Below are positions 1 through 64,000 of a stretch of 64,000 nt of DNA, one piece after another. How positions within the stretch are numbered: the first letter of the stretch is position 1; each line of letters starts with the position of its first letter. The notes under the pieces were generated by a model. The model was not told the origin of the DNA. It saw nothing but the letters and a program-made list of their open reading frames with translations, and did not search any database. The translations under genes were made by a program, and so were the position numbers. This stretch comes from Candidatus Omnitrophota bacterium (GTDB lineage Bacteria; Omnitrophota; Gorgyraeia; Gygaellales; Profunditerraquicolaceae): NCBI GenBank assembly GCA_026387335.1, contig JAPLLX010000002.1, positions 13,326 through 77,325 of the forward strand. The letters are read 5' to 3'.

Positions 1-507
1 GAGGTCGCTTATGACGCCCAGCAGGGGAGTTACTATGTTTTCGGCGAATACCAGCTGAAACCCAAAGAGACTTTAGAAAAAGAGATAGAGATTAAAGATG
101 TCTGGCTCATTGATGAGTCGCAGATAGCCCTTTTACGGCAGGAAGCCAAGGAGGTCCTGGGCGCGTTTGAGAAAACTAAATACCTTGAGCGGGCGACGCT
201 GCTCTATAGCGGGATAGATAAGAAACTTAAAGAGGTAGAGCAGATGCAGGATCTGTCTGCCGCTAGCCCGGGTTATAAGATATCCAATTATCGTAATAGT
301 TTAAGCTTGTTGAATTCCGCCAAGGCCGACCTGCTGGCGGCGAAAACACTTTTGTCTGAAGTAGCGCCTAAGGGACTGACCAGGTTTACCTGGAAGATTT
401 TCCTGTTTATTGTTGTTTTTCTGGGAGTGCTGGGTTTGGGTTTCTTTATTATCTGGCAGCGCCAGACCAAGCTGGAAGAAGAGCAAAAGCCCCAGCAGCA
501 GGAATAA
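1..507 (+). CDS. Partial CDS (5' end outside window); hypothetical protein with C-terminal transmembrane anchor
   Basis: Frame 1 is open from base 1 with no stop until 507. The C-terminus FLFIVVFLGVLGLGFFIIW is a hydrophobic helix followed by a charged tail. No recognisable family. Confidence 0.35.
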   Translation, partial: EVAYDAQQGSYYVFGEYQLKPKETLEKEIEIKDVWLIDESQIALLRQEAKEVLGAFEKTKYLERATLLYSGIDKKLKEVEQMQDLSAASPGYKISNYRNSLSLLNSAKADLLAAKTLLSEVAPKGLTRFTWKIFLFIVVFLGVLGLGFFIIWQRQTKLEEEQKPQQQE

Positions 508-559
508 ATCCCCTTACAAGCAAGCCATAACATAGAACCGTCCCTATTGTTAATTAATA

Positions 560-1036
560 ATGAAAAATAATTATGCCTTTATTGATAGCCAAAATTTGAA
601 TCTTGCTATACGGGAACAAGATTGGCAACTTGATTTTAAGAGATTTAGAAAATATTTAGAGGATAAATACGATGTTACCAAGGCATTTCTTTTTATAGGT
701 TATATTGCCACAAACGCAAGTTTATATACATCATTGCAAGAGGACGGTTATATTCTGATTTTTAAACCAACATTATCTTTACCTGATGGCAGAGTAAAGG
801 GAAATATTGACGCAGAGTTAGTGCTTCATGCAATGATAGAATACCCGAATTACGATAAGGCGCTGGTAGTTACCGGGGACGGCGATTTCCACTGCCTTAT
901 TGATTACCTGAAAAGACAAGATAAATTAGCCAAGTTAGTTATTCCAAATCAATATAAATTTTCTTCACTTCTGAGGAAGTTCGGCCAGTATATGGTTTTT
1001 ATGAATGGCTTAAAGGAAAAGTTGAAGTATAAATAA
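560..1036 (+). CDS. NYN-domain (LabA/PIN-like) protein
   Basis: N-terminal AFIDSQNL and a GDGDF acidic motif are typical of NYN/LabA-like nucleases (PF01936). AAATAATT precedes the ATG. The gene is distinctly AT-rich relative to its flanks. A GAGAGG...CCTCTC hairpin lies downstream at about 1040-1080. Confidence 0.6.
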   Translation: MKNNYAFIDSQNLNLAIREQDWQLDFKRFRKYLEDKYDVTKAFLFIGYIATNASLYTSLQEDGYILIFKPTLSLPDGRVKGNIDAELVLHAMIEYPNYDKALVVTGDGDFHCLIDYLKRQDKLAKLVIPNQYKFSSLLRKFGQYMVFMNGLKEKLKYK

Positions 1037-1110
1037 AAAGAGAGGCATTGCCGCGGGACGAACCCTTTGGCTAACCTCTCATCGTGATTCAATAAAAGTA
1101 TATAATATTA

Positions 1111-1983
1111 ATGCCTATCTGTCAAGCAAAAAGGGGTATGAGATACGAGCAAAATAGAACTCGTCATTACGAGGAGCGTTACATTTCGTCATTGCTTTAC
1201 TCACTACGCTCGTTCGCAATGACTGGTTTTCTCATTTCACTGGCTGCTTTAGCCCAAGCTGAGGTAACTGCTTCTTATTGGCAGACCAGCAAATCCCAGC
1301 ATTTTATAATTTATTATCAGGAAGCCCCCGCCGGATTTGTTGACGAGCTTATTAATAAAGCCGAAAACTATTATAACGGCATTGTTGATGAATTAGGCTA
1401 CCGGAGGATGGATTTCTGGAGCTGGGATAACCGCGCCAAAATCTATCTTTATAAAAATGCCGATGATTTTCATACCGATACCCAGCGTTCTGCCTGGGCA
1501 GGAGCGGTAGTCTCGGTGCGTAACCGAATAATGAAAACTTTTGTCGGGCAAGAACATTTTTTTGACTCATTGCTACCACATGAGATGACGCACATTATAT
1601 TCCGGGAGTTTATCGGAGTAAATACTCCGTTGCCTCTTTGGATTGACGAAGGTGTAGCCAGTTCTCAAGAGAAAAGTAACCTTTACGCGCGTATGCAGAT
1701 AGCTAAGGACCTGGTCGCCAAAAACCAGTATATTAAACTGGATAAGTTTTCGGAAATAAGCAAGCCCGGAGAGGATACTGTCGCGCCGGATATTTTTTAT
1801 TCAGAGGCGGCGTCCCTGATTGTTTTCCTTATCCGGGACAAAGGAAGAGAACGCTTCCTGGATTTTAGCCGCTCCTTACGCGATGGGATAGATTGGAAGA
1901 GCGCCTTATTAAAGACTTATAATTTTTTGACTCTGGAAGAATTGGAGAAGGAGTGGAAAAATTATATGCTAAAAAATAAATAG
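1111..1983 (+). CDS. Secreted MA-clan zinc metallopeptidase-like protein (HExxH...E)
   Basis: HEMTH (HExxH) followed by IDEGVA (a downstream Glu), the gluzincin pattern. A signal-peptide-like segment MTGFLISLAALAQA suggests the true start may be the ATG at 1219 (or 1138). The stop TAG is the first triplet of REPIN copy 1. Confidence 0.45.
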   Translation: MPICQAKRGMRYEQNRTRHYEERYISSLLYSLRSFAMTGFLISLAALAQAEVTASYWQTSKSQHFIIYYQEAPAGFVDELINKAENYYNGIVDELGYRRMDFWSWDNRAKIYLYKNADDFHTDTQRSAWAGAVVSVRNRIMKTFVGQEHFFDSLLPHEMTHIIFREFIGVNTPLPLWIDEGVASSQEKSNLYARMQIAKDLVAKNQYIKLDKFSEISKPGEDTVAPDIFYSEAASLIVFLIRDKGRERFLDFSRSLRDGIDWKSALLKTYNFLTLEELEKEWKNYMLKNK

Positions 1984-2046
1984 GGACAGCGACCGTTTTT
2001 TCTGGTCGCTTCGCTTAAGAGAAAAATGGTCGCTGTCCCTATTTAT
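1979..2046. repeat. REPIN copy 1: 64-68 bp perfect palindrome AATAGGGACAGCGACC(A/G)TTTTT...AAAAATGGTCGCTGTCCCTATTTA
   Basis: Arms of 22-24 bp, reverse-complementary, read directly from the sequence. It flanks the RAYT gene on the left. Confidence 0.9.
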
Positions 2047-2124
2047 GTTCTTTGATAAAATATCTTAGTTAGATTCCCTTATTTCTGGCGTCTATTAATA
2101 GTAGAGGAAAGGAGGGAAACTAAC

Positions 2125-2832
2125 ATGCCTAGAATTGCCAGAGTTGTAGCGATAGGTCAGCCTCACCATATTACGCAAAGAGGTAATTACCAGCAAGAGG
2201 TGTTTCTTAGCGCGGATAACCGAAAACAATACCTTGCCTGGATTAATGAATATAGCGTAAAATACGGGGTTTCTATTTTGGCCTATTGCTTAATGCTAAA
2301 CCATGTTCATTTTATCGCTGTTCCTTATGAAAACGACTCGTTGGCTAAAACATTTAACACCGCCCATATGCGTTATGCCCAGTATCTTAATAAAAAATTG
2401 AAGCAGCGCGGGCATCTTTGGCAGGGACGTTTTTATTCCTGTGTATTGGATCAATCTCATCTTATACTTGCCGCTCGTTATATTGAAAGGAATCCTGCGC
2501 GCGCCGGTATTGTAGATAAACCTTGGCAGTGGTTATGGTCAAGCGCCGCCTTACATACGGGCAGGGAGAATGACGGGTTGATTAAATTAGGGGATCTTTT
2601 CAGAATTATAGATATGTCAAGCGTCTCGTGGGAGAAATACATTGATTCCGCGGAAGAGGACAATTTTTTACAGAATATAAGAAAGCATACATACGCCGGT
2701 CGTCCCCTCGGGGCGCCGGAATTTACTACAGATTTAGAGGAAAAATGCGGTAGAAGGCTATGCGCGCTGCCGATAGGAAGACCAAGAGTATTAAATAGGG
2801 ACAGCGACCGTTTTTCTGGTCGCTTCACTTAA
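2125..2832 (+). CDS. rayT: REP-associated tyrosine transposase (RAYT; COG1943 IS200-like HuH-Y1 transposase)
   Basis: HuH motif LNHVHFI. GHLWQGRFYS and RYIERNPARAGIV (catalytic Tyr-x3-NP) plus the WSSAAL tail match my memory of the COG1943/Y1_Tnp consensus. Strong RBS AGGAAAGGAGGG precedes the ATG. The ORF 3' end reads into REPIN copy 2 (tail ...LNRDSDRFSGRFT is the REPIN translated), so the native C-terminus is uncertain. Confidence 0.8.
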   Translation: MPRIARVVAIGQPHHITQRGNYQQEVFLSADNRKQYLAWINEYSVKYGVSILAYCLMLNHVHFIAVPYENDSLAKTFNTAHMRYAQYLNKKLKQRGHLWQGRFYSCVLDQSHLILAARYIERNPARAGIVDKPWQWLWSSAALHTGRENDGLIKLGDLFRIIDMSSVSWEKYIDSAEEDNFLQNIRKHTYAGRPLGAPEFTTDLEEKCGRRLCALPIGRPRVLNRDSDRFSGRFT

Positions 2833-2859
2833 GAAAAAAATGGTCGCTGTCCCTATTTA
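2794..2859. repeat. REPIN copy 2 (right flank of RAYT)
   Basis: Same palindrome as copy 1; loop variant CTGGTCGCTTCACTTAAG. Confidence 0.9.
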
Positions 2860-2872
2860 ATTATAAGGAGGA

Positions 2873-3754
2873 TTGATGCCGCAGGAGATAAACATCCTGG
2901 TTTTTGAAGATGATCTGACCGCAGCCGGCCTGTTGGAGTCTGCCCTTAAATCCGCGGGTTACCGCGTCTGGATGGCAACAACCGCGCGCGAAGCGCTGGA
3001 TTTATTGCGGGCTAACACCTTTCCGGTAGCAATCGCTGAGCTGCGTTCTTCCAAAATGAACGGCATTCAGTTCACTCAGGAAGTGCACAAGATATCTCAG
3101 GGCACGAATGTATTGGTTATCACGCTTTATTCTTTTATCAATTCCGCGATTGAGGCCATGGAAGCCGGAGCCTACGGTTATATTACCAAGCCTTTGAACA
3201 GTTCAGAGATACGTATTGTGGTTGAGCGGGCGGCAGAAAGGTTTTTCCTTCTTTCGACCAGCGATGAAAAGGACTATTTTGTGGATTTAGCTGTGCGCGA
3301 CGGGCTCACTGGGCTTTTTAACCGCCGCTATTTCAATGAGTTAATTAATATTGAAATTAACCGGATAAAACGCTCGCCGGCCACGCTTTCCTTACTAATG
3401 CTTGACATTGACAATTTTAAAAATTATAATGATACTCAAGGCCATCCGGCGGGAGACGAGTTGCTTAAAAAAGCCGCCAAGGTCTTTAAAAATTCCGTGC
3501 GGGCGGTGGATATGGTCTGCCGCTACGGCGGGGAGGAATTTATTGTAATGCTCCCGCAGACGGCCAAGGCCGTAGCCCAGATAATCGCCGAGCGGCTGCG
3601 CGTGCAAACCGGGCTTTATTTGCCGACGACGGTCAGCATTGGTATCGCCACGCTTCCGGAAGACGCGCAAAGCGCGGAGGATTTGATTCAGAAAGCGGAC
3701 GACGCCCTTTATCAAGCCAAAAAGAGCGGCAAGAATAAATGGTGCGCGGCTTAA
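2873..3754 (+). CDS. Response-regulator receiver + GGDEF diguanylate cyclase (PleD-like). The receiver has Glu at the phospho-acceptor position
   Basis: REC: acidic pair VFEDD, conserved T (VITLY) and K (YITKP), but the Asp position reads PVAIAELRS (Glu). GGDEF domain: intact GGEEF with an RxxD I-site (RAVD) five residues upstream. Confidence 0.85.
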   Translation: MMPQEINILVFEDDLTAAGLLESALKSAGYRVWMATTAREALDLLRANTFPVAIAELRSSKMNGIQFTQEVHKISQGTNVLVITLYSFINSAIEAMEAGAYGYITKPLNSSEIRIVVERAAERFFLLSTSDEKDYFVDLAVRDGLTGLFNRRYFNELINIEINRIKRSPATLSLLMLDIDNFKNYNDTQGHPAGDELLKKAAKVFKNSVRAVDMVCRYGGEEFIVMLPQTAKAVAQIIAERLRVQTGLYLPTTVSIGIATLPEDAQSAEDLIQKADDALYQAKKSGKNKWCAA

Positions 3755-3757
3755 AAT

Positions 3758-4003
3758 ATGCGCCTGGCGATACTTGATCCTAAAAAGGCAATTTGGCAGG
3801 GGATGGCCAAGAAGGTGACTTTGCCGGCGGCCGACGGAGAAATGTGCGTACTGGATTTTCATCAGCCTTTTGTAGTCAGGCTGGCCAAAGGCAAGATAAC
3901 TTTTTCCGGTGAGAACCTTCCGGCTCGGCAGCCGGGTATTCCTATAAAAGACGGTATCGCTTTTATGCGCTCAAATTCTTTGACTGTTTTCGCCCAGACT
4001 TAA
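3758..4003 (+). CDS. atpC: F-type ATP synthase epsilon subunit (N-terminal beta-sandwich only; C-terminal helical hairpin absent)
   Basis: LAILDPKKAIWQGMAKKVTLPAADGEMCVLDFHQPFVVRLAKGKITF matches the epsilon N-domain pattern (V..V..P...GE.GIL..H.P....L..G.I). 81 aa. Confidence 0.5.
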   Translation: MRLAILDPKKAIWQGMAKKVTLPAADGEMCVLDFHQPFVVRLAKGKITFSGENLPARQPGIPIKDGIAFMRSNSLTVFAQT

Positions 4004-4010
4004 ATAATAT

Positions 4011-4223
4011 ATGTCCACATTCGCCTTAATTCTAGTTATGATTTTAAGCACTGCCGGCCCGGCCGCGGTCATTGCCCTGGTGGGTTTTTCCGCGGTCAAG
4101 TCCATAGCGCGTAATCCTTCCGCCTCCCCCAAAATATTCATAGTCATGATCTTGGCTTTTATTTTTTCAGAAGCGATCGCGATTTTGGCGCTTCTGATTT
4201 TATATAATCTTTTTACCAAGTAG
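4011..4223 (+). CDS. atpE: F-type ATP synthase c subunit (proteolipid)
   Basis: Two-helix hairpin, 70 aa, polar loop ARNPSAS, and a carboxylate in helix 2 (FSEAIAILAL). Confidence 0.6.
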   Translation: MSTFALILVMILSTAGPAAVIALVGFSAVKSIARNPSASPKIFIVMILAFIFSEAIAILALLILYNLFTK

Positions 4224-4230
4224 AGGAATA

Positions 4231-4294
4231 AATAGGGACAGCGACCATTTTTCCCTGGTCGCCTAGACAGAAAAATGGTCGCTGTCCCTATTTA
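4231..4294. repeat. REPIN copy 3
   Basis: AATAGGGACAGCGACCATTTTTCCCTGGTCGCCTAGACAGAAAAATGGTCGCTGTCCCTATTTA. Sits between atpE and the b-delta gene inside the ATP synthase operon. Confidence 0.9.
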
Positions 4295-4302
4295 AAAACA
4301 CT

Positions 4303-5016
4303 ATGCTCGTCCAGCTTTTAGCCATCCAGATAGTCACTTTCATAGCCATTATATTTTTATTGCGTTTTCTTTTCTCGCGCCATCTTAAGGTCGCCTTGGA
4401 TAGGCTGAATACCTTGCATGAAGAAAACCTGGCCAAAGAAGAAGAGCTGAATGAGGAGTTGAAAAGGGCCAAAGAAGAGAGTCAGGCGGAAATAGAAAAA
4501 GGCAAAGAAGAGGCCGAGGTCATTATTGAAGACTCTAAAAAAGAAGCCACGCGGATACGCTTAACCCTTGAAGAAGAGGCCAAGGCCCAAGCGGCCAAGA
4601 TCGTCGCTATGGGTAAAGTTGATGCCGAGAAAATGAAGGAGAGTGTGTCCAGGGATATACAAGGCCAGAGCGTGGAATTGGCCTCCAGAATGATCTCCGA
4701 GCTGCTTATTGAAGCGGATAAAGTTGCCCTGCAATACCAGTTTGCCAATGAGATAATCGCAGAGATTGCCCGCCTGCCCAAAGAGCAGTTTAACGTCCAG
4801 GCCAAAGACATAAAAGTCACCTCCAGTTATCCTTTGCTGGACAGGCAAAGAGACGAGTTACAAAAGGTTTTAGGCGAAAAATTAGAGGGGGCCTTTAAGA
4901 TCAAAGAGCAGATAGACCCCAAGCTTATCGGAGGGCTCATCCTGGATATAGGCGGTATGGTTATTGACGGGACCTTAAAGAACAAGCTGCAAAGAATCAT
5001 TCCTTACCTTAAATGA
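4303..5016 (+). CDS. atpFH: ATP synthase b-delta fusion protein
   Basis: N-terminal TM helix plus a long charged coiled coil (b-like). The C-terminus IDPKLIGGLILDIGGMVIDGTLKNKLQRI matches the conserved delta/OSCP C-terminal motif (IDPSLIGG..I.IGD.VIDGS....L). 237 aa. Confidence 0.55.
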   Translation: MLVQLLAIQIVTFIAIIFLLRFLFSRHLKVALDRLNTLHEENLAKEEELNEELKRAKEESQAEIEKGKEEAEVIIEDSKKEATRIRLTLEEEAKAQAAKIVAMGKVDAEKMKESVSRDIQGQSVELASRMISELLIEADKVALQYQFANEIIAEIARLPKEQFNVQAKDIKVTSSYPLLDRQRDELQKVLGEKLEGAFKIKEQIDPKLIGGLILDIGGMVIDGTLKNKLQRIIPYLK

Positions 5017-5030
5017 CACAAAAATAAAAT

Positions 5031-6491
5031 ATGAAAGTTGGCGCGTTAGACATAAGGGAAGTCGGCAGAATAGAAGAGCTTAAGCAGGGGATTGTGAAGA
5101 TCAGCGGCCTGCCGAATTGTTCTTACGGGGAAGTCATTGAGCTGGAAAACGGGCTCAAGGGGATGATCATTGAATTTAACCCGGAATACGCCTTTGGCGT
5201 TGTTTTCGGCGATGAGCGTAAAATCAAAGTCGGTGATACAGTCTCCAGCCGCGGCGGCCTGCTGAATGTCCCGGTGGGAGACGGGTTTATCGGCCGGGTG
5301 GTGAATTCTCTGGCCCAACCTATTGACGGAAAAGGCAAGATCGAGGGATCCGAATTCCATCCGGTTTTTCACGAAGCAGCCGGGGTCATGGAGAGGGAGC
5401 CCATAGACCAAACCTTGCACACCGGAATAAAAATAATTGATATGCTCGTCCCTTTAGGCAAGGGCCAGCGCGAACTTATCGTCGGAGACCGTCAGATAGG
5501 CAAGACCTCCATCGGCCTGGATACGATAATCAACCAGAAAGGCAAAAACGTAATTTGCATATATTGCTGGATAGGCGGAAGTTCCGCCGCCTTTAATAAA
5601 ATAATTCAAACTCTGCGCCAGCACGGGGCAATGGATTATGTCTTAGGAGTTTGCGCTTCGGCCGGCTCAGCCACATCTGAACAATATATCTGCCCTTACA
5701 CCGCCGCCGCGCTGGGCGAATATTTTATGAATAGCGGCAGGGATGTTTTGGTCATATTTGATGACCTGACCAAACACAGCTGGGTCTACCGGCAGATGTC
5801 CCTGCTTCTTGAACGCGCTCCGGGAAGAGAGGCCTATCCCGGCGATATATTCTTCCTGCATTCGCAACTTATGGAACGGGCCGGAAGGCTAAAAAAAGAA
5901 TTTGGCGGCGGCTCAATGACCTTTCTGCCTTTTGCCGAGACGCTGCAGGGGGATATTACCGGTTATATCTGTTCCAATATAGTCTCCATGACCGACGGGC
6001 AGATTTACTTAAATACGGGTTTGTTCCAGGAAGGTTTTAAGCCGGCCATAGACCTGGAGCTCTCGGTTTCGCGTATTGGAAGCAAGGTGCAGTGCCCGGC
6101 AATCCGGGCTTTAAGCGCGGGCCTGCGTTATGAATATGTGCGTTTCCGTTCACTCTTGCGGCTTACGCGTTTAAGAACCAAGCTTAGCCCGGAAGCAGCC
6201 GAACAATTGCAGCGGGGCAAGGCCCTGTATGAACTTTTAATCCAGGAGAATAACTCGCCTATTTCTCAGGCCGAAGAGATCGCTGTTTTTTACGCTTTTC
6301 ACCAAAAGATACTGGAGGCCATAGGAATAGAGCAGGTCAGGTATTTTAAAAATAATTTTTTCTCTTATCTATCCAGCCATAACGGCGAACTCGTTGACCA
6401 GCTTAATACAAGAGGGGAACTGAGCGAAGATGTGAAGATGCAGCTGGATAAGGCGATAAAAGAATTTTTCCGCAGCTCTAAGATAGGATAG
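5031..6491 (+). CDS. atpA: ATP synthase alpha subunit (divergent)
   Basis: GRVVNSLAQPIDGKG; Walker A GDRQIGKTS; overall F1-alpha architecture. The nucleotide-binding region is unusually Cys-rich (CIYCWIGGSS). Confidence 0.85.
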   Translation: MKVGALDIREVGRIEELKQGIVKISGLPNCSYGEVIELENGLKGMIIEFNPEYAFGVVFGDERKIKVGDTVSSRGGLLNVPVGDGFIGRVVNSLAQPIDGKGKIEGSEFHPVFHEAAGVMEREPIDQTLHTGIKIIDMLVPLGKGQRELIVGDRQIGKTSIGLDTIINQKGKNVICIYCWIGGSSAAFNKIIQTLRQHGAMDYVLGVCASAGSATSEQYICPYTAAALGEYFMNSGRDVLVIFDDLTKHSWVYRQMSLLLERAPGREAYPGDIFFLHSQLMERAGRLKKEFGGGSMTFLPFAETLQGDITGYICSNIVSMTDGQIYLNTGLFQEGFKPAIDLELSVSRIGSKVQCPAIRALSAGLRYEYVRFRSLLRLTRLRTKLSPEAAEQLQRGKALYELLIQENNSPISQAEEIAVFYAFHQKILEAIGIEQVRYFKNNFFSYLSSHNGELVDQLNTRGELSEDVKMQLDKAIKEFFRSSKIG

Positions 6492-6493
6492 AA

Positions 6494-6875
6494 GATTGCG
6501 TCATTGCGAACCCCGCCTATGGCGGGGTGAAGCAATCTCTGAATATGAGTAATAAAGCAGGTTTTGTTTATCTTATGACAAACAAAATGAATACGGTAAT
6601 TTATACAGGAGTTACAAGCGACCTTCAAAAAAGAATTTATGAACATAAAGAAAAATTAGTTGATGGTTTTACTAAGAAATATAATGTTAATAGATTAGTT
6701 TATTACGAGATATTTGATGGTATAGAAGATGCAATCACAAGGGAAAAACAAATTAAAGCGGGTTCGCGGAAGAAGAAGTTAGATTTAATTAGTTCTATTA
6801 ACCCTGATTTCAAAGACCTTTATTATGAATTATGAGATTGCTTCGGCTGCCTGCAGCAGCCTCGCAATGACGCAA
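6494..6875. mobile_element. Small GIY-YIG cassette bounded by about 45-bp terminal inverted repeats, inserted between atpA and atpG
   Basis: Left end GATTGCGTCATTGCGAACCCCGCCTATGGCGGGGTGAAGCAATCTC (6494-6539). Right end GAGATTGCTTCGGCTGCCTGCAGCAGCCTCGCAATGACGCAA (6834-6875). The TTGCGTCATTGCGA and GAAGCAATCTC blocks are reverse-complementary between the two ends, and each end also carries its own internal palindrome. The interior is AT-rich. Confidence 0.7.
6545..6835 (+). CDS. GIY-YIG domain nuclease (small standalone, YhbQ/UPF0213-like)
   Basis: GFVYLMTN...VIYTGVTSDLQKRIYEH gives the GIY/YIG beta-hairpins plus a conserved Arg and Glu. The ORF track starts at 6527, inside the left TIR; the ATG at 6545 is more plausible. 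Confidence 0.7.
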   Translation: MSNKAGFVYLMTNKMNTVIYTGVTSDLQKRIYEHKEKLVDGFTKKYNVNRLVYYEIFDGIEDAITREKQIKAGSRKKKLDLISSINPDFKDLYYEL

Positions 6876-6886
6876 AGGATAAATAA

Positions 6887-10733
<3,847 letters not shown>

Positions 10734-10735
<2 letters not shown>

Positions 10736-10797
10736 ATAGGGACAGCGACCATTTTTTCCTGGTCGCATAGATAGAAAAATGGTCGCTGTCCCTATTT
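10734..10797. repeat. REPIN copy 4
   Basis: Begins at the pilB stop codon. AATAGGGACAGCGACCATTTTTTCCTGGTCGCATAGATAGAAAAATGGTCGCTGTCCCTATTTA. Confidence 0.9.
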
Positions 10798-10812
10798 ATT
10801 ACGGAGAAATAA

Positions 10813-12051
10813 ATGATATTTTTATACAAAGCCAAAAAGAGTTTAAATGAGATAGTTGAAGGTAGATTAGAAAAGGATAGCGTTGAGCAGGTTATTGAAG
10901 AGCTGCAGTCAAAAGGCCTGGTTCCGGTTTCTGTTGAGCCGCAAGAGATAAAAATCGCCCCAGATTCGCCCGCAGAAGCGACGACCGTCAAGAAGCCGGT
11001 TTTAAGGTTTAGGAGCGGGAAGTGGGGGTTAAAACAGCTGGTCCTCTTTACGCAAAAATTATACAACTTGATAAACTCCCGCGTGGAGTTACTCAGCGCC
11101 CTTAGGCTTTTAGAGAAAAATTGCGAAAACCCGACGGAGAAGGCGCTCTTAGAAGATATCATCAAGAATATTAAGGACGGCATAGCTTTTTCCGGGTGCC
11201 TTAACCGTTATCCGCAGTATTTTCCCCAGCTTTACGTCCACATAATACATACCGGAGAGACCACCGGTAAATTAAAAGAGGCGCTGTCGCAGCTTTTGGA
11301 TTACTTGCGCCGGGTCGAGGATTTAAAGAGTAAAGTCAAACAGGCGCTGGCGTATCCGATATTTATGACCGTCGTCGGTATAGGCACGATCTGCGTTATG
11401 CTGACTTTTGTCCTTCCGCGCCTGGCGAGTATGTTTGACGATTACAATGCCCAGCTCCCGATGCCTACGCTCATTTTACTTAATACCGCGGGGTTCGTTA
11501 AACATTACTGGTTGTTCATCGCGGCATTTTTTATTTTTCTTATTTTTGTCCTCAAGTTTAGCTCTCAAGGGAAAGAAAGCTTCTTCTCGCGGTTAAAATA
11601 CCACATTCCGATAGCCAAAGATATCGTTTATAAGCAGTCAGTGGAAAATTTCTCAAGAAGCATCGCCCTGCTTTTACAAAGCGGAGTTACACTTCTTGCC
11701 GCGCTTAAAGATGCCGCCTTTGTTATCGGTAATCCGGTTTACATTGAACAGCTGGAACAGGTGCGTAAGGATATCAGCGAGGGCGGCACCTTCTCCGGAT
11801 CGCTGGCAAAATTCAAGATATTTCCGGATTTTTTTGTGCAGATGATCCGTGTCGGAGAAGAGGGCGGAAGGCTGGACCAGGTGCTTTTGGATATAGCCGA
11901 TTCCTACGAGAAGGATATCGAAGCTGACCTGAAGGTAGTCAGTTCCCTTATTGAGCCGGCGATAATATTAGTCCTGGGTTTGGTCATCGGAGGCATGGTC
12001 ATTGCCATGCTTTTACCGATATTTAATATGAACAGCCTTTTCGGCAGCTAA
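10813..12051 (+). CDS. pilC: Type II secretion / type IV pilus inner-membrane platform protein (GspF/PilC family)
   Basis: Two T2SSF repeats, three TM helices, characteristic length of 412 aa. Confidence 0.85.
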   Translation: MIFLYKAKKSLNEIVEGRLEKDSVEQVIEELQSKGLVPVSVEPQEIKIAPDSPAEATTVKKPVLRFRSGKWGLKQLVLFTQKLYNLINSRVELLSALRLLEKNCENPTEKALLEDIIKNIKDGIAFSGCLNRYPQYFPQLYVHIIHTGETTGKLKEALSQLLDYLRRVEDLKSKVKQALAYPIFMTVVGIGTICVMLTFVLPRLASMFDDYNAQLPMPTLILLNTAGFVKHYWLFIAAFFIFLIFVLKFSSQGKESFFSRLKYHIPIAKDIVYKQSVENFSRSIALLLQSGVTLLAALKDAAFVIGNPVYIEQLEQVRKDISEGGTFSGSLAKFKIFPDFFVQMIRVGEEGGRLDQVLLDIADSYEKDIEADLKVVSSLIEPAIILVLGLVIGGMVIAMLLPIFNMNSLFGS

Positions 12052-12109
12052 TTAATAGGGACAGCGACCATTTTTTTCTGGCCGTTTAGATAAAAAAAAT
12101 GGTCGCTGT
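12044..12109. repeat. REPIN copy 5 (variant loop CTGGCCG)
   Basis: Overlaps the pilC stop TAA. AATAGGGACAGCGACCATTTTTTTCTGGCCGTTTAGATAAAAAAAATGGTCGCTGTCCCTATTTA. Confidence 0.9.
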
Positions 12110-12121
12110 CCCTATTTAAAT

Positions 12122-13495
12122 ATGAAAACAAAAGTAATAATAGAGCTTTCCGAGCGCTGGCTTAAAGTCACGATTGGCCGCAAGGTTTCTGTTGATCCTA
12201 TATTGAACACAGACCCGGCGACAATAGCCGCGTTATTAACTTCAGTTTTTAAGCAGAGTAAATGCGGCAAGGATCTGGAAGTCTTTGTGGTTTTAAGCCG
12301 CAACAAAATAACCGTGCGCCGCGTCGACCTGCCTTCGCAAGACCCCAAAGAAATCGAGCAGATGCTTGGGCTCTATCTTATCCGTCAGATCCCGTATCAT
12401 AAAGAAGAGGTTTTCTGGGCCTATCAGAATTTGGGTTTTGACGGGATAAGCAACAGCCATATACTCTTGGCTATAGCCCTAAAGAATATGTTCAGGAACA
12501 TCGTGACTTCGTTTGGGCCGCTGAATCTGTTACCTGAATCTATATTGATGAGCTCTCAAGGGTTGATCCATTATGTTTCCGACGCGCTTAAAGATAAGAG
12601 CGTTTTACAGGGGCCGTATTTAATACTGGATATAGATACTAATTACAGCGAGCTGATCCTGGTCAACAAGCAAAAATTAAATTCCAGCGTAGTCCTGGCC
12701 CAGGGCGCCGAGCAATTGAAAGATGAGCGGGAAAAAGACAGGTTTATTGTTGAGCTTAAGCAGGGTTTGGTGGCCTTTAATAGCGAGGTCCCCGACGTAA
12801 AAGCGGAGAGACTCTTTTTAAGCGGAGCCTCAGAAGCTCAGCTGGTTATTGTGGAAGCAGCTTTAGCCAGGGACTTTAATATAAAGGCGCAATATGTCTC
12901 GACAAAGGATTATGATAGTTTTAACCCGGGTCAGCCCAAAGAGCTTTCGCTTTCAGCAGCGCTGGGTTTTAGCTCCCAGGTAGCCAGAGACGATATAAAG
13001 TTCATCCTTCCGGAGTTACAGATAAAGAAGGAGATGCAGGCCAAGGCCCGCCAGCTTATGGTTTTAGGGGTATGCCTGGTTTACATATTTATTATGTTCT
13101 GCGCGATCGGCCTGGTAAGGATGGCCCAGAAACAATCTTATTCCGCCAACCTTAAGGCTAAAGTAAAGAGCCTGGCTAAGGATACGCAGGAGCTGGAGGA
13201 TATAACCAATAAGCTTAAGGTGGCCAAACAATATGTAAACCCCAAGGCTTCTGTCCTTACGTTGCTTTATGAACTTTCTCGCTTTTGCCCCGAGGGTATA
13301 ACCATCACAAATTTCAACTGGGAATTGGGAAAGACTTTTTCTTTCCGGGGCTACGCGCAACAAATTCCGGATATATTGGCATTCACCAATACTTTGAGCA
13401 ATTCCGAATATTTTAAAGGCGCGCAAAACCGTTATACCCGCAGGCGTACCGTCAAAGACAGGGAGATGGTTGATTTTGAAATCGTAATTAAATAG
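12122..13495 (+). CDS. PilM-like (actin/FtsA-like) domain fused to a PilN-like transmembrane plus periplasmic segment
   Basis: About 300-aa N-terminal cytoplasmic domain, then a single TM helix LMVLGVCLVYIFIMFCAIGLV, then about 130 aa more. The position directly after pilC fits pilM/pilN. Family assignment is by architecture, not strong motifs. Confidence 0.45.
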   Translation: MKTKVIIELSERWLKVTIGRKVSVDPILNTDPATIAALLTSVFKQSKCGKDLEVFVVLSRNKITVRRVDLPSQDPKEIEQMLGLYLIRQIPYHKEEVFWAYQNLGFDGISNSHILLAIALKNMFRNIVTSFGPLNLLPESILMSSQGLIHYVSDALKDKSVLQGPYLILDIDTNYSELILVNKQKLNSSVVLAQGAEQLKDEREKDRFIVELKQGLVAFNSEVPDVKAERLFLSGASEAQLVIVEAALARDFNIKAQYVSTKDYDSFNPGQPKELSLSAALGFSSQVARDDIKFILPELQIKKEMQAKARQLMVLGVCLVYIFIMFCAIGLVRMAQKQSYSANLKAKVKSLAKDTQELEDITNKLKVAKQYVNPKASVLTLLYELSRFCPEGITITNFNWELGKTFSFRGYAQQIPDILAFTNTLSNSEYFKGAQNRYTRRRTVKDREMVDFEIVIK

Positions 13496-13555
13496 GGACA
13501 GCGACCATTTTTCTGGTCGCTCAGCTAAGAGAAAAACGGTCGCTGTCCCTATTTA
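13492..13555. repeat. REPIN copy 6
   Basis: Its first triplet TAG is the stop of the PilMN ORF. Loop variant with AAAAACGG. Confidence 0.9.
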
Positions 13556-13562
13556 AAATAGA

Positions 13563-14093
13563 ATGATGAAATTAAATAATAAAGAGAAGACTTTAGCAAC
13601 ATTAGTAGGTTTGGTCCTGGCTATTTTTTTGCTCAAGGCCTTTGTCTTCGGTCCGATATTTGAGAAGATTACGACTTATAACCAGGAGATTGAACAATCT
13701 AAGATGGCCATACGTAAATTTATGGCCCTTGAGCATAACCGCAGCGAAATTCTTAAAGCCCAGAAGCAGATAGAAGGATATTCCAGCCTTAAAGGCTCTG
13801 ACGAAGACAAAACTGCCATGGTTATGAGCAAGGTTGAGGCTGAGGCCCGCAAAGCCAAATTGCAGGTATCGGATATGAGCCCGGGCGGATCCAGTAAAAC
13901 AAAAGGGGGGGCGGTTATTTATAGCATACAGCTGCGCGCAGAGGGGAAATTAGATGATATATTGAATTTTCTATCCGGAATTGAAAAAGCCAGCACTCTT
14001 TTGCAGGTAGCTAAGCTGACGTTATCCAATAAGGATGAAATCAGCGATGTGCTTAAACTGGAAGTAATTGTTTTGGGAGTGTCATTTTCCTAG
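13563..14093 (+). CDS. PilO/GspM-like bitopic membrane protein
   Basis: N-terminal TM helix, coiled-coil region, position in the pilus cluster. Confidence 0.35.
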   Translation: MMKLNNKEKTLATLVGLVLAIFLLKAFVFGPIFEKITTYNQEIEQSKMAIRKFMALEHNRSEILKAQKQIEGYSSLKGSDEDKTAMVMSKVEAEARKAKLQVSDMSPGGSSKTKGGAVIYSIQLRAEGKLDDILNFLSGIEKASTLLQVAKLTLSNKDEISDVLKLEVIVLGVSFS

Positions 14094-14104
14094 AGGAGGT
14101 TATT

Positions 14105-14500
14105 ATGAGAAAAGGTTTTACTTTAATCGAACTGATGCTTGTAGTTATTATTATCGGCGTTTTGTCGGCGATGGTCGTGCCGCGGCTGGCCGGACGCTCA
14201 GAGCAGGCCAGGATACAGGCGGCAAAAACAGATATTAACTCCAGTATTCCCCTGGCGCTTGACCTCTATGAGATGGATATGGGAAACTTTCCGGAAAGCC
14301 TGGACTATTTAAGGACGCGGCCCGGAACCGGAGATAGCTGGCGCGGGCCATATCTAAAAAAGAAACCGCTGGATCCCTGGGGTAAAGCTTATATTTATAA
14401 AGCTCCGGGCGAGCATAACCAGGACGGCTATGACCTTTATTCCATGGGGCCAGACGGCCAGGCGGGTACAAGCGACGATATCGTAAACTGGGGTGAATAG
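14105..14500 (+). CDS. gspG: Type II secretion major pseudopilin GspG (prepilin N-terminus)
   Basis: MRKGFTLIELM (G|F cleavage site with Glu at +5). DPWGKAYIYKAPGEHNQDGYDLYSMGPDGQAGTSDDIVNW is the hallmark GspG/PulG C-terminal calcium-loop region. RBS AGAGGAGG. Confidence 0.8.
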   Translation: MRKGFTLIELMLVVIIIGVLSAMVVPRLAGRSEQARIQAAKTDINSSIPLALDLYEMDMGNFPESLDYLRTRPGTGDSWRGPYLKKKPLDPWGKAYIYKAPGEHNQDGYDLYSMGPDGQAGTSDDIVNWGE

Positions 14501-14909
14501 GCTTAAAGGTTTTACTCTGATTGAAGTGATGATAAGCGTGCTTATTCTGGGCACAGGCTTGGCGGTTGTCGCCAATTCTTACCTCTCCGCGGTCAGAGGT
14601 ATAAATAGCGCCCAGAATAATATTCAGGCGACGCTTTTGGCAAAAGAAAAATTTGACGAGTTGGAGCTGTCCAGTTTAATGAAAAAAGGATTGACCGCGT
14701 TTTCTGCCAACGATACCCTAAAATCTTCAGGCAAAACTTACAAATACGACCTGAGTATTACAGAAATAGCCGAACCAGAATATATTTCTGAATACCTGGT
14801 TAAAACCTGCCTTACGCTAAGCTGGCAGGAAAAGAACGTCACCAAAAATGCCACTCTTTCCACTTATTTTCCTAAATATAAAGAAGAGAAAGCCAGCAAG
14901 AGCCTTTAG
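14493..14909 (+). CDS. Minor pseudopilin (GspI/J-like)
   Basis: Prepilin leader and hydrophobic helix MNRLKGFTLIEVMISVLILG; 4-nt overlap with gspG. Confidence 0.55.
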   Translation: MNRLKGFTLIEVMISVLILGTGLAVVANSYLSAVRGINSAQNNIQATLLAKEKFDELELSSLMKKGLTAFSANDTLKSSGKTYKYDLSITEIAEPEYISEYLVKTCLTLSWQEKNVTKNATLSTYFPKYKEEKASKSL

Positions 14910-15450
14910 CCTTGTTGAGCTACTCATCGCGGTCTCCATATTCGCCGTAGTCAGTATCGCTGTTTATTCCACTTTTAGTTCAGGTTTAGACGTATTACGC
15001 AAGGTTAAGAATATTGACTTGGCCCAGCAGATGTTCCTGCTTAAGCAGGAAAGATTTGCTAAGGATTTAAGGCAGACAGTTTTATTACGTAAACCCTTAT
15101 TCTTAGGTTTAAAAGACAAGGTAAGCTTCGGAGCCATTGTTAACGATTGGCCCTGTCGCCTGACTTACGCGTTTGATAATTCTACTCAAAGCCTGACGCG
15201 CAATACCGATAAACTAAGCGATATACTCACCAGCGAAGGAAAGATTGAAGTTGAGTCCAAGTCCAAACCAACGGTTTTCATCCCCAAAGTAAAAAAAGCG
15301 GAATTTTCATATCTCTACCTGGATTTAAAGAAAAATGTTTACAGCTGGACTGAAGAATGGAAAGAGAAATTTCTGCCTCTGGCGGTAAAACTAAACATTT
15401 CAATCGGAAACCAAGATTATGCCACGACTGTATTTTTGCCCACAGCGTAA
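14848..15450 (+). CDS. Minor pseudopilin (GspH/J-like)
   Basis: KKRKPARAFSLVELLIAVSIFAVV is a prepilin-like N-terminal helix with Glu at +5. The true start is ambiguous and overlaps the previous gene. Confidence 0.45.
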   Translation: MPLFPLIFLNIKKRKPARAFSLVELLIAVSIFAVVSIAVYSTFSSGLDVLRKVKNIDLAQQMFLLKQERFAKDLRQTVLLRKPLFLGLKDKVSFGAIVNDWPCRLTYAFDNSTQSLTRNTDKLSDILTSEGKIEVESKSKPTVFIPKVKKAEFSYLYLDLKKNVYSWTEEWKEKFLPLAVKLNISIGNQDYATTVFLPTA

Positions 15451-16336
15451 AAACGGAAGTATAATCATGATCTGCCTTTGGATAATGGTGATCCTGGGCA
15501 TCCTGGGCATGGGCCTTACCGGGCTGGTATTCCAGGAGATAAGGTTTTCTTCGGCTATTTCGCGTTTGAATTTATCTTTACCTATGGCTAAAGCCGCCCT
15601 CAGGGTAGTTTTTTATGAAAGGGCCGCGGATACTACCCCGGATTACGATACCCTGCAGGAATTAGCGACGGAGAAGAGCGTATCCATATGCGGTAGTAAC
15701 CCCTACAAATACTATTTTGTAGATAAGCAGACTGTTCAAGATTCCGAAGAGATTATAGATGAGAGCGCGCTGATCAATATAAATCTGGCTTCTCTGGATG
15801 TGCTTAAGAGGTTACCCGGCGTAGATGAAGATATGGCGGATAAAATCGCTAACGCGGGCTTTCGTCCCTACTCTTCGATCAATGAAGTTCTTTTGGTAGA
15901 GGGCGTGACAGTCGAAAAATTCCGGCTTTTTAAGGATATGGTTACTGTTTACGGCAAGGGAAAGGTAAATATCAATACCGCCAGTAAGGCGGTTTTGGTT
16001 TGCCTGGGTTTAGATGAGGAATTAGCGGATATAATCTTGCGTTATCGTAAGGTGCATAGAATAGAGCCGAAAAAAGATAAAGACGGCAATCCTATCGGCC
16101 CGCAAGACGAATGTGGATTCTCAAGCCTATCTTCATTGGTTACGGACCTGCGCGAGTTTTCCAGTTTAGGCCTGCGCCAGGAACAGGATCTATTGAGCCT
16201 GCAGAATTCTTTGGCCGTAAAATCAGGATACCTGCGATTTAATATAGTCCCCCAAATAAACAACAAGACCGGCACGCATTATTCCGTGGTTATTAATCCC
16301 GAGACAAAGAAAATTGTTTCCTGGAGAGAGTATTAA
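15419..16336 (+). CDS. GspK-like minor pseudopilin with tandem helix-hairpin-helix-like domains
   Basis: N-terminal hydrophobic helix MICLWIMVILGILGMGLTG (the start is more likely 15467). Two (I/V)N(I/V)NTAS...L..LPG(I/V) repeats as in GspK. Confidence 0.45.
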   Translation: MPRLYFCPQRKNGSIIMICLWIMVILGILGMGLTGLVFQEIRFSSAISRLNLSLPMAKAALRVVFYERAADTTPDYDTLQELATEKSVSICGSNPYKYYFVDKQTVQDSEEIIDESALININLASLDVLKRLPGVDEDMADKIANAGFRPYSSINEVLLVEGVTVEKFRLFKDMVTVYGKGKVNINTASKAVLVCLGLDEELADIILRYRKVHRIEPKKDKDGNPIGPQDECGFSSLSSLVTDLREFSSLGLRQEQDLLSLQNSLAVKSGYLRFNIVPQINNKTGTHYSVVINPETKKIVSWREY

Positions 16337-16341
16337 ATATT

Positions 16342-16728
16342 TTATTGCGGACTTTCCTTGTTGGCTATAGCCTTTTGGATCTCGGCTACGACCGTATTCA
16401 GGTCAAACGGTTTTATAAGATAACCCACCACGCCAAGTTTGTAGGCCCTTTTGATATCTACCAGGTCGCTTAGCCCGGACATTATTATTATCGGAATGGT
16501 CTGGGCTTCTGCGTCGCTGTTTAACATCCGGCAGATTTCAAATCCGTCCAAATCCGGCATAAGCAGGTCCAGGAGGATAAGGTGGGGTTCAAAGTTTTTG
16601 ATTAATTTGATCAGTTGCTCAGGCTCCTTAGAGACCATGACTTCAAAACCTTTAGAAGTCAGCAGTTCTTTAAGCATGGACAATACTTCTTCCCGGTCGT
16701 CAGCGATAAAGATTTTTTTCTTGGGCAT
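16342..16728 (-). CDS. Single-domain response regulator (CheY-like receiver)
   Basis: FIADD acidic pair, phospho-acceptor Asp in LILLDLLMPDLDG, and conserved T/S and K (YLIKP). Confidence 0.8.
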   Translation of the reverse strand: MPKKKIFIADDREEVLSMLKELLTSKGFEVMVSKEPEQLIKLIKNFEPHLILLDLLMPDLDGFEICRMLNSDAEAQTIPIIIMSGLSDLVDIKRAYKLGVVGYLIKPFDLNTVVAEIQKAIANKESPQ

Positions 16729-16813
16729 AACTTCCTTGGGTTAATTTAATTATTAGTATAGCGATATTTTTTTACTTAGTCAATAGTTAACAGGAAAGAG
16801 CTACCCTAGCCGG

Positions 16814-16842
16814 TTGACTTCTTGGCTCAGGCGGCGTATAAT
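16814..16842 (+). promoter_or_regulatory. Consensus sigma70-type promoter TTGACT-N17-TATAAT driving the 16851 gene as a leaderless or near-leaderless mRNA
   Basis: TTGACT at 16814-16819 and TATAAT at 16837-16842, read directly. The ATG at 16851 is 8 nt after the -10 box. Confidence 0.5.
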
Positions 16843-16850
16843 TAATAAAT

Positions 16851-18884
16851 ATGGAAAATAGAAATACGCAGATATTAGATAATGTCCTTAAGCGCTTACT
16901 TTTGTTTTTCTTTTTCTGCCTACTCGTAGTTTATGCTTCCCGCGAGGTCGCCGACCTCGATCTTTGGCTGCATTTAAAAACAGGGGAGTATATCCTCCAG
17001 CACAAAACTATTCCCCCCGGAGATATTTTCGCGTTTACTATTTATGGCAAGCCTTGGATAAACCACGAATGGCTTTTTCAAGTGATCACCTATTTATTCC
17101 ATGCGGCTTGGGGCCCTACCGGCTTGATTCTCATGCAAAATATCATCGTTGTCTTGACCTTCCTGTTTTTGTGGATGGCCTTTCGCCGCCGGAACAATCT
17201 TATGTTGATTTTTAGCGTCCTCTATCTGGCAGTGCTGGCGTCGGCTTATCGTTTTATGATCAGGCCGGATATCTTTAGCCTGCTTTTCCTTAGCGCCTAT
17301 CTTTGCGTATTGAAAGATTTTAACGAAAATAATTCTGCTTGGATATGGATATTGCCTTTTGCCCAGATCATCTGGGTAAATATCCACGGTTTTGCTTTTG
17401 CCGGGCCGCTACTCGTCGGTGTATTCTTATTGAGCGAGTTTATCAAAAGGATGGGCTTAGGGAATAATGTGCGGCGTTTGGATAACCGGCAGGTAAAACA
17501 GCTTTTTATGCTATTAGCGATATTACTACTGGTTTCTTTTATCAACCCTTATGGCTCTAAAGGAGCTTTTTATCCGTTTTTGGTTTTAGAGCAGATATCC
17601 GGCAAAGGAAAAGTAATCTTTCAATACGTCAAAGAACTTGCCTCACCGATTAATCCTAAAAATCTCTTTGACGGGGGGCGCTTCCTTTATTATAAAGTAC
17701 TGCTTATTGTTTCATTTTTTAGTTTTATTTTTAACCGCAAGCGGATAAATATCGCCGATTTACTTCTGTGGCTTTTCTTCCTTTTTTCTTCCCTGGTTGC
17801 CGCCAGAAACGCGGCTATTTTTGCGATCGTAGCGGCCTTTGTGACTTTAAATAACGCGCAACTTTTCTGGGAAAACAGGGGACCTCTATTCTCCGGGTGG
17901 CGTAAGAGCATTCTTTCTCCCATTCTAAAATACCTGTGCGTGGCGGCCTTATTTTACTATCCGGCAAGAGGCGCGCAACAATTCCTGGAGCTTGTAGCTG
18001 ATTCTCTGGGTACTTACGCCTTAAAATCCAGCCGAAATGGCGTGGCCGAAGCTACCTATCCCCAGAAGGCCGTGGATTTCCTGCTTAAAAATAATTTCCC
18101 CAAGTATATGTTCAATGATTTTAACTCCGGTTCTTTCTTAGTCTACAATGTTTTTCCCCGCAGACAGGTCTTTATAGACGGAAGGACAGAGCTTTACGGC
18201 CCGGATTTCTTTTCCGATTATGCTTTGGCCGGAAGCGGAGAGAAGGAGGTAATCGAGAAGATAATTAAGAAATACGCTATCAAGGCGTTCTTCCTGACTA
18301 TTTCTGCGCATGACCTTCAGGACGGGCTCATAGATTATTTGCTTTATAATCCAGACTGGAAGATCGTCTATCTGGATGAAGCGGCAATTATTTTTGTCCA
18401 GGATATCCCGGAAAATAGGGCTTTGATCAAAAAGTTTCAGATTAATTTAAAAGATTGGGAGCCGCCAAGTTTAAGGCCTTTAAAAAACAGCAATATTTTC
18501 CCGTATCCGTTTGCGTATCTTTACCGGGCGCGTTTTTTCCATAGACACGCTCTTTACGCCAATGCCGCCAAAGAATCCCGGGTTATTCTTTCTTTGGTCC
18601 CCAATAACCAAGAAGCTTTGGATTTTATAGAGGAGGCCTGTTTTAACCGGGCGTTGATTGCGTCGAATAAGGGAGAGCTGGATCAGGCTATCTTGGATTA
18701 TTCGAAGGTAATAGAGATTAACCCCCAGAACGCCAACGCCTATAACAACCGGGCGGTCGCTTTTTTCTGGAAGCAGGAATACGCCAAAAGCTGGAAAGAC
18801 GTGCAGAGCGCGCAAATGTTGGGATTTAAGGTCCACCCCGGATTTATTCAACAACTTAAAGCATCCTCCGGGAAGGAAGAATGA
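16851..18884 (+). CDS. Polytopic membrane protein with C-terminal TPR repeats, possibly a GT-C fold (PMT/TMTC/DUF2723-like) glycosyltransferase
   Basis: About 12 predicted TM helices in the first 450 aa. The C-terminus has at least 2 TPR-like repeats (ALDFIEEA...NANAYNNRAVAFFWKQEYAKS). The GT-C assignment is by architecture only. Confidence 0.35.
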   Translation: MENRNTQILDNVLKRLLLFFFFCLLVVYASREVADLDLWLHLKTGEYILQHKTIPPGDIFAFTIYGKPWINHEWLFQVITYLFHAAWGPTGLILMQNIIVVLTFLFLWMAFRRRNNLMLIFSVLYLAVLASAYRFMIRPDIFSLLFLSAYLCVLKDFNENNSAWIWILPFAQIIWVNIHGFAFAGPLLVGVFLLSEFIKRMGLGNNVRRLDNRQVKQLFMLLAILLLVSFINPYGSKGAFYPFLVLEQISGKGKVIFQYVKELASPINPKNLFDGGRFLYYKVLLIVSFFSFIFNRKRINIADLLLWLFFLFSSLVAARNAAIFAIVAAFVTLNNAQLFWENRGPLFSGWRKSILSPILKYLCVAALFYYPARGAQQFLELVADSLGTYALKSSRNGVAEATYPQKAVDFLLKNNFPKYMFNDFNSGSFLVYNVFPRRQVFIDGRTELYGPDFFSDYALAGSGEKEVIEKIIKKYAIKAFFLTISAHDLQDGLIDYLLYNPDWKIVYLDEAAIIFVQDIPENRALIKKFQINLKDWEPPSLRPLKNSNIFPYPFAYLYRARFFHRHALYANAAKESRVILSLVPNNQEALDFIEEACFNRALIASNKGELDQAILDYSKVIEINPQNANAYNNRAVAFFWKQEYAKSWKDVQSAQMLGFKVHPGFIQQLKASSGKEE

Positions 18885-18895
18885 AGGTTTTAAGA

Positions 18896-20422
18896 TTAAT
18901 AATCCCTGTCCAGGCTGCGGTATTGCACCGCCTCGGAAAGATGCTCCGTTTGAATATCCGCGTTTCCCGCTAAATCCGCAAGCGTCCGGGAAATTTTCAA
19001 GATCTTGTCATATGCCCGGGCGCTAAAATTTAACTCGGCCATCGCCAGCTTCAGTAATTCGTTTTCCTCTTTGCCCAACGCGCAAAACTTTCTTACCTGC
19101 TTGTGGCTCATTTGAGCGTTACACCCGATACCTTCATCCTTAAACCTGGCTCTTTGTATATCACGGGCCTTATTTACTCTTTCCTGGATTTGGGCAGAAC
19201 TTTCCGCCGGCAGATTACTGGATAACTCCTGGTATTTGGCAGCTGGCACTTCAATATGGATATCTATTCTATCCAGAAGCGGGCCGGAAATCTTCGCGCG
19301 GTAGCTGGCGATTTTAGTTGTGTTACAGCGGCAGGCCTTATGCGGATCGGTAAAATACCCGCAAGGGCAAGGGTTCATCGCAGCTACCAGGACAAATGCC
19401 GCGGGAAAGGTTACGGATTTAAATATCCGCGCTACGCGGATCGAGCCGTCTTCTAACGGCTGGCGCAAGGCCTCAAGGCAGTCGCGCCGGAATTCCGGAA
19501 GTTCGTCCAGAAAAAGCACTCCCTGATGCGCTAAGCTGATTTCTCCCGGGATAGGTATCGAGCCGCCGCCAACCATTGCCGCGCTGGATATGGTGTGATG
19601 CAGAGAACGGAACGGCCGGGTAGAGATAATCCCGTTTTTATTTACCAAAGCGCCGACCACCGAATGTATCTTACTTACCTCCAGCATTTCTTCCAGCGTT
19701 AAATCCGGCATAATCGTAGGAATTCTTTTGGCGAGCATAGTTTTGCCGCTTCCCGGCGGCCCGATCATTAGGATATTGTGTCCTCCGGCAATAGCTACCT
19801 CTAGGGCTCTTTTAGCCAGAAATTGGCCCTTTACTTCCGAGAAATCCACGCGGTGAAGGTTCTTATTTTCAGATAAGCTTAATAGATCCAGCCGGAAGGG
19901 TTTAAGCATCCCGGGATTGTTTAAGAATTCCACGCTTTCCCTAAGTGTCTTGAGCGCAAATACCGAAACCCCCGAGACTATAGCCGCTTCTTTGGCGTTT
20001 TGTTCCGGTAGGATAACTCGGTTAGAGGCAGAATTTGCCGCAGCCATAGCTATTGGTAACGCTCCTCTTATCGGCCTAAGCGTTCCATCTAAAGCAAGCT
20101 CCCCTAAAATAAAGTATCCGGATAACCCGGAGCTGTTGATCTGGCCAGTTGCCGCCAGTATGCCTAAAGCAATCCCTAAATCAAAGCAAGCGCCTTCTTT
20201 TCGAATTCCGGATGGCGCAAGGCTTAGCGTGATCCTTTCCGCCGGCCAGTTAAACCCCGAGTTTTTAATCGCGCTCTTGACCCTTTCCCGGCTTTCTTTT
20301 ACCGCGGAATCCGGCAGGCCAACCATATTTACCGCTGGCAACCCCCGGGAAACATCTACTTCTATCTCTACAGGGTAAGCTTCTATGCCGTGTAACCCAA
20401 AACTTAAAGCCCGCGCCAGCAT
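18896..20422 (-). CDS. comM: YifB/ComM family Mg-chelatase-like AAA+ ATPase
   Basis: The N-terminus [38 protein letters not shown] is the typical ComM start (the ORF track's upstream extension to 20512 is probably not translated). Walker A GPPGSGKT, Lon-like N-domain, C-terminal Mg-chelatase domain. Confidence 0.85.
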
Positions 20423-20506
20423 CTTTACCTCCCTTTGCTTTAATAGACGTAATAAGGGAGGAAATCTAACCAAATAATTTAATAGCCATTGACTAAGAGA
20501 AAAGGC

Positions 20507-20534
20507 TTGCAATTTGACCTCTTGATTATATAAT
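20507..20534 (+). promoter_or_regulatory. sigma70-like promoter TTGCAA-N16-TATAAT, leaderless relative to the ATG at 20543
   Basis: TTGCAA at 20507-20512 and TATAAT at 20529-20534, read directly. Confidence 0.4.
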
Positions 20535-20542
20535 ATTTCATT

Positions 20543-21079
20543 ATGAATAAGCGGAGCCTTAAAAACATCCTTATCCTGCTTTTGGTGAGCAGTTCTATTT
20601 TTCTTGTGCTTAGATATGTCTCTTCCCTAAAAGAGAACATCGCGGCGCTTGAAAATCAGAAGCAAAACCTCTTGCAGGAACTGGAGAAAGAGAAACAGGC
20701 CCTGGAAAAAGAAAAAGCGTCTGTCCAGCAACTGACTACTAAAAACGCCGGGCTGAAAAATTATTTAAAAGGCGCCCACAAGAGGCTGAATAAAGCATTT
20801 ACGGTTTTAGACAAGGCCGAAGAGAAGATGGATAAGCTGAACGCCCAATTTTCCATACTTAAGGCGGAGAATGGCGCGCTTTTAGAGGAAAAAGATAGGA
20901 TCGCCAAGGAAAACGCAGCAATGAAGATGAAGCTGAATTCCATAGATGAACTTAAAAAGGCGATAAGGGAACTTAAAAGACAGGTGCAAATAGAGGGTAA
21001 TCGCGGCTTTTTGATTAAAGATGGCCAGCCGACTTCTGCCGCAAAGATCAAAATAGAAGTGGTCCCTGCCTCAAGGTAA
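20543..21079 (+). CDS. Membrane-anchored coiled-coil protein (hypothetical)
   Basis: N-terminal TM helix followed by heptad-rich Q/E/K sequence. No family recognised. Confidence 0.3.
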
Positions 21080-21084
21080 CAACC

Positions 21085-21531
21085 ATGAGAGAAATATTTT
21101 TACAACTATCCCAGAATAAGATTTTTATCACTACGCTTTCCGCCTGGTTGATTGCCCAGGCCCTAAAGGTATTTATCGGGGTTGTGCAAAAGAAGAGGCT
21201 GGATTTTCGTTTATTTGTGGGGACAGGTGGTATGCCCTCGGCCCACGTAGCGGGCGCGGCCTGTTTAGCGACAGCCATAGGTTTAGAATACGGTTTCCAA
21301 AGCGTCAATTTCGCCCTGGCTGCTTCCTTCGCCATAGTGGTTATGTTTGACGCCCAGGGGGTCAGGCGGGCGACCGGGAAACAGGCGCGCATATTAAATA
21401 AAATAACCGACGATATTTATTGGCAGGGTAAAATTCACGACGGCCGCTTACGCGAGCTTATCGGCCACACCCCCCTAGAGGTCATCGGAGGATTTTTTGT
21501 CGGTGTGCTCATAGCAATATTGGCGCATTAA
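21085..21531 (+). CDS. Divergent PAP2 family membrane protein (YuiD/DUF212-like)
   Basis: GGMPSAHVAGAACLATAIG and C-terminal GHTPLEVIGG motifs as in YuiD-type acid phosphatase/haloperoxidase-related proteins. Confidence 0.6.
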   Translation: MREIFLQLSQNKIFITTLSAWLIAQALKVFIGVVQKKRLDFRLFVGTGGMPSAHVAGAACLATAIGLEYGFQSVNFALAASFAIVVMFDAQGVRRATGKQARILNKITDDIYWQGKIHDGRLRELIGHTPLEVIGGFFVGVLIAILAH

Positions 21532-21554
21532 ATAATTTAGAAAGGAAGAGTAAA

Positions 21555-22370
21555 GTGAATAAAAGAGTCTGGATAACCGGCGGTATAATATTGCTAGTCT
21601 TAATTTTGTTAGTGTCATTTTCCTTCAAAAAAGGCAGTTCTTCTTTTCCCGGACAAAAGCCAGCCGGGCCAACCTCCCAGGCCCTTTTAAGCCAAGCCAA
21701 GGCTTTACAGGCTAAGAGTGACCTGCTGGGAGCAAAAGCTGCCTACCAGAAGCTGGTAAATGATTTTCCCAATTCCGGCGAGGTAATGAATTGGCAGAAT
21801 AAGATAGAAGATATAAATATTAAACTTTTGTTCTCGCCCGCGCTGACTCCTAAGAGCGCGCTTTATGAGATAAAGCCGGGAGACACGCTTACCAAGATCG
21901 CCCGGGAATTTAAAACTACTCCGGATTTAATAAAAAAGAGCAATAATCTAAGCGATGACCGGATCAACCCGGGCAGGAAAATCAAAGTCTGGGTAGCGCC
22001 TTTTAGTATCCTCGTAGACAAGTCTCAGAATATCCTGATCCTTAAGAGCGACGAGGAGATAATCAAGACTTATATCGTGTCAACGGGGAAGAATAATTCT
22101 ACTCCTGTAGGAAATTTCAAAATTACCTCTAAATTAATCAATCCCACCTGGTTTAAGGCCGGAGCGGTTGTACCGGCAGGCACCCCGGAAAATATATTGG
22201 GCACGCGTTGGATGGGCATAGATAGACCCAGTTACGGAATACACGGCACCACTGAGCCCCAAAGCTTAGGCAAGCAGGTCACGCAAGGTTGTGTGCGTAT
22301 GTCTAATCCGGAAGTGGAAGAACTCTATACAATAGTCCCTGTCGGCACAGAAGTAGTTATCGTTGACTAA
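21555..22370 (+). CDS. LysM-domain L,D-transpeptidase (YkuD/ErfK family)
   Basis: LysM: YEIKPGDTLTKIAREFKTTPDLIKKSNNL. YkuD catalytic region: HGT...GKQVTQGCVRMSN (His/Cys/Arg). Confidence 0.75.
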   Translation: MNKRVWITGGIILLVLILLVSFSFKKGSSSFPGQKPAGPTSQALLSQAKALQAKSDLLGAKAAYQKLVNDFPNSGEVMNWQNKIEDINIKLLFSPALTPKSALYEIKPGDTLTKIAREFKTTPDLIKKSNNLSDDRINPGRKIKVWVAPFSILVDKSQNILILKSDEEIIKTYIVSTGKNNSTPVGNFKITSKLINPTWFKAGAVVPAGTPENILGTRWMGIDRPSYGIHGTTEPQSLGKQVTQGCVRMSNPEVEELYTIVPVGTEVVIVD

Positions 22371-22434
22371 ACAATCCTAAATGAGATCGCCACGCCCGCC
22401 ACTTAATTGATAGCGGGCTCGCGATGACAAGGAA

Positions 22435-23382
22435 ATGGCAGGATTAGATTTTGAAAAACCTATTGCTGAATTAGAAAAGAAAATCCAGGAATTAAGGCAT
22501 TTTGTCTCGGATAAAAAGATAGACCTTTCTTCCGAAGTAAAACGCCTGGAAGATAAGCTGGAGCATCTTAAGAAAGATACCTACACTAATCTTTCCGCCT
22601 GGCAGAGGGTGCAGCTTGCCCGCCATCCGCAAAGGCCCTATACTTTAGATTATATCAATCTGTTTATAACGGATTTTATAGAAATACACGGAGACAGGCA
22701 CTTTGCCGATGATAAAGCCATTGTCTGCGGCTTAGGCAAATTGGATAAACACAAAATTGCGGTTATCGGGCATCAAAAGGGCAGGGACACTAAGGAGAAT
22801 CTCCAGCGTAATTTCGGCTGCGCCCATCCGGAAGGATACCGTAAGGCGCTTAGAGTTATGCAGTTGGCGGAAGAATTCAATTTACCCGTGGTGATTTTCA
22901 TTGATACTCCCGGAGCCTATCCGGGCATAGGAGCGGAAGAGCGCGGGCAATCCCAGGCCATCGCGTTTAACTTGAGGGAGATGGCCTCTTTGGCTACGCC
23001 AATACTCTCTATAGTCATAGGAGAAGGCGGCTCAGGCGGAGCTTTAGGGGTGGGAGTAGCTGACCGGGTCTGTATATTAGAAAATTCATATTATTCCGTT
23101 ATATCTCCCGAAGGTTGCGCGGCAATATTATGGAAGGATGGTTCAAAGGCGCCTCAGGCAGCCGAAGTCTTAAAACTGACCGGCGCTGATTTGCTGGCCC
23201 TTAAGATTATTGATGAAGTGATCCCGGAGCCGTTAGGCGGCGCTCACCGGGATGTACAGAAAACAGCCCAGAATTTAAAAGAGGTAATAGTGAGAAACCT
23301 CAAAGAATTAAAAGCAATAGATAAAGAAGAACTCTTAAAATTAAGGTATAAGAAATTCCGCAGTATGGGTGTTGTGGCATGA
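22435..23382 (+). CDS. accA: Acetyl-CoA carboxylase carboxyltransferase alpha subunit
   Basis: Canonical AccA N-terminus [33 protein letters not shown] and a crotonase fold pattern throughout. Confidence 0.9.
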
Positions 23383-23897
23383 TTGAGCAGGAACTATTAT
23401 TATTAGGGTTACTCAGGGAAGGCCCCAAGCACGGCTACGATATCAAGACTAAGATCAAACATATACTCTCCTTATTTGCCGGAGTAGAATTAAAATCCAT
23501 ATATTATCCGTTACGCATACTTGAAAAAAGAGGCCTGGTAGCAAAAAGGACGCTTAAACCGGGGAACAGGCCCAAGCGCATAGTTTACGCCCTGACTCCC
23601 AAAGGCCAAAGCCGCTTTAACGAGCTTCTGGGCAAGAGCCTGCTTAACCTGAAAAGGCCGCAGTTTAGCCTGGATTTAAGCCTCTATTTCTTGCACTACA
23701 TGAAGCCTCAAGCCGCCTGCCGGCGCTTGCGCGCAAGATTGCATATGCTGAATAAAATCTCCCGCGGCCTTGAACAGATGATTAAGAAATCCTCGAAAGA
23801 TAAGACTGTCTCCCTGGGGCGCATACTGGAGCATAACGTAAAGATGCTCAATACCGAATCCCGGTTTATCTCCTGGCTTATTGAGTCGATACATTAA
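23379..23897 (+). CDS. PadR family transcriptional regulator
   Basis: [20 protein letters not shown]...[14 protein letters not shown] is a PadR winged helix. 4-nt overlap with accA. Confidence 0.75.
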
Positions 23898-23907
23898 CCA
23901 ATTTTTC

Positions 23908-23936
23908 TTGACACTGGCGGGATTATCTAATAAAAT
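23908..23936 (+). promoter_or_regulatory. Consensus sigma70 promoter TTGACA-N17-TAAAAT upstream of the 10-gene PKS-like/rSAM operon
   Basis: TTGACA at 23908-23913 and TAAAAT at 23931-23936. RBS AGAGGA lies 8 nt before the GTG start at 23989. Confidence 0.5.
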
Positions 23937-23988
23937 ATAGCTAATTTGAATAGTAAAATTTTACTATATTATAAGAGGAATAAAACTC

Positions 23989-24279
23989 GTGGATTGGGAT
24001 AAGGTTACGCAGGAAAAGCTTAAAATCATTGTCTCTAAGATCCCTGTTTTTCACCGCCATATTACCGAGCAGGCAGTGACTAAAGGGGCGCAAGAGCATG
24101 CCGCCAGAAGGAATTCCGCTAAGATAGAGGAGATAGATGTGATTAACGCCTTCTTCTCGGATGTCCCGGCCGCTTTTTACAGTATGATGGTCAGGCTCCT
24201 GGAGCAAAACGGGTTTGATTATAAAAAATACGGTTTTCCCAAAAATAGGGATGGGAGAACCGTCCCTGGAAAGTTATGA
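23989..24279 (+). CDS. Small PCP_red-like domain protein (protochlorophyllide-reductase BchB C-terminal-like domain)
   Basis: W..V...L...KIPVFHRHITEQAVTKGAQEHAARRNSAKIEEIDVINA resembles my recollection of the PF08369 pattern (W..A...L..iP.F.R......E..A...G...I). GTG start. This is family recall, not a computed hit. Confidence 0.35.
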   Translation: MDWDKVTQEKLKIIVSKIPVFHRHITEQAVTKGAQEHAARRNSAKIEEIDVINAFFSDVPAAFYSMMVRLLEQNGFDYKKYGFPKNRDGRTVPGKL

Positions 24280-25277
24280 AAATAGCAGTAATCGGCGCAG
24301 GCGCCATAGGCAGTTTAGTCGCGGGTTACCTAAAATTAAAAGGCGAAGATGTATATCTTGTCGGCCATAGCGATGCGGTTAAGGCGGTAAGAGAAAACGG
24401 CCTTAAGATTTCCGGAAGACGCGGTGACTTTAAGGTTGAGTTAGGCATCTACGAGATGCTTATCTCCCAGCCGGAACTTTTAATACTGGCGACAAAAACC
24501 CAGGATATTGAGCAGGCGCTCAAAGACAATCTTGGCCTGATTAAAGAGACCGTTGTTTTGACTACGCAGAACGGTATTCAGGCGGAGAAGATAGTTGCCG
24601 GGTTTATCCCTAAAAGTAATATTTTCTCAAGCATAGTGATGTTCGGCGCTACTTATTTAGAGCCGGGTAAAGTTGTGCATAACTTTGAAGGTAGCTGGGT
24701 TTTAGGGAGCATATTCTCTGAGATAACTGACCCCCGGATGCTTTCCTTAAGCCTGGTTTTGAATAAGGCGTTTCCCGCGGTTATCAGTAATGAGATAGCT
24801 GAGATGAAATACCTGAAGATCTTTGTCAATGCCAACAATTGCATCCCGGCTATATTAGGGGTAAGTATGCAGGAAGCCTTTCTCTCTCCCGAAGTGAGCA
24901 AAATAAGCATAGCTATCTGGAAAGAAGGTTTTCAGATAATATCAAAATTAGGGATTAAACTGGCTTCTCTGCCGGGTTTTCCGATAGAAAATATAACCCG
25001 GCTTATTTCCGTACCCAGCGATGAGGCCGCTAAAGTTTTCTCAGGGATCATGAGCAAATTAAGCAAGGATCCGCTCTACGGATCGATTTTACAGAGCATT
25101 AAAAGGGGAAGGTCCTCAGAGATCGATTACATCAACGGAGAATTTGTAAATTTAGCCGATGAGCACGGGCTAAAAGCGGACTTAAACCGAAAGTTAGTTC
25201 AGATGGTGCATGAAGTTGAAAAAACAAAGAGATTTTTTACCAAGGATGAGTTCTTAAGCGCGGTTAAGGATTATTAA
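24276..25277 (+). CDS. ApbA/PanE (ketopantoate reductase) family NAD(P)-dependent oxidoreductase
   Basis: Rossmann N-terminus MKIAVIGAGAIGSLVAGYL and the ApbA_C region SSEIDYINGEFVNLADEHGL. Confidence 0.7.
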   Translation: MKIAVIGAGAIGSLVAGYLKLKGEDVYLVGHSDAVKAVRENGLKISGRRGDFKVELGIYEMLISQPELLILATKTQDIEQALKDNLGLIKETVVLTTQNGIQAEKIVAGFIPKSNIFSSIVMFGATYLEPGKVVHNFEGSWVLGSIFSEITDPRMLSLSLVLNKAFPAVISNEIAEMKYLKIFVNANNCIPAILGVSMQEAFLSPEVSKISIAIWKEGFQIISKLGIKLASLPGFPIENITRLISVPSDEAAKVFSGIMSKLSKDPLYGSILQSIKRGRSSEIDYINGEFVNLADEHGLKADLNRKLVQMVHEVEKTKRFFTKDEFLSAVKDY

Positions 25278-25283
25278 ACTAAA

Positions 25284-25880
25284 ATGTCTGGAGTAAGTTC
25301 ACCTTTCCCAAAACTAAAACTCACGGTTAGCGCAGTTGCGGGCGTTTGTTACCACGGATATAAAGCCGGCGATGAGATTATCCTGGAAGATTTTACGCAT
25401 CCGCCTAAGCATTTTTGCCTGGGGCTGGCCCACGCGTTATTTCCCGTCATATACGCTTTAAGTTTCGGCGCTAAATTCGGCTTCCGCGATAATCAGCGTT
25501 CGCTGCTGGTGACTTGTCCTGACGGAGGGAAGCTGGAATTTAAAGCCGAGATTTTAGACAAAGACGGCAAGGTGGAAACTTTAGCTAAAGACCCGAATCA
25601 TAAATTTAATCCTAAAAAGATGGTCATTGAAGTGGTTAAGGCAAAAGGAAAATGCACATTTGGGTATAAGGTGGGAGATAAATGGGAGACTCTGGGGTTA
25701 AAATGCATACCCGGATTCTGCGGCGCGGCGTTTCATACCGCTTTTCCGGCGCTGTTTGCCTTAAATTTCGGAGCTAAGTTTTTCTTTATGGATAATCCGG
25801 ATGCGATTGATACCGTAACCTGCCCTGATGGAGGGAACATTGTTTTTAAGGTAACGAGAGTAGAAGAGGAGAAAAAATAA
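25284..25880 (+). CDS. Tandem-duplicated small Cys/His-rich domain protein (each repeat about 90 aa; resembles what I recall of the TIGR04076 family)
   Basis: Internal repeat visible by eye: CYHGYKAGDE...HFCLGLAHALFPVIYALSFGAKFGF.DN...VTCPDGGKLEFK, then CTFGYKVGDK...GFCGAAFHTAFPALFALNFGAKFFF.DN...VTCPDGGNIVFK. Confidence 0.4.
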   Translation: MSGVSSPFPKLKLTVSAVAGVCYHGYKAGDEIILEDFTHPPKHFCLGLAHALFPVIYALSFGAKFGFRDNQRSLLVTCPDGGKLEFKAEILDKDGKVETLAKDPNHKFNPKKMVIEVVKAKGKCTFGYKVGDKWETLGLKCIPGFCGAAFHTAFPALFALNFGAKFFFMDNPDAIDTVTCPDGGNIVFKVTRVEEEKK

Positions 25881-25884
25881 TTTT

Positions 25885-27147
25885 ATGAATAAACGTAGAG
25901 TAGTGATTACGGGAATCGGAGTAGTTTCTCCTAATGGTATCGGTAAAGATAAAGTTTATCAGGCGATGTGTAACGGCGTATCCGGGATAAGGCGGGTAGA
26001 TGGTTTTGATGTCTCGGTATTTAATACCAAGATTGCCGCCGAGGTGCGGGATTTTGATCCGTTCAAATTAGGGCTTAACCATGACGAAGCTGTGCGTATG
26101 GATAGATACGTGCAGTTTGGAGTCGTCGCCGGAAATATGGCAATTAAGGATAGCGGGATTGATTTTTCTAAAATTGACCCCGGGCGCGTAGGGGTTTGCC
26201 TGGCCAACGCTATCTGCGGGACAAAATATATGGAAGAAGAATTTGCCTTCGTAACCGACGACGGTAAAAATCCCATTGATCCGTCAAAGGTCAGGCCGGA
26301 CCTCTATGATGCGGCGATGTTTAATACGCCTTCCATTGAATTATCGGCCAAATACCATCTTAAGGGAATATGCAACACTCTTTCTACGGGTTGCACAGCC
26401 GGGACTGACGCGCTCGGATTTGGCCTGGAGACCATCCAGGACGGCGAGGAGGATGTTATGATTTGCGGCGCTGCCGAAGCTCCGATTACGCCGATTACTT
26501 TTGGCGCGTTTGATGTGGTGAATGTTTTATCCTGCCGCAATGATGACCCGCAAGGGTCAAGCCGCCCTTTTGATAATAAGCGTGACGGTTTTGTCTTAAG
26601 CGAAGGCGCCGGGATTTTAATCTTAGAGGAGTTAAACCACGCGTTGAAACGCAACGCCCGCATTTATTGCGAAGTTTTAGGATTCGGCACTAGCTGTAAC
26701 GCCTTTCATATGACTGACCTTCCCGGAGACGGAGACGCTATGACCAACTGTATAACCCTGGCCTTAAAAGATTCCGGGATCAAACCGCGGGAGATAGACT
26801 ATATCAGCGCCCACGGTTCCAGCACCAAGATGAACGATATATTTGAAACTAATGCTTACAAGACAGTTTTTGGCGACTACGCCTATAAGCTTCCCATAAG
26901 CTCGCTTAAATCTATGATCGGCCATCCCTTAGCCGCGGCCAACGCCGTTGAGCTTACCGTATGTTCAATGATTTTTGAGAAGAATATCCTTCCGCCGACC
27001 ATCAACCAGGAAGAAAAAGACCCTTTATGCGACTTGAATTACATTCCGAATAAGGCCATTGAAAAGAAAGTAGACACCATTATTAAAACCAGCTCGGGTT
27101 TTTCCGGGATTCATTCTTCGTTGATATTAAGGAGATATAGTGGATAA
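25885..27147 (+). CDS. Beta-ketoacyl synthase, catalytically complete (KS-alpha / FabF-like; Cys-His-His-Lys present)
   Basis: Active-site Cys in LSTGCTAGTDALG, His1 in AFHMTD, His2 in ISAHGSST, Lys in LKSMIGHPLAAANA (GHxxGAAG-like). Confidence 0.85.
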   Translation: MNKRRVVITGIGVVSPNGIGKDKVYQAMCNGVSGIRRVDGFDVSVFNTKIAAEVRDFDPFKLGLNHDEAVRMDRYVQFGVVAGNMAIKDSGIDFSKIDPGRVGVCLANAICGTKYMEEEFAFVTDDGKNPIDPSKVRPDLYDAAMFNTPSIELSAKYHLKGICNTLSTGCTAGTDALGFGLETIQDGEEDVMICGAAEAPITPITFGAFDVVNVLSCRNDDPQGSSRPFDNKRDGFVLSEGAGILILEELNHALKRNARIYCEVLGFGTSCNAFHMTDLPGDGDAMTNCITLALKDSGIKPREIDYISAHGSSTKMNDIFETNAYKTVFGDYAYKLPISSLKSMIGHPLAAANAVELTVCSMIFEKNILPPTINQEEKDPLCDLNYIPNKAIEKKVDTIIKTSSGFSGIHSSLILRRYSG

Positions 27148-28366
27148 AATAGCGGTTACAGGCATAGGCATAGTTAGCCCTTCAGGGATAAATAAAAGGC
27201 AATTTTGGGCGAATATAAAAGCCGGCCGCTCTTTTGTCAAAGAGATTACCCGCTTTGACGCTTCCAAATACCCATCACGTATCGCCGGTCAAATTGACGA
27301 ATTAAATAAATACAGCAATATTTCCGAGAGGCTGCTGAAAAAAATCGACGCCTTTTCGCACATGGCCCTGATCGCCTCGGAATTAGCGCTGCAGGACGCC
27401 GGAATTGATATAAAAAATGAAGACCCGAACTTAGTCGGCATATTTTTAGGCAACGCTATCGGCGGCTGGCTTTATGCCGAGACTGAGCTACGCGATTTGT
27501 ATATTGAAGGCCGCGAGGGAGTATCGCCCTATATGGCTTCAGCTTGGTTTCCCGCCGCGCCGCAAGGCCAGGTATCCATTTATTACGGTATCAAAGGTTT
27601 TTCTAAAACAGTAGTCGCGGACAGGGCCAGTTCCTTGATGGCTTTAGGTTACGCCCGAAAAGTCTTAAATAAAAATAAACTTAATATGATTTTATCCGGC
27701 GGAATGGAAGCGCCGGTTACGCCCTACGCTCTTTTATGCTGCAGCACTTACGGAGCTCTTTCCAAAAATAATGCTCGTCCCCAAGAAGCTTACCGGCCTT
27801 TTGATAAAAAGCGCGACGGTTGCGTGATTGGCGAAGGCGCCGGAATCGTGGTTATGGAGAGCATCGCGCGCGCGGCTAAAAGAGGGGTAAAGCCGTTGGC
27901 TTATATTTCAGGATACGCCGCGACCTGCGACGGGCTAGACCGGATTAATTGCGCCAGCGACGGTAAGGAGTTAGCCCGGGCGATTACCTTAGCGCTGGCT
28001 GACGCAAAAACTAACGCCGGCGAAATTGATTACATAAGCTTAGACGGACTGGCCCTGGATTTATGGGATAACTCCGAGTTAAGCGCGATAAAAAGTATTT
28101 TTAAAGAAAGGGCAAAGGATATTCCGCTGAGTTGCCCTAAATCCATGTTTGGGAATTTGCTGGGAGCCTCGGGAGTAGTGGATATGATTACTACTATTTT
28201 GGCAATGGAGAATAATCTTATACCGGTTACCTTAAATTTGGAGGAGCCCAGCGTTAAAGGGTTTAATTATGTTACTAAAGAAGCAAAGGAACATAAAATA
28301 AATAAGGCCTTGGTAATCTCGCGCGGAAGAGGCGGGATAAATTCGGTCTTAGTAGTGGAAAAGTAA
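27140..28366 (+). CDS. KS-beta / chain-length-factor-like ketosynthase paralog lacking the catalytic Cys and both His
   Basis: KS fold (N-terminus MDKIAVTGIGIVSP). The Cys position reads VVADRASSL, His1 is YISLDGLAL, His2 is KSMFGNLLGASG (His to Asn). 8-nt overlap with the KS-alpha gene. Confidence 0.7.
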   Translation: MDKIAVTGIGIVSPSGINKRQFWANIKAGRSFVKEITRFDASKYPSRIAGQIDELNKYSNISERLLKKIDAFSHMALIASELALQDAGIDIKNEDPNLVGIFLGNAIGGWLYAETELRDLYIEGREGVSPYMASAWFPAAPQGQVSIYYGIKGFSKTVVADRASSLMALGYARKVLNKNKLNMILSGGMEAPVTPYALLCCSTYGALSKNNARPQEAYRPFDKKRDGCVIGEGAGIVVMESIARAAKRGVKPLAYISGYAATCDGLDRINCASDGKELARAITLALADAKTNAGEIDYISLDGLALDLWDNSELSAIKSIFKERAKDIPLSCPKSMFGNLLGASGVVDMITTILAMENNLIPVTLNLEEPSVKGFNYVTKEAKEHKINKALVISRGRGGINSVLVVEK

Positions 28367-28384
28367 AAAGTTAGAGGAGGAATT

Positions 28385-29845
28385 ATGAAGATTTTATTTG
28401 TTATGCCGAAAGTCGGAGCCTGGGCAACGCACGGAATACACCGTTCACCAAATCAGCTCTACGCCCATTGGGCAGCGTACGCGCGCGAAAGAGGGTATGA
28501 GGACGTAGCGGTTATAGACGGTAAGGCTGACCAGATACCTATGGAGCAGTTGGTTGAGCAGGTAAAGCAGAAGAATCCCGATATCGTGGTCATGGGCGAA
28601 CAGCTGCACGGTTATGGCGGCTACGGAGTTTTACGCCATTTTAAGGATGCCGCCGCCGGTATAAAAAAAGCGCTTCCTAAAACAAAAATTATTCTGGGCG
28701 GGTTATGGTATTCGGCAATGCCCGTACCGACATTAGAGGAAAATCCCGCTGTAGATTTTGTAGTGATGGGCGAAGAGGAGTCTTTTGGGGACCTGATTGA
28801 AGCAATAGATAAAAATAAGCCTCTTAAAGACGTGGGTGGAGTAACTTCGCGCATTGATGGCCAAATCGTTATGGGGCCGCATAAACCGTTGCTGGAAGAT
28901 TTGGATAAGTTACCCCTGCCGGCTTATGATTTGTTTCCTATGGATAAATATGTGGGTCACACTTATTGGAAGCCTTTTGTGGATATGGTTACTTCCCGCG
29001 GATGTCCATCGGCTTGCACTTTTTGTTATGAATGGGACCAGTTTGACCCCCGCTCTCCGTCGGATTTCCTGAAGTGGCGGGCTAAATCCCCGGAAAGAGT
29101 TATGGAAGAACTTAATCTTCTACACAGAAAATACGGGGTTAAAGTCGTGGTTATTCAGGATGATAATTTCAATGTCGATCCGGCGAGGGTGAAAAAATTC
29201 TGCGAGCTGAAGAAAGCGTCTAATAATCCGATTAAATGGGTTTCTCTGGGCCGGGCGATAGATTGGGTTAATTGCGAATCCATCCTGCCCTTAATGAAGG
29301 AAAACGGTTTATTTATGGGCGTTTTCGGCATTGAGGTTACCACTCAGTCAGAGCTTAAGAAAATCGCTAAAGGTATCACCATTGATCAGATCAAGAAAAC
29401 TATAGAGATGTTCCGTAAAAACGATATCGCCATTGTCGCCGATATTATGATGGGTTTTGATTATGATACCGAAGAAATTGTTAAGCAGCGTTTTGAGTTT
29501 ACTGACCAGGTGGACCCGGATGTCCTCTGGGTGGGTTATGTTACTCCCGCTCCGAATTCACCAATGTGGAGGATTGCTTTAAAGAAAAAGTGGATGGACC
29601 CTAAGAAGGTAGATTTTAGCCAATGGGACTTTTTGCATCCGGTAATTCCTACGGACCATCTTTCCACAGAAGACTTAGGGCGCCTGGGTTCATGGTGTAT
29701 GCGGGAATTTTTCTCCAAGCCCGGCCGCATTAATAGGATCATGGAGAGCAATTTTGATCCTTTGGCCAAGCTTTGTTTCAAGGATGTTATGGATGGTATT
29801 AACAAGTGGGAAGCAGCCGCGACCAAGGGCGAAGTGCAGATATAA
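28385..29845 (+). CDS. B12-binding radical SAM enzyme (class B rSAM)
   Basis: N-terminal cobalamin-binding-like Rossmann domain (MKILFVMP...IVVMG...IILGG), then the radical SAM cluster motif CPSACTFC (CxxxCxxC). 486 aa. RBS AGAGGAGG. Confidence 0.85.
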   Translation: MKILFVMPKVGAWATHGIHRSPNQLYAHWAAYARERGYEDVAVIDGKADQIPMEQLVEQVKQKNPDIVVMGEQLHGYGGYGVLRHFKDAAAGIKKALPKTKIILGGLWYSAMPVPTLEENPAVDFVVMGEEESFGDLIEAIDKNKPLKDVGGVTSRIDGQIVMGPHKPLLEDLDKLPLPAYDLFPMDKYVGHTYWKPFVDMVTSRGCPSACTFCYEWDQFDPRSPSDFLKWRAKSPERVMEELNLLHRKYGVKVVVIQDDNFNVDPARVKKFCELKKASNNPIKWVSLGRAIDWVNCESILPLMKENGLFMGVFGIEVTTQSELKKIAKGITIDQIKKTIEMFRKNDIAIVADIMMGFDYDTEEIVKQRFEFTDQVDPDVLWVGYVTPAPNSPMWRIALKKKWMDPKKVDFSQWDFLHPVIPTDHLSTEDLGRLGSWCMREFFSKPGRINRIMESNFDPLAKLCFKDVMDGINKWEAAATKGEVQI

Positions 29846-29860
29846 GCTAGCGGAGGAAAG

Positions 29861-30097
29861 ATGGAGACAAAACAGAAAATTAAAGAAGTGCTGGTTGACC
29901 TGCTTAAGGTAAAGCCTGAAGAATTAAAAGATGCTGTTGCCTTGCAAGAGAGTATCGGCGTAGATTCTACCGAAATAGTGGAATCGGTTATCGCCCTGGA
30001 AAAGGCGTTTGGGGTGAAACTTAGCCCGAAAGAGATTACCAAGTCTTCCAGTATAGACGATATCGCGATAGTTGTGCAGTCCAAACTTAAAGCCTAA
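29861..30097 (+). CDS. Acyl carrier protein
   Basis: 78 aa; phosphopantetheine-attachment motif GVDSTEIVESVIALEKAFG (DS- Ser). Confidence 0.8.
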   Translation: METKQKIKEVLVDLLKVKPEELKDAVALQESIGVDSTEIVESVIALEKAFGVKLSPKEITKSSSIDDIAIVVQSKLKA

Positions 30098-30895
30098 ATG
30101 AAGATAATTGACTTAAGCCTTCCTATAGACGATAAGGCGTTTGAAGTCCACAAGGTAGCCATTGAACGGGTGACCCATAAGGCGGGAGTGGAGAAATTTA
30201 ACCGCGTGATTATGGGGAAAACTCTCTCCGGGAGGATCAAGTATCTCCTCGGTAAGCGCATACTTAAGAAAGAAGACCTGCCTGACGAGGAATTTTTATC
30301 GCTGGAAATAGTGCATTCTCCTGTTCACATCGGCACCCACCTGGATTACTCATTCCATTACGGCTCAAAATCAGAGGGTAGGCCTTCCAAGACCGCGGAA
30401 GATATCCCGCTGGAATATTGTTATCAGGATGGCGTTAAGCTGGATTTGACCCACAAAAAACCCAACGAAACAATTTCATCAACTGACATTGAAGCGGCGC
30501 TCTCAAAAATCAATTATAAATTAAAACCTTGGGATATTGTTTTCCTATTTACCGGAGCGGATAAGTTTTACGGCTCCCCGCAGTATTTCTCGGATTATCC
30601 GGGAATTGATATTTCGGCGATAGATTATCTTCTAGATAGAGGGATAAAGATTTTTGGCGTAGATACTATGGGCATAGACAGGCCATACAGGTTTATGTTA
30701 AAAGAGTTCTTAGAGAAAAAAGACCCTAAGGCGCTCTACCCGGCGCATTTCTACGGCAGGAAAAGAGAGTTTATCCATATTGAAAGGCTGGCGAATTTAG
30801 AAAAACTTCCGGCTTTCGGATTTAAGGTAATTTGTTTTCCGGTAAAGATTAAACAGACCGGAGCAGCATGGTCGAGAGTAGTTGCCATATTATAA
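30098..30895 (+). CDS. Putative cyclase family protein (PF04199, kynurenine-formamidase-like metal-dependent cyclase/hydrolase)
   Basis: Signature HSPVHIGTHLDYSFHYG (HxGTHxDxPxH-type). The start abuts the ACP stop. Confidence 0.7.
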   Translation: MKIIDLSLPIDDKAFEVHKVAIERVTHKAGVEKFNRVIMGKTLSGRIKYLLGKRILKKEDLPDEEFLSLEIVHSPVHIGTHLDYSFHYGSKSEGRPSKTAEDIPLEYCYQDGVKLDLTHKKPNETISSTDIEAALSKINYKLKPWDIVFLFTGADKFYGSPQYFSDYPGIDISAIDYLLDRGIKIFGVDTMGIDRPYRFMLKEFLEKKDPKALYPAHFYGRKREFIHIERLANLEKLPAFGFKVICFPVKIKQTGAAWSRVVAIL

Positions 30896-30906
30896 GGGAG
30901 GTTAAG

Positions 30907-31347
30907 ATGGGACATACTTGTAATTCAATTATAATTAACGCGCCGTATGATCTGGTTTTTGATATTTCTAACGATATACCGCGTTGGACTGAATTATTCG
31001 GAAGTGAATACAAGAAAGCGGAGATTGTAAAAAGAGAAGAGAATAAGATTACTTTTCGCCTGACCGATGATGAGGATAAATCCTGGATTTCCTGGAGGTT
31101 ATTGTTTAAGGATAAATTTTTTACTTATTCCGAAAGGCAGGAGCCGAAATTTCCGTTTAAATATATGAAGATCGTCTGGCTCTATACGCAAAAGCCGGAA
31201 GGAACAGCGCTAACCTGGATACAACATTTTGAAATGGACGACAAAGCTAAATTTAACGATGAGCAGGTAGAAGGTTTTATCAACAAGCATTCCAAAGACA
31301 ATCTTTTAATTTTTAAGAATGTGATTGAAAAGGCAGCAGCAAAGTAA
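30907..31347 (+). CDS. SRPBCC / Polyketide_cyc2-like small protein (aromatase/cyclase-like lipid-binding fold)
   Basis: About 145 aa; SIIINAPYDLVFDISNDIPRWTELF is a START/Bet v1-like N-terminal beta-strand pattern. GGGAGG RBS before the ATG at 30907 (the ORF track's 30868 start overlaps the previous gene). Confidence 0.45.
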   Translation: MGHTCNSIIINAPYDLVFDISNDIPRWTELFGSEYKKAEIVKREENKITFRLTDDEDKSWISWRLLFKDKFFTYSERQEPKFPFKYMKIVWLYTQKPEGTALTWIQHFEMDDKAKFNDEQVEGFINKHSKDNLLIFKNVIEKAAAK

Positions 31348-31363
31348 TTTTAGGAGGTAACCC

Positions 31364-32140
31364 ATGAATCAGGAATTAAAAGGTAAGGTAGCGATTGTAA
31401 CAGGAGCCAGCCGGGGTATTGGTAAGGCCCTGGCCTGCACCGCGGCAAGTCTTGGGATTAATTTAGCTATTGCCGCCCGCGGCGAAGGACCGTTAAAAGA
31501 AACAGCTGATGAGATCGCCAAGAAATACAAGGTAGATGTATTAGCTGTTCCTTGTGATGTCACTAAATTAGAAGATTTAGAGAATTTGGTGAACAAAGCC
31601 AAGGAAAAATTTGGTAAAATCGATATTTTGATCAATAACGCCGGAGTTTCATCCCAATATCCATTCCAGGAGCAGCCGATTGAGGATTTTGAAAGGCTGG
31701 CCCATACGAATTATTTAGGATATGTGCGCCTGATCCGTTTGGTTATTAACGATATGATTAAGAATAAGTCCGGGGCGATAATCAATATGGTTTCCGGCTC
31801 AACCCTTTGCGACCCGCTACCAAGGAATTTTATCGTCTATAGTTCGCTTAAAGTCGGTTTACGCGCTTTTTCCAAGGGCCTTTTCTGGGAACTACGCGAC
31901 CACGGTATAAAAGTAACTTCGATATTGCCCGGAGTTACGGACACTGATCTGACCGGTAAATTAAAAGAGATTACCAGCCAAACTTCCAGGCTGATGAGCA
32001 CCGAGGCAATTGAAGACGCGGTGAGGTTTGCTCTGACCGTGCCAGCGAATGTCTGTCCGTTAGAGATTGCCGTAATTAATCAACAGACACCCTGGACCGC
32101 GCCGGTAATACCATTTGAGCAGAAGCATCCCGGGAAATAA
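31364..32140 (+). CDS. Short-chain dehydrogenase/reductase (ketoreductase-like SDR)
   Basis: TGASRGIG cofactor motif, NNAG, catalytic S...YxxxK (YSSLK). Confidence 0.85.
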   Translation: MNQELKGKVAIVTGASRGIGKALACTAASLGINLAIAARGEGPLKETADEIAKKYKVDVLAVPCDVTKLEDLENLVNKAKEKFGKIDILINNAGVSSQYPFQEQPIEDFERLAHTNYLGYVRLIRLVINDMIKNKSGAIINMVSGSTLCDPLPRNFIVYSSLKVGLRAFSKGLFWELRDHGIKVTSILPGVTDTDLTGKLKEITSQTSRLMSTEAIEDAVRFALTVPANVCPLEIAVINQQTPWTAPVIPFEQKHPGK

Positions 32141-32142
32141 AA

Positions 32143-32171
32143 ACACCCGGCCCTATCGGATGGGCCGGTGT
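32143..32171. repeat. Conserved hairpin D copy 1 (ACACCCGGCCC-TATCGGAT-GGGCCGGTGT), possible operon-end terminator
   Basis: 7-bp GC stem with an 8-nt loop immediately after the SDR stop. A covarying copy is at 62428-62455. Confidence 0.5.
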
Positions 32172-32199
32172 TGTCCTGGTGGACAAAAGGAGAGAACTG

Positions 32200-32805
32200 A
32201 TGAAAAGAATGATTTTGGCGGTAGTACTATTCTTAAGCGTTACAGGAATATGCTTAGCGGCTGAGAATTTATTGATTGATGATTTTGAGGTAGCTGTCTC
32301 CGGAGGCCTGGAAGGAACAGTTGACTTTGGCGCTGGTAACGGTTCATCCGTAAATGTAACCGCAGCTACGGATATTAAAAATACGGGAAAGCAGTCTTTA
32401 AAAGTTGACTATGATGCTGTCCCCGGAGGATATATCTATGTTGCCAAAGGTAAGGGCCTAGATGCCAAGAATACTGAGTGGCTAGTTAAGCCTGAAGATA
32501 TTAAGTGGGAAGATTATAAGGCGTTCTCATTCTATATGTATGGCACGGATTCTAAAGCTAGGATAGCTTTTGACATTAAAGACAACGGAGATGAGCTTTG
32601 GCGTTTTGTGGTCGAGGATAATTTTAATGGCTGGAAGCAGATTGTCTGCGACTTTGATAAATTCTTAGTCCGTGACGACTGGCAGCCTAACAGTTCCGAT
32701 AAAAACGCGAAAATTGATTTTCCGATAAAGATCTTTCAGCTTGAGCCGTTGCCTGCGTCAAAAGGCACGCTTTATTTTGATACCGTAGAATTGGTTAAAA
32801 AATGA
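32200..32805 (+). CDS. Secreted beta-sandwich protein (carbohydrate-binding-module-like), hypothetical
   Basis: Signal peptide MKRMILAVVLFLSVTGICLA after an AGGAGA RBS. The rest is Gly/Asp/aromatic-rich, consistent with a beta-sandwich. No confident family. Confidence 0.3.
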   Translation: MKRMILAVVLFLSVTGICLAAENLLIDDFEVAVSGGLEGTVDFGAGNGSSVNVTAATDIKNTGKQSLKVDYDAVPGGYIYVAKGKGLDAKNTEWLVKPEDIKWEDYKAFSFYMYGTDSKARIAFDIKDNGDELWRFVVEDNFNGWKQIVCDFDKFLVRDDWQPNSSDKNAKIDFPIKIFQLEPLPASKGTLYFDTVELVKK

Positions 32806-33197
32806 TGAACAAACTGGATTTAAAAAATTTGAAAAAACGCTACCTCATCTGGTTTTATAAAACTACCAGAGAGGCGCTGGATAAAATTGAACGCAAATTT
32901 ACGCAAAGCGAAATCGACCGCTTTATCTTAAAAGAGCTTAAAAGAGCTGATAAGGAGAAAGCCGCCGAATCTTTTATCGCCCAATTTGAGGAGTATATCC
33001 GGAAAAAAGAACAGGATGGGTTGAGCTTAAAATTTGAGAATAAAAAGCCAAAGCCGCATTATGTATTCCTGGTTTTAAAGCTGGAGGCGATCCAGAAGGC
33101 TATCGTGAAGGAATTAGGGAAAAAAGCGCTGGAAGAGATAAAGTTACTTTATGAAATAGAGATGACTGAGCGTATATTAAGGAATACGGAACACTAA
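32802..33197 (+). CDS. Hypothetical protein (charged, helical)
   Basis: ORF with 4-nt overlap to its neighbour; no motif recognised. Confidence 0.25.
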   Translation: MMNKLDLKNLKKRYLIWFYKTTREALDKIERKFTQSEIDRFILKELKRADKEKAAESFIAQFEEYIRKKEQDGLSLKFENKKPKPHYVFLVLKLEAIQKAIVKELGKKALEEIKLLYEIEMTERILRNTEH

Positions 33198-33198
33198 A

Positions 33199-34107
33199 AT
33201 GATTATTGACAGCCATAGCCATTGGTTGCCGGAAGGCATAATCAACAACGCTCATTTTTATCATAAGGGTTGGGGTGATATTGAGGCTCAACTTAAGATG
33301 ATGGATGAGGCAGGAATTGATAAGGCGGTTTTGTCATATCCGACAACCGACGCGCACCTAAAGTTGGGCAGTATATCCGAAGTCGTGCGCATATTTAATG
33401 ACCATGTCGGCAAAATCATTCAAATTTATCCGGATAGGTTTATCGGCGCGGCGATCCTCCCGATAGATCACCAACCGGATATGCTTAAAGAGCTAAAACG
33501 CGCGACCGAAGAATTAGGTTTTAAGGCCGTGTCTCTAGCGACCAGTTACGCCGGAATTTATTTGGACGACGCAAGATTCCTGGAAGTATACAAGATCGCG
33601 CAAAGCCAAAACTTGCCGATTTTTGTACACTCACAGATTGTAAAACCGATAGGCAGCGAGCGCGTAGAGGACCCGTTGCTTACGCCGGTGATTGAATATG
33701 TCTTTGATACGACGATGTGCATAGGCAAACTCTTAATGGCGGATATTTTACGCGATTATAAAGTGAAATTTATCTTTGGTTACTTTGGCGGAGTAACGCC
33801 ATTCCTGGCGAATAGATTTGACGCGACCTATCAGATGCTGCGAGGAATGAATTTTGTTAAGGATTTAGGAGCTAACCCCAGCGAATACTTAAAAAATATT
33901 TATGTGGATACCAGCGGAGATAAGACGCAAGCGAATTTCTCGGCGGCGCTGGAATTATTAGGGCCCAAGCATATTTTATGGGGGAGCGACTGGCCGGCGA
34001 AGAAAGACATCGCTACAGGAATCCAAGCAGTCAAAAACTTAGCAATATCCGATGCGGATAAAAATAATATTTTAGGCGGTAATTTAGCTAGTATATTAGC
34101 TCTTTAA
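33199..34107 (+). CDS. Amidohydrolase-2 family (PF04909) metal-dependent hydrolase/decarboxylase
   Basis: N-terminal IIDSHSHWLPEG (HxH metal ligands); TIM-barrel length; the ...WGSDWP Asp near the C-terminus. Confidence 0.65.
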   Translation: MIIDSHSHWLPEGIINNAHFYHKGWGDIEAQLKMMDEAGIDKAVLSYPTTDAHLKLGSISEVVRIFNDHVGKIIQIYPDRFIGAAILPIDHQPDMLKELKRATEELGFKAVSLATSYAGIYLDDARFLEVYKIAQSQNLPIFVHSQIVKPIGSERVEDPLLTPVIEYVFDTTMCIGKLLMADILRDYKVKFIFGYFGGVTPFLANRFDATYQMLRGMNFVKDLGANPSEYLKNIYVDTSGDKTQANFSAALELLGPKHILWGSDWPAKKDIATGIQAVKNLAISDADKNNILGGNLASILAL

Positions 34108-34121
34108 TACTGTTATTTGAT

Positions 34122-34300
34122 ATTTCGCCTGCGGGTATTGTTCGCGCACGAAAATTTTCGCCGAGTGCTTCGGCTTACGACTCACTCCCGGAAGGACTTA
34201 CGCTAGGAAGAATTCCTCCGTTCGTCGTAATTCCTCGCACTCTTTTGCCGAAAATTTTCTAATTGTGCGCTTCACAACACCCTCCGGTAAAATATCTATA
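34122..34300. repeat. Repeat family C copy 1 (about 180 bp element with imperfect terminal inverted repeats)
   Basis: GGGTATTGTTCGCGCACGAAAATTTTCGCC ... GCCGAAAATTTTCTAATTGTGCGCTTCACAACACCC. Highly similar to 62184-62382. Confidence 0.75.
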
Positions 34301-34395
34301 ATCAATAGAATATAGGGAAACGGCTCTAAGAGTTTCCGCTTAAGTTTGAGTCCCCGTAGGGATATAAAGGTTGGTAATTAAGAATAGGAGGCTGA

Positions 34396-34983
34396 TTGAT
34401 GAACACAGAAGTTAAAAAGAACATAGGTATGGGTGTTGTAATAGGTATTATTGTTTTCAGTATATGCTATTTGTTAGTACAGCCAATGTTAAACTTTATA
34501 ACTCCTAAATTCCTTAATTTAATCGCAAAATGCTTCTCTTTTCTTTCTAACGCAATATATGCGAATGCCGCCTACAGAAACACAAATAGCTACGATTCCT
34601 TTCTTTTTACTTTTCTTATGGAATCTTTTGCTTTTGTTTTTCTGATTGCATTAGCACTATCTTTTATAACTAAAGATAGATTCAGGAAATTCGTTGGAAA
34701 TCTTCCAGAACCCAAACTATGGCCCATACGGATTGTTTGTATAATTGCGTTTCTATTGATTGGAATAATGTCAATAGTAGAATACTCTAATGATTACTTG
34801 AATCTGCGATTTTCCCATAAAGTTACAATTATCGCTCCCTATTTATCTAATCAAGCAGAAAAAGAATTACTGGCGCAATGGGCTTTAATGAAGAATAAAA
34901 AAGATTATGAAAGTTTGGATAATTTGCTCAAAAATTATGCGCAAGCAAATAATATAAAAGAACCAAAAAGTCTATGGAAATAA
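34396..34983 (+). CDS. Hypothetical polytopic membrane protein, AT-rich (likely acquired)
   Basis: Four hydrophobic helices; GGAGG RBS; GC content is visibly lower than the neighbours. Confidence 0.3.
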   Translation: MMNTEVKKNIGMGVVIGIIVFSICYLLVQPMLNFITPKFLNLIAKCFSFLSNAIYANAAYRNTNSYDSFLFTFLMESFAFVFLIALALSFITKDRFRKFVGNLPEPKLWPIRIVCIIAFLLIGIMSIVEYSNDYLNLRFSHKVTIIAPYLSNQAEKELLAQWALMKNKKDYESLDNLLKNYAQANNIKEPKSLWK

Positions 34984-35003
34984 AGGTGATAATTCTATTT
35001 TAG

Positions 35004-35112
35004 CGGGTGACACGGTGACGGATTCCTTACTTTCCCGCAGGGCGAATGCCCGAGGACAAAGTAAGGTGGCACCGTGGCAGGACCCGCTGAATCAGGCGGG
35101 CTAGAGCAAGCG
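35004..35112 (+). ncRNA. Structured 5' leader (candidate riboswitch or cis-regulatory RNA) upstream of the salvage operon
   Basis: Nested complementary segments: GCGGGTG...CACCCGC (outer), CACGGTG/CACCGTG, CTTACTTT/AAAGTAAG, GGGCG/CGCCC. Class not identified. Confidence 0.3.
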
Positions 35113-35145
35113 TAAGGGTATAATAAAAATAAAGGAGAATCCAAT

Positions 35146-35895
35146 ATGCAGATGGTTAAGGATATACATTTAACAGGTAAGGACTTGACGGATATGGTGC
35201 AGTTGAGGCCACAGGACGTAGGCAAATACGCGATTGTCCCCGGCCCAAAAGACAGGCTGGAGACCTTAATCAAGAAAATTGAAAATCCGGTGCGGAATTT
35301 TTCATTTATGGAATACACGATGTACACCGGGACATTTGAAGGGATAAAGCTTAGCGCGATTAACGGCGGAAGGTTCTCCACCGATACTTCCATCACGACT
35401 GAGGTAATGTGCAACGCGAAAATTGAGAATATAATCCGCGTAGGAACCGCCGGCAGCCTGGACGAGAATATAAAAGTAGGGGATTTATTCGTGGTAGATG
35501 AAGTAATCCGCGGCGATGGAGTTACCCCTTATTATGTAAATAAAGATTTTAAAACTGTCGCGGATAAGAAAATTTCCGATACGCTTTATCAGGTTGGTAA
35601 AGATATGGGCTTGACTATCCATCGCGGCAAGGCCTGGACAACGGATGCGCTCTTACGCGAGACCAGAGAAATCGTGGAAGCCAAGCGTAAAGAGGGAGCA
35701 AGAGTAGTAGATATGGTTTCTTCAACCTTATTAACTATCGCGCAAACTTATAATATCAAGGCCGGTTCAATTTTAGCGGTCAGTGATAATGTCGTAACCG
35801 GTGAAATGGGCTTTATGAATCCTTTATATTATATGGCGGAGTCTAATATCTTAAAGATAGCCTTGGAAGCAGTTAAAAAATTAGAGGGAAAATGA
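35146..35895 (+). CDS. PNP/UDP-family nucleoside phosphorylase (candidate 5'-deoxyadenosine / MTA phosphorylase)
   Basis: Uridine/purine phosphorylase fold signatures: ...YTGTFEGIKLSAINGG...RVGTAGSL...GDLFVVDEVIRGDG. Confidence 0.7.
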   Translation: MQMVKDIHLTGKDLTDMVQLRPQDVGKYAIVPGPKDRLETLIKKIENPVRNFSFMEYTMYTGTFEGIKLSAINGGRFSTDTSITTEVMCNAKIENIIRVGTAGSLDENIKVGDLFVVDEVIRGDGVTPYYVNKDFKTVADKKISDTLYQVGKDMGLTIHRGKAWTTDALLRETREIVEAKRKEGARVVDMVSSTLLTIAQTYNIKAGSILAVSDNVVTGEMGFMNPLYYMAESNILKIALEAVKKLEGK

Positions 35896-36818
35896 AATTT
35901 TCTCCATTATTTTGGCCGATCCAGTTTAAGAACGGCATAATTTATATTCTTGACGAAACTCTTCTGCCCCAGAAACTTGCTTATATAAAGGCCAGGAATT
36001 ATAAAGAGGCCTGTCGCGCTATCAAAGAGATGAAGACTCGGGCTGTAGGCCAAGTGCTCCTGGTGATGTATATTTTTCTGCAGTTGGTTAAACAAAAAAA
36101 ACAAAAAGATTTAGTTAAGGTTGCTAAAGTCGTAAATGCTACTCGTCCGACTCTCTCTTTTAAATTTTTAACCGATATGGTTTTAGGTTGGGCAAAGAGC
36201 AGGGTCCCTTTAGAAAAATGCATTCTGGGATTCCTGGAAGGCTTGAAATGCAGCCGTATCAGGCAGGCAGAAGAGGCCTCCAAATTAATTAAAAACGGGG
36301 ATGTAATACTTACGCATTGCAATATCAGCGGGCTGATGCCTTTAATAGCTGAATTTTGCGCTAGAGAAGGCAAAGGAGTAAAATTTTTCGCGACGGAAAC
36401 CCGGCCATATCTACAAGGTTCGCGCTTAACTGCCTGGGAATTAAAACGGCAGGGTTTTGACGTGACCTTGATTACCGACGGGATGGTGGCCGCGGTTATG
36501 TCTCAAGGGAAAGTGAATAAGGTTATTGTCGGAGCCGACCATTTAGCCCAAAACGGCGACATTGCCAATAAAATCGGCACTTACGCTATAGCGGTGTTAG
36601 CCCGGCATTTTAAGATACCTTTTTATGTTTTATGCCCGCCGGCTTCAGGGTTAAAAAGCGGGAAAGATATTAAGATCGAGATACGTCCGGATAAAGAAAT
36701 GTTAGAGTATCAGGGCTTGCGCCTGGCGCCCAAAGGGGTAAAAGGATATTACCCGGCATTTGATGTTACTCCTAATGGATTAATTACTAAACATATACCT
36801 TTGGAGATTAAAAGATGA
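35892..36818 (+). CDS. MtnA/eIF-2B family sugar-phosphate isomerase (5-(methylthio/deoxy)ribose-1-phosphate isomerase-like)
   Basis: eIF-2B alpha/beta/delta family pattern: ...VIVGADHLAQNGDIANKIGTYAIAVLARHFKIPFYV. Confidence 0.7.
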   Translation: MKFSPLFWPIQFKNGIIYILDETLLPQKLAYIKARNYKEACRAIKEMKTRAVGQVLLVMYIFLQLVKQKKQKDLVKVAKVVNATRPTLSFKFLTDMVLGWAKSRVPLEKCILGFLEGLKCSRIRQAEEASKLIKNGDVILTHCNISGLMPLIAEFCAREGKGVKFFATETRPYLQGSRLTAWELKRQGFDVTLITDGMVAAVMSQGKVNKVIVGADHLAQNGDIANKIGTYAIAVLARHFKIPFYVLCPPASGLKSGKDIKIEIRPDKEMLEYQGLRLAPKGVKGYYPAFDVTPNGLITKHIPLEIKR

Positions 36819-37816
36819 TTTTCGGTAAAGAGCGAAAGATAAAAAATGAAATAATTAAAGTTGGGAAACGGCTTTATCAAACCGGCCTGACTGTGGCTAA
36901 ATCCGGGAACTTAAGCGCAAGGCTGGATAATGAGAATATCCTTATCACGGCTACCGGGACATCTCTGGGAAATCTAAAATATAAAGATATCGTGAAAGTT
37001 AATTGGCAATCCGGCGAAACACGCGGTGGAATCAAGCCCAGTTCGGAGCTGCCTTTACATATTTTGGTTTATAAAAACTTCGGCGCCCGGGCAGTTATCC
37101 ACGCTCACCCGTCTTTAATCAACGGGTATTTCGCGGTTACCTCGGATTTAAAGGCTTTAACTTTTGAGACTAAATTTTATCTTGGCAATGTTCCGGTAAT
37201 CGAACAGGATACGCCTACTGTGACTAAGCCTGAAGCGGTAATAAGCGCGTTAAAGGTAAATAATCTGGTCGTCCTTAAGAATCACGGCATAGTCGCTATC
37301 GCGGATAAATTTTGCGACGGCCTGAATCTGGCCGAAGCGTTAGAAGAGGCTGTGCGCTCTCTGGCAGTTGCCAGAATATTTGATAAAAGCGTGCTTGATG
37401 ATTTGGATAAAGCGCTAAAGCAGGAGCTTACGCAGAACGCCCGCTTACCCATGTTTTCTAAAGACCATATCCAGGCGATTGTAGATCTGGTAAATAAGGA
37501 TGAATTCATCGCTCAAAAAGGGAGAGAGTTGGATTTGACGCTGAAACTTGCCATAAAATTAGACGGGAGCGATAAGGCCTATAAATTTAATTTTGAAAAA
37601 GGTAAAATCATAAGATTGGATTTTGACGCTGACGCGCCATTTGTAATTTCAGCTCCTGCCGAGGTTTGGGAACAGGTTTTTTTAGGAAAACTTGATTGTT
37701 TCGTGGCGGTTACACAGGGAAAGATGAAGCTATCCGGCCAGTTGGGGCAGCTCTCTAAGTGGTATGTGCCTTTTACCCGGCTGTTCGGGATATTTAAGGA
37801 AGTAAAAATAAAATGA
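36815..37816 (+). CDS. Class II aldolase/adducin-family enzyme fused to a C-terminal SCP2-like domain (MtnB/fuculose-P-aldolase-like)
   Basis: The N-domain GLTVAKSGNLSARLD and HAHPS metal-binding His are typical of class II aldolases. The C-terminal about 100 aa ...FNFEKGKIIRLDFDA...GKMKLSGQLG resembles SCP2 sterol-carrier domains. Confidence 0.65.
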   Translation: MIFGKERKIKNEIIKVGKRLYQTGLTVAKSGNLSARLDNENILITATGTSLGNLKYKDIVKVNWQSGETRGGIKPSSELPLHILVYKNFGARAVIHAHPSLINGYFAVTSDLKALTFETKFYLGNVPVIEQDTPTVTKPEAVISALKVNNLVVLKNHGIVAIADKFCDGLNLAEALEEAVRSLAVARIFDKSVLDDLDKALKQELTQNARLPMFSKDHIQAIVDLVNKDEFIAQKGRELDLTLKLAIKLDGSDKAYKFNFEKGKIIRLDFDADAPFVISAPAEVWEQVFLGKLDCFVAVTQGKMKLSGQLGQLSKWYVPFTRLFGIFKEVKIK

Positions 37817-39300
37817 TCCAAAGTTATCCGCTGTACATAAATGGAAAATTTATCGAAACCAAAGAAAAGCAGAGCATTATTAATCCTTCAACTGGGAAGG
37901 TGATCGCTGAGGCCTCGCTTGCCTCCTTAAAAGAGGTAGAGTTAGCGTTAGATAGCGCGCGTTCCGCTTTTGATAAAGGAGAGTGGTCGCGGTTACCATC
38001 GGAGCAGCGAAAGAAATTTATTTCCCGGATTGCCCAGGGTATCTTAGATAATGCGGGAGAGCTAGCGGAATTAGAGAGCGTTAATACCGGAAAGCCGATC
38101 AAGGAAACTACTTTTATGGATATTCCTTCAGCGGCCAAGGCCTTTGAGTACGCGGCTAATAATTTTGAAAGTTTCTTAACGGCTGAAGATTTAAAAATAT
38201 CTGAAGAGGCAAAAGCAAATTTACGCCGCGAGCCAGTCGGGGTGGTAGTTTTGATCATCCCCTGGAATTACCCGCTTTTAATCGCCTGTTGGAAGTTAGC
38301 CTCGGCTTTAGCCGCCGGTAACACTGTGGTATTAAAACCTTCCAGCCTTACTCCTTTAAGCGCCCTTAAATTGGCGCAGATCCTCCATGAGGCAGCTCTT
38401 CCTGCGGGAGTAGTAAATGTGATTAACGGAAGCGGCCCGAAAATCGGCGAAGTCCTATGTAGCGATAAAAGAGTGGATATGGTCTCTTTTACCGGAAGCA
38501 ATGAGACAGGCAGGCAGATCTTAGAGTATTCCTCCGCAAATATTAAGAAATCGATTATGGAGTTGGGTGGTAAAAGCGCGAGTTTAATTTTTAGCGATTG
38601 CGATATAGATACCGTGGTAAATAGTTCGCTTTGCTCAATATTCCTCAACCAGGGCCAGATGTGCACAGCTATGTCGCGTATATTTATCCAGGATAAAATA
38701 TATGATAAATTTGTGGCTAGTTTCGTCCAAAAGGCCAAAGCCTTAAAGCTGGGGGTGGCCCAAGCCCATGAGACTCAAATGGGGCCGTTAATCAGCGATA
38801 GCCAGCGGAAAAAAGTTATTGCCTATATTGAAAAAGCCCGGGCCGAGGGCGCGAAAATATTATGCGGCGGAAAAATTCCGCAAAATCCGGAACTAAAAAA
38901 CGGGTATTTCTTTGAGCCAACGGTTATGGCTAATGTCAGCGCGCATATGCATATTTTTAGAGAAGAGGTATTTGGCCCGGTTGCTATTGTGGGTAAGTTT
39001 TCCGACGCTAACCAAGCCGTAGAGTTGGCTAACGCCAGCGATTTTGGCCTGGCCTCCTGCATCTGGACTAAAGACACTGCTTTTGCCCAAAATTTAGCCG
39101 AACAAATTAATTCCGGGGTCGTCTGGATAAACACTTACGGAATGTTTTATAATCAGCTTCCTTACGGCGGGTTTAAGAGAAGCGGTTTTGGCAAGGAATT
39201 GGGCAGGGAGGGGTTCTTAGAATACACCCGGCTTAAGAATATAGTTATTGACCAGTCACTAGACAATAAGCCCTTGGTTAGCCACTGGTATGGATTTTAA
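37813..39300 (+). CDS. NAD(P)+ aldehyde dehydrogenase
   Basis: Catalytic Cys in NQGQMCTAMSRIF, general-base Glu in MELGGKSA, GSxxTG cofactor motif FTGSNETG. Confidence 0.9.
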   Translation: MIQSYPLYINGKFIETKEKQSIINPSTGKVIAEASLASLKEVELALDSARSAFDKGEWSRLPSEQRKKFISRIAQGILDNAGELAELESVNTGKPIKETTFMDIPSAAKAFEYAANNFESFLTAEDLKISEEAKANLRREPVGVVVLIIPWNYPLLIACWKLASALAAGNTVVLKPSSLTPLSALKLAQILHEAALPAGVVNVINGSGPKIGEVLCSDKRVDMVSFTGSNETGRQILEYSSANIKKSIMELGGKSASLIFSDCDIDTVVNSSLCSIFLNQGQMCTAMSRIFIQDKIYDKFVASFVQKAKALKLGVAQAHETQMGPLISDSQRKKVIAYIEKARAEGAKILCGGKIPQNPELKNGYFFEPTVMANVSAHMHIFREEVFGPVAIVGKFSDANQAVELANASDFGLASCIWTKDTAFAQNLAEQINSGVVWINTYGMFYNQLPYGGFKRSGFGKELGREGFLEYTRLKNIVIDQSLDNKPLVSHWYGF

Positions 39301-39303
39301 ATA

Positions 39304-40023
39304 ATGAGAGTTGTCTTATCTATATTATTTTGGATAGGTAGCACCGTAATAACAATAATATTATTTTGCGTTGTTTTTGTTGTCGTTATAACCACCTTTC
39401 CTTTTGATAAAAAAAGGAAGATCGCCCACGCCCAGTGTTTCTGGTGGTCGTCCTGCGTTCTCAAGATGAATCCGTTCTGGAGATTAAGCGTCAAGGGGCT
39501 AGAGAATATTGACCGGAATAAAACCTACGTGATCATCGCCAATCATCAGAGCATGGCCGATATAGCCGTGCTTTATAAGACCCATATGCAGTTTAAGTGG
39601 GTCGCTAAAGACGGCCTTTTTAAAGTTCCTTTTATCGGATGGTGTCTCTCTCTAACTAAACATATAAGTTTAGAGCGCGGGGAGTTCGCCAGTATAAAAA
39701 AAGTTTACCGGGAAGCGGCCCAGTGGCTGCGTAAAGATATGTCGGTATTATTTTTCCCTGAAGGCACCCGCAGCGATACGGATAAAATGAACGTTTTCCA
39801 AAACGGCGCCTTTAAGCTGGCGATAAAAGAAAAGAAACCCGTGCTTCCTATCCGTATTAGCGGTACCCGCGACGCTATCTCTAAAGGGAGTTGGGTATTT
39901 AAAACAAAAGTTTCTACGACTATTACTGTATTGCCGGCTATTGATACGAGTTCATTAAACCCGGGCGATTTCGCTAGTTTACGGAATGCGGTTTTTAACA
40001 AAATAGCAGGAGGCGCGTTATGA
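39304..40023 (+). CDS. plsC: 1-acyl-sn-glycerol-3-phosphate acyltransferase (PlsC/LPLAT family)
   Basis: HxxxxD motif IIANHQSMAD, FPEGTRS block, N-terminal TM helix. Confidence 0.8.
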   Translation: MRVVLSILFWIGSTVITIILFCVVFVVVITTFPFDKKRKIAHAQCFWWSSCVLKMNPFWRLSVKGLENIDRNKTYVIIANHQSMADIAVLYKTHMQFKWVAKDGLFKVPFIGWCLSLTKHISLERGEFASIKKVYREAAQWLRKDMSVLFFPEGTRSDTDKMNVFQNGAFKLAIKEKKPVLPIRISGTRDAISKGSWVFKTKVSTTITVLPAIDTSSLNPGDFASLRNAVFNKIAGGAL

Positions 40024-40442
40024 AAAACAGGTTTTTAATCCTAGGCTTGAGTATTTTAGGCGCGTTGTTAATATTTGATACCGGATACCTTATCGGCAGG
40101 GGTGAGCAAATAGAGCAGGCCAAAAGGACGCTCGAAAAAAGGAGGAGCTTTTTTGTCTGCGCGATGACCTCCAAAGAAACGGATCGCGCGATTATAATGA
40201 CTATTAACCTTCCGGGTTTAGATAAAAAAGATATCAATCTTGAGGTTAGGGGCAGGTATCTGACCATTCAGGTGAAAAAGAGTAAAGAAACTAATTTTGT
40301 GCAGATTATCACCTTGCCTCAAGATATAAAGGCTCAAAAAATAAGCGCCGAGTACGATGAAGATACCCTGAGGATTACTATACCTAAGGCCAAAGCGGCA
40401 AATACCAAGGCGCTTTCAGTAATCAAGGTCCCCTTAAGATAA
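40020..40442 (+). CDS. Hsp20/alpha-crystallin domain protein with N-terminal membrane anchor
   Basis: ACD-like beta-strand pattern ...INLPGLDKKDINLEVRGRYLTIQ...AEYDEDTLRITIPK, and an N-terminal TM helix. Confidence 0.5.
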   Translation: MKNRFLILGLSILGALLIFDTGYLIGRGEQIEQAKRTLEKRRSFFVCAMTSKETDRAIIMTINLPGLDKKDINLEVRGRYLTIQVKKSKETNFVQIITLPQDIKAQKISAEYDEDTLRITIPKAKAANTKALSVIKVPLR

Positions 40443-40497
40443 CCCAGGAGAAATTTCTAATTGAACAAGCCCGGATTTAGTAGTAAAATACAGGGCA

Positions 40498-41880
40498 ATG
40501 GGAAAAAATAAAAGTTTTCGTCTTCAACTCTTTCAATATAAAAGGGTTGATTTTTTTTATATTTTAATCTGCTTAGCTTGTACTCTTCTTGTTTTTACTC
40601 AAGCCTCAAGCGAAAATGAAAACAAAGATAGCCCGGTTGTCCTTTCTTCGCTAAAAGACGCCATCAATATCGCCCTCAAGAGTAATCTCAACATCCAAAT
40701 GCAGGAAAAAGAGGTCGCTGCCAGCCGTTCCGATATCATAGTGGCTAAAAGCGTATTTTTCCCTCAGCTAAGCCTGGACGCCAGCTATACTCATAATGAC
40801 AAGGTTTTCGCCGAGAATATATTCACCGGGTTTAAGAACGATAATAGCCTGGGTCTTGCCTTAAACCAGAGTATTTACAGCGGCGGAGCGAATTACGCGA
40901 ATTTTAAGCAAGCCATCCTTAAATTAAAAATACAGGAAGAGACACTTAGGTCCCGCAAGCTGGATATAGAGTTTGAAGCAAAAAGGCTTTATTACGGCCT
41001 GCTCCTTGCCTATGAAACAGAGCGGATAACCGAGGATCTCTTTAATCAGGCCAAAGCGCATTATGAAGACGTAAAACAGAAGTTTAGCCAAGGCACAGCC
41101 TCCAGGTTTGACGTTTTACAATCCAGCGTGCAGGTCTCTAAGATTATGCCGGAGTTGGTAAAAGCCAAGAACGCGGTGGAATTGATAAAGGCGGACCTTA
41201 AGAAATTGTTAAAGATTAAGATGTTGGATGACTTAAAGGTTGAAGATAAACTCGGCTACTCCTTGGTCGATATTAATGAACCGGAATTCTTAAAAGTAGC
41301 CTATTTAAACCAGCCGGCTATGAATTTGAAAACTTTAGGGATTGATGTAAATAAATGGGCGATCCAATTGGCCAAGGCTACTAACCGGCCGCAGGTCAAT
41401 GCCGGGTTTAATTATAACTTACGCTCTAATAACCTAGGCAATATTACGGATAGCCAGTATCGTAACTGGAACGCTGGTATAGCGGTAAGCGTGCCCATAT
41501 TTGACGGATTTTCTTCCAAAGGGAAAGTGGATGCCGCCAAGGTGCGTTATGAAGAGGCGTTCCTGGATAAAGAAAATATAGCGGACCAGATAGCGGTAGA
41601 TATAAAGAAGGCCTGTCTGGACTTAAAGCAGTCAAAATCAATCATTGATTATACAAAAGATAATATCGGAGAAGCTAAAGAGGCTTTAAAGATTTCCGAA
41701 GTAAGCTATGACAATGGCGAGGGGACCAACCTGGATATATTGGACGCGCAGGTTTCCTTAAGCCAGATAGAAAAGGATTATTCTAACGGGATTTACGATT
41801 ATCTTATGGCCCAGGCTTTTCTGGATAAGACGATGGCCAGGTTTTCTTTAGGGGAGGAAAAAAATGAAAAAAAGAGCTAA
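40498..41880 (+). CDS. TolC-like outer-membrane efflux protein
   Basis: Two OEP repeats, signal peptide, about 460 aa. Confidence 0.8.
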   Translation: MGKNKSFRLQLFQYKRVDFFYILICLACTLLVFTQASSENENKDSPVVLSSLKDAINIALKSNLNIQMQEKEVAASRSDIIVAKSVFFPQLSLDASYTHNDKVFAENIFTGFKNDNSLGLALNQSIYSGGANYANFKQAILKLKIQEETLRSRKLDIEFEAKRLYYGLLLAYETERITEDLFNQAKAHYEDVKQKFSQGTASRFDVLQSSVQVSKIMPELVKAKNAVELIKADLKKLLKIKMLDDLKVEDKLGYSLVDINEPEFLKVAYLNQPAMNLKTLGIDVNKWAIQLAKATNRPQVNAGFNYNLRSNNLGNITDSQYRNWNAGIAVSVPIFDGFSSKGKVDAAKVRYEEAFLDKENIADQIAVDIKKACLDLKQSKSIIDYTKDNIGEAKEALKISEVSYDNGEGTNLDILDAQVSLSQIEKDYSNGIYDYLMAQAFLDKTMARFSLGEEKNEKKS

Positions 41881-42700
41881 TTTTATAATAATCATTATCG
41901 CCGCGGCGATCATCGCGTTATTATTATTTTTATATGTTCAAGAGATTAGAAAAGAGCATAATCATACGATTAAGGTCTCCGGAAACATTGAAGGAGACGA
42001 TGTGCGCCTTTCTTTTCGCGTTGAAGGCCAGATCGAAGAGCTTTTAACCGATGAGGGGATGATTATTAAAAAAGGCGATATAGTGGCTAAGCTGAAGACC
42101 GACGAACTCTCTAAAATTCGGGATAATGCCGACGGCGCTTTAAGGGCGACAGAGTTTGAATACGCGCTGGCTAAAATTGATTATGAGCGGGCAGAGAACC
42201 TGCTTACCGCCGGAGCCACGACTACCCAAAAGCGGGACGCGGCTAAAACCAAAGCTGATTCCTTGAAGGCGGAAATTGAAAAACTCAAGGCTTCTTTGGA
42301 TCTGGCCCAGACTAGGTTAGATTTTACGAGTTTAATTTCTCCTCTTGATGGTTATGTGTTGATTAAAAGCGCTCTACCCGGAGAAGTGGTCCAGATAGGC
42401 GCTCCGGTATTTACTGCTGTTGACCTGGATACTCTTTGGGTCACTGCTTATATAAATGAGACGGATTTAGGCAGGGTAAAGCTGAATCAGAAGGCGGATG
42501 TGCAGACAGATACTTATCGCGGCAAGAAATATAGCGGCCGGGTTTCATTTATATCCTCACAAACAGAATTCACTCCCAAATACATCCAGACTGCTGAAGA
42601 AATAGTCAAATATGTTTACAGGATAAAAGTCAGAGTGGATAATTCCAGCCTGGACCTTAAGCCCGGGATGCCCGCAGACGCCTATATTATGGCTGACTAA
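41864..42700 (+). CDS. HlyD-family periplasmic adaptor (membrane fusion protein)
   Basis: N-terminal TM helix, coiled-coil hairpin, beta-barrel/lipoyl-like C-terminus; overlaps the tolC-like stop. Confidence 0.8.
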   Translation: MKKRANFIIIIIAAAIIALLLFLYVQEIRKEHNHTIKVSGNIEGDDVRLSFRVEGQIEELLTDEGMIIKKGDIVAKLKTDELSKIRDNADGALRATEFEYALAKIDYERAENLLTAGATTTQKRDAAKTKADSLKAEIEKLKASLDLAQTRLDFTSLISPLDGYVLIKSALPGEVVQIGAPVFTAVDLDTLWVTAYINETDLGRVKLNQKADVQTDTYRGKKYSGRVSFISSQTEFTPKYIQTAEEIVKYVYRIKVRVDNSSLDLKPGMPADAYIMAD

Positions 42701-42712
42701 GCCGCTTCTCTT

Positions 42713-43444
42713 ATGGTTACCATAAAGACTGAAAACCTCACCCGTAAATTCGCTAATCTTACAGCTTTGGACCAGCTTAATCTTGAGGTCCAGGAAGGGG
42801 AGATTTTCGGATTAGTCGGGCCGGACGGAGCAGGTAAAACTACTACTATGCGCCTTTTGACCGGAATATTAGATCCCACCGAAGGGCAAGCCTGGGTTTA
42901 TAATAAGCACACCGTAAAGCAAGCAGAGGAGTTAAAAGAGCATATCGCTTATATGTCTCAGCGCTTCGGGCTTTATGAAGAGTTAAGCGTAATGGAGAAT
43001 ATTAATTTTTACGCCGATGTTTACGGCGTGGCAAAAGATAAGCGCGGTGAAGCAATTGAACGGTTGCTGGGATTTTCCGGGCTACTGCCTTTTAAGGAGC
43101 GCTTTGCCGGAAAGCTCTCCGGCGGAATGAAGCAAAAATTGGGGCTGGCCTGCGCTCTTATACATACACCGAAAGTTTTATTTCTGGATGAACCCACCAA
43201 CGGAGTTGACCCTGTATCGCGCAGGGATTTCTGGAAGATACTCTACGATTTGCTTAAAGAGAAGGTGACTATATTCTGTTCCACCTGCTATCTGGATGAG
43301 GCTGAGCGCTGCCGCAGGGTAGGGCTTATGCACAAAGGCAAGCTCCTGCGCTGCGATACGCCGGGGAATATTAAGAAAGAATGCAATGTTAAAACCTTGG
43401 AAGAAGCCTTTATCCATATAGTTAACGCATATGAAAGAAAATAG
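42713..43444 (+). CDS. ABC transporter ATP-binding protein (ABC-2 type, first of two)
   Basis: Walker A GPDGAGKTT, signature LSGGMKQK, Walker B LFLDEPT. Confidence 0.9.
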   Translation: MVTIKTENLTRKFANLTALDQLNLEVQEGEIFGLVGPDGAGKTTTMRLLTGILDPTEGQAWVYNKHTVKQAEELKEHIAYMSQRFGLYEELSVMENINFYADVYGVAKDKRGEAIERLLGFSGLLPFKERFAGKLSGGMKQKLGLACALIHTPKVLFLDEPTNGVDPVSRRDFWKILYDLLKEKVTIFCSTCYLDEAERCRRVGLMHKGKLLRCDTPGNIKKECNVKTLEEAFIHIVNAYERK

Positions 43445-44396
43445 CCTGAATAATATAGCCGTAAGCGTGCAAGACTTAGAAAAAAAATTCGGAGCTTTTA
43501 CCGCGGTCAACCGGATAAACTTTGAAGTTAAGCGGGGAGAGATTTTTGGATTTTTAGGGCCTAACGGCGCGGGAAAATCTACCACTATCAGGATGCTCTG
43601 TGGTATCATTCCCCCGACTTCAGGCAAAGGTGAGGTAGGAGGTTTTGATATTATCAAAGAGCAGTATAAGATTAAAGAAAATATCGGTTATATGTCGCAG
43701 AAGTTTTCGCTCTATAATGATCTAACCATAGAAGAGAACATTAATTTTTATAGCGGGATATATAAAATCCCCCAAAAAGAAAAAAAAGAACGCCTGGAAT
43801 TAACTATCCGCACCGCCGGGCTTGAGGGTATGGAATCAAATCTTACCGCGACCCTGGCCGGAGGCTGGAAGCAGCGCCTGGCTTTAGGGTGCGCGTTAAT
43901 CCATAAGCCTAAAATTATATTTTTGGATGAACCGACTTCCGGGGTTGATCCTATTACCAGAAATAATTTCTGGAATATTATTAAAGGGCTGGCTCAAGAA
44001 GGGGTGACTGTTTTTGTCACCACCCATTATATGGATGAGGCGGAAAATTGTAACCGGATGGTCTTGATTTATCACGGCACAATTATTGCCAGCGGCTCTC
44101 CGGAAGAAATGAAGACTAAGTGTATGCAGAATGAGGTGCTGGAAATTACTTTGGATAACGCCCAAGACTGGCTGGATAAAATCGCTGAAATCGAGGGGGT
44201 TAAAGAAGCAGCGCTTTTCGGCGCGGATATCCACGCTGTTGTCTATGACAGCGCAAAATCTATTCCCCAGATAAAAGAATTCCTGCAAAAAGAGGGAGTG
44301 CAGGGAGCGGGCATTATTAAGATTTCTCCGTCGCTAGAGGATGTCTTTGTCTCCTCAATAGAAAACTATGATGCGGCTCAACCTAAGAAGAATTAA
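43431..44396 (+). CDS. ABC transporter ATP-binding protein (second)
   Basis: GPNGAGKST, LAGGWKQR, FLDEPTSG. Confidence 0.9.
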   Translation: MKENSLNNIAVSVQDLEKKFGAFTAVNRINFEVKRGEIFGFLGPNGAGKSTTIRMLCGIIPPTSGKGEVGGFDIIKEQYKIKENIGYMSQKFSLYNDLTIEENINFYSGIYKIPQKEKKERLELTIRTAGLEGMESNLTATLAGGWKQRLALGCALIHKPKIIFLDEPTSGVDPITRNNFWNIIKGLAQEGVTVFVTTHYMDEAENCNRMVLIYHGTIIASGSPEEMKTKCMQNEVLEITLDNAQDWLDKIAEIEGVKEAALFGADIHAVVYDSAKSIPQIKEFLQKEGVQGAGIIKISPSLEDVFVSSIENYDAAQPKKN

Positions 44397-45510
44397 GGCT
44401 ATAGCCTGGAAGGAATTTATCCAGATCCGGCGCGACCCGCGTTCCCTGGGGTTAGCCCTGGCTATTCCCATATTCCTGCTTTTAATTTTTGGTTACGGGC
44501 TCTCTCTGGATATTGACCATGTACGCACTCTGGTCTGGAACCAGGATGCCTCTTCTGAGCTGACCCGGGATTTCCTGTTAAATTTTCAGAATTCCAAGTA
44601 TTTTAAGATCATAGGCTACACGGATAACTACCGGGAAATTGAACATAAGATTGATAGCGGCCAAATATTGCTGGCGTTGGTCATTCCTAAAGATTTCTCA
44701 TTTTATATTAAGTCCGGTAAAACTGCTCCGTTGCAGCTGATTGTGGACGGAAGCGATGCCAATACCGCTACAATAGCTCTGGGGTATGTACGAACAGTCG
44801 TTGCCAACTACAATGTGAATCTCTTAAGCAGCGCGATGGCGTCCCAAGGATTAAAACCGGTTAAAGCGCCTGAGGCCCGCTCGAGGATCTGGTTTAATAT
44901 GGGCCTGGTCAGCACCTGGTTCATTGTCCCCGGAGTAATCGCCATGATCATTATGATCATTGCCGCGCTCCTTACTTCCATTTGCGTCGCCCGGGAGTGG
45001 GAGAGGGGAACGATGGAGCAATTGATTTCAACTCCCGTAAAAGCCCCGGAATTAATACTGGGTAAACTCGTACCCTATTTTACCATCGGTTTCTTTGACC
45101 TTACGGTGGGAGTGTTGATGGCCAGGATTTTATTTAGTATTCCTTTCAGAGGTAGTTATCTTATACTTATTATTTTAAGCGCGCTATTTTTAATCGGCGC
45201 CCTATCCCAGGGAATATTAATTTCGGTAGTTGCCCGGACGCAGTTGATGGCCTCTCAACTTGCCAGCCTCTCTACACTTCTGCCGACCATGCTCCTATCC
45301 GGGTTTATCTACCCGATTTTTAATATGCCTAAAGTCATACAGGCGGTCACTTACTTTATCCCCGCGCGCTATTACATTGTCGTCTTAAGAGAATCATTCT
45401 TAAAAGGCGGGTCTATACTTGCTCTCTGGGATGAAACAGTTTTTCTGATATTATTTGCCGCGATGATGTTAGGTCTGGCAATGCGAAAATTTAAGAAAAA
45501 GGTGGCTTAA
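44368..45510 (+). CDS. ABC-2 family permease
   Basis: Six TM helices, large first periplasmic loop, YbhS/YbhR-like. Confidence 0.8.
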   Translation: MMRLNLRRIKAIAWKEFIQIRRDPRSLGLALAIPIFLLLIFGYGLSLDIDHVRTLVWNQDASSELTRDFLLNFQNSKYFKIIGYTDNYREIEHKIDSGQILLALVIPKDFSFYIKSGKTAPLQLIVDGSDANTATIALGYVRTVVANYNVNLLSSAMASQGLKPVKAPEARSRIWFNMGLVSTWFIVPGVIAMIIMIIAALLTSICVAREWERGTMEQLISTPVKAPELILGKLVPYFTIGFFDLTVGVLMARILFSIPFRGSYLILIILSALFLIGALSQGILISVVARTQLMASQLASLSTLLPTMLLSGFIYPIFNMPKVIQAVTYFIPARYYIVVLRESFLKGGSILALWDETVFLILFAAMMLGLAMRKFKKKVA

Positions 45511-45513
45511 GCT

Positions 45514-46641
45514 ATGTTTGAACGTTCCAAGGCGATTTTAATCAAAGAATTTAAACAGATATTCCGCGACCCGCGGATGAAGACAGTGATTTTTATCACC
45601 CCGCTTATTCAGATACTCCTCTTTGGTTATGCCGCCAATAAGGATATCACTTATGTTCCCACGGCTATTCTTGACCGGGATAATACGGCAGAAAGCAGGG
45701 AACTCCTGCGCCGGTTTACCTATTCTAAATATTTTATACCTGAGCATTATATCTTTAGCGAGAAAGAACAGAACCGGGTCCTGGATAAGGGCCTGGTCAA
45801 TACGGTTATCCACATTGACCGCGGGTTTGGCCGAGCGCTCACCGCCGATAAAGACGCGAATATCCAGCTGGCCTTTGACGGCACAGATTCAAATACAGCC
45901 ATGATTGTTATGGGTTATGCTAATACGATTATGAGCAATTACGTCTATGACCTGATGCAGGAAGAGGCTGACGCCAGCGGCAGGGTGAGCAGTGTGCCGA
46001 GCGTAGATTTAAGGGAACGCGCCTGGTTTAACGGGAATCTTATTTCCAGGAACTATTATCTTCCGGGGGTGATCGCCATTATCGTGACCATGATGTCTCT
46101 TTTACTGACCTCTATGGCTATAGTCAAAGAGAAAGAAATCGGCACAATGGAACAGTTGATTGTCAGCCCTCTAAAGCCGCTTGACCTTATTGTGGGTAAA
46201 CTTCTTCCTTTTGCCATAATCTCGCTGGTTCAGATTACGCTGGTGACCATATTGGGGGTGCTTTGGTTTCATATACCATTAAGGGGGAGCCTACCGCTGC
46301 TGCTATTATCTACCTGCGTATATTTATTTACTACTTTAGGGATAGGACTTTTTATTTCCACGATATCCTCAACCCAGCAGGAGGCGATGATGTCGGTTTT
46401 TCTTTTTTATATGCCGACAGTCCTCTTATCCGGGTTTGCCTATCCGATAGCCAATATGCCCCAGGTGATCCAGTGGTTTACTTTTATCAACCCTTTACGC
46501 TATTTTATGGTGGTTGTCCGCAGCATATTCTTAAAAGGAGTGGGGCTTGACATTCTCTGGACGCAGCTTGTCCCGTTATTGATTATGGGGATTTTAGTCA
46601 TTAGTTTCAGCGCCCTGAGGTTCCGCAAGAGCTTAGGGTAG
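45514..46641 (+). CDS. ABC-2 family permease (paralog)
   Basis: Same architecture as the preceding gene. Confidence 0.8.
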   Translation: MFERSKAILIKEFKQIFRDPRMKTVIFITPLIQILLFGYAANKDITYVPTAILDRDNTAESRELLRRFTYSKYFIPEHYIFSEKEQNRVLDKGLVNTVIHIDRGFGRALTADKDANIQLAFDGTDSNTAMIVMGYANTIMSNYVYDLMQEEADASGRVSSVPSVDLRERAWFNGNLISRNYYLPGVIAIIVTMMSLLLTSMAIVKEKEIGTMEQLIVSPLKPLDLIVGKLLPFAIISLVQITLVTILGVLWFHIPLRGSLPLLLLSTCVYLFTTLGIGLFISTISSTQQEAMMSVFLFYMPTVLLSGFAYPIANMPQVIQWFTFINPLRYFMVVVRSIFLKGVGLDILWTQLVPLLIMGILVISFSALRFRKSLG

Positions 46642-46692
46642 TTAGAAAAGAATTAAGATGAAAAATAGCGTTTTGAATGGTAAAATGAGGCT

Positions 46693-47532
46693 ATGAAAAC
46701 TTTTATACTTTTGTTTCAGTGCAGGGACCAAAAAGGGATTGTCGCTAAACTGGCGGATTTTATTTTTAAGGCCGGCGGTAATATCATTAACGCTGACCAG
46801 TATTCTACGGACCCGGCAGGCGGATATTTCTTTATCAGAGTAGAGTTTCTAATTAACGCGCCATCAGGGAAAGCTGCCCTAGAGAAGGGTTTAAGCGTTA
46901 TCGCTAAGAGCTTACAGGCGAAGTTTTCGCTCTATGATAAGGAAAAACCGCTGCGTATGGGCATATGCGTTTCTAGCCCCGGGCATTGCCTGGCGGAGAT
47001 ATTATATTTATGGAGAGAGCGGGAGTTAAACGTAGATACACCTTTGGTCATCTCTAACTTTGAGGGGCACCGGGAATTCGCCAGGCAGTATAAGGTCCCG
47101 TTTTATTTTATTCCGGCGACTAAGAATAGCCGCAGGGAAGGAGAATTATTAAAGATAGTTTCTCGAGACACTGATTTTTTGGTGCTCGCCCGCTATATGC
47201 TTGTGCTATCTAAGAAATTCCTTAACGCTTATGGCAAAGACATTATAAATATTCATCACGGGTTTCTGCCTTCGTTTAAAGGGAGTAATCCTTATGGGCA
47301 GGCGCTTAATCAAGGCGTTAAGGTGATCGGCGCGACCAGTCATTTTGTGGCTGAAAAACTGGATACTGGCCCGATTATTACCCAGGAAGTAGAATACGTC
47401 TCGCATAAAGATGCCTTAAAGGATTTGGTGCGTAAGGGTAAGAATTTAGAGAAGAGGGCATTAGTTGAGGCTATCCGCGCCTATATTGACTACCGCGTCA
47501 TTAAACACAATAATAAAACCATAGTCTTTTAA
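46693..47532 (+). CDS. purU: Formyltetrahydrofolate deformylase
   Basis: N-terminal ACT domain (ILLFQCRDQKGIVAKLADFI), then the formyltransferase core (INIHHGFLPSFKG; HxxxD region). Confidence 0.85.
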   Translation: MKTFILLFQCRDQKGIVAKLADFIFKAGGNIINADQYSTDPAGGYFFIRVEFLINAPSGKAALEKGLSVIAKSLQAKFSLYDKEKPLRMGICVSSPGHCLAEILYLWRERELNVDTPLVISNFEGHREFARQYKVPFYFIPATKNSRREGELLKIVSRDTDFLVLARYMLVLSKKFLNAYGKDIINIHHGFLPSFKGSNPYGQALNQGVKVIGATSHFVAEKLDTGPIITQEVEYVSHKDALKDLVRKGKNLEKRALVEAIRAYIDYRVIKHNNKTIVF

Positions 47533-47594
47533 TAGGGACAGCGACCATTTTTCTTGGTCGCAGAGAAGAGAAAAATGGTCGCTGTCCCTATTTA
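47531..47594. repeat. REPIN copy 7
   Basis: Overlaps the purU stop TAA. Identical to copy 8, including the loop CTTGGTCGCAGAGAAGAG. Confidence 0.9.
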
Positions 47595-47607
47595 TAGGAA
47601 ACTAAAG

Positions 47608-48675
47608 ATGAAACGAGTCAATAAAATTATATTATGGGTCTTAGTTTCGTTTTTTAGCCTTTTTATCCTCGCTAATATCGCAATCTCCGTATTTGCCAAA
47701 CAAATAGTGGTTAAGCAGATAGAGCAGAATTTAAAACTACCCGCGACTCTTGGGTCCATCAGGCTCGCGTTTCCTTTCTCAATAGATTTAAATGAACTTA
47801 CAGTCGGTGATTTATTTAAGGCTAAGCGGTTATCTGTTTCGCCTAACCTATTGGGCTTTTTTGCGGGTAAGATTGTGCTTGACCGGGTAGCTTTGGTCAA
47901 TCCGGTGATTAATCTCAAGCAGGCTAACGATGGGAGTTTGAATTTACCAAAGTTAGAACAAAAAGGCAAACAACCGCCGGTTTATCTATTGAGCTTAAGT
48001 ATAAAAAACGGTGAGTTTATCTTTACCGATAAAAAAATTAGTCCTTTAGGCTATAAGGTTATTTTAGGAAGTATAGACGTTAATATTTCTAAAGTCTTAC
48101 TCCCGGTGACTTCGCTTAAAACAAATTTTAAGGTTTCTTTAGATGTGTTGGATTCTAATAATATGAAATTAGGGAGCGCGGGGCTTACAGGTTGGGTTGA
48201 CTTTGGGCCTAAAGATATGGATGGTATTTTAACCGTAAAAGACCTTGACCTCACTTATTTTTCTCCCTATTACGGGAATTTTATCTCTAGTAAGAAACTC
48301 CTTTCAGCTAAACTCAATATAAATTCTACTTTTAAATCCGAAAATAATAACCTGAAAATCCTGACTGACTTTAAGCTTGCAAATTTAGTTTATGCGCAAG
48401 AAGAAGAAAGCGGGCTTGCGGAGTTAGACCTGACCAAGAACGCCTTGGATTTCTTCACCGATTCCAAAGGAAATCTGAATTTAGAGTTTGAGGTTAATAC
48501 AAAACTGGATAATCCCAGTATAAGCGTTTCCGAACTTAAAAAAATCATCCTCAAGACTGCGGCTAAAAACCTCTCTAACCAATCTCCGCAAGACCTGATC
48601 ACAAAAGTGAATGATAATATTGAACAATTTAAGGCCATAGGTAAGACCTTAAAAAGCATATTTAAAGGCGAATAA
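47608..48675 (+). CDS. Hypothetical membrane-anchored protein
   Basis: The ORF track's N-terminus MVAEKRKMVAVPIY is just the REPIN translated; the likely start is MKRVNKIILWVL at 47608. One TM helix, then a beta-rich region. Confidence 0.3.
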   Translation: MKRVNKIILWVLVSFFSLFILANIAISVFAKQIVVKQIEQNLKLPATLGSIRLAFPFSIDLNELTVGDLFKAKRLSVSPNLLGFFAGKIVLDRVALVNPVINLKQANDGSLNLPKLEQKGKQPPVYLLSLSIKNGEFIFTDKKISPLGYKVILGSIDVNISKVLLPVTSLKTNFKVSLDVLDSNNMKLGSAGLTGWVDFGPKDMDGILTVKDLDLTYFSPYYGNFISSKKLLSAKLNINSTFKSENNNLKILTDFKLANLVYAQEEESGLAELDLTKNALDFFTDSKGNLNLEFEVNTKLDNPSISVSELKKIILKTAAKNLSNQSPQDLITKVNDNIEQFKAIGKTLKSIFKGE

Positions 48676-48677
48676 AG

Positions 48678-49328
48678 ATGAGCGAACATAAGCCTAAATC
48701 TATCCAGAATATTGAAGAAAAAATGGAATCACTGGATACAAATTCATTGCGTTATCATATACTGGAGAGCGCTAAGAATTTTAAAATCTCCTGGATCGAA
48801 CTTGGGCGTTCACTTTACTCGGTATGGAAAGATAAATTATATAAGGATTGGGGTTTTAGCACGTTTGATATATATACCGCTAAAGAGATTGGAATAAGGA
48901 AACCTACGGCTATGAAGCTTCTGCGTTCGTATTATTTTCTGGAGAAAGAAGAACCGGCATATTTAAAAAATGACTATACCGAAGCAGCCAAGGTCCCCAG
49001 TTATGAGGCAGTGGATCTGTTGCGTAAGGCAAAAGATAAGAAAAACCTGGATGCGCAGGATTATTCTAAACTAAAAAAAGAAATTTTTGAGGATGGCAAA
49101 GATATCCAATCGGTAAAGCGGGATTTAACTTCTTTAATCCGGCAAAGGGAAGAGCTGGAGCCGCAAGAGGCGTATAAGAGAAGAAGGGTAGCGACCTTAA
49201 GAAGATTTATCGGCAGCTTAAAAGCGTTAAAACAGGAGGCAGAGATATCCAAATTGCTTCCCATGGCGCTTATTAAGGACGCTGGGGAGCTGATAAAGAA
49301 GATAGAAGAGCAAATTGAGAATAAATAG
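48678..49328 (+). CDS. Hypothetical protein
   Basis: ORF only; the stop TAG lies inside REPIN copy 8. Confidence 0.3.
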   Translation: MSEHKPKSIQNIEEKMESLDTNSLRYHILESAKNFKISWIELGRSLYSVWKDKLYKDWGFSTFDIYTAKEIGIRKPTAMKLLRSYYFLEKEEPAYLKNDYTEAAKVPSYEAVDLLRKAKDKKNLDAQDYSKLKKEIFEDGKDIQSVKRDLTSLIRQREELEPQEAYKRRRVATLRRFIGSLKALKQEAEISKLLPMALIKDAGELIKKIEEQIENK

Positions 49329-49387
49329 GGACAGCGACCATTTTTCTTGGTCGCAGAGAAGAGAAAAATGGTCGCTGTCCCTATTTA
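49324..49387. repeat. REPIN copy 8
   Basis: Identical to copy 7. Confidence 0.9.
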
Positions 49388-49394
49388 TCATAAG

Positions 49395-51104
49395 ATGAAT
49401 ATAATTAAAATACTGGAAGAGAGAGCGCTGAATACCCCGGATAAACCCGCGGTATTTTTTAGGGAGCAGGTTATTTCATTCTTTAAGCTTAAGGATGTAT
49501 CTGCTCGTCTCGCCGGAGCTTTGAAGAAATTAGGCGTGAATAAGGGCGATAAAATAGCGCTATACCTGCCGAGTTGGCCGGAGTATATTTTTAGTTACTT
49601 GAGCATCTGGCGCCTGGGTGCTGTAGCCGTGCCTTTAGATTTTATGCTCACCGAAGATGAGCTGGTGGCCTGCCTTACGCATTCCGCAGCCAAAATTTTA
49701 ATTGCCAAATCTAAGGCCAACCTCTCTTTGGATGCACTTAAGAAAAGATGTCCGGGGTTAAAGCAGATAATCACCTGTCAGGATAAAGCCGAGGGGTTTT
49801 TATTTTTTGATGAATGCGTGGAAAAAAGCGAAGCGCAAGGTATGAACGCGGATGTGCAGGATAAAGATTACGCGATTATTTTTTATACCTCCGGGACCAC
49901 CGGAAAACCCAAAGGGGTGTTAATAAATTATCTGCAATTAAGCGCTCCTCCAAAATCTATGGAGTTTTTTGTCAATTCGGATTTAAGCGCTAAAGATACG
50001 ACTTTATGCGCCCTACCTTTTTCGCATCTGGGAGGGTTGATTTATATCCAGAACACAGTTGTTTTTGGCCTGAAGCTGGTTTTAATGGAGCGTTTTATCC
50101 CTTCGGAATTTTTAAAGAACATCCAAAACTATAAAGTTAACTTTTTCTGGCTCGTTCCTTCCATGTATTACGCGCTCTTACAATTAAAAGAATTTGAAAC
50201 ATTTGATTTGAGTTCTTTGCGTTGGATAGTTACTTTCGGCGCTTCTAATTCCGCGGATGCCCTGCGCAGATTCCATCAGTTCTGCCCTAAGGCGCATCTT
50301 TTAAACGGTTGGGGCCTGACCGAGACCAACGCGCCCAGCGTAGTCTTGGCTATGGGCTCAAAAAAAATAGAAAGCGTGGGCAGGCCTGCTCCGTGGATAG
50401 AGGTAAAGGTATTTGACGATACGGATAAAGAAGTTAAAACAGGCCAAGTCGGAGAGATTGTGGTTAAAAGTTGGGTAGTTACCGACGGGTATTATAAGGA
50501 TACCGCCCTGACCAAAGAAACTTTTAAGAACGGATGGTTTCATACAGGAGATTTGGGTAAATTTGACCCTGAAGGCGACCTCTATATCGTCGGCAGGAAA
50601 AAAGAGATGATCAAAGTGGGCGGAGAGATTGTTTTTGAGCCGGAGGTAGAGTCGGTAATTTACCGGCATCCGGATGTTGCCGAAGCAGCGGTTGTCGGCG
50701 TTACGGATAAATTAAGGGGAGAGTTGCCTAAGGCCTGGGTGGTTTTAAAAGATGGCAAGGCATTAAGCGAAGAAGACCTGCGTTATTTTTGCCGGGAGCA
50801 CCTGGCGCATTTTAAGATCCCGCATTATTTTGAATTTGTGAAGTCGCTTCCCAAAAATCGTACCGGAAAAATTGACAAAGAGCAACTCAGGGACGGTTCT
50901 CAAGCCAATCTTAAAGTGTCCCCTTTATGGGGACACTTTTGCTTTGAGTTGAGAACCGTCCCTAACTGTCTATGGAAGATATCACGAAGTTGTCCCTTGA
51001 GGAACTGGAAGATAAACTTAAAGGTAGTGGCGCTAAAGGCTATCATGCCGGCCAGATTTTCTCCTGGATTTATAATAAAGCAACCCTGGATTTCGCTGAA
51101 ATGA
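49395..51104 (+). CDS. AMP-dependent synthetase/ligase (acyl-CoA synthetase family). The 3' end reads through a palindromic element
   Basis: AMP-binding motif IFYTSGTTGKPKGV; C-terminal NRTGKIDKEQLR conserved-Lys motif at about 50860-50890. The frame then continues without a stop through element B copy 1 to 51104, overlapping rlmN. Confidence 0.8.
   Translation: MNIIKILEERALNTPDKPAVFFREQVISFFKLKDVSARLAGALKKLGVNKGDKIALYLPSWPEYIFSYLSIWRLGAVAVPLDFMLTEDELVACLTHSAAKILIAKSKANLSLDALKKRCPGLKQIITCQDKAEGFLFFDECVEKSEAQGMNADVQDKDYAIIFYTSGTTGKPKGVLINYLQLSAPPKSMEFFVNSDLSAKDTTLCALPFSHLGGLIYIQNTVVFGLKLVLMERFIPSEFLKNIQNYKVNFFWLVPSMYYALLQLKEFETFDLSSLRWIVTFGASNSADALRRFHQFCPKAHLLNGWGLTETNAPSVVLAMGSKKIESVGRPAPWIEVKVFDDTDKEVKTGQVGEIVVKSWVVTDGYYKDTALTKETFKNGWFHTGDLGKFDPEGDLYIVGRKKEMIKVGGEIVFEPEVESVIYRHPDVAEAAVVGVTDKLRGELPKAWVVLKDGKALSEEDLRYFCREHLAHFKIPHYFEFVKSLPKNRTGKIDKEQLRDGSQANLKVSPLWGHFCFELRTVPNCLWKISRSCPLRNWKINLKVVALKAIMPARFSPGFIIKQPWISLK
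50889..50964. repeat. Palindromic element family B copy 1 (nested inverted repeats AGGGACGGTTCTCAA...TTGAGAACCGTCCCT around AAGTGTCCCC...GGGGACACTT)
   Basis: Read directly; 91% identical to 56249-56327. Confidence 0.85.
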
Positions 51105-52003
51105 GCGATTTGCCGAAAGACTTAAGGGAGAAATTAAAAGAAAAATTTATTATTACCGGGCTTAAAGTCGCCAAGCGGTTGGAGTCCAGCGACGGGACTA
51201 AAAAAATACTCTTTAGATTGCAGGACGCAAATCTTATTGAGGCGGTGATTATTCCTTCTAAAGAAAGAGTCACAGGTTGCGTCTCGACACAGGTAGGCTG
51301 CAAATTTGCCTGCCGGTTTTGCGCCAGCGGACAAGGCAGATTTAAACGCAATCTTACATTTGCAGAAATAATAGGCGAAGTCTTATATCTAAAGAAGGAA
51401 GCATTACCGGGTAAGCTTACGCATCTGGTCTTTATGGGGACAGGTGAGCCGCTGGATAATTATGCGGAAGTGATGAAGGCGGTAAGAATCATTAATTCCC
51501 CGTCAGCTTTTAATATCGGAGCGCGCAGGATCACCATTTCAACCAGCGGAATAATCCCGGGTATCCAGAAGCTCTCCGGCGAAGGCCTACAAATAGAATT
51601 ATCGGTTTCATTGCATGCGGCCGACGAAAAACTAAGGTCTGAACTTATGCCGGTTAATAAAATATATCCGTTAAAAGAACTGATTAATACTTGCAAGAAA
51701 TACAGTTTAGATACTAACCGCCAGGTGACCTTGGAATATATTTTAATTAAAGGCGTAAATTCAGAGTTGCAACACGCCCAGGACTTAAGAAAATTGCTGA
51801 GCGGATTTCCGTTGGCTAAAATTAACCTTATCCCGTCTAATGCTATAAAGGAGCTTAATATAGAGCCACCCGGAAGGCCGGAGGTACTTTTATTTAAGGA
51901 ATATCTCGTTAAGAACGGCTTAAATGTTACTTTGCGCAGAGAACGCGGAGGAGATATCGAGGCTGCCTGCGGGCAATTGAGATTAAAATATGCTGAAAAA
52001 TAA
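50972..52003 (+). CDS. rlmN: 23S rRNA m2A2503 / tRNA m2A37 methyltransferase RlmN (radical SAM)
   Basis: CKFACRFC (CxxxCxxC); conserved N-terminal YHAGQIFSWIY and C-terminal GGDIEAACGQL (second Cys pair). Confidence 0.85.
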   Translation: MEDITKLSLEELEDKLKGSGAKGYHAGQIFSWIYNKATLDFAEMSDLPKDLREKLKEKFIITGLKVAKRLESSDGTKKILFRLQDANLIEAVIIPSKERVTGCVSTQVGCKFACRFCASGQGRFKRNLTFAEIIGEVLYLKKEALPGKLTHLVFMGTGEPLDNYAEVMKAVRIINSPSAFNIGARRITISTSGIIPGIQKLSGEGLQIELSVSLHAADEKLRSELMPVNKIYPLKELINTCKKYSLDTNRQVTLEYILIKGVNSELQHAQDLRKLLSGFPLAKINLIPSNAIKELNIEPPGRPEVLLFKEYLVKNGLNVTLRRERGGDIEAACGQLRLKYAEK

Positions 52004-52628
52004 ATTAAAGACAGTTGCTTTAGTTGCAATTATTTTGGGTTTTGGCATAACCGCGTTACTCCTGAACGTTAAAAGAGAGATTAAGAATACAAACTCAAAC
52101 GGGAAAAATATAATTTGCTACGGCGATAGTATTACTTTTGGCTATGGAGTTAATCCCGGGGAAGATTATCCTACTGCTTTGGCCAAGATAGTAAATAGGC
52201 CGGTGATAAATGTAGGTGTAGACGGAGACACTTCCACCGAAGGATTGCAGAGGATAAAGCAGGATGTCCTGGAAAAGGAGCCTTATATTGTTTTAATTGA
52301 ATTTACCGGGAATGATTTTCTTAAAAAAATCCCTATGGATTTGACAATTAGCAATATTAAGGAGATGGTTAGAGAGATCCAAGGTAGAGGCGCGATGACT
52401 GCCATTGTTGACGTAAGCGCCGGTTTATTCCTATTTGATTACCGCGTAAGGCTTTATCTACTTGCCCGCCAGACAGGCTCAATTTTTATTCCCGCCACTT
52501 TAAGCGGAATAATAACCAACCCGAGCATGAAGAGCGATTTTATGCATCCTAACGCCTCCGGATACAAAATAGTCGCCCAGCGCGTGTATCAGACGATTGA
52601 GCCATATTTAAACAAACCCCAAAAATAA
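51990..52628 (+). CDS. SGNH/GDSL hydrolase (TesA/arylesterase-like)
   Basis: Block I IICYGDSITFGYG (catalytic Ser), GNDF block III, DxxHP block V (DFMHPNASG). Confidence 0.75.
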   Translation: MLKNKLKTVALVAIILGFGITALLLNVKREIKNTNSNGKNIICYGDSITFGYGVNPGEDYPTALAKIVNRPVINVGVDGDTSTEGLQRIKQDVLEKEPYIVLIEFTGNDFLKKIPMDLTISNIKEMVREIQGRGAMTAIVDVSAGLFLFDYRVRLYLLARQTGSIFIPATLSGIITNPSMKSDFMHPNASGYKIVAQRVYQTIEPYLNKPQK

Positions 52629-52663
52629 AAAAATGGGCCATTGATATTTATAGCCCATTTTAT
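52628..52663. terminator. Hairpin (AAATGGGC...GCCCATTT) between the GDSL gene and the minus-strand tRNA-Leu; possible bidirectional terminator
   Basis: 8-bp stem with flanking A/T runs, read directly. Confidence 0.4.
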
Positions 52664-52666
52664 AAA

Positions 52667-52749
52667 TGCCGGGAGAGGGAGTTGAACCCACATGAGCTTG
52701 CGCTCAACAGCTTTTGAGGCTGCCGCGTATGCCATTTCGCCATCCCGGC
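52667..52749 (-). tRNA. tRNA-Leu (anticodon CAA), class II with long variable arm
   Basis: Reverse complement folds as GCCGGGA / 3-bp D stem / anticodon stem GCAGC-loop CTCAAAA-GCTGT / variable stem-loop TGAGC-GCAA-GCTCA / T arm GTGGG-TTCAACT-CCCTC (one U-U mismatch) / TCCCGGC-A. No encoded CCA. Confidence 0.65.
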
Positions 52750-52816
52750 GATATTTTAATAGTTGACGCCAGTTATTTTATATTCTAAAATAGCAAAGGT
52801 CAATAGATATAATTAC

Positions 52817-52892
52817 GGGGCTGTAGCTCAGCTGGGAGAGCACTTGCATGGCATGCAAGGGGTCAGGAGTTCAATCCTCCTCAGCTCCACCA
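52817..52892 (+). tRNA. tRNA-Ala (anticodon GGC) with G3:U70 identity pair and encoded CCA
   Basis: GGGGCTG-TA-GCTC-AGCTGGGA-GAGC-A-CTTGC-ATGGCAT-GCAAG-GGGTC-AGGAG-TTCAATC-CTCCT-CAGCTCC-ACCA; the anticodon-loop centre is GGC. Confidence 0.85.
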
Positions 52893-52916
52893 AATTTTTG
52901 CGACAAGCAAAATTAA

Positions 52917-52939
52917 GGACGGATATCCTCCGTCCTTTT
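52917..52939 (+). terminator. Rho-independent terminator after tRNA-Ala
   Basis: GGACGGA-TATCC-TCCGTCC followed by TTTT. Confidence 0.6.
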
Positions 52940-52993
52940 ATGGTTAGAAGAGCTATTGACGCTCCACTTCCAGAGAGGTATAATTTAAAGGCT

Positions 52994-53839
52994 ATGATTT
53001 TAGGAGCGCATATATCCGGGGTAGGTAAGATTTATCAAACACTTGATCGCGCGCATGAATTAAAGTGCCAGACCATGCAGATTTTTGCCCGCAATCCCCA
53101 GCAATGGCGCGCAGGCAATTTAGACTCTAAAGATATAGAAGAATTCAAGCTCAGGCGCAAAAAATTTCATATTGACCCTGTTTTTATCCATATCTCTTAC
53201 CTGATTAACCTGGCTTCGCCTAACCCTAAACTTTATCAGGGTTCAATCCGGGCTTATGTTGAAGATATGCAGGATGCGGATAAATTAAAAGCCGATTACA
53301 TTGTCACGCATATGGGTAGCCATAAGGAGACCTCTGAAGAAGCCGGGATAAAAAGGCTGGTTGTGGCTTTGAATAAAATCCTCAGCCAAACTAAGGGTTC
53401 TAAAGTGGGGATATTGCTGGAGAATACCTCCGGTAGCGGTTCCTGGCTGGGGTATACCTTCGCTCATCAGAAAAAAATTATCGCCGGATTAAAAGAAAAA
53501 TCGCGCGTGGGGCTTTGTTTAGATACAGCGCACGCTTATTTAGCCGGTTACGATATAGCGACCAAGAAAGGCCTGGATAAAATGCTGGCTGAGGTTGATG
53601 CTCAAGTCGGCTTAAAACTGCTTAAGCTCATTCATTTAAATGACGCTTACGGAAAGTTAGCTTCGCATCATGACCGGCATGACCATATCGGTAAAGGGAG
53701 CATAGGTTTAGAGGGAATGCAAAGAATCATAAATCATCCGAAATTAAAGAATATTCCGATGATTTTAGAGACGCCTAAGGATGATGAAACCAGCGACGCG
53801 TTGAATCTGGCGTTGGTGAGAAAACTAAGTAAAAATTAA
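52994..53839 (+). CDS. nfo: Endonuclease IV (AP endonuclease family 2)
   Basis: MILGAHISG start (the ORF-track upstream extension crosses the tRNA and is spurious). Xylose-isomerase-like TIM barrel; HxxxxG metal sites (THMGSH, LDTAHAY, IHLNDA). Confidence 0.8.
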
Positions 53840-53844
53840 AAATT

Positions 53845-56244
53845 ATGTATTACGAATTTAGAAAAATAGAAAAAAAGTGGCAGAGAAATTGGCAGAAAGC
53901 TAAATCTTTTTGCGCCCGGATAGCGCCCGACAAGAAAAAGTACTATCTTCTGGAGATGTTCCCTTACCCATCGGGGAAGATCCATATGGGCCATGTGCGC
54001 AATTATACTATCGGCGACGTGGCCAGCCGTTTTAAGATCCTGGAAGGTTATAATGTTATGCATCCGATGGGATTTGACGCTTTTGGCCAGCCCGCGGAGA
54101 ACGCCGCGATAAAAAATAAGACCAAGCCGGATGCCTGGACGCATAAATGCATCCGTGAGATGGAAAATGAGCTTAAGAAGATGGGTTTTTCTTATGACTG
54201 GGAACGGGAAGTCTCTACCTGCGACAGCTCATATTATAAGTGGAACCAGTGGATTTTCTTAAAGATGCTTGAGCGAGGCCTGGCCTATAAAAAAGCTTCT
54301 GCCGTGAATTGGTGCCCGAATTGCGCGACTACTTTAGCCAATGAAGAGGTGGTTGATGGAGGCTGCTGGCGCTGCCAGGCAAAAGTAGAACAAAAAGATC
54401 TGGAGCAATGGTATTTGAATATTACCGAATATAAAGAACGGCTTTTAGAGGATTTGCGACAATTGTCCAACTGGCCCGAACGCGTAGTGAGTATGCAGGA
54501 AAATTGGATCGGTAAAAGCCAGGGTGTGGAGATTTATTTTAAATTGAAAGACAGTAAACGAACAATTTCGGTTTTTACGACGCGCGTTGACACGATTTTT
54601 GGCGCAACTTACATTGTTTTAGCTCCGGAACATCCTTTGGTTAAGGAGTTAATTAAAGGTAAGCCGCAGGAGAATGCAGCGCTGAAATTTATTGATAAAG
54701 TAGCCCAAGAGAGCAAGGTTGTGCGCGCGTCTTCGGATGTTAAGAAGGAAGGTATTTTTACCGGAAGTTTCGCGGTCAATCCGGTAAATAACGAAGAAGT
54801 CCCGGTTTGGCTCGCGGATTACGTTTTAATGGAGTATGGGACAGGCGCGATTATGGCTGTGCCCACGCATGACCAACGGGATTTCCTTTTTGCCAAAGAG
54901 CACGGCTTAGGAATGCGGGTTGTCATTCAGCCTAAAGAAAAAAATGTTCAGTCTATAGATGAATTAACCGAAGCCTATGAAGGCGAAGGCCGGCAAGTTA
55001 ATTCCGGAGAGTTTGACGGTCTATCCAGTCAGGAAGCTAAAATAAAAATTGCCGAATGGATGGAGAGGAAGGGGATCGGAAAGATCCAAACGCATTGGCG
55101 CTTACGCGACTGGCTCATTTCGCGGCAGCGTTATTGGGGGACTCCTATTCCGGTTATTTATTGCCCTAAGTGCGGGGTTGTCCCGGTTCCTTATAAAGAT
55201 TTGCCGGTCGAACTCCCTAAAGACGCTCCTTTTACCGGGGAGGGAGGTAACCCCTTAGGCAAGGTGAAAAAATTCGTGGAAGTAAAATGCCCCAAGTGTA
55301 AAGGCCTGGCCCGTCGGGAAACCGATACCATGGCTACTTTTTTTGACTCTTCCTGGTATTTCCTGAGGTTCTGCTCGCCAAAATTTAAAAACGGCCCGTT
55401 TGATGAAAAAGAAACCGCGTATTGGATGACAGTTGACCAGTATATCGGCGGGATAGAGCATGCGATTTTACATCTTTTGTATTCGCGTTTCTTTACGAAA
55501 TTTTTTAAAGATATCGGTATGATAAATTTTGATGAACCATTTAACCGCTTGCTTACCCAGGGGATGGTTTTAAAAGATGGCGAAGTTATGTCTAAGTCCA
55601 AAGGCAATATTGTTGACCCGGATATTATGATTCAAAAATACGGAGCGGATACTTTGAGGCTTTTTATTTTATTTGCCGCGCCTCCAGAAACCGAACTGGA
55701 ATGGGATGACCGGGGCTTAGAAGGCAGCCATAAATTCTTAAACCGCGTCTGGCGCATTCAGGAAAATTTAAAAGATAAAGCTGACCCGGCTTTAGCTCGA
55801 GCGCTGCATAAGACAATAAAAAAAGTTACGCAGGATTTCCGGGAATTTAAATTTAACACCGCTATAGCCAGTATGATGGAGTTAACCAATGCGATTTACC
55901 AGTCCGCGGCGGATAAAGATGTTTTTTCTAAGTTAATCATTATGCTTAGCCCAATTTGTCCGCATTTTTGTGAAGAACTCTGGCAGATATTGGGAAACAA
56001 AGGAAGCGTTTTAAAAGCGGGCTGGCCGGAAGTCGATCCGCATATGCTGGTTGAAGATAGCCTGACTATTGTCATTCAGGTTAACGGTAAAGTGCGTTTA
56101 AAAATTGAAGTGCCCGCGGAAATCGCGGAAAGCCAGCTTAAAGAAATGGTTTTAGCTGACGCAAGACTGACCCCCTGGATTCAAAATAAGCCTGTCAAAA
56201 ATTTTATCCTCGTCCCCAAAAAACTCATCAATATCGTAGTCTAA
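53845..56244 (+). CDS. leuS: Leucyl-tRNA synthetase
   Basis: HIGH motif [20 protein letters not shown] motif [10 protein letters not shown]1 editing and Zn-knuckle Cys pairs (CPNC...CWRC). Confidence 0.95.
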
Positions 56245-56248
56245 ATTA

Positions 56249-56327
56249 GTTAGGGACGGTTCTCAAGCTAATCTTAAAGTGTCCCCATTAAGGGGACACT
56301 TTAGCTTTGAGTTGAGAACCGTCCCTA
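56249..56327. repeat. Palindromic element family B copy 2
   Basis: Immediately after the leuS stop: TTAGGGACGGTTCTCAAGCTAATCTTAAAGTGTCCCCATTAAGGGGACACTTTAGCTTTGAGTTGAGAACCGTCCCTAA. Confidence 0.85.
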
Positions 56328-56381
56328 ATATTTAGTTAGATTTTGTTTCCTGCCACGTCTATTAGAGCAGGAGGTGGGAAG

Positions 56382-56711
56382 ATGGTTAACTTTACGCAGG
56401 AGGAGAGAAAGGTTGTTTTGTTTCTGGGAATAGTTGCGCTATTGGGGGTGGGGGTAAATTTTGCGGCCAAACAGTTTGGCCCAGGCAAAAGTATAGCCAG
56501 TTTTTCCGAGGATTTAGGGAAAGTAGATTTAAACAGCGCGGATAAAAAACTCCTTATGGGAGTATCCGGCATCGGAGAAAAGCTGGCCGGCCGGATTATT
56601 GAATACCGTGATAAACATGAAGGTTTTGGCGATCTAAATGAGCTTAGAGATATAAAAGGAGTCAGTGATTCTAAATTCGTAAAAATAAAAGAATATCTAG
56701 CCATTAAATGA
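56382..56711 (+). CDS. comEA: ComEA-like DNA-binding competence protein (tandem HhH)
   Basis: N-terminal TM helix, then VDLNSADKKLLMGVSGIGEKLAGRIIEYRDKHEGFGDLNELRDIKGVSDSKFVKI (ComEA HhH signature). RBS GGAGGTGGGAAG before the ATG at 56382. Confidence 0.75.
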   Translation: MVNFTQEERKVVLFLGIVALLGVGVNFAAKQFGPGKSIASFSEDLGKVDLNSADKKLLMGVSGIGEKLAGRIIEYRDKHEGFGDLNELRDIKGVSDSKFVKIKEYLAIK

Positions 56712-58090
56712 AGCTTAATTTAGCCTGGATTACGCTTTGGTTTTGCGCTGGAATAACCTTCGCGTGCTTTATAATAATTCCCTTTTGGCTTCTTTATTCC
56801 ATCGCCCTTATCCTGCTTGTCGCCGTTATCTTTTTTCTGAAAAAAGATTTTACAGGTAGGGTATTGTTTTTAAGTTTAATCTTTATCCTCGGAGCGCTCC
56901 TTTTAAGTAATGCCTGTGCCTTGCCTAAGGCGCATATATCCAAGTTTATCTTTTACAAAAATAACACAATATTCGCGGTTAAAGGTTTTCTTAACAGCGA
57001 GCCTGCCGTAAAAGAAAGGAAAACCTATTTTAACTTTACTACTCAAGAGTTACGATTTAATAAGAGCAGTTATAAATGCTCCGGGGATATTTTCGTCATC
57101 CTAAAAAGCCCGGAAGATCTATCCTACGGAGAAGCTTTAATTTTAAGAGGAAGCCTGCATAAGCCGTTTAAGCTTTACCGGAAGGATCTAGCCGCAATCA
57201 TGCGCGTAAATAATCCCGCCTCTATCATAAAGCTGCATAAAAATTACGGCCAGCCGCTGCAAAAGCTCGCATTTTATATTAAGGGAGAGATAGAAAAAAC
57301 AATTTACCAAAGGCTTTCTCCTTTAACCGCTAGCATTTTGGATGCGATGGTTTTGGGCGATAAGAAAAATATCCCGGCAGTAGTTTACGATTCAATGGCC
57401 AAAACAGGCACAGTGCATATCCTGGTTGTCAGTGGTTTTAATGTGGGTATTGTCGCGTTTATAATTATGCTTTCTTTTAAGGTCTTGCGTTTTCCCCGCA
57501 AGGTGAGGTATATCCTGGCAATATTTTGCGTAATAATTTATTGCTTGGCTACGGGCGCGTCTGCTCCGGTTGTGCGCGCGACTACTATGGCCGTATTCTT
57601 CTTAACCGGGTTTCTTATAAGAAGGGAGCCGGATATCCGCAATTCATTTTCCTTGGCCGTGTTATTTATCCTCTTAATTAACCCAAAAGAGCTGTTTTCT
57701 ATAAGTTTCCAGCTTTCTTTTGTGAGCGTAGCGGCAATAGTCTTTCTTTACCCTCAACTTAGAATATTTTTCCGAGTTGATTCCTTTAGACCTAAGGTTT
57801 TCAGGCTCTTAGCCGAAAGCGCACTGGTTTCATTATCCGCCTGGCTGGGCACCCTGGGATTTATCGCTTATTATTTCAGGTTTTTTTCGCCCGTTACCGT
57901 CTTAGCGAATTTATTTATTGTCCCATTAGCCACCTTAATCACACTCTCCGGTTTTAGCCTGGCGGTCATTTCTCTGGTTTTCCCGGCTGGCGCGGGTTTC
58001 TTTGCTTGCGCCAATGAGTTCTTCGTGGCCCTGCTTTTGGCTGCTAATAATATGCTTGTCCGCCTGCCTTTTGCTTACCTATATCTGTGA
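56708..58090 (+). CDS. comEC: ComEC/Rec2-family membrane channel protein lacking the C-terminal metallo-beta-lactamase domain
   Basis: DUF4131-like N-terminus plus the Competence domain with TVHILVVSGFNVGIV (HLLaISGlHvG pattern). 460 aa, ending after the TM core. Confidence 0.6.
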   Translation: MKLNLAWITLWFCAGITFACFIIIPFWLLYSIALILLVAVIFFLKKDFTGRVLFLSLIFILGALLLSNACALPKAHISKFIFYKNNTIFAVKGFLNSEPAVKERKTYFNFTTQELRFNKSSYKCSGDIFVILKSPEDLSYGEALILRGSLHKPFKLYRKDLAAIMRVNNPASIIKLHKNYGQPLQKLAFYIKGEIEKTIYQRLSPLTASILDAMVLGDKKNIPAVVYDSMAKTGTVHILVVSGFNVGIVAFIIMLSFKVLRFPRKVRYILAIFCVIIYCLATGASAPVVRATTMAVFFLTGFLIRREPDIRNSFSLAVLFILLINPKELFSISFQLSFVSVAAIVFLYPQLRIFFRVDSFRPKVFRLLAESALVSLSAWLGTLGFIAYYFRFFSPVTVLANLFIVPLATLITLSGFSLAVISLVFPAGAGFFACANEFFVALLLAANNMLVRLPFAYLYL

Positions 58091-58146
58091 TTTTCACCCT
58101 TAATCTGTTTGACAAATAAGGCCCCTTGTGTTAAAGTTGTAATGTT

Positions 58147-59088
58147 ATGCGACGGATAATTTTAAGTTTCTGTATTATTTTTACCTTAACGGCCAGTCCG
58201 GCCTACCCCTTTTGGATCTGGACTCCCAAAACCGGCAAATGGGTAAACCCCAAGAATGTCGCCAAAGATAGCCCTAAGGCCCAGTTTGATTTTGCCAAAG
58301 ACTTCTACAGCGAGAAAAAGTACCCTGATGCCCTGCGGGAATTTAAAAAACTGCTTAAGACTTATCCTAAATCTTTTGAGGCCTCGGAAGCCCAATATTA
58401 CCTGGGGCTCATTGAGGAAGAGCAGGGGAATCTTTACGAGGCGTACCTGGCTTATCAGCGGGTTGTGGATAAGTATCCTTTTTCCGAACGGATTAAAGAG
58501 GTGATTGAGAAAGAATATAATATTGCCGAGCAATTTATCGCCGGCTTAAAACGTAAGGCCTTAGGGGTGGTTTTACCAGTTGAAAACCCGGCGATAGAGA
58601 TACTCACCAAGGTTGTGGAGAATTCAACCTACGGGCCTTTGGCGCCTAAGGCAGAATATAAATTGGGGCTGCTTTTAAAAGGCCTCCAGCGTTACTATGA
58701 GGCGGAGGATGCTTTTAATAAAGTAATCAATAATTATCCCGACAGCGAATGGACCGAGCCGGCCAGGTTCCAGATCGCCACCTGTCGCGCGGCTGTGTCC
58801 CGCGGGCCGGACTATGACCAGGGCGCTATGCAGGACGCCAAACAAAAATTTGAGGAGTTCGTCAGGGAGCATCCCGACGCGGTATTATCAAAAGACGCTG
58901 AAGAAAATATCAATATATTGAAAGAAAAAGAAGCGGCAGCCAGTTACAATATCGCGGTGTTTTATGAAAAACAGAAGGCTTATAAGGCCGCCAGGATCTA
59001 TTATGAAAACGTAATCAATAATTATTCGGATACCGCTTGGAGCGCGAAAGCGCTTGAGCGCTTACAGGTAATGGAGAAGAAAAAATGA
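58147..59088 (+). CDS. BamD/YfiO-like TPR protein (outer-membrane assembly factor-like)
   Basis: Signal peptide and 5-6 TPR-like repeats (YYLGLIEEEQGNLYEAYLAYQRVVDKYP...). Family call by architecture; no lipobox Cys. Confidence 0.4.
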   Translation: MRRIILSFCIIFTLTASPAYPFWIWTPKTGKWVNPKNVAKDSPKAQFDFAKDFYSEKKYPDALREFKKLLKTYPKSFEASEAQYYLGLIEEEQGNLYEAYLAYQRVVDKYPFSERIKEVIEKEYNIAEQFIAGLKRKALGVVLPVENPAIEILTKVVENSTYGPLAPKAEYKLGLLLKGLQRYYEAEDAFNKVINNYPDSEWTEPARFQIATCRAAVSRGPDYDQGAMQDAKQKFEEFVREHPDAVLSKDAEENINILKEKEAAASYNIAVFYEKQKAYKAARIYYENVINNYSDTAWSAKALERLQVMEKKK

Positions 59089-59648
59089 GGAAAAGACAGA
59101 GTTTATTTTTGGCCTTAACTGCCGTAAGTTATCTGGTAGCTGCTGTTTTACTCTCTGGATGCGGGTATACCACCCGTTCTATGGCCAACAGCAAGTACAG
59201 GACTATACATATTGAGCCTTTCCTGAATAAAGTAAATATAACTAACGAAGCCGATACCGCCAATAAATACAGATTATACAGGCCGATGATCGAAACCGAT
59301 ATTACCAGGTACGTAAGTAACAGGTATCTTTTTGATGGGAACTTGCGCCCGATAGGTGAGGGTAGTAACGCCGACCTTATCTTAAAAGGTGAAGTCATAG
59401 ATTTCCGCAAGGATCCTTTACGTTATGATAATGGCGATAACGTAAGCGAATACCGCATTAATCTGGTAGTCAATATCAGCCTTTGGGAGACAAAAGAAAA
59501 TAAGCTGATTTGGCAGGAGAATGGTTTTACCGGAGATACTACCTATTTTGCGACCGGCACGCAGTCAAAAACTGAAGACGCGGCGGTAACCGACGCCCTT
59601 AATGATCTTAGCCGCAGGATTGTGGAGCGGACAGTCGAACAGTGGTAA
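59085..59648 (+). CDS. LptE-like lipoprotein
   Basis: Lipobox LLSGC after the signal peptide; about 187 aa. Position between leuS and holA as in proteobacterial leuS-lptE-holA synteny. Confidence 0.4.
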   Translation: MRKRQSLFLALTAVSYLVAAVLLSGCGYTTRSMANSKYRTIHIEPFLNKVNITNEADTANKYRLYRPMIETDITRYVSNRYLFDGNLRPIGEGSNADLILKGEVIDFRKDPLRYDNGDNVSEYRINLVVNISLWETKENKLIWQENGFTGDTTYFATGTQSKTEDAAVTDALNDLSRRIVERTVEQW

Positions 59649-59661
59649 GTACTGATAGTAA

Positions 59662-60333
59662 ATGATTTATTTATTTATCGGCCAGGATTCTTCCTTTCGA
59701 GACTCTCCCTTAAGCTGCAAAGATATCCAGTTCCAACAGATTAAAAAAGAGTTCTTACCTAAAGAAGTAGAGCAGTTTAATCTGGATATACTTTACGCCG
59801 AGGCGCTTAAATTAAAAGAACTGCAGGAAAAACTCTCAGCCCTTCCGGTAGAATCCTCCAAGAGAATAATAGTAATAAGGAATGCCCAGGAATTGCCTTC
59901 GGATATAGAAGATTTTATACAGCGCTGGGCTAAAGGTGAACGTAAAGATATCGTGCTGCTTTTGGATATAGCCGAACAGGGCAAAAAGGAAGCGTTTTTG
60001 CGGAAGATATATAAATACGCAAAAATATTCCGTTTTAAAGAGCCTCAGGCGCTGAATACCTTTAATCTTACCCGTTCAATAGAGCAAAGAAAGCCGGATT
60101 ACGCGCTTAAGTTATTAGAGCAGCTTTTAAAAGACGGCGAGAGGCCGGAGAGGATATTGGGTGGTTTAAGATATACTCTGGAAAATAGCCCGCTGAATCC
60201 GCTTGAGATAAAACGCAGGGTCAAAATGCTCTTGGAATGCGATGTTGAAATAAAAACGGGCAAAGCTAAGCCCGTTTTTGCTTTAGAAAAATTGATTGTA
60301 AGGTTATGCGCCCTTGCCCAGCCGTTTCATTAG
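59662..60333 (+). CDS. holA: DNA polymerase III delta subunit-like (short)
   Basis: IYLFIGQDSSF N-terminus (HolA Y.L.G.D..L), a RIIVIRNAQEL...IVLLLD clamp-loader-like block. Adjacent to rpsT as in Firmicutes comE-holA-rpsT synteny. Only 223 aa. Confidence 0.45.
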   Translation: MIYLFIGQDSSFRDSPLSCKDIQFQQIKKEFLPKEVEQFNLDILYAEALKLKELQEKLSALPVESSKRIIVIRNAQELPSDIEDFIQRWAKGERKDIVLLLDIAEQGKKEAFLRKIYKYAKIFRFKEPQALNTFNLTRSIEQRKPDYALKLLEQLLKDGERPERILGGLRYTLENSPLNPLEIKRRVKMLLECDVEIKTGKAKPVFALEKLIVRLCALAQPFH

Positions 60334-60567
60334 GCGGGATTTCTTGCGGTTGGCTGTCGCGGGGTGAATCGTTCTTTTCTTCGCCGCTTTATCCAACTGG
60401 GAAAATACTTGGCCTAAAAGTTTTTTAGCTTCGGCAATGTTTTTTGCCGCCATTAGGCCGCTAAACTGCTTGATTGTTTTTTTGAGCTGCTGCTTTATTT
60501 TTAAGTTTTGCAGATGCTTTTTCTTATCTTGGCGCGTTTTCTTAATCGATGTTCTGCGTCTGGGCAT
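60304..60567 (-). CDS. rpsT: 30S ribosomal protein S20
   Basis: MPRRRTSIKKTRQDKKKHLQNLKIKQQLKKTIKQ...HPATANRKKSRLMKRL is the S20 basic helical pattern. The likely start is the internal Met at 60567. Confidence 0.85.
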   Translation of the reverse strand: MPRRRTSIKKTRQDKKKHLQNLKIKQQLKKTIKQFSGLMAAKNIAEAKKLLGQVFSQLDKAAKKRTIHPATANRKKSRLMKRLGKGA

Positions 60568-60609
60568 ATTATTTTCTCCTTTTAAGTAAATTAGCATAAT
60601 TAATTATTT

Positions 60610-62175
60610 ATGTCAACAGCCAAATTTTCGCGTCCAACCAATCAATCAGTCGCTAAATCAGCCAGTGTCATAGGACTGGCTACTCTTATCTCGCGTTTAT
60701 TGGGTTTTTTAAGAGATATTGTTATTGCCCGCCTTTTTGGCGTATATGTCTATGCCCAGGCATTTGTCATAGCCTTTAGGATCCCCAACCTCTTTCGGGA
60801 CTTAGTCGGTGAAGGAGCGACTAACGCCGCGTTTGTGCCGGTATTCAGTGAATACGCCAGTCAGCGCTCCAAAGAAGAATTTTGGGAGCTGGCTAACGTT
60901 GTTTTAAATATTTTATTGGTAATACTTATGTCCATAACTATCCTGGGCATAATATTCTCTCCCGTAATTGTGCGCCTGATTGCTCCCGGTTTTATCGCTT
61001 CCCCGGAAAAGTTGAATGCCACCATAACCCTTAACCGGATTATATTTCCTTATATCCTGTTGATCAGTTTAAGCGCTTATTCCATGGGGGTGCTTAATTC
61101 TTTGAAACATTTTGCTGTCCCTGCTTTCGCGCCCTGCCTTTTGAATATCTCAATAATTGTCTGCGCGCTTGTTTTTGGAGAGGGGATCAAGGGGTTGGCT
61201 TTGGGCGTGTTGTTAGGAGGCCTGTTACAACTGGCTATTCAAATCCCGGTTCTTTATAAAAAGGGATTTCGCTTGAAAAAGCCCCGGACTTTAAACCATC
61301 CTGCCGCCAGGCAGATAGGCAAATTAATGCTTCCCCGTGTTTTAAGTTCCTGCATTTATCAGTTGAATAATTTCGTAGATTCCATATTTGGTTCGCTCGC
61401 CTGGATTGTCGGTGAGGGGGGAGTCGCGGTCCTCTATTTTTCGTACAGGCTGATACAATTTCCGTTAGGGATTTTTAGCAACGCGATTTCCCAGGCTATC
61501 CTGCCGACTTTTTCTACGCAGGCATTGGAAGAATCGCACGACAAATTAAAAAATACTCTCTCCTGGGGTCTGCGCGCGGTCTTTTTTGTTATGCTGCCGG
61601 CTTCGGTAGGCTTTATGTTTTTAGCCGACCCGGTGATTACAACATTATTCGGCGGAGGCAGATTTGACGCTTATTCCGCCCGGCTTACCTCCGGAGCGCT
61701 TTTCTATTACAGCTTAGGATTATTTGCCTACGGCGGGACAAAAATATTACAAGCGTGTTTTTTTAGCCTCAAAGACACGGTTACCCCCACTAAAGTTGCG
61801 GCCGTATCATTGGTATCAAATGTCATTTTAATCGTGATATTAATGTTCCCGCTAAAGATTTCCGGGATCGCGCTGGCTACTTCCATATCGGGGATAATCG
61901 CCTTTTTTATCCTGTTTTTCATATTAGAGAAGAGGATCGGCGATTTTGGGAGAAGGCAGATAGTTGTTTCTTTCCTGCGCGTTTTGGCGGCAAGCTTCTG
62001 TATGGGGCTGGTCTGTTATTTCGCGGCCAAAATTCCTTTAAACAAATATTTAAGTTTAGCAATCAGCGTTGTATCCGGAGTATTTTCTTATATTGTTTTC
62101 TGCCTCATATTCAGAGTGAGCGAAATGCGCCAACTTTGGCATTGGATTATACTCAAAGAGAAGCCAGCAATTTAA
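60610..62175 (+). CDS. murJ: Lipid II flippase MurJ (MviN)
   Basis: N-terminal LATLISRLLGFLRDIVIARLFG signature and about 14 TM helices. Confidence 0.85.
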   Translation: MSTAKFSRPTNQSVAKSASVIGLATLISRLLGFLRDIVIARLFGVYVYAQAFVIAFRIPNLFRDLVGEGATNAAFVPVFSEYASQRSKEEFWELANVVLNILLVILMSITILGIIFSPVIVRLIAPGFIASPEKLNATITLNRIIFPYILLISLSAYSMGVLNSLKHFAVPAFAPCLLNISIIVCALVFGEGIKGLALGVLLGGLLQLAIQIPVLYKKGFRLKKPRTLNHPAARQIGKLMLPRVLSSCIYQLNNFVDSIFGSLAWIVGEGGVAVLYFSYRLIQFPLGIFSNAISQAILPTFSTQALEESHDKLKNTLSWGLRAVFFVMLPASVGFMFLADPVITTLFGGGRFDAYSARLTSGALFYYSLGLFAYGGTKILQACFFSLKDTVTPTKVAAVSLVSNVILIVILMFPLKISGIALATSISGIIAFFILFFILEKRIGDFGRRQIVVSFLRVLAASFCMGLVCYFAAKIPLNKYLSLAISVVSGVFSYIVFCLIFRVSEMRQLWHWIILKEKPAI

Positions 62176-62183
62176 ATATATAG

Positions 62184-62382
62184 CTATTTCGCTCTCAGGG
62201 TATTGTTCGCGTGCGAAATTTTTCGCCGTGTGCTACGGTTTACGGCTCGTTCCGGCAGCGCAAGGTTCCTCACGCTAAAGGATATTGCCTACACTCGCCG
62301 TAAAGCCTTGCACACATTTGCCGAAAAATTTCTAATTGCACGCTTAACAATACCCTCAAGCAAAATATCTATAGAATGCACT
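62184..62382. repeat. Repeat family C copy 2
   Basis: GGGTATTGTTCGCGTGCGAAATTTTTCGCC ... GCCGAAAAATTTCTAATTGCACGCTTAACAATACCC; shares both ends and several internal blocks with 34122-34300. Confidence 0.75.
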
Positions 62383-62427
62383 AAGCGTATGGCTTGGCTT
62401 GTTTTGTCCCTGCGGGAAATAAGACAG

Positions 62428-62455
62428 CACCCGATCCTATCGGATGGATCGGTGT
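62428..62455. repeat. Conserved hairpin D copy 2 (CACCCGATCC-TATCGGAT-GGATCGGTGT)
   Basis: Same loop as 32143-32171, with compensatory stem changes. Confidence 0.5.
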
Positions 62456-62494
62456 GCCGCTTTCTGCGGCAAGGCCAGACGCAGGGATATTTAT

Positions 62495-63739
62495 ATGAAT
62501 AATTTTATTATGTTAAAAAAGAAAATCGCGGGCGCTCCGGATACCTCCGGTGTTTATCTGATGAAGGATAAAACGGGCAAGGTTATTTATGTCGGCAAGG
62601 CCAAGTCATTAAAAAAGCGGCTGTTAAATTATGTAGGAAGGAACCTGGATACCAAAACCGTGATGTTGATGTCTAACGTAGCCGACATTGAATATCGGCT
62701 CGCTCCGACCGAAAGCCTGGCGTTGCTTCTGGAAGCCAGCCTTATCCATAAATATGAGCCGAAATATAATGTATCTTTACGCGACGATAAAAGTTTTCCG
62801 TTGGTAAAGATAACCAATGAAGAGTTTCCGGCGGTTTGGATTACGCGTAAGAGGGAGAATGACCAGGCAAGGTATTTCGGGCCCTACACCAGCGCCGGGC
62901 TGCTGAGGGAGGCATTAAAAATTATCCGCCAGCGTTTTCCATACCGTTCCTGTAAACAGATGCCCCGGAAGCCCTGCCTATATTACCGTATCGGCTTATC
63001 TCCCGCGCCTTGTATCGGTAAAATAAAGAAGACAGAATACGCCAGGAGAATAAAAAATATCTCCCTGATTTTAGAAGGTAAGATTGAAGCGCTGGTAAGA
63101 AAGTTGTTGCGCGAAATGAATTTCAAGGCCAAGAAACATGAATTTGAAGGGGCCGCGATAATCCGAGACCAGGTCAACGCTTTAAGTTCCCTAGCTGGAA
63201 ATTACGCGGGTTTACCCAATGCAGGAGACCTGACAGATTTAATGAATCTATTACAGCTAAAGAAACTACCGGAAAGGATAGAGGCGTTTGATGTATCTAA
63301 TATTTCAGGAAAAGAAGCAACCGGCTCAATGGTGAGTTTCTACCGGGGCTTGCCGGATAAGAACAATTACCGCAGGTTTCGGATCAAAACAGTTAAGACC
63401 ATTGATGATTACGGGATGCTGGCCGAAGTAGTCAGAAGGCGTTATTCCAGGCTCGTTAAAGAGAAGCTCCCCTTGCCGGATTTGATTATTATTGATGGGG
63501 GCAAGGCCCACCTTTTGACCGCCGATAGAGAACTGGCTAAACTCGGGCTCAAAACAATTCCTTTAGCCAGTTTTGCCAAAGAAGAAGAGCATATATATCT
63601 TTGGGATAAATCTAAGCCTCTAAAACTGGAATCAGATACACCGGCTCTAAATTTAATCCGCCGCGTCCGCGACGAAGCGCACAGGTTCGCGGTAGCGTAT
63701 CATCATATCCTAAGGCGTAAAAGGATTATTGGAAGATGA
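62495..63739 (+). CDS. UvrC-like nuclease (N-terminal GIY-YIG plus UvrC endonuclease V-like domain; no C-terminal (HhH)2)
   Basis: GVYLMKDKTGKVIYVGKAKSLKKRLLNY (UvrC GIY-YIG). Middle UVR-like helix (HEFEGAAIIRDQVNAL). RIEAFDVSNISGKEATGSMVSF...NYRRFRIK is the UvrC C-terminal nuclease domain. The start is uncertain (62444/62495/62510). Confidence 0.6.
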   Translation: MNNFIMLKKKIAGAPDTSGVYLMKDKTGKVIYVGKAKSLKKRLLNYVGRNLDTKTVMLMSNVADIEYRLAPTESLALLLEASLIHKYEPKYNVSLRDDKSFPLVKITNEEFPAVWITRKRENDQARYFGPYTSAGLLREALKIIRQRFPYRSCKQMPRKPCLYYRIGLSPAPCIGKIKKTEYARRIKNISLILEGKIEALVRKLLREMNFKAKKHEFEGAAIIRDQVNALSSLAGNYAGLPNAGDLTDLMNLLQLKKLPERIEAFDVSNISGKEATGSMVSFYRGLPDKNNYRRFRIKTVKTIDDYGMLAEVVRRRYSRLVKEKLPLPDLIIIDGGKAHLLTADRELAKLGLKTIPLASFAKEEEHIYLWDKSKPLKLESDTPALNLIRRVRDEAHRFAVAYHHILRRKRIIGR

Positions 63740-64000
63740 CTCCTTTTGCCAAGAAGGTTTATAGGGTTGTATTAAGTATACCCCTGGGCCAAGTGCGCAC
63801 CTATAAATGGGTAGCGCAAAAGGCGGGAAGACCTGGCGCCTGGCGGGCGGTAGGCACTATCTTAAATAAGAATCCTTTCCCGGTAATTATTCCTTGTCAT
63901 CGTGTAATAAAGAGCAATAATATATCCGGTGGTTATGTATTCGGCAAAAAGAGGAAAAAAGAGCTCTTAGGGTTAGAGGGGCGGATAAAAGAATGCTTAG
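63736..64000 (+). CDS. Methylated-DNA-protein-cysteine methyltransferase-like (MGMT/Ogt C-terminal domain), partial at window end
   Basis: YKWVAQKAGRPGAWRAVGTILNKNPFPVIIPCHRVI contains the PCHR active-site Cys motif. The ATG overlaps the uvrC-like stop (ATGA). The ORF runs off the window. Confidence 0.6.
   Translation, partial: MTPFAKKVYRVVLSIPLGQVRTYKWVAQKAGRPGAWRAVGTILNKNPFPVIIPCHRVIKSNNISGGYVFGKKRKKELLGLEGRIKECL

What the first reader, a model, noticed from the sequence alone, without database searches (positions are those of the whole stretch)
1979..2859. REPtron: RAYT tyrosine transposase flanked by two 64-bp perfect-palindrome REPINs, with six more copies in the window
The 2125-2832 ORF has the HuH (HVH) and Y-x3-NP motifs plus the GHLWQGRF and WSS blocks of COG1943 REP-associated tyrosine transposases. 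It is bracketed by two copies of AATAGGGACAGCGACCATTTTT-loop-AAAAATGGTCGCTGTCCCTATTTA. Six further copies occur at 4231, 10734, 12044, 13492, 47531 and 49324, making 8 in 64 kb. Each copy is itself a 22-24 bp-arm hairpin (REPIN-like doublet) whose loop carries a second partial inverted repeat (GCGACCA / TGGTCGC). Copies 7 and 8 are 100% identical, implying recent mobilisation.
Basis: partly seen in the sequence, partly recalled or inferred. Interest (0 to 1): 0.7.

Follow-up and report, generated by a model that had tools for sequence, protein, structure and literature searches.

The report
Y1 transposase gene with palindromic repeats
A small single-strand-DNA transposase gene in an uncultured Omnitrophota genome sits between two copies of a 62-65-base hairpin repeat that also fills six gaps between nearby housekeeping genes; it belongs to a known but little-studied class (RAYT-like genes bounded by terminal inverted repeats, "TIRtrons"), not to a classical REP/REPIN system.

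Summary
There are eight 62-65-bp palindromes with 22-nt arms (16 arm matches, 0 in shuffles). All lie in intergenic DNA, and all have the same loop orientation. Two of them bracket an intact 235-aa HUH/Y1 ORF.

The label "REPtron with REPINs" is only partly right. The arms have no GT[AG]G foot and are not themselves hairpins. In the relatives inspected, the gene usually lies between one left arm and one right arm. In a protein-first sample, 58 of 77 homologues have such an inverted pair with a GGGAC-like core, and the arm sequence changes with protein clade. This matches the TIRtron/TIRYT class (Di Nocera 2013; probably Quentin subclass 2.1, the subclass Quentin's table maps to Bertels group 1).

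The short palindromes look like internally deleted, non-autonomous derivatives: two arms plus remnants of the inner ends. Syntenic relatives have those gaps without this repeat. They also show intermediate states: single arms on both sides, a palindrome upstream only, or a palindrome at the 3' end.

The most likely mechanism is inferred, not shown: the Y1 enzyme acts on the snapped-back single-stranded hairpin.

Verdict: a new member of a known kind, of moderate interest.

The parts
1976..2046 (+). Palindrome copy 1 (arms 1979-2000 and 2022-2043, stem extendable to ATAAATAGGG..CCCTATTTAT). Its left arm corresponds to the ancestral left terminal inverted repeat of the gene unit. The TAG stop codon of the upstream Peptidase_MA_2 gene (1111-1983) lies inside the arm.
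2047..2124 (+). Leader between palindrome copy 1 and the ATG. It is conserved in relatives (TTCTTTGA..TAGTTAGATT..GCGTCTATTAATAGTAGA..GGAGGG) and contains the ribosome-binding site. The simple consensus scan called no sigma-70-like promoter here.
2125..2832 (+). RAYT-like HUH/Y1 gene (TIRYT type), 235 aa. The conserved part runs to about residue 220 (..GRPR, about position 2785). The remaining codons, about 2788-2829, are non-conserved tail: 2788-2793 (VL) precede the palindrome and 2794-2829 (NRDSDRFSGRFT) are read from palindrome copy 2.
2791..2860 (+). Palindrome copy 2 (arms 2794-2815 and 2836-2857). Its right arm corresponds to the ancestral right terminal inverted repeat. It is 95% identical to copy 1 and has the same pairing of a G-variant left arm with an A-variant right arm.
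4228..4295 (+). Palindrome copy 3, between the ATP synthase c-subunit gene and the b/delta gene. It lies between the Shine-Dalgarno-like GAGG and the ATG. The orthologous gap lacks it in L225 and L001.
10732..10799 (+). Palindrome copy 4, between a T2SSE-like gene and a T2SSF-like gene. It abuts the stop codon of the upstream gene. In L001 the same gap holds a palindrome of a different family (GGGGACGGTTCT).
12054..12119 (+). Palindrome copy 5, between the T2SSF-like gene and a PilN-domain gene. The gap is only 8 nt and lacks the repeat in L001.
13488..13556 (+). Palindrome copy 6. The TAG stop codon of upstream gene 12122-13495 lies in the arm. The single mismatch is in the right arm.
47531..47595 (+). 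Palindrome copy 7, after a purU-like gene (Formyl_trans_N + ACT). Identical to copy 8.
49321..49388 (+). Palindrome copy 8, before an AMP-binding enzyme gene. The TAG stop codon of upstream gene 48678-49328 lies in the arm.

Best explanation
This is a TIRtron. It consists of a RAYT-like HUH/Y1 single-strand-DNA nuclease-ligase gene (a 'TIRYT') bounded by a pair of 22-25-nt terminal inverted repeats, (T)AAATAGGGACAGCGAC[C/T][A/G]TTTTT. It is accompanied by a family of 62-65-bp non-autonomous derivatives made of the two arms joined by about 18-21 nt left over from the inner ends of the gene unit.

Shown:
- The gene is intact.
- The arms are the gene's own ends in the relatives examined.
- The short units are lineage-specific additions in short gaps at gene ends.
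- All eight share one orientation.

Inferred:
- When the + strand is single-stranded, for example as lagging-strand template, the two arms snap back into a long stem.
- The Y1 enzyme recognises the stem and its foot, cuts at the outer edge of the arms, and rejoins. This copies or moves the short units and remodels its own ends.
- In this genome, that remodelling turned both single arms into complete palindromes and gave the protein a 12-13-aa tail.
- Once inserted inside operons, the units are transcribed and probably act as neutral or mRNA-stabilising hairpins.
For: (1) Protein.
- Pfam Y1_Tnp at 51.7 bits against a cut-off of 23.
- HUH, Tyr, GHLWQGRF and WSS are invariant in 19 and 32 homologues.

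(2) The arms belong to the gene.
- In L001, L003 and L005 the gene lies between one left arm and one right arm.
- About 10-15 further loci found through the arm show a + and a - arm 720-790 nt apart around a homologue of 42-74% identity.
- In a sample chosen by protein alone, 58 of 77 homologues (40-66% identity) have an inverted pair with a GGGAC-like core. The median gap from left arm to ATG is 38 nt, and the right arm starts at the stop codon. The arm sequence changes with protein clade.

(3) The short units are derived from the gene unit.
- The left part of the loop, CCCTGGTCGC, resembles the inner-left CCCTCAGTCG of L001.
- The right part of the loop, GCT[A/T]AAGAG, resembles the gene's 3' end, AGCTGAGAA or AACTAAGAA.

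(4) Gain and loss.
- Syntenic L001 lacks copies 3 and 5, and carries a palindrome of a different family at the site of copy 4.
- L225 has an empty atpE/atpF gap with identical flanking coding sequence.
- The two ends occur in four states: solo/solo (L001), palindrome/solo (L223), unknown/palindrome (L225), and palindrome/palindrome (the window, and independently L160).

(5) Whole units are copied. The copies fall into subfamilies {1,2}, {3,4} and {7,8}, at 95%, 95% and 100% identity.

(6) Strand specificity.
- All 8 asymmetric loops point the same way as the gene (2 x 0.5^8 = 0.008).
- GC skew is positive across the window.

(7) Placement. All 8 copies lie in the 6.4% of the window that is intergenic.

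(8) The ends are unstable in natural populations that carry an identical protein. There are tandem and truncated arm copies with a fixed outer edge and a variable inner edge, and different DNA sits just outside the right arm.

(9) Published class. TIRtrons/TIRYTs have GGGGWSAS-type terminal inverted repeats, and their repeat families occur as singles, dimers and groups (PMC3733652; PMC6006769).
Against: - No biochemical data on a TIRYT was found in the papers searched here, so cleavage, strand choice and cut site are all inferred.
- A single arm cannot fold on its own, unlike the REP and IS200/IS605 ends that Y1 enzymes are known to bind. About 90 of about 190 arms found in other genomes are solo, and hairpin recognition alone does not explain them.
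- Identical proteins sit in one fixed upstream context across the contigs read from many samples. The gene unit itself therefore behaves as a resident gene, not as a jumping insertion sequence.
- The insertion sites are not clean. The flanks next to copy 3 differ from the empty allele, so no target rule could be derived.
- Orientation bias cannot be separated from transcription, because nearly all genes are on the + strand.
- The polymorphisms at the arms come from metagenome assemblies, where repeats can cause assembly errors. Replication slippage could also produce the stutters.
- Genome-wide copy number in the source MAG could not be obtained.
Confidence: 0.7

Rival explanations
1. Classical REPtron. 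A domesticated RAYT is flanked by REPINs (doublets of REP hairpins) and disseminates them, as in Pseudomonas and E. coli.
For: - The enzyme is RAYT-like, and its best structural match is TnpAREP.
- The repeats are extragenic and are found beside the gene.
- The gene is single-copy in the window and syntenic in relatives.
- Identical proteins occupy one locus in populations.
Against: - There is no GT[AG]G tetranucleotide at the foot. The arms start (T)AAATAGGG.
- The arms are not self-complementary.
- Relatives have one arm on each side of the gene, not REP hairpins.
- NCBIfam REP_Tyr_transpos scores below its cut-off.
- The motifs NHVH / WQ / YIERNP / SS fit Quentin subclass 2.1, for which no REPs were found.
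Confidence: 0.15
2. The palindromes are primarily host elements selected for an RNA or DNA structural role, such as mRNA 3'-end protection, attenuation inside operons, or binding sites. They spread by recombination, and the Y1 gene is only a neighbour.
For: - All copies lie between co-directional genes inside operons, mostly right at stop codons.
- The hairpins are very stable.
- Five upstream genes take their stop codon from the arm.
- Copy 3 sits between the Shine-Dalgarno-like sequence and the ATG without an obvious loss of the gene.
Against: - The arm sequence, not just its pairing, is conserved across phyla.
- The arms form the ends of the Y1 gene in 58 of 77 protein-selected loci.
- There is no U-tract, and the terminator scan does not call these sites.
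- There is no Rfam match.
- Orthologous gaps in relatives lack this repeat.

This explanation is compatible with the best explanation as a secondary, exapted role.
Confidence: 0.1
3. MITEs of a DDE transposase that targets TA (IS630/mariner-like) and is encoded elsewhere in the genome.
For: - The inverted repeats are 22-25 bp, and the unit is short with no coding capacity.
- T precedes and A follows the conserved block in all 8 copies.
Against: - There is no direct duplication. The flanking T...A are complementary and simply extend the stem.
- The conserved block includes AAA/TTT, which were not part of the search pattern.
- The same arms bound a Y1 gene in many genomes.
- No DDE transposase was seen next to any copy among the neighbouring genes that were scanned.
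Confidence: 0.03

Closest known systems
TIRtrons / TIRYTs (Di Nocera, De Gregorio & Rocco 2013, BMC Genomics 14:522; probably Quentin et al. 2018 subclass 2.1, which Quentin's table maps to Bertels group 1)
   Same: - A RAYT-like Y1 gene is bounded by long terminal inverted repeats that are unrelated to GTAG REPs.
- The repeat carries the GGGGWSAS-type core. The window has AGGGACAG, 7 of 8 positions; relatives have GGGGACAG, 8 of 8.
- The repeat also occurs dispersed as singles, dimers and groups.
- The protein motifs are NHVH, WQ, YIE.NP and SS.
   Different: - Here both ends have been completed into full palindromes, and the ORF reads into one of them.
- The dispersed units are dense (8 in 64 kb) and retain inner-end remnants.
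- No HTH Pfam domain (Bac_DnaA_C, HTH_23 or HTH_28) is detectable in the C-terminal 95 aa.
- The host phylum, Omnitrophota, is not mentioned in the passages of the two papers that were read.
E. coli REPtron (TnpAREP/RAYT with REP/BIME; PDB 4ER8; Corneloup et al. 2021)
   Same: - It is the closest solved structure.
- The gene is single-copy and resident.
- The associated extragenic palindromes are presumably processed as single-stranded hairpins.
- Enzyme and repeat co-evolve.
   Different: - REPs are about 35-nt imperfect hairpins with a 5' GTAG guide sequence. Here the stem is formed by two 22-25-nt arms that are otherwise unstructured.
- The protein is about 60 aa longer and has a helical tail ending in GRPKK.
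IS200/IS605 family (IS608, ISDra2)
   Same: - The gene is bordered by sequences able to form secondary structure.
- The orientation bias is consistent with action on the lagging-strand template.
   Different: - IS200/IS605 ends are two different subterminal hairpins, not inverted repeats of each other.
- NF033573 scores 17 bits against a cut-off of 55.
- Those elements are multi-copy and occur in many contexts, whereas this gene occupies a single locus.
'Double-foot' long REPs of Quentin subclass 2.4
   Same: A long hairpin whose two ends are mirror images. [quoted passage not shown]
   Different: Those carry GT[AG]G and C[TC]AC feet and belong to a different protein subclass found mainly in cyanobacteria.

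Membership tests
HUH/Y1 transposase superfamily (Pfam PF01797) | HUH motif, catalytic Tyr and the Y1_Tnp fold | tested here: met
   - Pfam hit at 51.7 bits against a cut-off of 23.
- H60, H62 and Y119 are invariant.
- Fold matches to 4ER8, 2VHG and 2EC2.
REPtron (RAYT + REP/REPIN) | The flanking repeat has a 5' GT[AG]G tetranucleotide at the foot of a hairpin | tested here: not met
   The arms begin (T)AAATAGGGAC. No GTAG or GTGG sits at the foot of any of the 8 copies or in the logo built from 179 arms. Definition taken from PMC6006769.
REPtron (RAYT + REP/REPIN) | A REPIN is two inverted REPs, each itself a short palindrome | tested here: not met
   - A single arm has no self-complementarity.
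- The only small hairpin (GCGACCA/TGGTCGC) uses loop sequence and is absent from 29 short units of other genomes.
REPtron (RAYT + REP/REPIN) | The protein passes the curated RAYT model | tested here: not met
   NCBIfam NF047646 REP_Tyr_transpos scores 64.5 bits against a cut-off of 80, although TnpAREP is the closest solved structure.
REPtron (RAYT + REP/REPIN) | A single-copy, vertically inherited gene whose flanking 16-mer is highly repeated in the genome | tested here: inconclusive
   - There is one homologue in the window.
- The locus is syntenic in L001, L223 and L225.
- The arm occurs 16 times in 64 kb.
- The whole genome was not available.
TIRtron / TIRYT | A RAYT-like gene flanked by one pair of long terminal inverted repeats | tested here: met
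   - Relatives L001, L003, L005, L127 and L136, plus 58 of 77 protein-selected loci, have this layout.
- In the window, the outer arms of copies 1 and 2 occupy the same positions.
TIRtron / TIRYT | The repeat shares the GGGGWSAS motif | tested here: inconclusive
   - The window arm AGGGACAG matches 7 of 8 positions.
- The L003, L135 and L146 arms, GGGGACAG, match 8 of 8.
- 20 of 77 loci match fully and 52 of 77 contain GGGAC.
TIRtron / TIRYT | The repeat also occurs dispersed as singles, dimers or groups | tested here: met
   - 6 extra dimers in the window.
- Dimers and solo arms in other genomes.
- Tandem groups.
Quentin et al. subclass 2.1 of TnpAY1 | Motifs NHVH / W[EQ] / YIELNP-like / SS, and a median length of about 238 aa | tested here: met
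   The protein has NHVHF, HLWQ, YIERNP and WSS, and the family length is 222-225 aa. This was compared by eye with Table 1 of PMC6006769. The authors' HMMs were not available.
Quentin et al. subclass 2.1 of TnpAY1 | C-terminal HTH-like domain (Bac_DnaA_C, HTH_23 or HTH_28) | tested here: not met
   - Residues 141-235 give no Pfam hit, even at E<=1.
- The model shows a helical tail, but no HTH structure appeared among the fold matches.
IS200/IS605 | IS200-type TnpA, distinct subterminal hairpins at the left and right ends, and multiple identical copies | tested here: not met
   - NF033573 scores 17.1 bits against a cut-off of 55.
- The ends are inverted repeats of each other.
- There is one copy in the window, and one locus per population.
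DDE-transposase MITE | Direct target-site duplication and a cognate DDE transposase with the same inverted repeats | tested here: not met
   - No direct duplication at any of the 8 copies.
- The arms bound a Y1 gene instead.
Integron attC | GTTRRRY core sites and a nearby IntI integrase; cassette genes vary between relatives | tested here: not met
   - No GTTRRRY core in the repeats.
- The neighbours are syntenic housekeeping genes.

The most novel reading that the evidence does not exclude
Subclass-2.1 / TIRYT enzymes, so far described as having no REPs and no evidence of mobility, are active today. On this reading they nick at a fixed position at the outer edge of their 22-25-nt arms, they generate and spread hairpin-forming arm dimers on the lagging-strand template, and they continually remodel their own gene ends. 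One arm type, GGGACAGCGAC, has spread with its enzyme across several bacterial phyla.
Probability: 0.35. Interest if true: 0.55.

Novelty: new member of a known kind. Interest (0 to 1): 0.35.

Why it matters
TIR-flanked RAYT-like genes are common. Yet only three papers in the searched library use the term TIRYT, and none that was read gives biochemical data.

This locus and its relatives give a compact natural series: single arms, then a palindrome at one end, then palindromes at both ends, then dispersed 62-bp units. They also give a clear pairing of arm sequence with protein clade. Together these make specific experiments possible:
- Which strand and which base the enzyme cuts.
- Whether a stem made from two otherwise unstructured arms is the substrate.
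- Whether the C-terminal GRPKK tail reads the A/T-rich arm ends.

The locus also shows how such repeats can settle inside tight operons of a streamlined uncultured bacterium, by supplying stop codons and folding out of the way.

Tried and rejected
- **Rfam.** No family matches the palindromes at gathering or permissive thresholds. The only hits are generic hairpin-like miRNA models far below their cut-offs.
- **Terminator and promoter scans.** The palindromes are not called as terminators. Site counts equal those in shuffled sequence.
- **Single-sequence PDB search.** It found nothing relevant; a profile was needed.
- **Fetching the source contig.** Looking it up by the exact protein failed, because it is not in the assembly index. 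No genome-wide count was therefore possible.
- **Structure prediction with A1.** It was redone with A2.
- **Arm conservation across phyla.** I first read the 19-mer genome scan as showing conservation of the arm across phyla. That sample was chosen by the arm itself. The protein-first sample shows that arms co-diverge with the protein, and that only the clade at roughly 50% identity or more keeps GGGACAGCGAC.
- **Firmicutes hits.** Six hits are one conserved coding sequence, that is, chance matches. My own estimate is about 17 chance matches expected for this 19-mer in 596 Gb.
- **Loop inverted repeat as a REP-like hairpin.** Rejected as a general feature.
- **TA target-site duplication.** Rejected.
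- **Target sequence from empty sites.** The flanks are too diverged (L001) or altered next to the element (L225) to define a target.
- **How each end gained the opposite end's terminal 40 nt.** I could not work out a mechanism (see notebook, section 'unexplained').
Full report
**1. The observation**

The 22-nt arm AATAGGGACAGCGACCATTTTT matches 16 times in the window, against 0 in 100 shuffles. The matches form eight inverted pairs of 62-65 bp at 1979, 2794, 4231, 10735, 12054, 13491, 47531 and 49324.

The stems extend to about 25 bp through flanking (T)AAA/TTT(A). Five copies have perfect arms. Copies 1 and 2 have a G.T mismatch and copy 6 an A.C mismatch. As single-stranded DNA the copies fold at -25 to -30 kcal/mol, with z-scores of -9.5 to -13.

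Pairwise identity among the copies is 86-100%, with subfamilies {1,2}, {3,4} and {7,8}; copies 7 and 8 are identical. All eight lie in the 6.4% of the window that is intergenic (0.064^8 is about 3e-10).

All eight carry the asymmetric loop in the same orientation on the + strand, with TGGTCGC first. That is also the orientation of the gene and of nearly all neighbouring genes. The chance of eight independent insertions agreeing is 2 x 0.5^8 = 0.008. GC skew is positive across the whole window.

**2. The gene**

ORF 2125-2832 (235 aa) hits Pfam Y1_Tnp (E=1.2e-13, 51.7 bits against a cut-off of 23). It scores below the cut-off for NCBIfam REP_Tyr_transpos (64.5 against 80) and far below it for IS200 (17 against 55).

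It is 100% identical to an NCBI MAG protein from a Candidatus Omnitrophota bacterium, on a contig of 148,683 bp. Close homologues are nearly all 222-225 aa and cover 94% of the query.

In alignments of 19 and 32 homologues, H60 and H62 (NHVH), Y119 (YIERNP), most of GHLWQGRF (Q100 in at least 90%) and W138 and S139 (S140 in at least 90%) are invariant. The family ends at ..GRP[KR]K. The window protein instead ends ..GRPRVLNRDSDRFSGRFT. Its last 12 residues are read from the downstream palindrome and are disordered in the model (pLDDT below 50). The gene is therefore intact, not a pseudogene.

The extra C-terminal helical region gives no Pfam hit, even at E<=1. Only one homologue is present in the window.

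**3. What the relatives show**

In three homologous loci chosen by protein, the gene is not bracketed by two palindromes. These are L001 (84% identity, syntenic: Peptidase_MA_2 - gene - RR-GGDEF - ATP synthase), L003 and L005. In each there is one left arm upstream and one right arm that starts at the stop codon.

The hits are in Omnitrophota (most of them), Planctomycetota, Nitrospirota, Desulfobacterota, WOR-3, Desantisbacteria and others. In these loci:
- about 10-15 have a homologue of 42-74% identity between a + arm and a - arm 720-790 nt apart;
- 29 are short palindromes of 39-149 bp whose loops are unrelated to the loops in the window;
- about 90 arms are solo.

The logo built from 179 arms has sharp edges. 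It reads (a)AAATAGGGACAGCGAC[C/T][A/G]TTTT(t), and the AAA was not part of the search pattern.

That sample was selected by the arm, so I also took a sample selected by protein only: 80 metagenome loci at 40-66% identity. Of the 77 with usable flanks, 58 have an inverted pair with a GGGAC-like core around the gene. The median gap from left arm to ATG is 38 nt, and the right arm starts at the stop codon.

In this sample the arm sequence varies with protein clade: GGGACAGCGACC, GGGACAGACACC, GGGACAGTCACC, GGGGACGCAACCC, GGGGACACCATAC, GGGGACAGACGGGACG. Enzyme and arms therefore co-diverge. The GGGACAGCGAC type is one clade that occurs in several phyla.

**4. The published class that fits**

Di Nocera et al. 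2013 (PMC3733652) described RAYT-like genes flanked by long terminal inverted repeats instead of GTAG REPs. They named these TIRtrons, and the proteins TIRYTs. Many of the repeats share GGGGWSAS, and some genomes hold moderately abundant families of them as singles, dimers or groups.

Quentin et al. 2018 (PMC6006769) define canonical REPs by a 5' GT[AG]G at the foot of a hairpin. They found none for subclass 2.1 (NHVH / WQ / YIELNP / SS), and said that this subclass probably corresponds to the TIRYTs. [quoted passage not shown]

Quentin's Table 1 marks subclass 2.1 as Bertels group 1. Bertels et al. 2017 (PMC5581495) describe group 1 as the largest and most widely distributed RAYT group, with only modestly repeated flanking 16-mers.

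The window protein has the subclass-2.1 motifs. Its arm, AGGGACAG, matches 7 of 8 positions of GGGGWSAS, and relatives match 8 of 8. The HTH Pfam domains reported for subclass 2.1 are not detected here.

**5. The short palindromes as derivatives**

The left part of the window loops (TTTTT-CCCTGGTCGC) resembles the sequence just inside the left arm of full units: L001 TTTTT-CCCTCAGTCG, L135 TTTTT-CCCTGGGC, L005 TTTTT-CCCGGC. The right part (GCTTAAGAG or AGCTAAGAG before AAAAA) resembles the 3' end of the gene (AGCTGAGAAAA, AACTAAGAAAA). The 62-bp unit is therefore best read as left arm + inner left + inner right + right arm, that is, an internally deleted gene unit.

**6. Gain and loss**

- Syntenic L001 has no unit of this family at the sites of copies 3, 4 and 5. 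Its gaps are 13 nt and 8 nt at two of them. At the third there is a palindrome of a different family, GGGGACGGTTCT.
- L225 has coding flanks identical to the window around the c-subunit / b-delta gap, but the gap is empty. L225 reads ..AAGTAAACCCGAGGCATACCCGATG.. and the window reads ..AAGTAGAGGAAT[unit]AAAAACACTATG...
- The gene's own ends exist in several states among syntenic relatives. L001 has solo arms on both sides. L223 has a full palindrome upstream, with an extra partial right arm, and a solo arm downstream. L225 has a full palindrome at the 3' end with a read-through 252-aa ORF. The window has full palindromes on both sides.
- A distant relative, L160 (48% identity, different arm sequence), independently has full palindromes on both sides.

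**7. Behaviour in populations**

The contigs that could be read for two identical proteins (P0115 and P0016, 24 contigs each, from many samples) all show one and the same upstream gene. The gene unit is therefore resident, as a domesticated RAYT would be.

The ends, however, vary between samples. One left arm in one sample is replaced by arrays of full and truncated left arms in another. These arrays all start at the same outer position, (A)CATAAATAGGG, and stop at different inner positions. One right arm is replaced by tandem right arms, by a re-duplicated 3' half of the gene plus a right arm, or by stutters that all end at ..TATTAC. Different DNA of 160-240 nt sits immediately outside the right arm.

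This fits repeated site-specific nicking and rejoining at the outer edge of the arms. Replication slippage or assembly errors at repeats could mimic it.

**8. Mechanism (inferred)**

The known chemistry of the family is that of HUH/Y1 enzymes of IS608, ISDra2 and E. coli TnpAREP: they cleave and rejoin single-stranded DNA next to a hairpin (PMC3479197, PMC8266576). On that basis, the most likely model is that the two arms of a short unit snap back on the transiently single-stranded + strand. The enzyme then binds the stem and its A/T-rich foot and cuts at the arm's outer edge.

The uniform orientation and the positive GC skew agree with action on the lagging-strand template, but the effect of transcription direction cannot be separated from this. 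Solo arms, which cannot fold, remain unexplained by this model. They may be decayed ends; several are followed by -35-like TTGACA boxes or by truncated gene starts.

**9. Effect on the host (inferred)**

The units sit inside operons of housekeeping genes: ATP synthase, type II secretion or pilus genes, a purU-like gene, and an AMP-binding enzyme gene. The arm start TAAATAG supplies the stop codon of five upstream genes.

The units have no U-tract and are not called as terminators. There is no Rfam match. A role as mRNA-stabilising hairpins, as documented for REPs, is possible but untested.

**10. Verdict**

It is wrong in family, because this is a TIRtron with arm dimers, not a REPtron with REPINs.

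It is a new member of a known but barely studied class. The useful extras are the series of end states, the protein-first evidence that most relatives carry GGGAC-type arms co-varying with the enzyme, and the hints of ongoing end processing.

Noticed in passing
window 50889-50965 and 56252-56328; solo-like arms near 527-545 (-) and 24250-24270 (-): A second palindromic repeat family of 77-79 nt, with two copies 95% alike: TTAGGGACGGTTCTCAAGC..GTGTCCCC-loop-GGGGACAC..GAGAACCGTCCCTAA. It shares the AGGGAC start with the main family but has no cognate Y1 gene in the window. The same core (GGGACGGTTCT) occurs in many of the fetched loci (L001, L025, L048 and others). In L001 it fills the gap orthologous to window copy 4.
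   Followed up: partly
window 4220-4305: Copy 3 lies between the Shine-Dalgarno-like GAGG and the ATG of the ATP synthase b/delta gene. The relative L225 has GAGG 8 nt before the same ATG and no insert. If the hairpin folds, the GAGG and the start codon are brought back to about 12 nt apart, which may be why the insertion is tolerated.
   Followed up: partly
window 34108-34307 and 62198-62373 (also the hairpin CACCCGGCCCTATCGGATGGGCCGGTGT at 32144-32171 and 62428-62455): A third repeated intergenic element of about 170-200 nt, internally an imperfect inverted repeat. There are two copies 80-84% alike, downstream of an amidohydrolase gene and of murJ, and upstream of an unknown ORF and of a uvrC-like gene. 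No Rfam match was found for the copy that was scanned (34100-34420).
   Followed up: partly
window 52667-52749 (-) and 52817-52889 (+): Two divergently oriented tRNA genes, the only Rfam gathering-level hits in the window. The mechanical ORF 52763-53839 (TTG start) overlaps the + strand tRNA, so its true start must lie further downstream.
   Followed up: no
L005 15172-15807 (GCA_026387405.1): A second, distant Y1_Tnp gene (about 29% identity), 4.5 kb from the TIRtron. It is flanked by a direct repeat, CCAGACCCGCGGTGGA, rather than by inverted arms.
   Followed up: no
L001 1-6078 (JGI 3300027921): The syntenic relative carries genes typical of a diversity-generating retroelement (bAvd, an RVT_1 reverse transcriptase, and a 1536-aa protein), plus a GIY-YIG gene, upstream of the shared locus. 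Most of these are absent from the window at that position.
   Followed up: no
L027, L036, L050, L056, L106, L111 (Peptoniphilus, Anaerococcus, Lachnospiraceae and others): The 19-mer arm pattern also matches one conserved, apparently coding, sequence in Firmicutes (..GACAATGACTTTAGGGACAGCGACTATTTTGAGTCAAC..). There is no partner arm and no A-run. This is taken as a chance match, not the element.
   Followed up: partly
window 1979-13553 versus the rest: Six of the eight copies lie within 11.5 kb of the gene. For the six non-flanking copies, the chance that at least 4 fall in the first 13.5 kb is about 0.02, a post hoc figure. L223 also has three palindromes within 1.8 kb upstream of its gene. 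This may indicate local spread.
   Followed up: partly

Follow-up and report, generated by a model that had tools for sequence, protein, structure and literature searches.

A probable Ssn nuclease gene bracketed by hairpin repeats between atpA and atpG of an Omnitrophota bacterium

Chenal et al. described the Ssn family of nucleases as recently as 2025 (Nat Commun 16:2388, PMC11893778). SsnA is a site-specific endonuclease of single-stranded DNA (ssDNA), which binds a hairpin and cuts just upstream of it; its repeat, the Neisseria transformation sequence (NTS), is bound only as ssDNA and is cut a few nucleotides upstream (PMC11893778). The enzyme does not act on double-stranded DNA (dsDNA), nor does it bind its site in RNA form. 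Cutting depends most on the three nucleotides before the palindrome and binding most on the C after the palindrome, and mutations at Y6/Y17/E64 of SsnA abolish cleavage (PMC11893778). The characterised Ssn enzymes include those of Neisseria and Wolbachia, and in Neisseria Ssn restricts incoming ssDNA (PMC11893778). The repeats of the family, termed Ssn-related motifs (SRMs), are found nearby in 71% of Ssn homologues and on both sides in 42%; the repeat-gene-repeat layout was called 'identical to' an IS by the authors (PMC11893778). Our literature search turned up no subsequent paper on the mobility of Ssn.

REP/REPIN-RAYT systems share with the locus studied here a small nuclease gene between inverted hairpin repeats that are also scattered intergenically, singly, as inverted pairs and in arrays. 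They also share the recognition of hairpins in ssDNA, which is predicted for our locus. These systems were reportedly described by Nunvar et al. in 2010 and by Bertels and Rainey in 2011. However, RAYT is an HUH/Y1 tyrosine transposase that forms covalent intermediates and can rejoin DNA, whereas Ssn, a GIY-YIG nuclease, is hydrolytic; the inheritance of REP-RAYT pairs is mostly vertical, whereas ssn homologues are 58–76% identical across phyla. The gene flanked here encodes a GIY-YIG and not a Y1 protein, and the likeness is architectural only. GIY-YIG homing endonucleases (I-TevI and the T4 Seg proteins) share the GIY-YIG domain and an AT-rich, selfish-looking gene between conserved genes; however, they carry a large domain for DNA binding and cut a specific dsDNA target in alleles free of the insert, whereas our protein has no such domain and its cassettes share no target. 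CGTC-tagged REPs, which include Neisseria dRS3 and Rickettsia RPE-4/6 and for which no associated transposase was found (Di Nocera et al. 2013, BMC Genomics 14:522, PMC3733652), carry the same unpaired (C/T)GTC tag. Like the repeat here, they have a stem whose first pairs are A-T and T-A and a short tail left unpaired; they are also known from many phyla and often lie as inverted dimers or in arrays. Their stems are continuous, with 8–9 bp, 4–5-nt loops and a CCA-like tail, whereas the stem here is interrupted, the tail is CTC(A) and the repeat goes with one particular nuclease gene.

We analysed a 64-kb stretch of DNA (hereafter, the window) on a Candidatus Omnitrophica contig. The window contains one copy of a cassette in which a small gene is flanked by two inverted hairpin repeats, located between atpA and atpG as the initial annotation had placed it; both neighbours were verified by Pfam (Table 1). 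We consider it quite likely, from the sequence and layout of the locus, that the cassette is an Ssn nuclease gene bracketed by its own SRM hairpin repeats; this confidence applies to its identity and not to the mechanism of its mobility. The repeat-gene-repeat architecture is already known, having been described in 2025, and the cassette is not a new class. Thus, the initial view that a free-standing gene of this kind between terminal inverted repeats (TIRs) belonged to no described class had to be given up, as the gene and flanking hairpins match the Ssn/SRM system reported by Chenal et al. (2025, PMC11893778). What is added here includes, besides the comparative observations below, that the published SRM pattern misses a repeat variant flanking ssn homologues in many phyla, in a sample of 80 loci.

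Table 1. Features of the cassette and its junction, and further repeat units in the window.
Feature	Position	Strand	Remarks
Truncated further head CGTCATTACGAGGAGCG	1162-1178		Just upstream of solo unit 1185..1226; from reading of the sequence
Solo unit	1185..1226	-	CM R1 32.1 bits, E 5e-5
atpA	5031-6491		Pfam
Direct repeat AGGATA, left copy	6485..6490	+	Overlaps atpA stop codon TAG (6489-6491); seen against empty L083 junction AAGATAGGATAAATAAATG
Left hairpin repeat (SRM-type unit)	6496..6542	+	Head outward; CM R1 match 6497-6542
Left repeat, tag C-GTC	6499-6502		
Left repeat, outer stem ATTGC	6503-6507		Pairs with GCAAT 6532-6536
Left repeat, internal loop			GA / GAA
Left repeat, variable inner hairpin	6510-6528		
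Left repeat, tail CTC	6537-6539		
Probable ssn gene	6545..6835	+	96-aa single-domain GIY-YIG nuclease; stop codon within coordinates
Right hairpin repeat	6831..6875	-	Inverted, head outward; inner hairpin 6845-6861; CM R1 match 6831-6874 (-)
Direct repeat AGGATA, right copy	6876..6881	+	Comparison with empty L083 junction
atpG	6887-7729		Pfam
Solo unit	22380..22431	-	CM R1 20.1 bits, E 0.025; compensated outer stem ATCGC/GCGAT

The encoded protein matched the GIY-YIG family (Pfam PF01541, E 2e-17, residues 6–78), in agreement with the initial annotation, and no other family was matched, indicating a single-domain protein with no added DNA-binding domain. The protein had been read as 102 aa; however, the GTG at 6527 falls inside the left repeat, and translation from the ATG at 6545 yields 96 aa. 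P0001, which is identical to the window protein and annotated as 'GIY-YIG nuclease family protein, Candidatus Omnitrophica', begins at this ATG, and all homologues likewise begin at ATG. A 94-aa ORF of N. gonorrhoeae (L089:625-909), which we took as the SsnA ortholog from the published length, Y6/Y17/E64 and flanking NTS repeats, showed 47% identity to the window protein in a gap-free alignment over 89 aa (E 4e-33). Y9/Y20/E67 of the window protein align with Y6/Y17/E64 of SsnA. In an alignment of 11 homologues from several phyla, the columns Y9, Y20, R30 and E67 were invariant, as were H34 and N86; Y9, Y20, R30 and E67 are the predicted catalytic residues. The locus shares with the SsnA/NTS system of N. 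meningitidis (CDD cd10448) a single-domain GIY-YIG protein of ~95 aa with the catalytic residues kept. It also shares a gene flanked on both sides by oriented hairpins with a 5' (C/T)GTC-AT head, a palindromic stem and a C right after it, solo repeats in intergenic gaps, and occurrence in many phyla. The sole solved relative, UPF0213 BH0048 (1zg2), matched only weakly (E 1e-4), a weakness that fits a different GIY-YIG subfamily.

Homologues encoded in cassettes are found in unrelated phyla and contexts. No phage homologue was found in INPHARED (tblastn) or in IMG/VR, which leaves spread between phyla by a phage vector unsupported. The GC content of the ssn ORF is 0.278, compared with 0.496 for atpA and 0.479 for atpG, and the segment is AT-rich as first described. 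We considered low GC as a mark of recent acquisition and rejected it. The GC of the ssn ORF was below that of its flanks in 79/79 loci and tracked host GC (r = 0.79), indicating that low GC is a trait of the family.

The ends of the cassette had been described as 45-bp TIRs with a local palindrome in each end. The ends are indeed reverse-complementary in two blocks, between 6496-6509 (TTGCGTCATTGCGA) and 6862-6875 (14/14 nt) and between 6529-6539 (GAAGCAATCTC) and 6834-6844 (11/11 nt), and each end contains a palindrome. However, the arms are 44 and 42 nt in length, and each is a split repeat in which 14 + 11 nt are conserved; the TIR is not continuous. The two inner hairpins are different, being ACCCCGCC-tat-GGCGGGGT in the left repeat and GGCTGC-ctgca-GCAGCC in the right repeat. 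The ssn stop codon TGA (6833-6835) overlaps the tail of the right repeat. A covariance model from 83 repeat units (CM R1) scored the left end at 45.0 bits (E 6e-8) and the right end at 44.3 bits (E 9e-8). As ssDNA, the left repeat was computed to fold at -16 kcal/mol (z -5.5) and the right repeat into the canonical two-stem hairpin.

The repeat follows the formula GTC-ATTGC-GA-[variable hairpin]-GAA-GCAAT-CTC. In the alignment of 83 units, G4, T5 and C6 were each conserved at >=90%, the stem began AT...AT and the tail was CTC; the distance between the conserved blocks CATTGCGA and GAAGCAAT ranged from 3 to 43 nt. Covariation in the stems was strong. Paired cells amounted to 86.7%, compared with 22–54% when the partners were slid, and 80 double-change cells were observed compared with 28 +/- 4 in shuffles; compensated outer stems such as ATTAC/GTAAT, ACTGC/GCAGT and ATCGC/GCGAT were seen. 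The published SRM pattern, HGTCWYN(0-2)YYVSBRHN(0-5)WNVSBRGN(0-2)RNCYNB, had 0 matches in the window; it does detect the canonical NTS test sequence and the NTS-like repeats near the L040 homologue. The window repeats share with it the HGTCWY head, the presence of a hairpin and the C that follows the stem, but their stem sequence and long inner hairpin lie outside the pattern. Whereas the NTS has a continuous ATTCCCGCG stem, the window repeat has a 5-bp outer stem ATTGC/GCAAT, a GA/GAA loop and a variable hairpin. The tags point outward in the window and toward the gene in N. gonorrhoeae, and the outward geometry is not universal. The host differs as well; it is an uncultured Omnitrophota bacterium without known natural transformation.

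Repeat units were found beyond the cassette, at two more places in the window and around homologues in many phyla, so the repeats are not peculiar to this site. They flank homologues in Omnitrophota, Ignavibacteria, Cyanobacteria, Chloroflexota, Clostridia, Bacteroidota and Desulfobacterota, and in the Patescibacteria-type candidate phyla Daviesbacteria, Levyibacteriota and Saccharibacteria. Unit density was 3.52/kb within 300 nt of the gene and 0.12/kb elsewhere in the loci, an enrichment of ~30-fold. Among 75 loci, the nearest upstream unit was '+' in 47 and the nearest downstream unit was '-' in 34, with both in 30; other arrangements were common around homologues. Between +/- unit pairs among intergenic units, we found as other cargo only ordinary host genes, plus a second partial ssn in L044. 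CM R1 detected four units in all in the 64-kb window, with no sign of a large expansion in this genome. The solo unit at 22380 occupies the gap between an ORF ending at 22370 and an ORF starting at 22435.

We compared the atpA|atpG junction among relatives. The junction was empty, with the genes 3–5 nt apart, in the sister lineage L086 (93% AtpA/AtpG identity) and in three further relatives (L083, L088 and L084). The cassette was present at the same place in L081 and L085, which are Omnitrophota contigs more distant than L086; the junction of L087 contained a solo unit and that of L082 unrelated hairpins. The junctions thus bear out the initial reading of the segment as an insertion, and one that comes and goes. 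The spacing proposed for the uninterrupted genes, about 12 bp, did not hold, since removal of 6496-6875 leaves 15 nt in the window and the insert-free relatives have 3–5 nt. The comparison supports that the cassette was gained or lost at this junction within this Omnitrophota clade. As to direction, the tree is compatible with either several precise losses or repeated gains and cannot decide between them. It is extremely improbable that the gene has belonged to the atp operon of this lineage since its ancestor and is not an insertion. A resident gene would agree with the cassettes of L081 and L085 at the same place; however, it is contradicted by the empty junctions of the sister and three relatives. 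The GC of 0.28 against 0.48–0.50 in the neighbours and the 58–76% identity of homologues in unrelated phyla and contexts also argue against it.

The initial annotation had seen in the insertion a logic like that of homing endonucleases. A classical free-standing homing endonuclease would cleave the dsDNA of the atpA|atpG junction and be copied in by double-strand-break repair. Occupation of the same junction in three lineages separated by empty ones is consistent with this, as is a match of the N-terminal 33 residues to the NCBIfam group I intron endonuclease, which is weak and below threshold (24.5 bits compared with a cut-off of 56). However, the protein has 96 aa without a DNA-binding domain, and the characterised family members cut only ssDNA beside a hairpin and not the dsDNA of an empty allele. 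Homologous cassettes are present in dozens of unrelated contexts, and no common target was found among their flanks. The junction also gathers a solo unit and unrelated hairpins, as would be expected of a permissive gap between genes more than of a recognised target. Homing of this kind is therefore highly improbable.

A further explanation is an autonomous TIR transposon, with the GIY-YIG protein acting as transposase and the 380-bp unit moving by cut-and-paste or copy-paste. The location of the gene between inverted repeats, the polymorphic site in relatives and the AGGATA duplication at the atp site would be expected for such an element, and one Melioribacter MAG contained three copies, 99–100% identical over 378–473 nt, at unrelated loci. 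However, the shared block in Melioribacter ends at a different, outer 18-bp TIR (CAATGYTGTCAGGTTAAG) and not at the SRMs, and another element may have moved these copies. Two Kuenenia loci (L056 and L057) were identical over the full 6.3 kb and hence uninformative on the cassette boundaries. The AGGATA duplication is not general to cassettes; in 34 cassettes there was no general target-site duplication, the mean longest shared flank string being 2.56 nt compared with 2.75 nt in the shuffled null. The absence of both a common target and a general target-site duplication argues against classical homing and against cut-and-paste TIR transposition. In addition, unit arrangements other than +/- are common, characterised Ssn proteins are inactive on dsDNA, and the only ORF of the cassette is the GIY-YIG gene, with no DDE, HUH, serine or tyrosine recombinase. 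No strand-transfer chemistry is known for the GIY-YIG superfamily, whose enzymes hydrolyse DNA, and this also counts against a transposase. We therefore regard such a transposon as improbable.

We also considered a role at the RNA level, in which the hairpins would serve to process or stabilise the transcript of the atp operon or to end part of it early, with the ORF merely carried along. The cassette is oriented on the operon strand, its ends could base-pair with each other once transcribed, its hairpins are stable and the units lie in short gaps beside ribosome-binding sites, all of which would suit this role. However, units occur in either orientation relative to neighbouring genes with the strand-specific GTC tag and CTC tail kept, and the reverse strand would be a different RNA. 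An Rfam search, with the gathering score and with E values up to 10, returned nothing credible at the repeats (isrA, 18 bits for a cut-off of 51; a CRISPR repeat model, 17 bits), and no terminator-like T run follows the hairpins. SsnA, as noted above, does not bind its site as RNA, and the tight linkage to a nuclease gene would be left unexplained. Therefore, a role in the transcript seems very unlikely.

If the cassette is an Ssn gene with its own repeats, the 96-aa protein would, by homology with the Neisseria and Wolbachia enzymes, bind the repeat only as single-stranded, hairpin-folded DNA. It would recognise the tag GTC together with the ATTGC/GCAAT stem and the C that comes next, and would cut the repeat-bearing strand a few nucleotides 5' of the tag. 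We infer recognition of the window repeat from its linkage to the gene and not from the published SRM definition, and ssDNA-specific binding and cleavage by the window protein from the literature. As the tags of both repeats point outward, the predicted cuts would fall just outside the cassette on opposite strands, around 6493-6498 (top strand) and around 6873-6878 (bottom strand). Three features would account for the tolerance of the cassette at the junction. Its orientation is that of the operon, it contains neither a terminator-like signal nor an excess of promoter-like sites, and AGGA for atpG is re-created right after it; the right AGGATA copy provides this Shine-Dalgarno-like sequence 6–9 nt 5' of the atpG ATG (6887). 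Since a hydrolytic nuclease of the GIY-YIG type is unable to join DNA unaided, it does not explain the insertion. We speculate that Ssn cleavage together with host repair or recombination moves the cassette and seeds solo repeats. Equally speculatively, the system in this organism may be selfish or may, as in Neisseria, restrict incoming ssDNA.

A stronger version, which we hold to be possible but doubtful, is that hairpin-ssn-hairpin is itself an autonomous mobile element that nicks just outside its outward hairpin ends on opposite strands and is copied by host replication or repair. If true, the cassette would represent an insertion sequence of a new kind, able to enter 3–5-nt gaps in essential operons and to spread between phyla, and the solo hairpins would be non-autonomous offspring of the cassette. 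The inner hairpin of the repeat may also be a swap or insertion site, as nearly identical cassettes differ by replacement of the whole inner hairpin.

The locus amounts to a natural experiment, in which a 3–5-nt gap of the core ATP synthase operon is empty in some close relatives, occupied in others and bears a solo repeat in one. It bears on the role of Ssn outside Neisseria and on the movement of the repeat-gene-repeat unit. The missed repeat variant matters for counting Ssn systems and for picking enzyme/site pairs as ssDNA tools.

An inverted repeat enclosing a short ORF was found between atpA and atpG by reading the sequence of 6200-7200 and by a repeat scan. The outer arm, TTGCGTCATTGCGA at 6496-6509, has its perfect complement at 6862-6875, and the inner arm, GAAGCAATCTC at 6529-6539, has its own at 6834-6844; the local hairpins at the two ends differ from each other. 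The ORF between the repeats matched GIY-YIG in Pfam (E 2e-17), which bore out this part of the initial annotation. However, the length of 102 aa given there was not retained; its start, GTG 6527, falls within the repeat, and ATG 6545 is the start in the public entry and in every homologue, giving a protein of 96 aa. The cassette is oriented with the operon strand, its promoter-like sites showed no excess over shuffles, and no terminator-like site was found on its + strand; it probably shares a transcript with the atp genes. The ATP synthase operon (3758-10735) comprises, in order, an 81-aa ORF, a 70-aa ORF, a 237-aa ORF, alpha, (ssn), gamma and beta. Matches to both ATP-synt_B and OSCP mark the 237-aa product in relatives as a b-delta fusion. 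Downstream of the operon, and overlapping it, lies a 537-aa ORF; in relatives, its counterpart has matches to the MshEN and T2SSE ATPase families.

Coordinates of the cassette, its neighbours and related features (window coordinates unless a locus is named)
Feature	Position	Strand	Basis or remark
ATP synthase alpha gene	5031-6491		Pfam; cassette neighbour
Left unit	6496-6542	+
Left-end local hairpin	between conserved arms		ACCCCGCC-tat-GGCGGGGT
ssn ORF	6545-6835
Right unit	6831-6875	-
Right-end local hairpin	between conserved arms		GGCTGC-ctgca-GCAGCC
ATP synthase gamma gene	6887-7729		Pfam; cassette neighbour
Solo unit	1185-1226	-	covariance model, 32 bits
Variant solo unit	22380-22431	-	covariance model; outer stem compensated (ATCGC/GCGAT), inner hairpin 31 nt
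tRNA gene	52667-52749	-	Rfam; divergent pair
tRNA gene	52817-52889	+	Rfam; divergent pair
Melioribacter ssn cassette	L058:2909-3381
Melioribacter ssn cassette	L059:2909-3381
Melioribacter ssn cassette	L061:2909-3427

Palindromic repeats termed "CGTC-tagged" have been defined in several phyla by an unpaired CGTC or TGTC tag, A-T and T-A pairs opening the stem and a short tail, and the authors emphasised the absence of an associated transposase gene (Di Nocera et al. 2013, PMC3733652). Chenal et al. 2025 (PMC11893778) connected such repeats to a protein: the Neisseria member of this class, the Neisseria transformation sequence (NTS, CGTCATTCCCGCGMAVGCGGGAATCYRG), is the site recognised by SsnA, which consists of a single GIY-YIG domain of 94 aa (CDD cd10448). 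SsnA binds the hairpin as ssDNA only, cuts a few nucleotides upstream and is inactive on dsDNA, RNA and the opposite strand. The three nucleotides preceding the palindrome are most important for cutting and the C following it for binding; cleavage is lost in the Y6A, Y17A and E64A mutants. Ssn-related motifs (SRMs) lie near 71% of Ssn homologues and on both sides in 42%, and the NTS-ssnA-NTS architecture was called "identical to" an insertion sequence and likened to REP/RAYT (PMC11893778).

The window protein matched one place only in each of two N. gonorrhoeae records of PLSDB, an unannotated 94-aa ORF with Y6, Y17 and E64 and flanking NTS repeats, which we took as the SsnA ortholog. These records (NZ_CP119140.1 and NZ_CP119142.1; locus L089) are labelled as plasmids of 2.17 Mb and resemble whole chromosomes. 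The two proteins are 47% identical over 89 residues without gaps (E 4e-33); Y9, Y20 and E67 of the window protein align to the three positions mutated in SsnA and, with R30, H34 and N86, are invariant in 11 homologues. The window unit and NTS share a (C)GTCAT head, a hairpin and AATC following the stem. The degenerate SRM search pattern of Chenal et al. matched no unit in the window, whereas it recovers a canonical NTS test sequence as well as NTS-like repeats beside a 65% identical homologue (L040). It misses the window units because their stem (ATTGCGAG...CGAAGCAAT), unlike that of NTS, is interrupted by an internal loop and a long hairpin insertion. From these membership tests, including the failed pattern, we assign the window protein by homology to the Ssn family and regard its repeat as a variant SRM, one that the published search pattern misses. 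The "undescribed class" of the initial annotation is therefore out of date, this kind of system having been described (PMC11893778).

A scan with one genome per species confirmed 542 relatives of the window protein, and the best 80 of these (58-76% identity) were analysed further. These 80 came from Omnitrophota, Planctomycetota, Ignavibacteria, Melioribacter, Cyanobacteria, candidate phyla such as Daviesbacteria, Levyibacteriota and Saccharibacteria, Chloroflexota, Clostridia, Bacteroidota, Desulfobacterota, and Alpha- and Gammaproteobacteria. Relatives were also present on large rhizobial and sphingomonad replicons, and none was found in the phage collections INPHARED and IMG/VR. The ssn ORF of the window has a GC of 0.28 compared with 0.48-0.50 in neighbouring genes; ORF GC was below that of the flanks in 79/79 loci, and low GC is therefore a family trait, which we rejected as a sign of recent arrival.

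The window motif was also present in the flanks of the homologues, with the consensus (C/T)GTC-ATTGC-GA-[G...C hairpin]-GAA-GCAAT-CTC(A), in which the hairpin varies in sequence and length. Among the 75 loci whose flanks were long enough, 47 had a "+" unit as the nearest one within 100 nt upstream and 34 had a "-" unit as the nearest one downstream, with both arrangements in 30; unit density was 3.52 per kb at <=300 nt from ssn versus 0.12 per kb in the remainder of the loci. Other genomes also held units as inverted pairs and arrays. When 83 distinct units were aligned, a two-stem hairpin was supported: 86.7% of cells were paired versus 22-54% with slid partners, and double-sided changes occurred in 80 cells versus 28 +/- 4 in shuffles. 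The G/A following GCGA covaried with the C/T preceding GAAGC, and the outer stem was compensated as ATTAC/GTAAT, ACTGC/GCAGT or ATCGC/GCGAT. An Rfam search of the repeats gave no match. A role at the RNA level would leave unexplained both the linkage to the nuclease gene and the conservation of a strand-specific tag in units of either orientation.

Junctions between atpA and atpG were then read in eight related Omnitrophota contigs reached via gamma-subunit homologues (identities are for the AtpA C-terminus plus AtpG against the window). The junction was empty in four: the sister L086 (93%; 3-nt gap, GGTTAAATTATG), L083 (89%; GGATAAATAAATG), L088 (87%) and L084 (80%). Meanwhile, L081 (88%) holds the same hairpin-ssn-hairpin cassette, L085 (72%) holds ssn with unit arrays and has units in all intergenic gaps of the atp operon, L087 (73%) holds one solo unit, and L082 (89%) holds two unrelated hairpins, each starting with GTAG. 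The empty junctions, which the initial annotation had named as a check, support its reading of a mobile insertion and contradict ancestral residence of ssn in the operon. Occupied and empty states interleave in a neighbour-joining tree; therefore, the cassette was either acquired repeatedly or precisely lost on several occasions. The locus is a helpful natural case of cassette gain and loss within a core operon. In L085, a MAG, the gaps carry one to three units each (760-900, 2417-2581, 2865-2986, 3845-3926 and 5345-5493), and the copies of one unit flanking ssn are direct, not inverted.

Compared with the empty L083, the window reads AAGATAGGATA[G AAGATTGC GTC...GAC GCAA AGGATA]AATAAATG, in which AGGATA is duplicated and its right copy restores the AGGA ribosome-binding sequence of atpG. 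This duplication is not a general signature because the flanks of 34 cassettes share no more than shuffled pairs. Cut-and-paste transposition through the terminal inverted repeats lacks a general target-site duplication, and it lacks suitable chemistry. The hairpins of L082 (2415-2500; GTAGGGGAGG..CCTCCCCT and GTAGCGGACG..CGTCCGCTAC, with TTTAAA loops) resemble GTAG-tagged REPs, so differing repeat families collect in this gap. Classical homing by the GIY-YIG protein, the logic proposed initially, is unlikely, given that the gap takes other hairpins, that the protein has no DNA-binding domain and that the cassettes have no common target.

Independent evidence for recent copying of the cassette came from near-identical sequences in one Melioribacter MAG, where three loci share only a block of 378-473 nt at 99-100% identity. 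Outside the hairpin units, the block ends in a further 18-bp inverted repeat, CAATGYTGTCAGGTTAAG. One copy, L061, has had the inner hairpin of its right unit swapped wholesale for an unrelated one of 59 nt, the remainder being identical.

Beyond the anatomy, homology, covariation, repeat-gene linkage and gain/loss pattern observed here, the characterised family suggests that the window protein would bind both flanking hairpins in single-stranded DNA and cut a few nucleotides to the 5' side of the GTC tag. With both tags facing outward, the predicted cuts would bracket the entire cassette, one on the top strand near 6493-6498 and the other on the bottom strand near 6873-6878. Speculatively, such nicks with host replication or repair might mobilise the cassette, with solo units as remnants. 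Because rejoining DNA is beyond a hydrolytic nuclease, Ssn cutting leaves the insertion step unexplained. In the window organism, the system may be selfish or may restrict incoming ssDNA as in Neisseria.

Four units were found in the window with a covariance model of the 83-unit alignment: the two cassette ends and two solo units. Further repeat copies, also suggested initially as a check, are thus present both here and beside homologues. The solo unit at 1185-1226 is preceded by a truncated extra head (CGTCATTACGAGGAGCG; region 1160-1226), and both lie within the 5' part of a mechanical ORF (1111-1983) that probably has its true start further downstream. The variant unit occupies a 64-nt gap between an ORF ending at 22370 and one starting at 22435, and is directly followed by an AAGGA ribosome-binding sequence, as likewise seen upstream of atpG. 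In L012 (3323-3439), another ssn locus, about four tandem copies of just the unit's left arm (GTCTGTCATTGCGGGCC) adjoin ssn, and left arms are similarly duplicated in L010, L057 and L067; these could be slippage or repair scars on the predicted cleavage side.

Follow-up and report, generated by a model that had tools for sequence, protein, structure and literature searches.

Eight short hairpin repeats lie within a few nucleotides of stop codons, several of them inside operons, in the window (the 64,000-nt stretch of Omnitrophota DNA analysed here), which raises the question of whether such elements are directed to stops, are retained there for an effect on the transcript, or are found there as the insertions that neighboring genes could bear. 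The first-pass annotation described the repeats as REPINs sitting exactly on stop codons and filling whole intergenic spacers, and attributed this either to insertion at a TAA-ATAGGG-like site or to co-option as intra-operon punctuation, in the form of partial terminators or mRNA-stabilizing stems.

The repeats are 60–63 nt long each, with arms ATAGGGACAGCGACC that match exactly at 16 positions in the window against 0.97 expected from shuffled sequence (Table 1). All eight copies are extragenic, over-represented inverted doublets that fold into hairpins with perfect stems of 25–28 bp, loops of 14–20 nt and RNA folds of -38 to -47 kcal/mol (z -7 to -12; for copy 1, -42.1 kcal/mol and z -8.9), and all are in one orientation, on the G-rich, probably leading, strand. 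The palindrome reaches 3–5 nt past ATAGGG and extends to TAAATAG on both strands, an element end that contains stops in two of three reading frames. In six of the eight copies, TAA on the left is paired with TTA on the right, and one or two bases next to these triplets are also complementary in a copy-specific manner (AATAA/TTATT, ATTAA/TTAAT); all eight have WTAA or WTTA as the left flank. New copies are near-identical to nearby ones: copy 7 equals copy 8 in sequence, and copy 4 is most similar to copy 3, with 3 differences. An Rfam search yielded no match for the hairpins and returned two tRNAs only. With their inverted doublets and a cognate RAYT-type transposase encoded in the window, the eight repeats qualify as REPIN-like, each a dimer of a terminal inverted repeat, in agreement with their original designation.

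Table 1. Transposase gene and hairpin repeats in the window (coordinates count from its first nucleotide)
Feature	Coordinates	Strand	Location	Details
RAYT-type Y1 (HUH) transposase, 235 aa	2125..2832	+	flanked by copies 1 and 2	Pfam Y1_Tnp, 1.2e-13
REPIN copy 1	1980..2042	+	peptidase/transposase	peptidase stop TAG 1981-1983 is element bases 2-4
REPIN copy 2	2795..2856	+	transposase/GGDEF response-regulator gene	response-regulator ATG 2876, AGGAGG 2866-2871
REPIN copy 3	4232..4291	+	atpE/atpFH	atpE TAG 4221-4223; atpFH ATG 4303
REPIN copy 4	10736..10795	+	pilB/pilC	pilB TAA 10733-10735, flush with element; pilC ATG 10813
REPIN copy 5	12055..12115	+	pilC/pilMN	pilC TAA 12049-12051; pilMN ATG 12122
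REPIN copy 6	13492..13552	+	pilMN/pilO	pilMN TAG 13493-13495, inside element; pilO ATG 13563
REPIN copy 7	47532..47591	+	purU/DUF748 gene	purU TAA 47530-47532, overlaps element by 1 nt; ATG 47608
REPIN copy 8	49325..49384	+	216-aa ORF/AMP-binding gene	ORF stops at element TAG 49326-49328; AMP-binding gene ATG 49395
Family B hairpin (AGGGACGGTTCTCAAGCC...)	50889..50963	.		AGGGAC end in common with the main repeat
Family B, second copy	56250..56328	.		starts 5 nt past TAA (56242-56244) of a 799-aa gene

Pfam searches at the junctions identified a peptidase MA, PilB, PilC, a PilM/N fusion, a PilO-like protein, the ATP synthase c subunit, a b/delta fusion and PurU. The six stop coordinates quoted in the first-pass annotation are all correct, and its count of six stops in or at a repeat holds strictly for five, located inside or flush with the hairpin; the sixth, the pilC TAA at 12049, is 3 nt before ATAGGG and 2 nt before the folded stem and thus adjacent rather than inside. 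Three genes end on the element TAG (1981, 13493 and 49326, bases 2–4 of ATAGGG), one frame off the flanking TAA, and one uses the element TAA, the extended palindrome TAAATAGGG opening with the pilB stop at 10733. A clear re-use of an ancestral TAA is seen at copy 7 only. At copy 3, the atpE stop ends 8 nt upstream of the element, and the transposase ORF enters copy 2 by 38 nt in its third (open) frame and ends in the loop (2830–2832), so that the usual C-terminus ...GRPKKK becomes ...GRPRVLNRDSDRFSGRFT. The repeats touch stop codons because the element ends spell TAA and TAG. On the downstream side, the next ATG follows the hairpin end by 19, 11, 17, 6, 10, 16 and 10 nt in copies 2 to 8, respectively, slightly wider than the 5–15 nt first given, and by 82 nt in copy 1. 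At three consecutive pil junctions and between atpE and atpFH, the elements do take up the spacer. Likewise, the ORF N-termini predicted at 47554 and 49347 proved to be translated REPIN, as had been claimed: the true start after copy 7 is ATG 47608, with a public 355-aa protein that is 100% identical over the full length, and that after copy 8 is ATG 49395, as in the orthologue of a relative with 76% identity (L153).

The transposase gene is the only one of its kind in the window. Its product scores best against the NCBIfam family REP_Tyr_transpos (NF047646; 64.5 bits, below the cut-off of 80), and an IS200/IS605 identity was rejected given the 17.1 bits obtained with the IS200 model (cut-off 55) and element ends that are inverted repeats; IS200/IS605 elements lack such ends and carry a different subterminal hairpin on each side. 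A PDB search with the single protein gave no match; a profile of 8 homologues matched best the TnpA-REP structure 4ER8 (E 9e-6), with IS200/IS605 TnpA structures at E ~0.01, and H60, H62 and Y119 are invariant across these homologues. Elsewhere, transposase homologues that are 51–64% identical are flanked by the same 20-nt arm: in L020, L024, L073 and L016, the arm occurs upstream of the gene and, inverted, 0–4 nt past its stop. One more homologue, in L022, has it on the 5' side only. The identical 20-nt arm is present in about ten phyla, and ~30%-identical homologues of the transposase are encoded on 29 plasmids. A phage vehicle for the arm was considered and dismissed, with no match in viral contigs and one weak protein match in phage records.

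For comparison of orthologous junctions, we used a ~97.7% identical sister strain (L119/L120/L151/L152), which spans the window up to position 20847 and covers copies 1–6, 25 more distant relatives as outgroups, and L153 as the reference for copies 7 and 8 and the family B sites. The transposase locus is syntenic in L055, and a solo repeat stands in its place in the sister strain L151, where the peptidase gene likewise stops at the TAG of the copy-1 element. The strain with the transposase at this locus carries 6 copies in 21 kb and the sister strain with the solo element carries 2; transposase presence tracks repeat copy number.

This organization is shared in several respects with the REP/REPIN-RAYT systems of Pseudomonas, Escherichia and Stenotrophomonas (Nunvar 2010, PMC2817692; Bertels & Rainey 2011, PMC3116915; Di Nocera 2013, PMC3733652): a Y1/HUH transposase of the RAYT type lies between inverted repeat copies, the repeat is dispersed as hairpin-forming inverted doublets, copies are extragenic, mostly after co-directional genes and near the upstream 3' end, repeat termini provide TAG stops for flanking ORFs (reported in 2013; PMC3733652), and new copies lie near existing ones. 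It differs in the head, which is ATAG instead of GTAG or GT(A/G)G, and in the single arm GGGACAGCGACC, which is not self-complementary, whereas the classical REP unit is an imperfect palindrome; an additional inner GGTCGC, with the potential to pair with the left arm, is confined to copies in the window genome. Further differences are the Omnitrophota host, where junctions of 0–10 nt put the elements within operons and even at what used to be an ATGA overlap, and the occurrence of one 20-nt arm across phyla, unlike classical lineage-specific REPs. The arrangement also fits the definition of TIRtrons and their TIRYT transposases, in which a tyrosine transposase lies between non-palindromic terminal inverted repeats that are also present as dimers (Di Nocera, De Gregorio & Rocco 2013, PMC3733652). 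Several TIRtron repeats have GGGGWSAS in common (PMC3733652); compared with this motif only, the window arms AGGGACAG match at 7/8 positions and related hairpins in L123 and L126 (GGGGACAG) at 8/8. This exact arm, its Omnitrophota host and the junction placement are not described in that survey, which covered a limited set of complete genomes and only moderately abundant families, and our literature search for the arm and for Omnitrophota repeats found no paper.

Two other kinds of repeat bear on possible effects of the stems. E. coli REPs within ~15 nt of a stop codon reportedly stall terminating ribosomes and trigger tmRNA tagging; the repeats described here resemble them in that a stable stem covers the stop codon or follows it directly, and differ in that the stop is often inside the stem and the next cistron follows within 6–19 nt. 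By analogy, a stem at the stop may plausibly lower the output of the upstream gene as a side effect. Correia elements of Neisseria are 100–150 bp long with a TA target duplication, and no cognate transposase is known for them; in contrast, the flanks here are not TA or any other fixed direct repeat, and a Y1 transposase is present. A transposase-less MITE with a fixed target duplication was rejected on similar grounds, TAA on the left and TTA on the right being inverted, not direct, in 6/8 copies. Correia/NEMIS elements, like the repeats in the window, are short inverted-repeat elements within transcription units; RNase III cuts the hairpins of Correia/NEMIS elements and thereby alters the expression of neighbors (PMC10969869).

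The relatives reveal how the junctions looked before insertion. The ancestral pilB–pilC spacer is 1–3 nt, and the site of copy 4 is empty in the sister strain (GAG TAA TAA ATG) and in 20 other relatives; at the pilMN–pilO junction, copy 6 is absent and the two genes overlap by ATGA in the sister strain and in 13 relatives. Given this absence from the sister strain and the tight ancestral junctions, the alignments indicate that copies 4 and 6 are recent, strain-specific insertions and not conserved operon punctuation. The ancestral pilC–pilMN spacer is 7–10 nt (18 nt in L121), and the sister strain has a family B hairpin where the window has copy 5. The atpE–atpFH junction is empty in the more distant L055, with a spacer of ~7 nt, and is occupied in L151 by a variant hairpin at the same site, with identical flanks, that differs from copy 3 at 11/61 positions and from copy 6 by 1 nt. 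In L153, the purU junction is a 27-nt spacer without an element, the stop being at the same codon as in the window, and the junction of copy 8 reads GAA TAA A ATG, an empty site. Across lineages, pilC–pilMN is occupied in 8/24 cases and pilB–pilC in 6/27.

Compared with empty alleles, filled alleles carry additional bases on the right-hand side of the hairpin (TTATTACGGAGAAA; TTAAAATAGA) and imperfect duplications of the junction, and 5 substitutions fall within 5 nt of the two insertion points against ~0.5 expected. A clean insert-only model was rejected, as the fewest-substitution parse needs either 5–8 target bases replaced or an imperfect 5–7 nt duplication. Duplications of a TA or TTAA target or of a 3-nt TWA were rejected on the inverted flanks of 6/8 copies, and TA duplication moreover predicts a pre-insertion sequence that contradicts the real empty site at pilB–pilC. 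Imported alleles were rejected as the source of the divergence near the insertions, since the excess is limited to ~5 nt.

All four resolvable empty sites hold TAA followed by A or T (GAGTAATAAATG, ATAAAATGATG, TTCTAATTAATAAAT, GAATAAAATG), as might be expected if placement were mechanistic, the transposase integrating the hairpin beside a short A/T-rich motif resembling the element end (TAAAT or TAA). For IS200/IS605 enzymes, insertion occurs on the 3' side of a tetra- or pentanucleotide, and stops together with A-rich spacers would supply such a motif. Sequence-directed targeting would also fit the ancestral TAA adjoining copy 7, the WTAA/WTTA left flanks, the single orientation of all copies, which a single-strand-specific enzyme would produce, and a family B copy that hit a stop and destroyed it. 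Furthermore, all eight copies lie within 8 nt of the upstream gene end, a zone that makes up ~18% of the ~1.8 kb of non-coding DNA in the window (~1e-6 under uniform placement, a rough estimate), and the elements avoid longer spacers, of 50–290 nt. However, TAA is the stop of 64% of the window genes without a REPIN and spacers are A/T-rich, so that the motif is expected by chance and a TAA near an empty site is uninformative; the pairing of TAA with TTA makes these flanks look element-borne rather than like a conserved target; and it is the element TAG, one frame from the flanking TAA, that ends three genes. In other Omnitrophota genomes, 19/72 arms are close to a stop against 4% of random non-coding positions, but for the same arm in other phyla, proximity to stops is slight (9/111 arms, 8%, against the 4% null), and unrelated hairpin families have the same layout. 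We therefore regard targeting as somewhat unlikely: the orthologous junctions did yield the empty sites sought for recovering a target sequence, and these sites establish no target, TAA-ATAGGG-like or other.

Where L153 reads AAG TAG CCCTCCT ATG, the family B copy at 50889..50963 removed the stop of the AMP-binding gene, and the ORF continues through the element and ~70 further codons to 51104; the persistence of this copy shows that insertion at stops is independent of supplying a stop. At the pil and atp operon junctions, where at least four unrelated hairpin families have inserted, 17/19 insertions have a stem that begins between -3 and +7 nt relative to the stop, and for the 17 insertions whose stem is strong, the stem end lies 5–14 nt before the next start. 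(A literature search for the family C repeat sequence returned unrelated papers only.) That unrelated families occupy these junctions in other lineages suggests a general constraint, one that would favor intact genes and an unpaired start region.

The same observations (at least four unrelated families between the same stops and starts, the stem at the stop and 5–14 free bases before the ATG) underlie a more far-reaching reading, which we consider distinctly unlikely, that hairpin repeats have been recruited repeatedly in this Omnitrophota clade as modular inter-cistron insulators. Insertion is often accompanied by a short junction duplication that rebuilds the stop and the ribosome-binding site; if insertion itself makes this duplication, a Y1-type transposase or a host hairpin pathway would integrate in a way not described for HUH enzymes, and selection in favor of the hairpins, beyond their being tolerated, would shape operon architecture in this clade.

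Co-opted punctuation, in which selection would keep the hairpins for cutting or stabilizing polycistronic mRNA (RNase III sites, 3' protection) and translational coupling would give way to independent expression of PilB, PilC, PilMN, PilO and the ATP synthase subunits, draws on the perfect and stable 25–28 bp stems, whose length suits RNase III, and on the independent filling of pilC–pilMN and pilB–pilC by different families. It also accords with the atpE–atpFH hairpin, present in both strains despite exchanged internal sequence, with A-T replaced by G-C on both arms among the differences. Yet the sister strain lacks copies 4 and 6, as do most of the 25 relatives, in which these junctions are tightly coupled, occupancy is patchy and positions are not conserved, and the ~70 codons added by a family B copy and the transposase C-terminus rewritten by copy 2 look like collateral damage. 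Co-option, which the comparison does not establish, accordingly seems to us very unlikely. The more specific proposal that the hairpins are intrinsic (partial) terminators or attenuators inside operons has in its favor strong stems directly after coding regions, but the stems are followed by UUA and mixed sequence without a U-tract, the loops are 14–20 nt, 0/8 hairpins were reported by a terminator scan (of positions 1–15000), an Rfam match is absent, and the downstream genes, which belong to essential complexes (ATP synthase, pilus machinery), have no promoter-like spacer of their own. We consider terminator function extremely improbable.

The explanation that we prefer, with moderate confidence, is that the repeats are non-autonomous mobile hairpins, copied by the RAYT-type transposase and placed at stops by the combination of tight junctions, element-borne stops and a filter on the start region. 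Each hairpin is a REPIN in the broad sense, made up of two copies, in inverted orientation, of the terminal repeat found on either side of the transposase gene; the transposase would copy the hairpins, probably as single-stranded DNA, with single-stranded TAAATAGGGACAGCGACC hairpins as its putative binding and cleavage substrate. As operon spacers were near zero (0–10 nt ancestrally), an insertion that spared both genes would have to land at the stop codon, and one that hit a stop codon, the bases immediately preceding it or the final codons would, through the TAAATAG ends, re-terminate the upstream gene at once. The upstream side would tolerate the stem, which a translating ribosome can be expected to unwind, and the downstream gene would need the 6–19 unpaired nt before its ATG, so that only copies sparing that stretch would persist. 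RNase III cleavage or 3' protection would be likely side effects of a 25–28 bp stem in operon mRNA. In favor of this explanation are the link to the transposase, the recent insertions, the tracking of copy number with transposase presence, the element-borne stops, the common layout of unrelated families and the stop proximity of arms in other Omnitrophota genomes. Against it stand the departure of filled alleles from a clean insertion and the persistence of a family B copy that destroyed a stop; in addition, the avoidance of 50–290 nt spacers could mean target preference and not selection, and the filling of pilC–pilMN in 8/24 lineages could mean a hotspot or a benefit.

That REP ends provide stops and lie close to upstream 3' ends has already been published, and the finding by itself is confirmatory; what is new here is a REP/REPIN-type repeat of a known sort in Omnitrophota. 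For annotation, it accounts for N-terminal extensions that are spurious, for a surplus of TAG stops and for the changed C-termini of the transposase and the AMP-binding enzyme. Together, the window and its sister strain constitute a natural before-and-after experiment, with junctions either empty (TAA TAA ATG; ATGA overlap) or filled with a 60-nt perfect hairpin in genomes that are 2.3% apart. With such natural pairs, both the choice and repair of insertion sites by REPIN-type elements and the effect of a strong stem on translational coupling and mRNA processing become testable in an uncultured phylum.

Eight hairpin repeats of 60–63 nt each form one family in the window (family A; see the table). 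Each is built from a ATAGGGACAGCGACC(A/G)TTTTT left arm, a loop of 14–20 nt, and a complementary right arm, and an inverted-repeat search extends the palindrome 3–5 nt past ATAGGG, typically as TAAATAGGG...CCCTATTTA. The window contains 16 occurrences of the 15-nt arm (0.97 expected from shuffles), and the RNA folds of the eight elements range from -38 to -47 kcal/mol, with z-scores of -7 to -12. Polarity is identical in 8/8 elements, the TGGTCGC adjoining the left arm always opening the loop; GC skew in the window is positive, and the + strand carries nearly all genes. Copies 7 and 8 are identical in sequence, and copies 3 and 4 differ by 3 nt. No Rfam family matched the hairpin elements.

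Copies 1 and 2 flank a Y1/HUH transposase gene (2125–2832; Pfam Y1_Tnp, 1.2e-13), for which the top NCBIfam model is "REP-associated tyrosine transposase" (64.5 bits, under the curated 80), with IS200 scoring just 17 bits. When the protein was profiled together with seven homologues, the best structure match was E. coli TnpA-REP (4ER8, E 9e-6), and neither the HUH histidines nor the tyrosine varied. Among the matches listed, transposase homologues with 51–64% identity carry the same arm in their flanks; the upstream arm lies directly 5' of a TTGACA-like box, and in four of these homologues, an inverted arm also follows 0–4 nt past the ...GRPKKK stop. At 2795–2832, this usual end is gone from the window transposase, and the ORF enters copy 2 (...GRPRVLNRDSDRFSGRFT). 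Because the same arm flanks related transposases, each window element is a dimer formed from the terminal repeat that bounds such a unit, a REPIN in the broad sense.

The first-pass annotation had placed REPINs on stop codons next to downstream starts and read this as either a target site or co-opted intra-operon punctuation; the observation was confirmed, and the interpretation is supported only in part. All six quoted stop coordinates are correct in the window, and the gene names are borne out by Pfam. The TAG within ATAGGG terminates three genes (1981, 13493, and 49326), the purU TAA shares one base with its element, and the extended palindrome begins with the pilB TAA. The pilC TAA lies 3 nt 5' of the element, 8 nt lie between the atpE stop and the start of copy 3, and the loop of copy 2 holds the end of the transposase ORF. 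The next ATG follows the element end by 6–19 nt in seven cases. Two odd ORF N-termini are indeed translated repeat, the real starts being ATG 47608 and ATG 49395.

Comparison of orthologous junctions in REPIN-free relatives, as originally proposed, recovered empty sites. Scanning metagenomes with PilC yielded 27 pil-operon loci (L119–L145; five distant PilC homologues were left out), including a sister strain (L119/L120, within the 511-kb contig of L151, plus L152) that matches the window at ~97.7% identity across 21 kb. The sister strain has GAG TAA TAA ATG at pilB/pilC, an ATGA overlap at pilMN/pilO, and a family B hairpin at pilC/pilMN. In twenty-five loci (54–91% protein identity), the ancestral state is 1–3 nt at pilB/pilC, 7–10 nt at pilC/pilMN, and the ATGA overlap at pilMN/pilO. 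Copies 4 and 6 are thus recent, strain-specific insertions. Two further relatives, L055 and L153, together supplied three more empty junctions: an atpE/atpFH spacer of ~7 nt (L055), a purU/DUF748-gene spacer of 27 nt (L153), and GAA TAA A ATG between the 215-aa ORF and the AMP-binding gene (L153). By these sequence comparisons, every junction examined was formerly tight.

The region with 6 copies in the window has 2 in the sister strain. Where the window has REPIN-transposase-REPIN (1980–2856), the sister strain has one solo element (L151 3444–3511), which would fit recombination between the two copies on either side. The atpE/atpFH copies of the two strains differ at 11/61 positions between identical flanks, and copy 6 differs from the sister-strain atpE/atpFH copy by 1 nt. 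A transposase remnant (residues 65–168) persists at the same locus in the more distant L055 (2513–3041), so the transposase locus is old. By coordinate arithmetic, the two long contigs of the sister strain stop near window ~34400, next to a 288-nt spacer and an ORF for a 195-aa membrane protein (34396–34983) with long non-coding stretches around; window ~34100–35150 may be a strain-variable segment.

The difference between filled and empty alleles is not a clean insertion. At pilB/pilC, TTATTACGGAGAAA follows the hairpin, and GGAGTAA stands imperfectly on either side, the right copy keeping the ribosome-binding site at its original distance from the ATG. At pilMN/pilO, synonymous substitution preserves the protein end EIVIK*, and the element's TAG takes the place of TGA as the stop. 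Around the two strain-specific insertion points (within 5 nt), the window departs from the sister strain by five substitutions, compared with ~0.5 expected; this ~ten-fold excess (window 10726–10735, 13480–13491, and 13553–13562) is all synonymous on the coding side. At L126, a related hairpin occupies the former ATGA overlap, with an 8-nt duplication, TAAAATGA, on its flanks. Target duplication is not known for HUH transposases, which points to either selection of rare duplicating events or an unrecognised integration route.

Three factors probably explain the placement on stop codons. With ancestral spacers of 0–10 nt, an insertion sparing both genes would have to touch the stop and "fill the spacer." The palindrome of the subfamily opens with TAAATAG, which has stops in two frames, and stop usage agrees with these frames: three genes end at TAG and one at TAA, and the transposase, in the frame left open, continues for 38 nt inside the element. 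The layout is asymmetric: the stem begins between -3 and +7 nt relative to the stop, with free bases left 5' of the ATG, and 17/19 junction insertions in pil and atp operons across strains have it. In the 17 strong-stem insertions, the stem ends 5–14 nt before the start. Junction insertions come from at least four unrelated families, including the GTCATTGCGAG/GAGATTGCTTCG family associated with a small GIY-YIG gene; this independence of family favours a shared constraint on the layout (ORFs kept intact and the initiation region left accessible) over a family-specific target. Placement in non-coding DNA is non-random: the 50–290 nt spacers of the window are avoided (roughly 1e-6, a rough estimate), and in other Omnitrophota genomes, an ORF stop lies at -8 to +1 for 26% of arms versus 4% of random non-coding positions, the figure for arms in other phyla being just 8%. 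Insertion may be biased toward a TAA/TAAAT-like target sequence, although TAA is the stop in 64% of REPIN-free genes here, and the flanking TAA/TTA form inverted, not direct, repeats in 6/8 copies.

Other repeats occupy similar positions. Families A and B have only their AGGGAC/GTCCCT ends in common. The GIY-YIG gene (~6546–6835) lies between atpA and atpG; its repeat family has solo copies at eps/atpE and atpFH/atpA in the sister strain but not in the window, and third-family copies, too, lie directly 3' of stop codons. In L124 (2795–3724), 927 inserted nt occupy the pilC/pilMN spacer and include a GIY-YIG-like ORF, numerous CAATGACGGG-type repeats, and a GGTCGCTGTCCCC arm at the end; these appear to be nested mobile elements. 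The second of two tRNA genes falls within the listed ORF 52763–53839, making its TTG start doubtful.

Repeat and tRNA features in the window and related loci
Feature	Position	Context
Family A, copy 1	1980-2042	
Family A, copy 2	2795-2856	
Family A, copy 3	4232-4291	atpE/atpFH
Family A, copy 4	10736-10795	pilB/pilC
Family A, copy 5	12055-12115	pilC/pilMN
Family A, copy 6	13492-13552	pilMN/pilO
Family A, copy 7	47532-47591	purU/DUF748
Family A, copy 8	49325-49384	ORF/AMP-binding
Family B (AGGGACGGTTCTCAAGCC...)	50889-50963	end of AMP-binding gene, stop removed
Family B	56250-56328	starts 5 nt past a TAA
Family B	L119 7255-7339	sister-strain pilC/pilMN spacer (family A in window)
Third family, GTCATTGCGAG...CGAAGCAATC and GAGATTGCTTCG...CTCGCAATGAC	6495-6875	flanks small GIY-YIG gene
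Third family	L151 4653-4736, 5738-5824, 7686-7736	
Third family	L140/L141/L144	pilB/pilC
tRNA gene	52667-52749 (-)	Rfam 53.9 bits; divergent
tRNA gene	52817-52889 (+)	Rfam 60.8 bits; divergent

A conserved "punctuation" role finds no support, the hairpins being polymorphic between near-identical strains. As terminators, they lack a U-tract and went undetected in a terminator scan of 1–15000. Two insertions harmed genes: the transposase lost its usual C-terminus, and the AMP-binding gene, whose orthologue reads AAG TAG CCCTCCT ATG at the family B site, lost its stop and gained ~70 codons, its ORF crossing the element into the rlmN region and ending at 51104. A stem could hinder termination at a stop inside it, for which Liang et al. 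2015 reportedly provide the basis; this would probably be a side effect. In an operon transcript, a perfect 25–28 bp stem would also be a likely target of RNase III, again probably as a side effect. Correia elements have been shown to be such substrates (PMC10969869).

A scan for the arm (ATAGGGACAGCGACCNTTTT, one genome per species) found ATAGGGACAGCGACC(A/G)TTTT exactly in at least 118 loci (L001–L118; window arms, e.g., 10736–10755), of which ~four could, by our estimate, be chance matches (19 fixed bases in 596 Gb). Among the matches listed, arm-bearing genomes are labelled Omnitrophota, Planctomycetota (including anammox genera), Nitrospirota, Desulfobacterota, Clostridia, WOR-3, Desantisbacteria, Aerophobetes, Ratteibacteria, and others; transposases beside the arm share just 42–64% identity, and the loops are unrelated. 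Viral contigs searched for the arm gave no match. REPIN-RAYT systems are described as lineage-specific and vertically inherited; this arm, in contrast, spans ~ten phyla. With a non-palindromic single arm headed by ATAG, not GTAG, the elements resemble the TIRtrons/TIRYTs of Di Nocera et al. 2013 (PMC3733652) more closely than REPINs, and hairpins of relatives read GGGGACAG, a candidate match to the GGGGWSAS motif from that study. Di Nocera et al. had already described repeat ends supplying TAG stops, and a position of REPs near upstream 3' ends is likewise published. New here are the host phylum, the non-palindromic ATAG-headed arm, the empty sites resolved at strain level, a 20-nt arm kept exactly over ~ten phyla, and the invasion of translationally coupled junctions.
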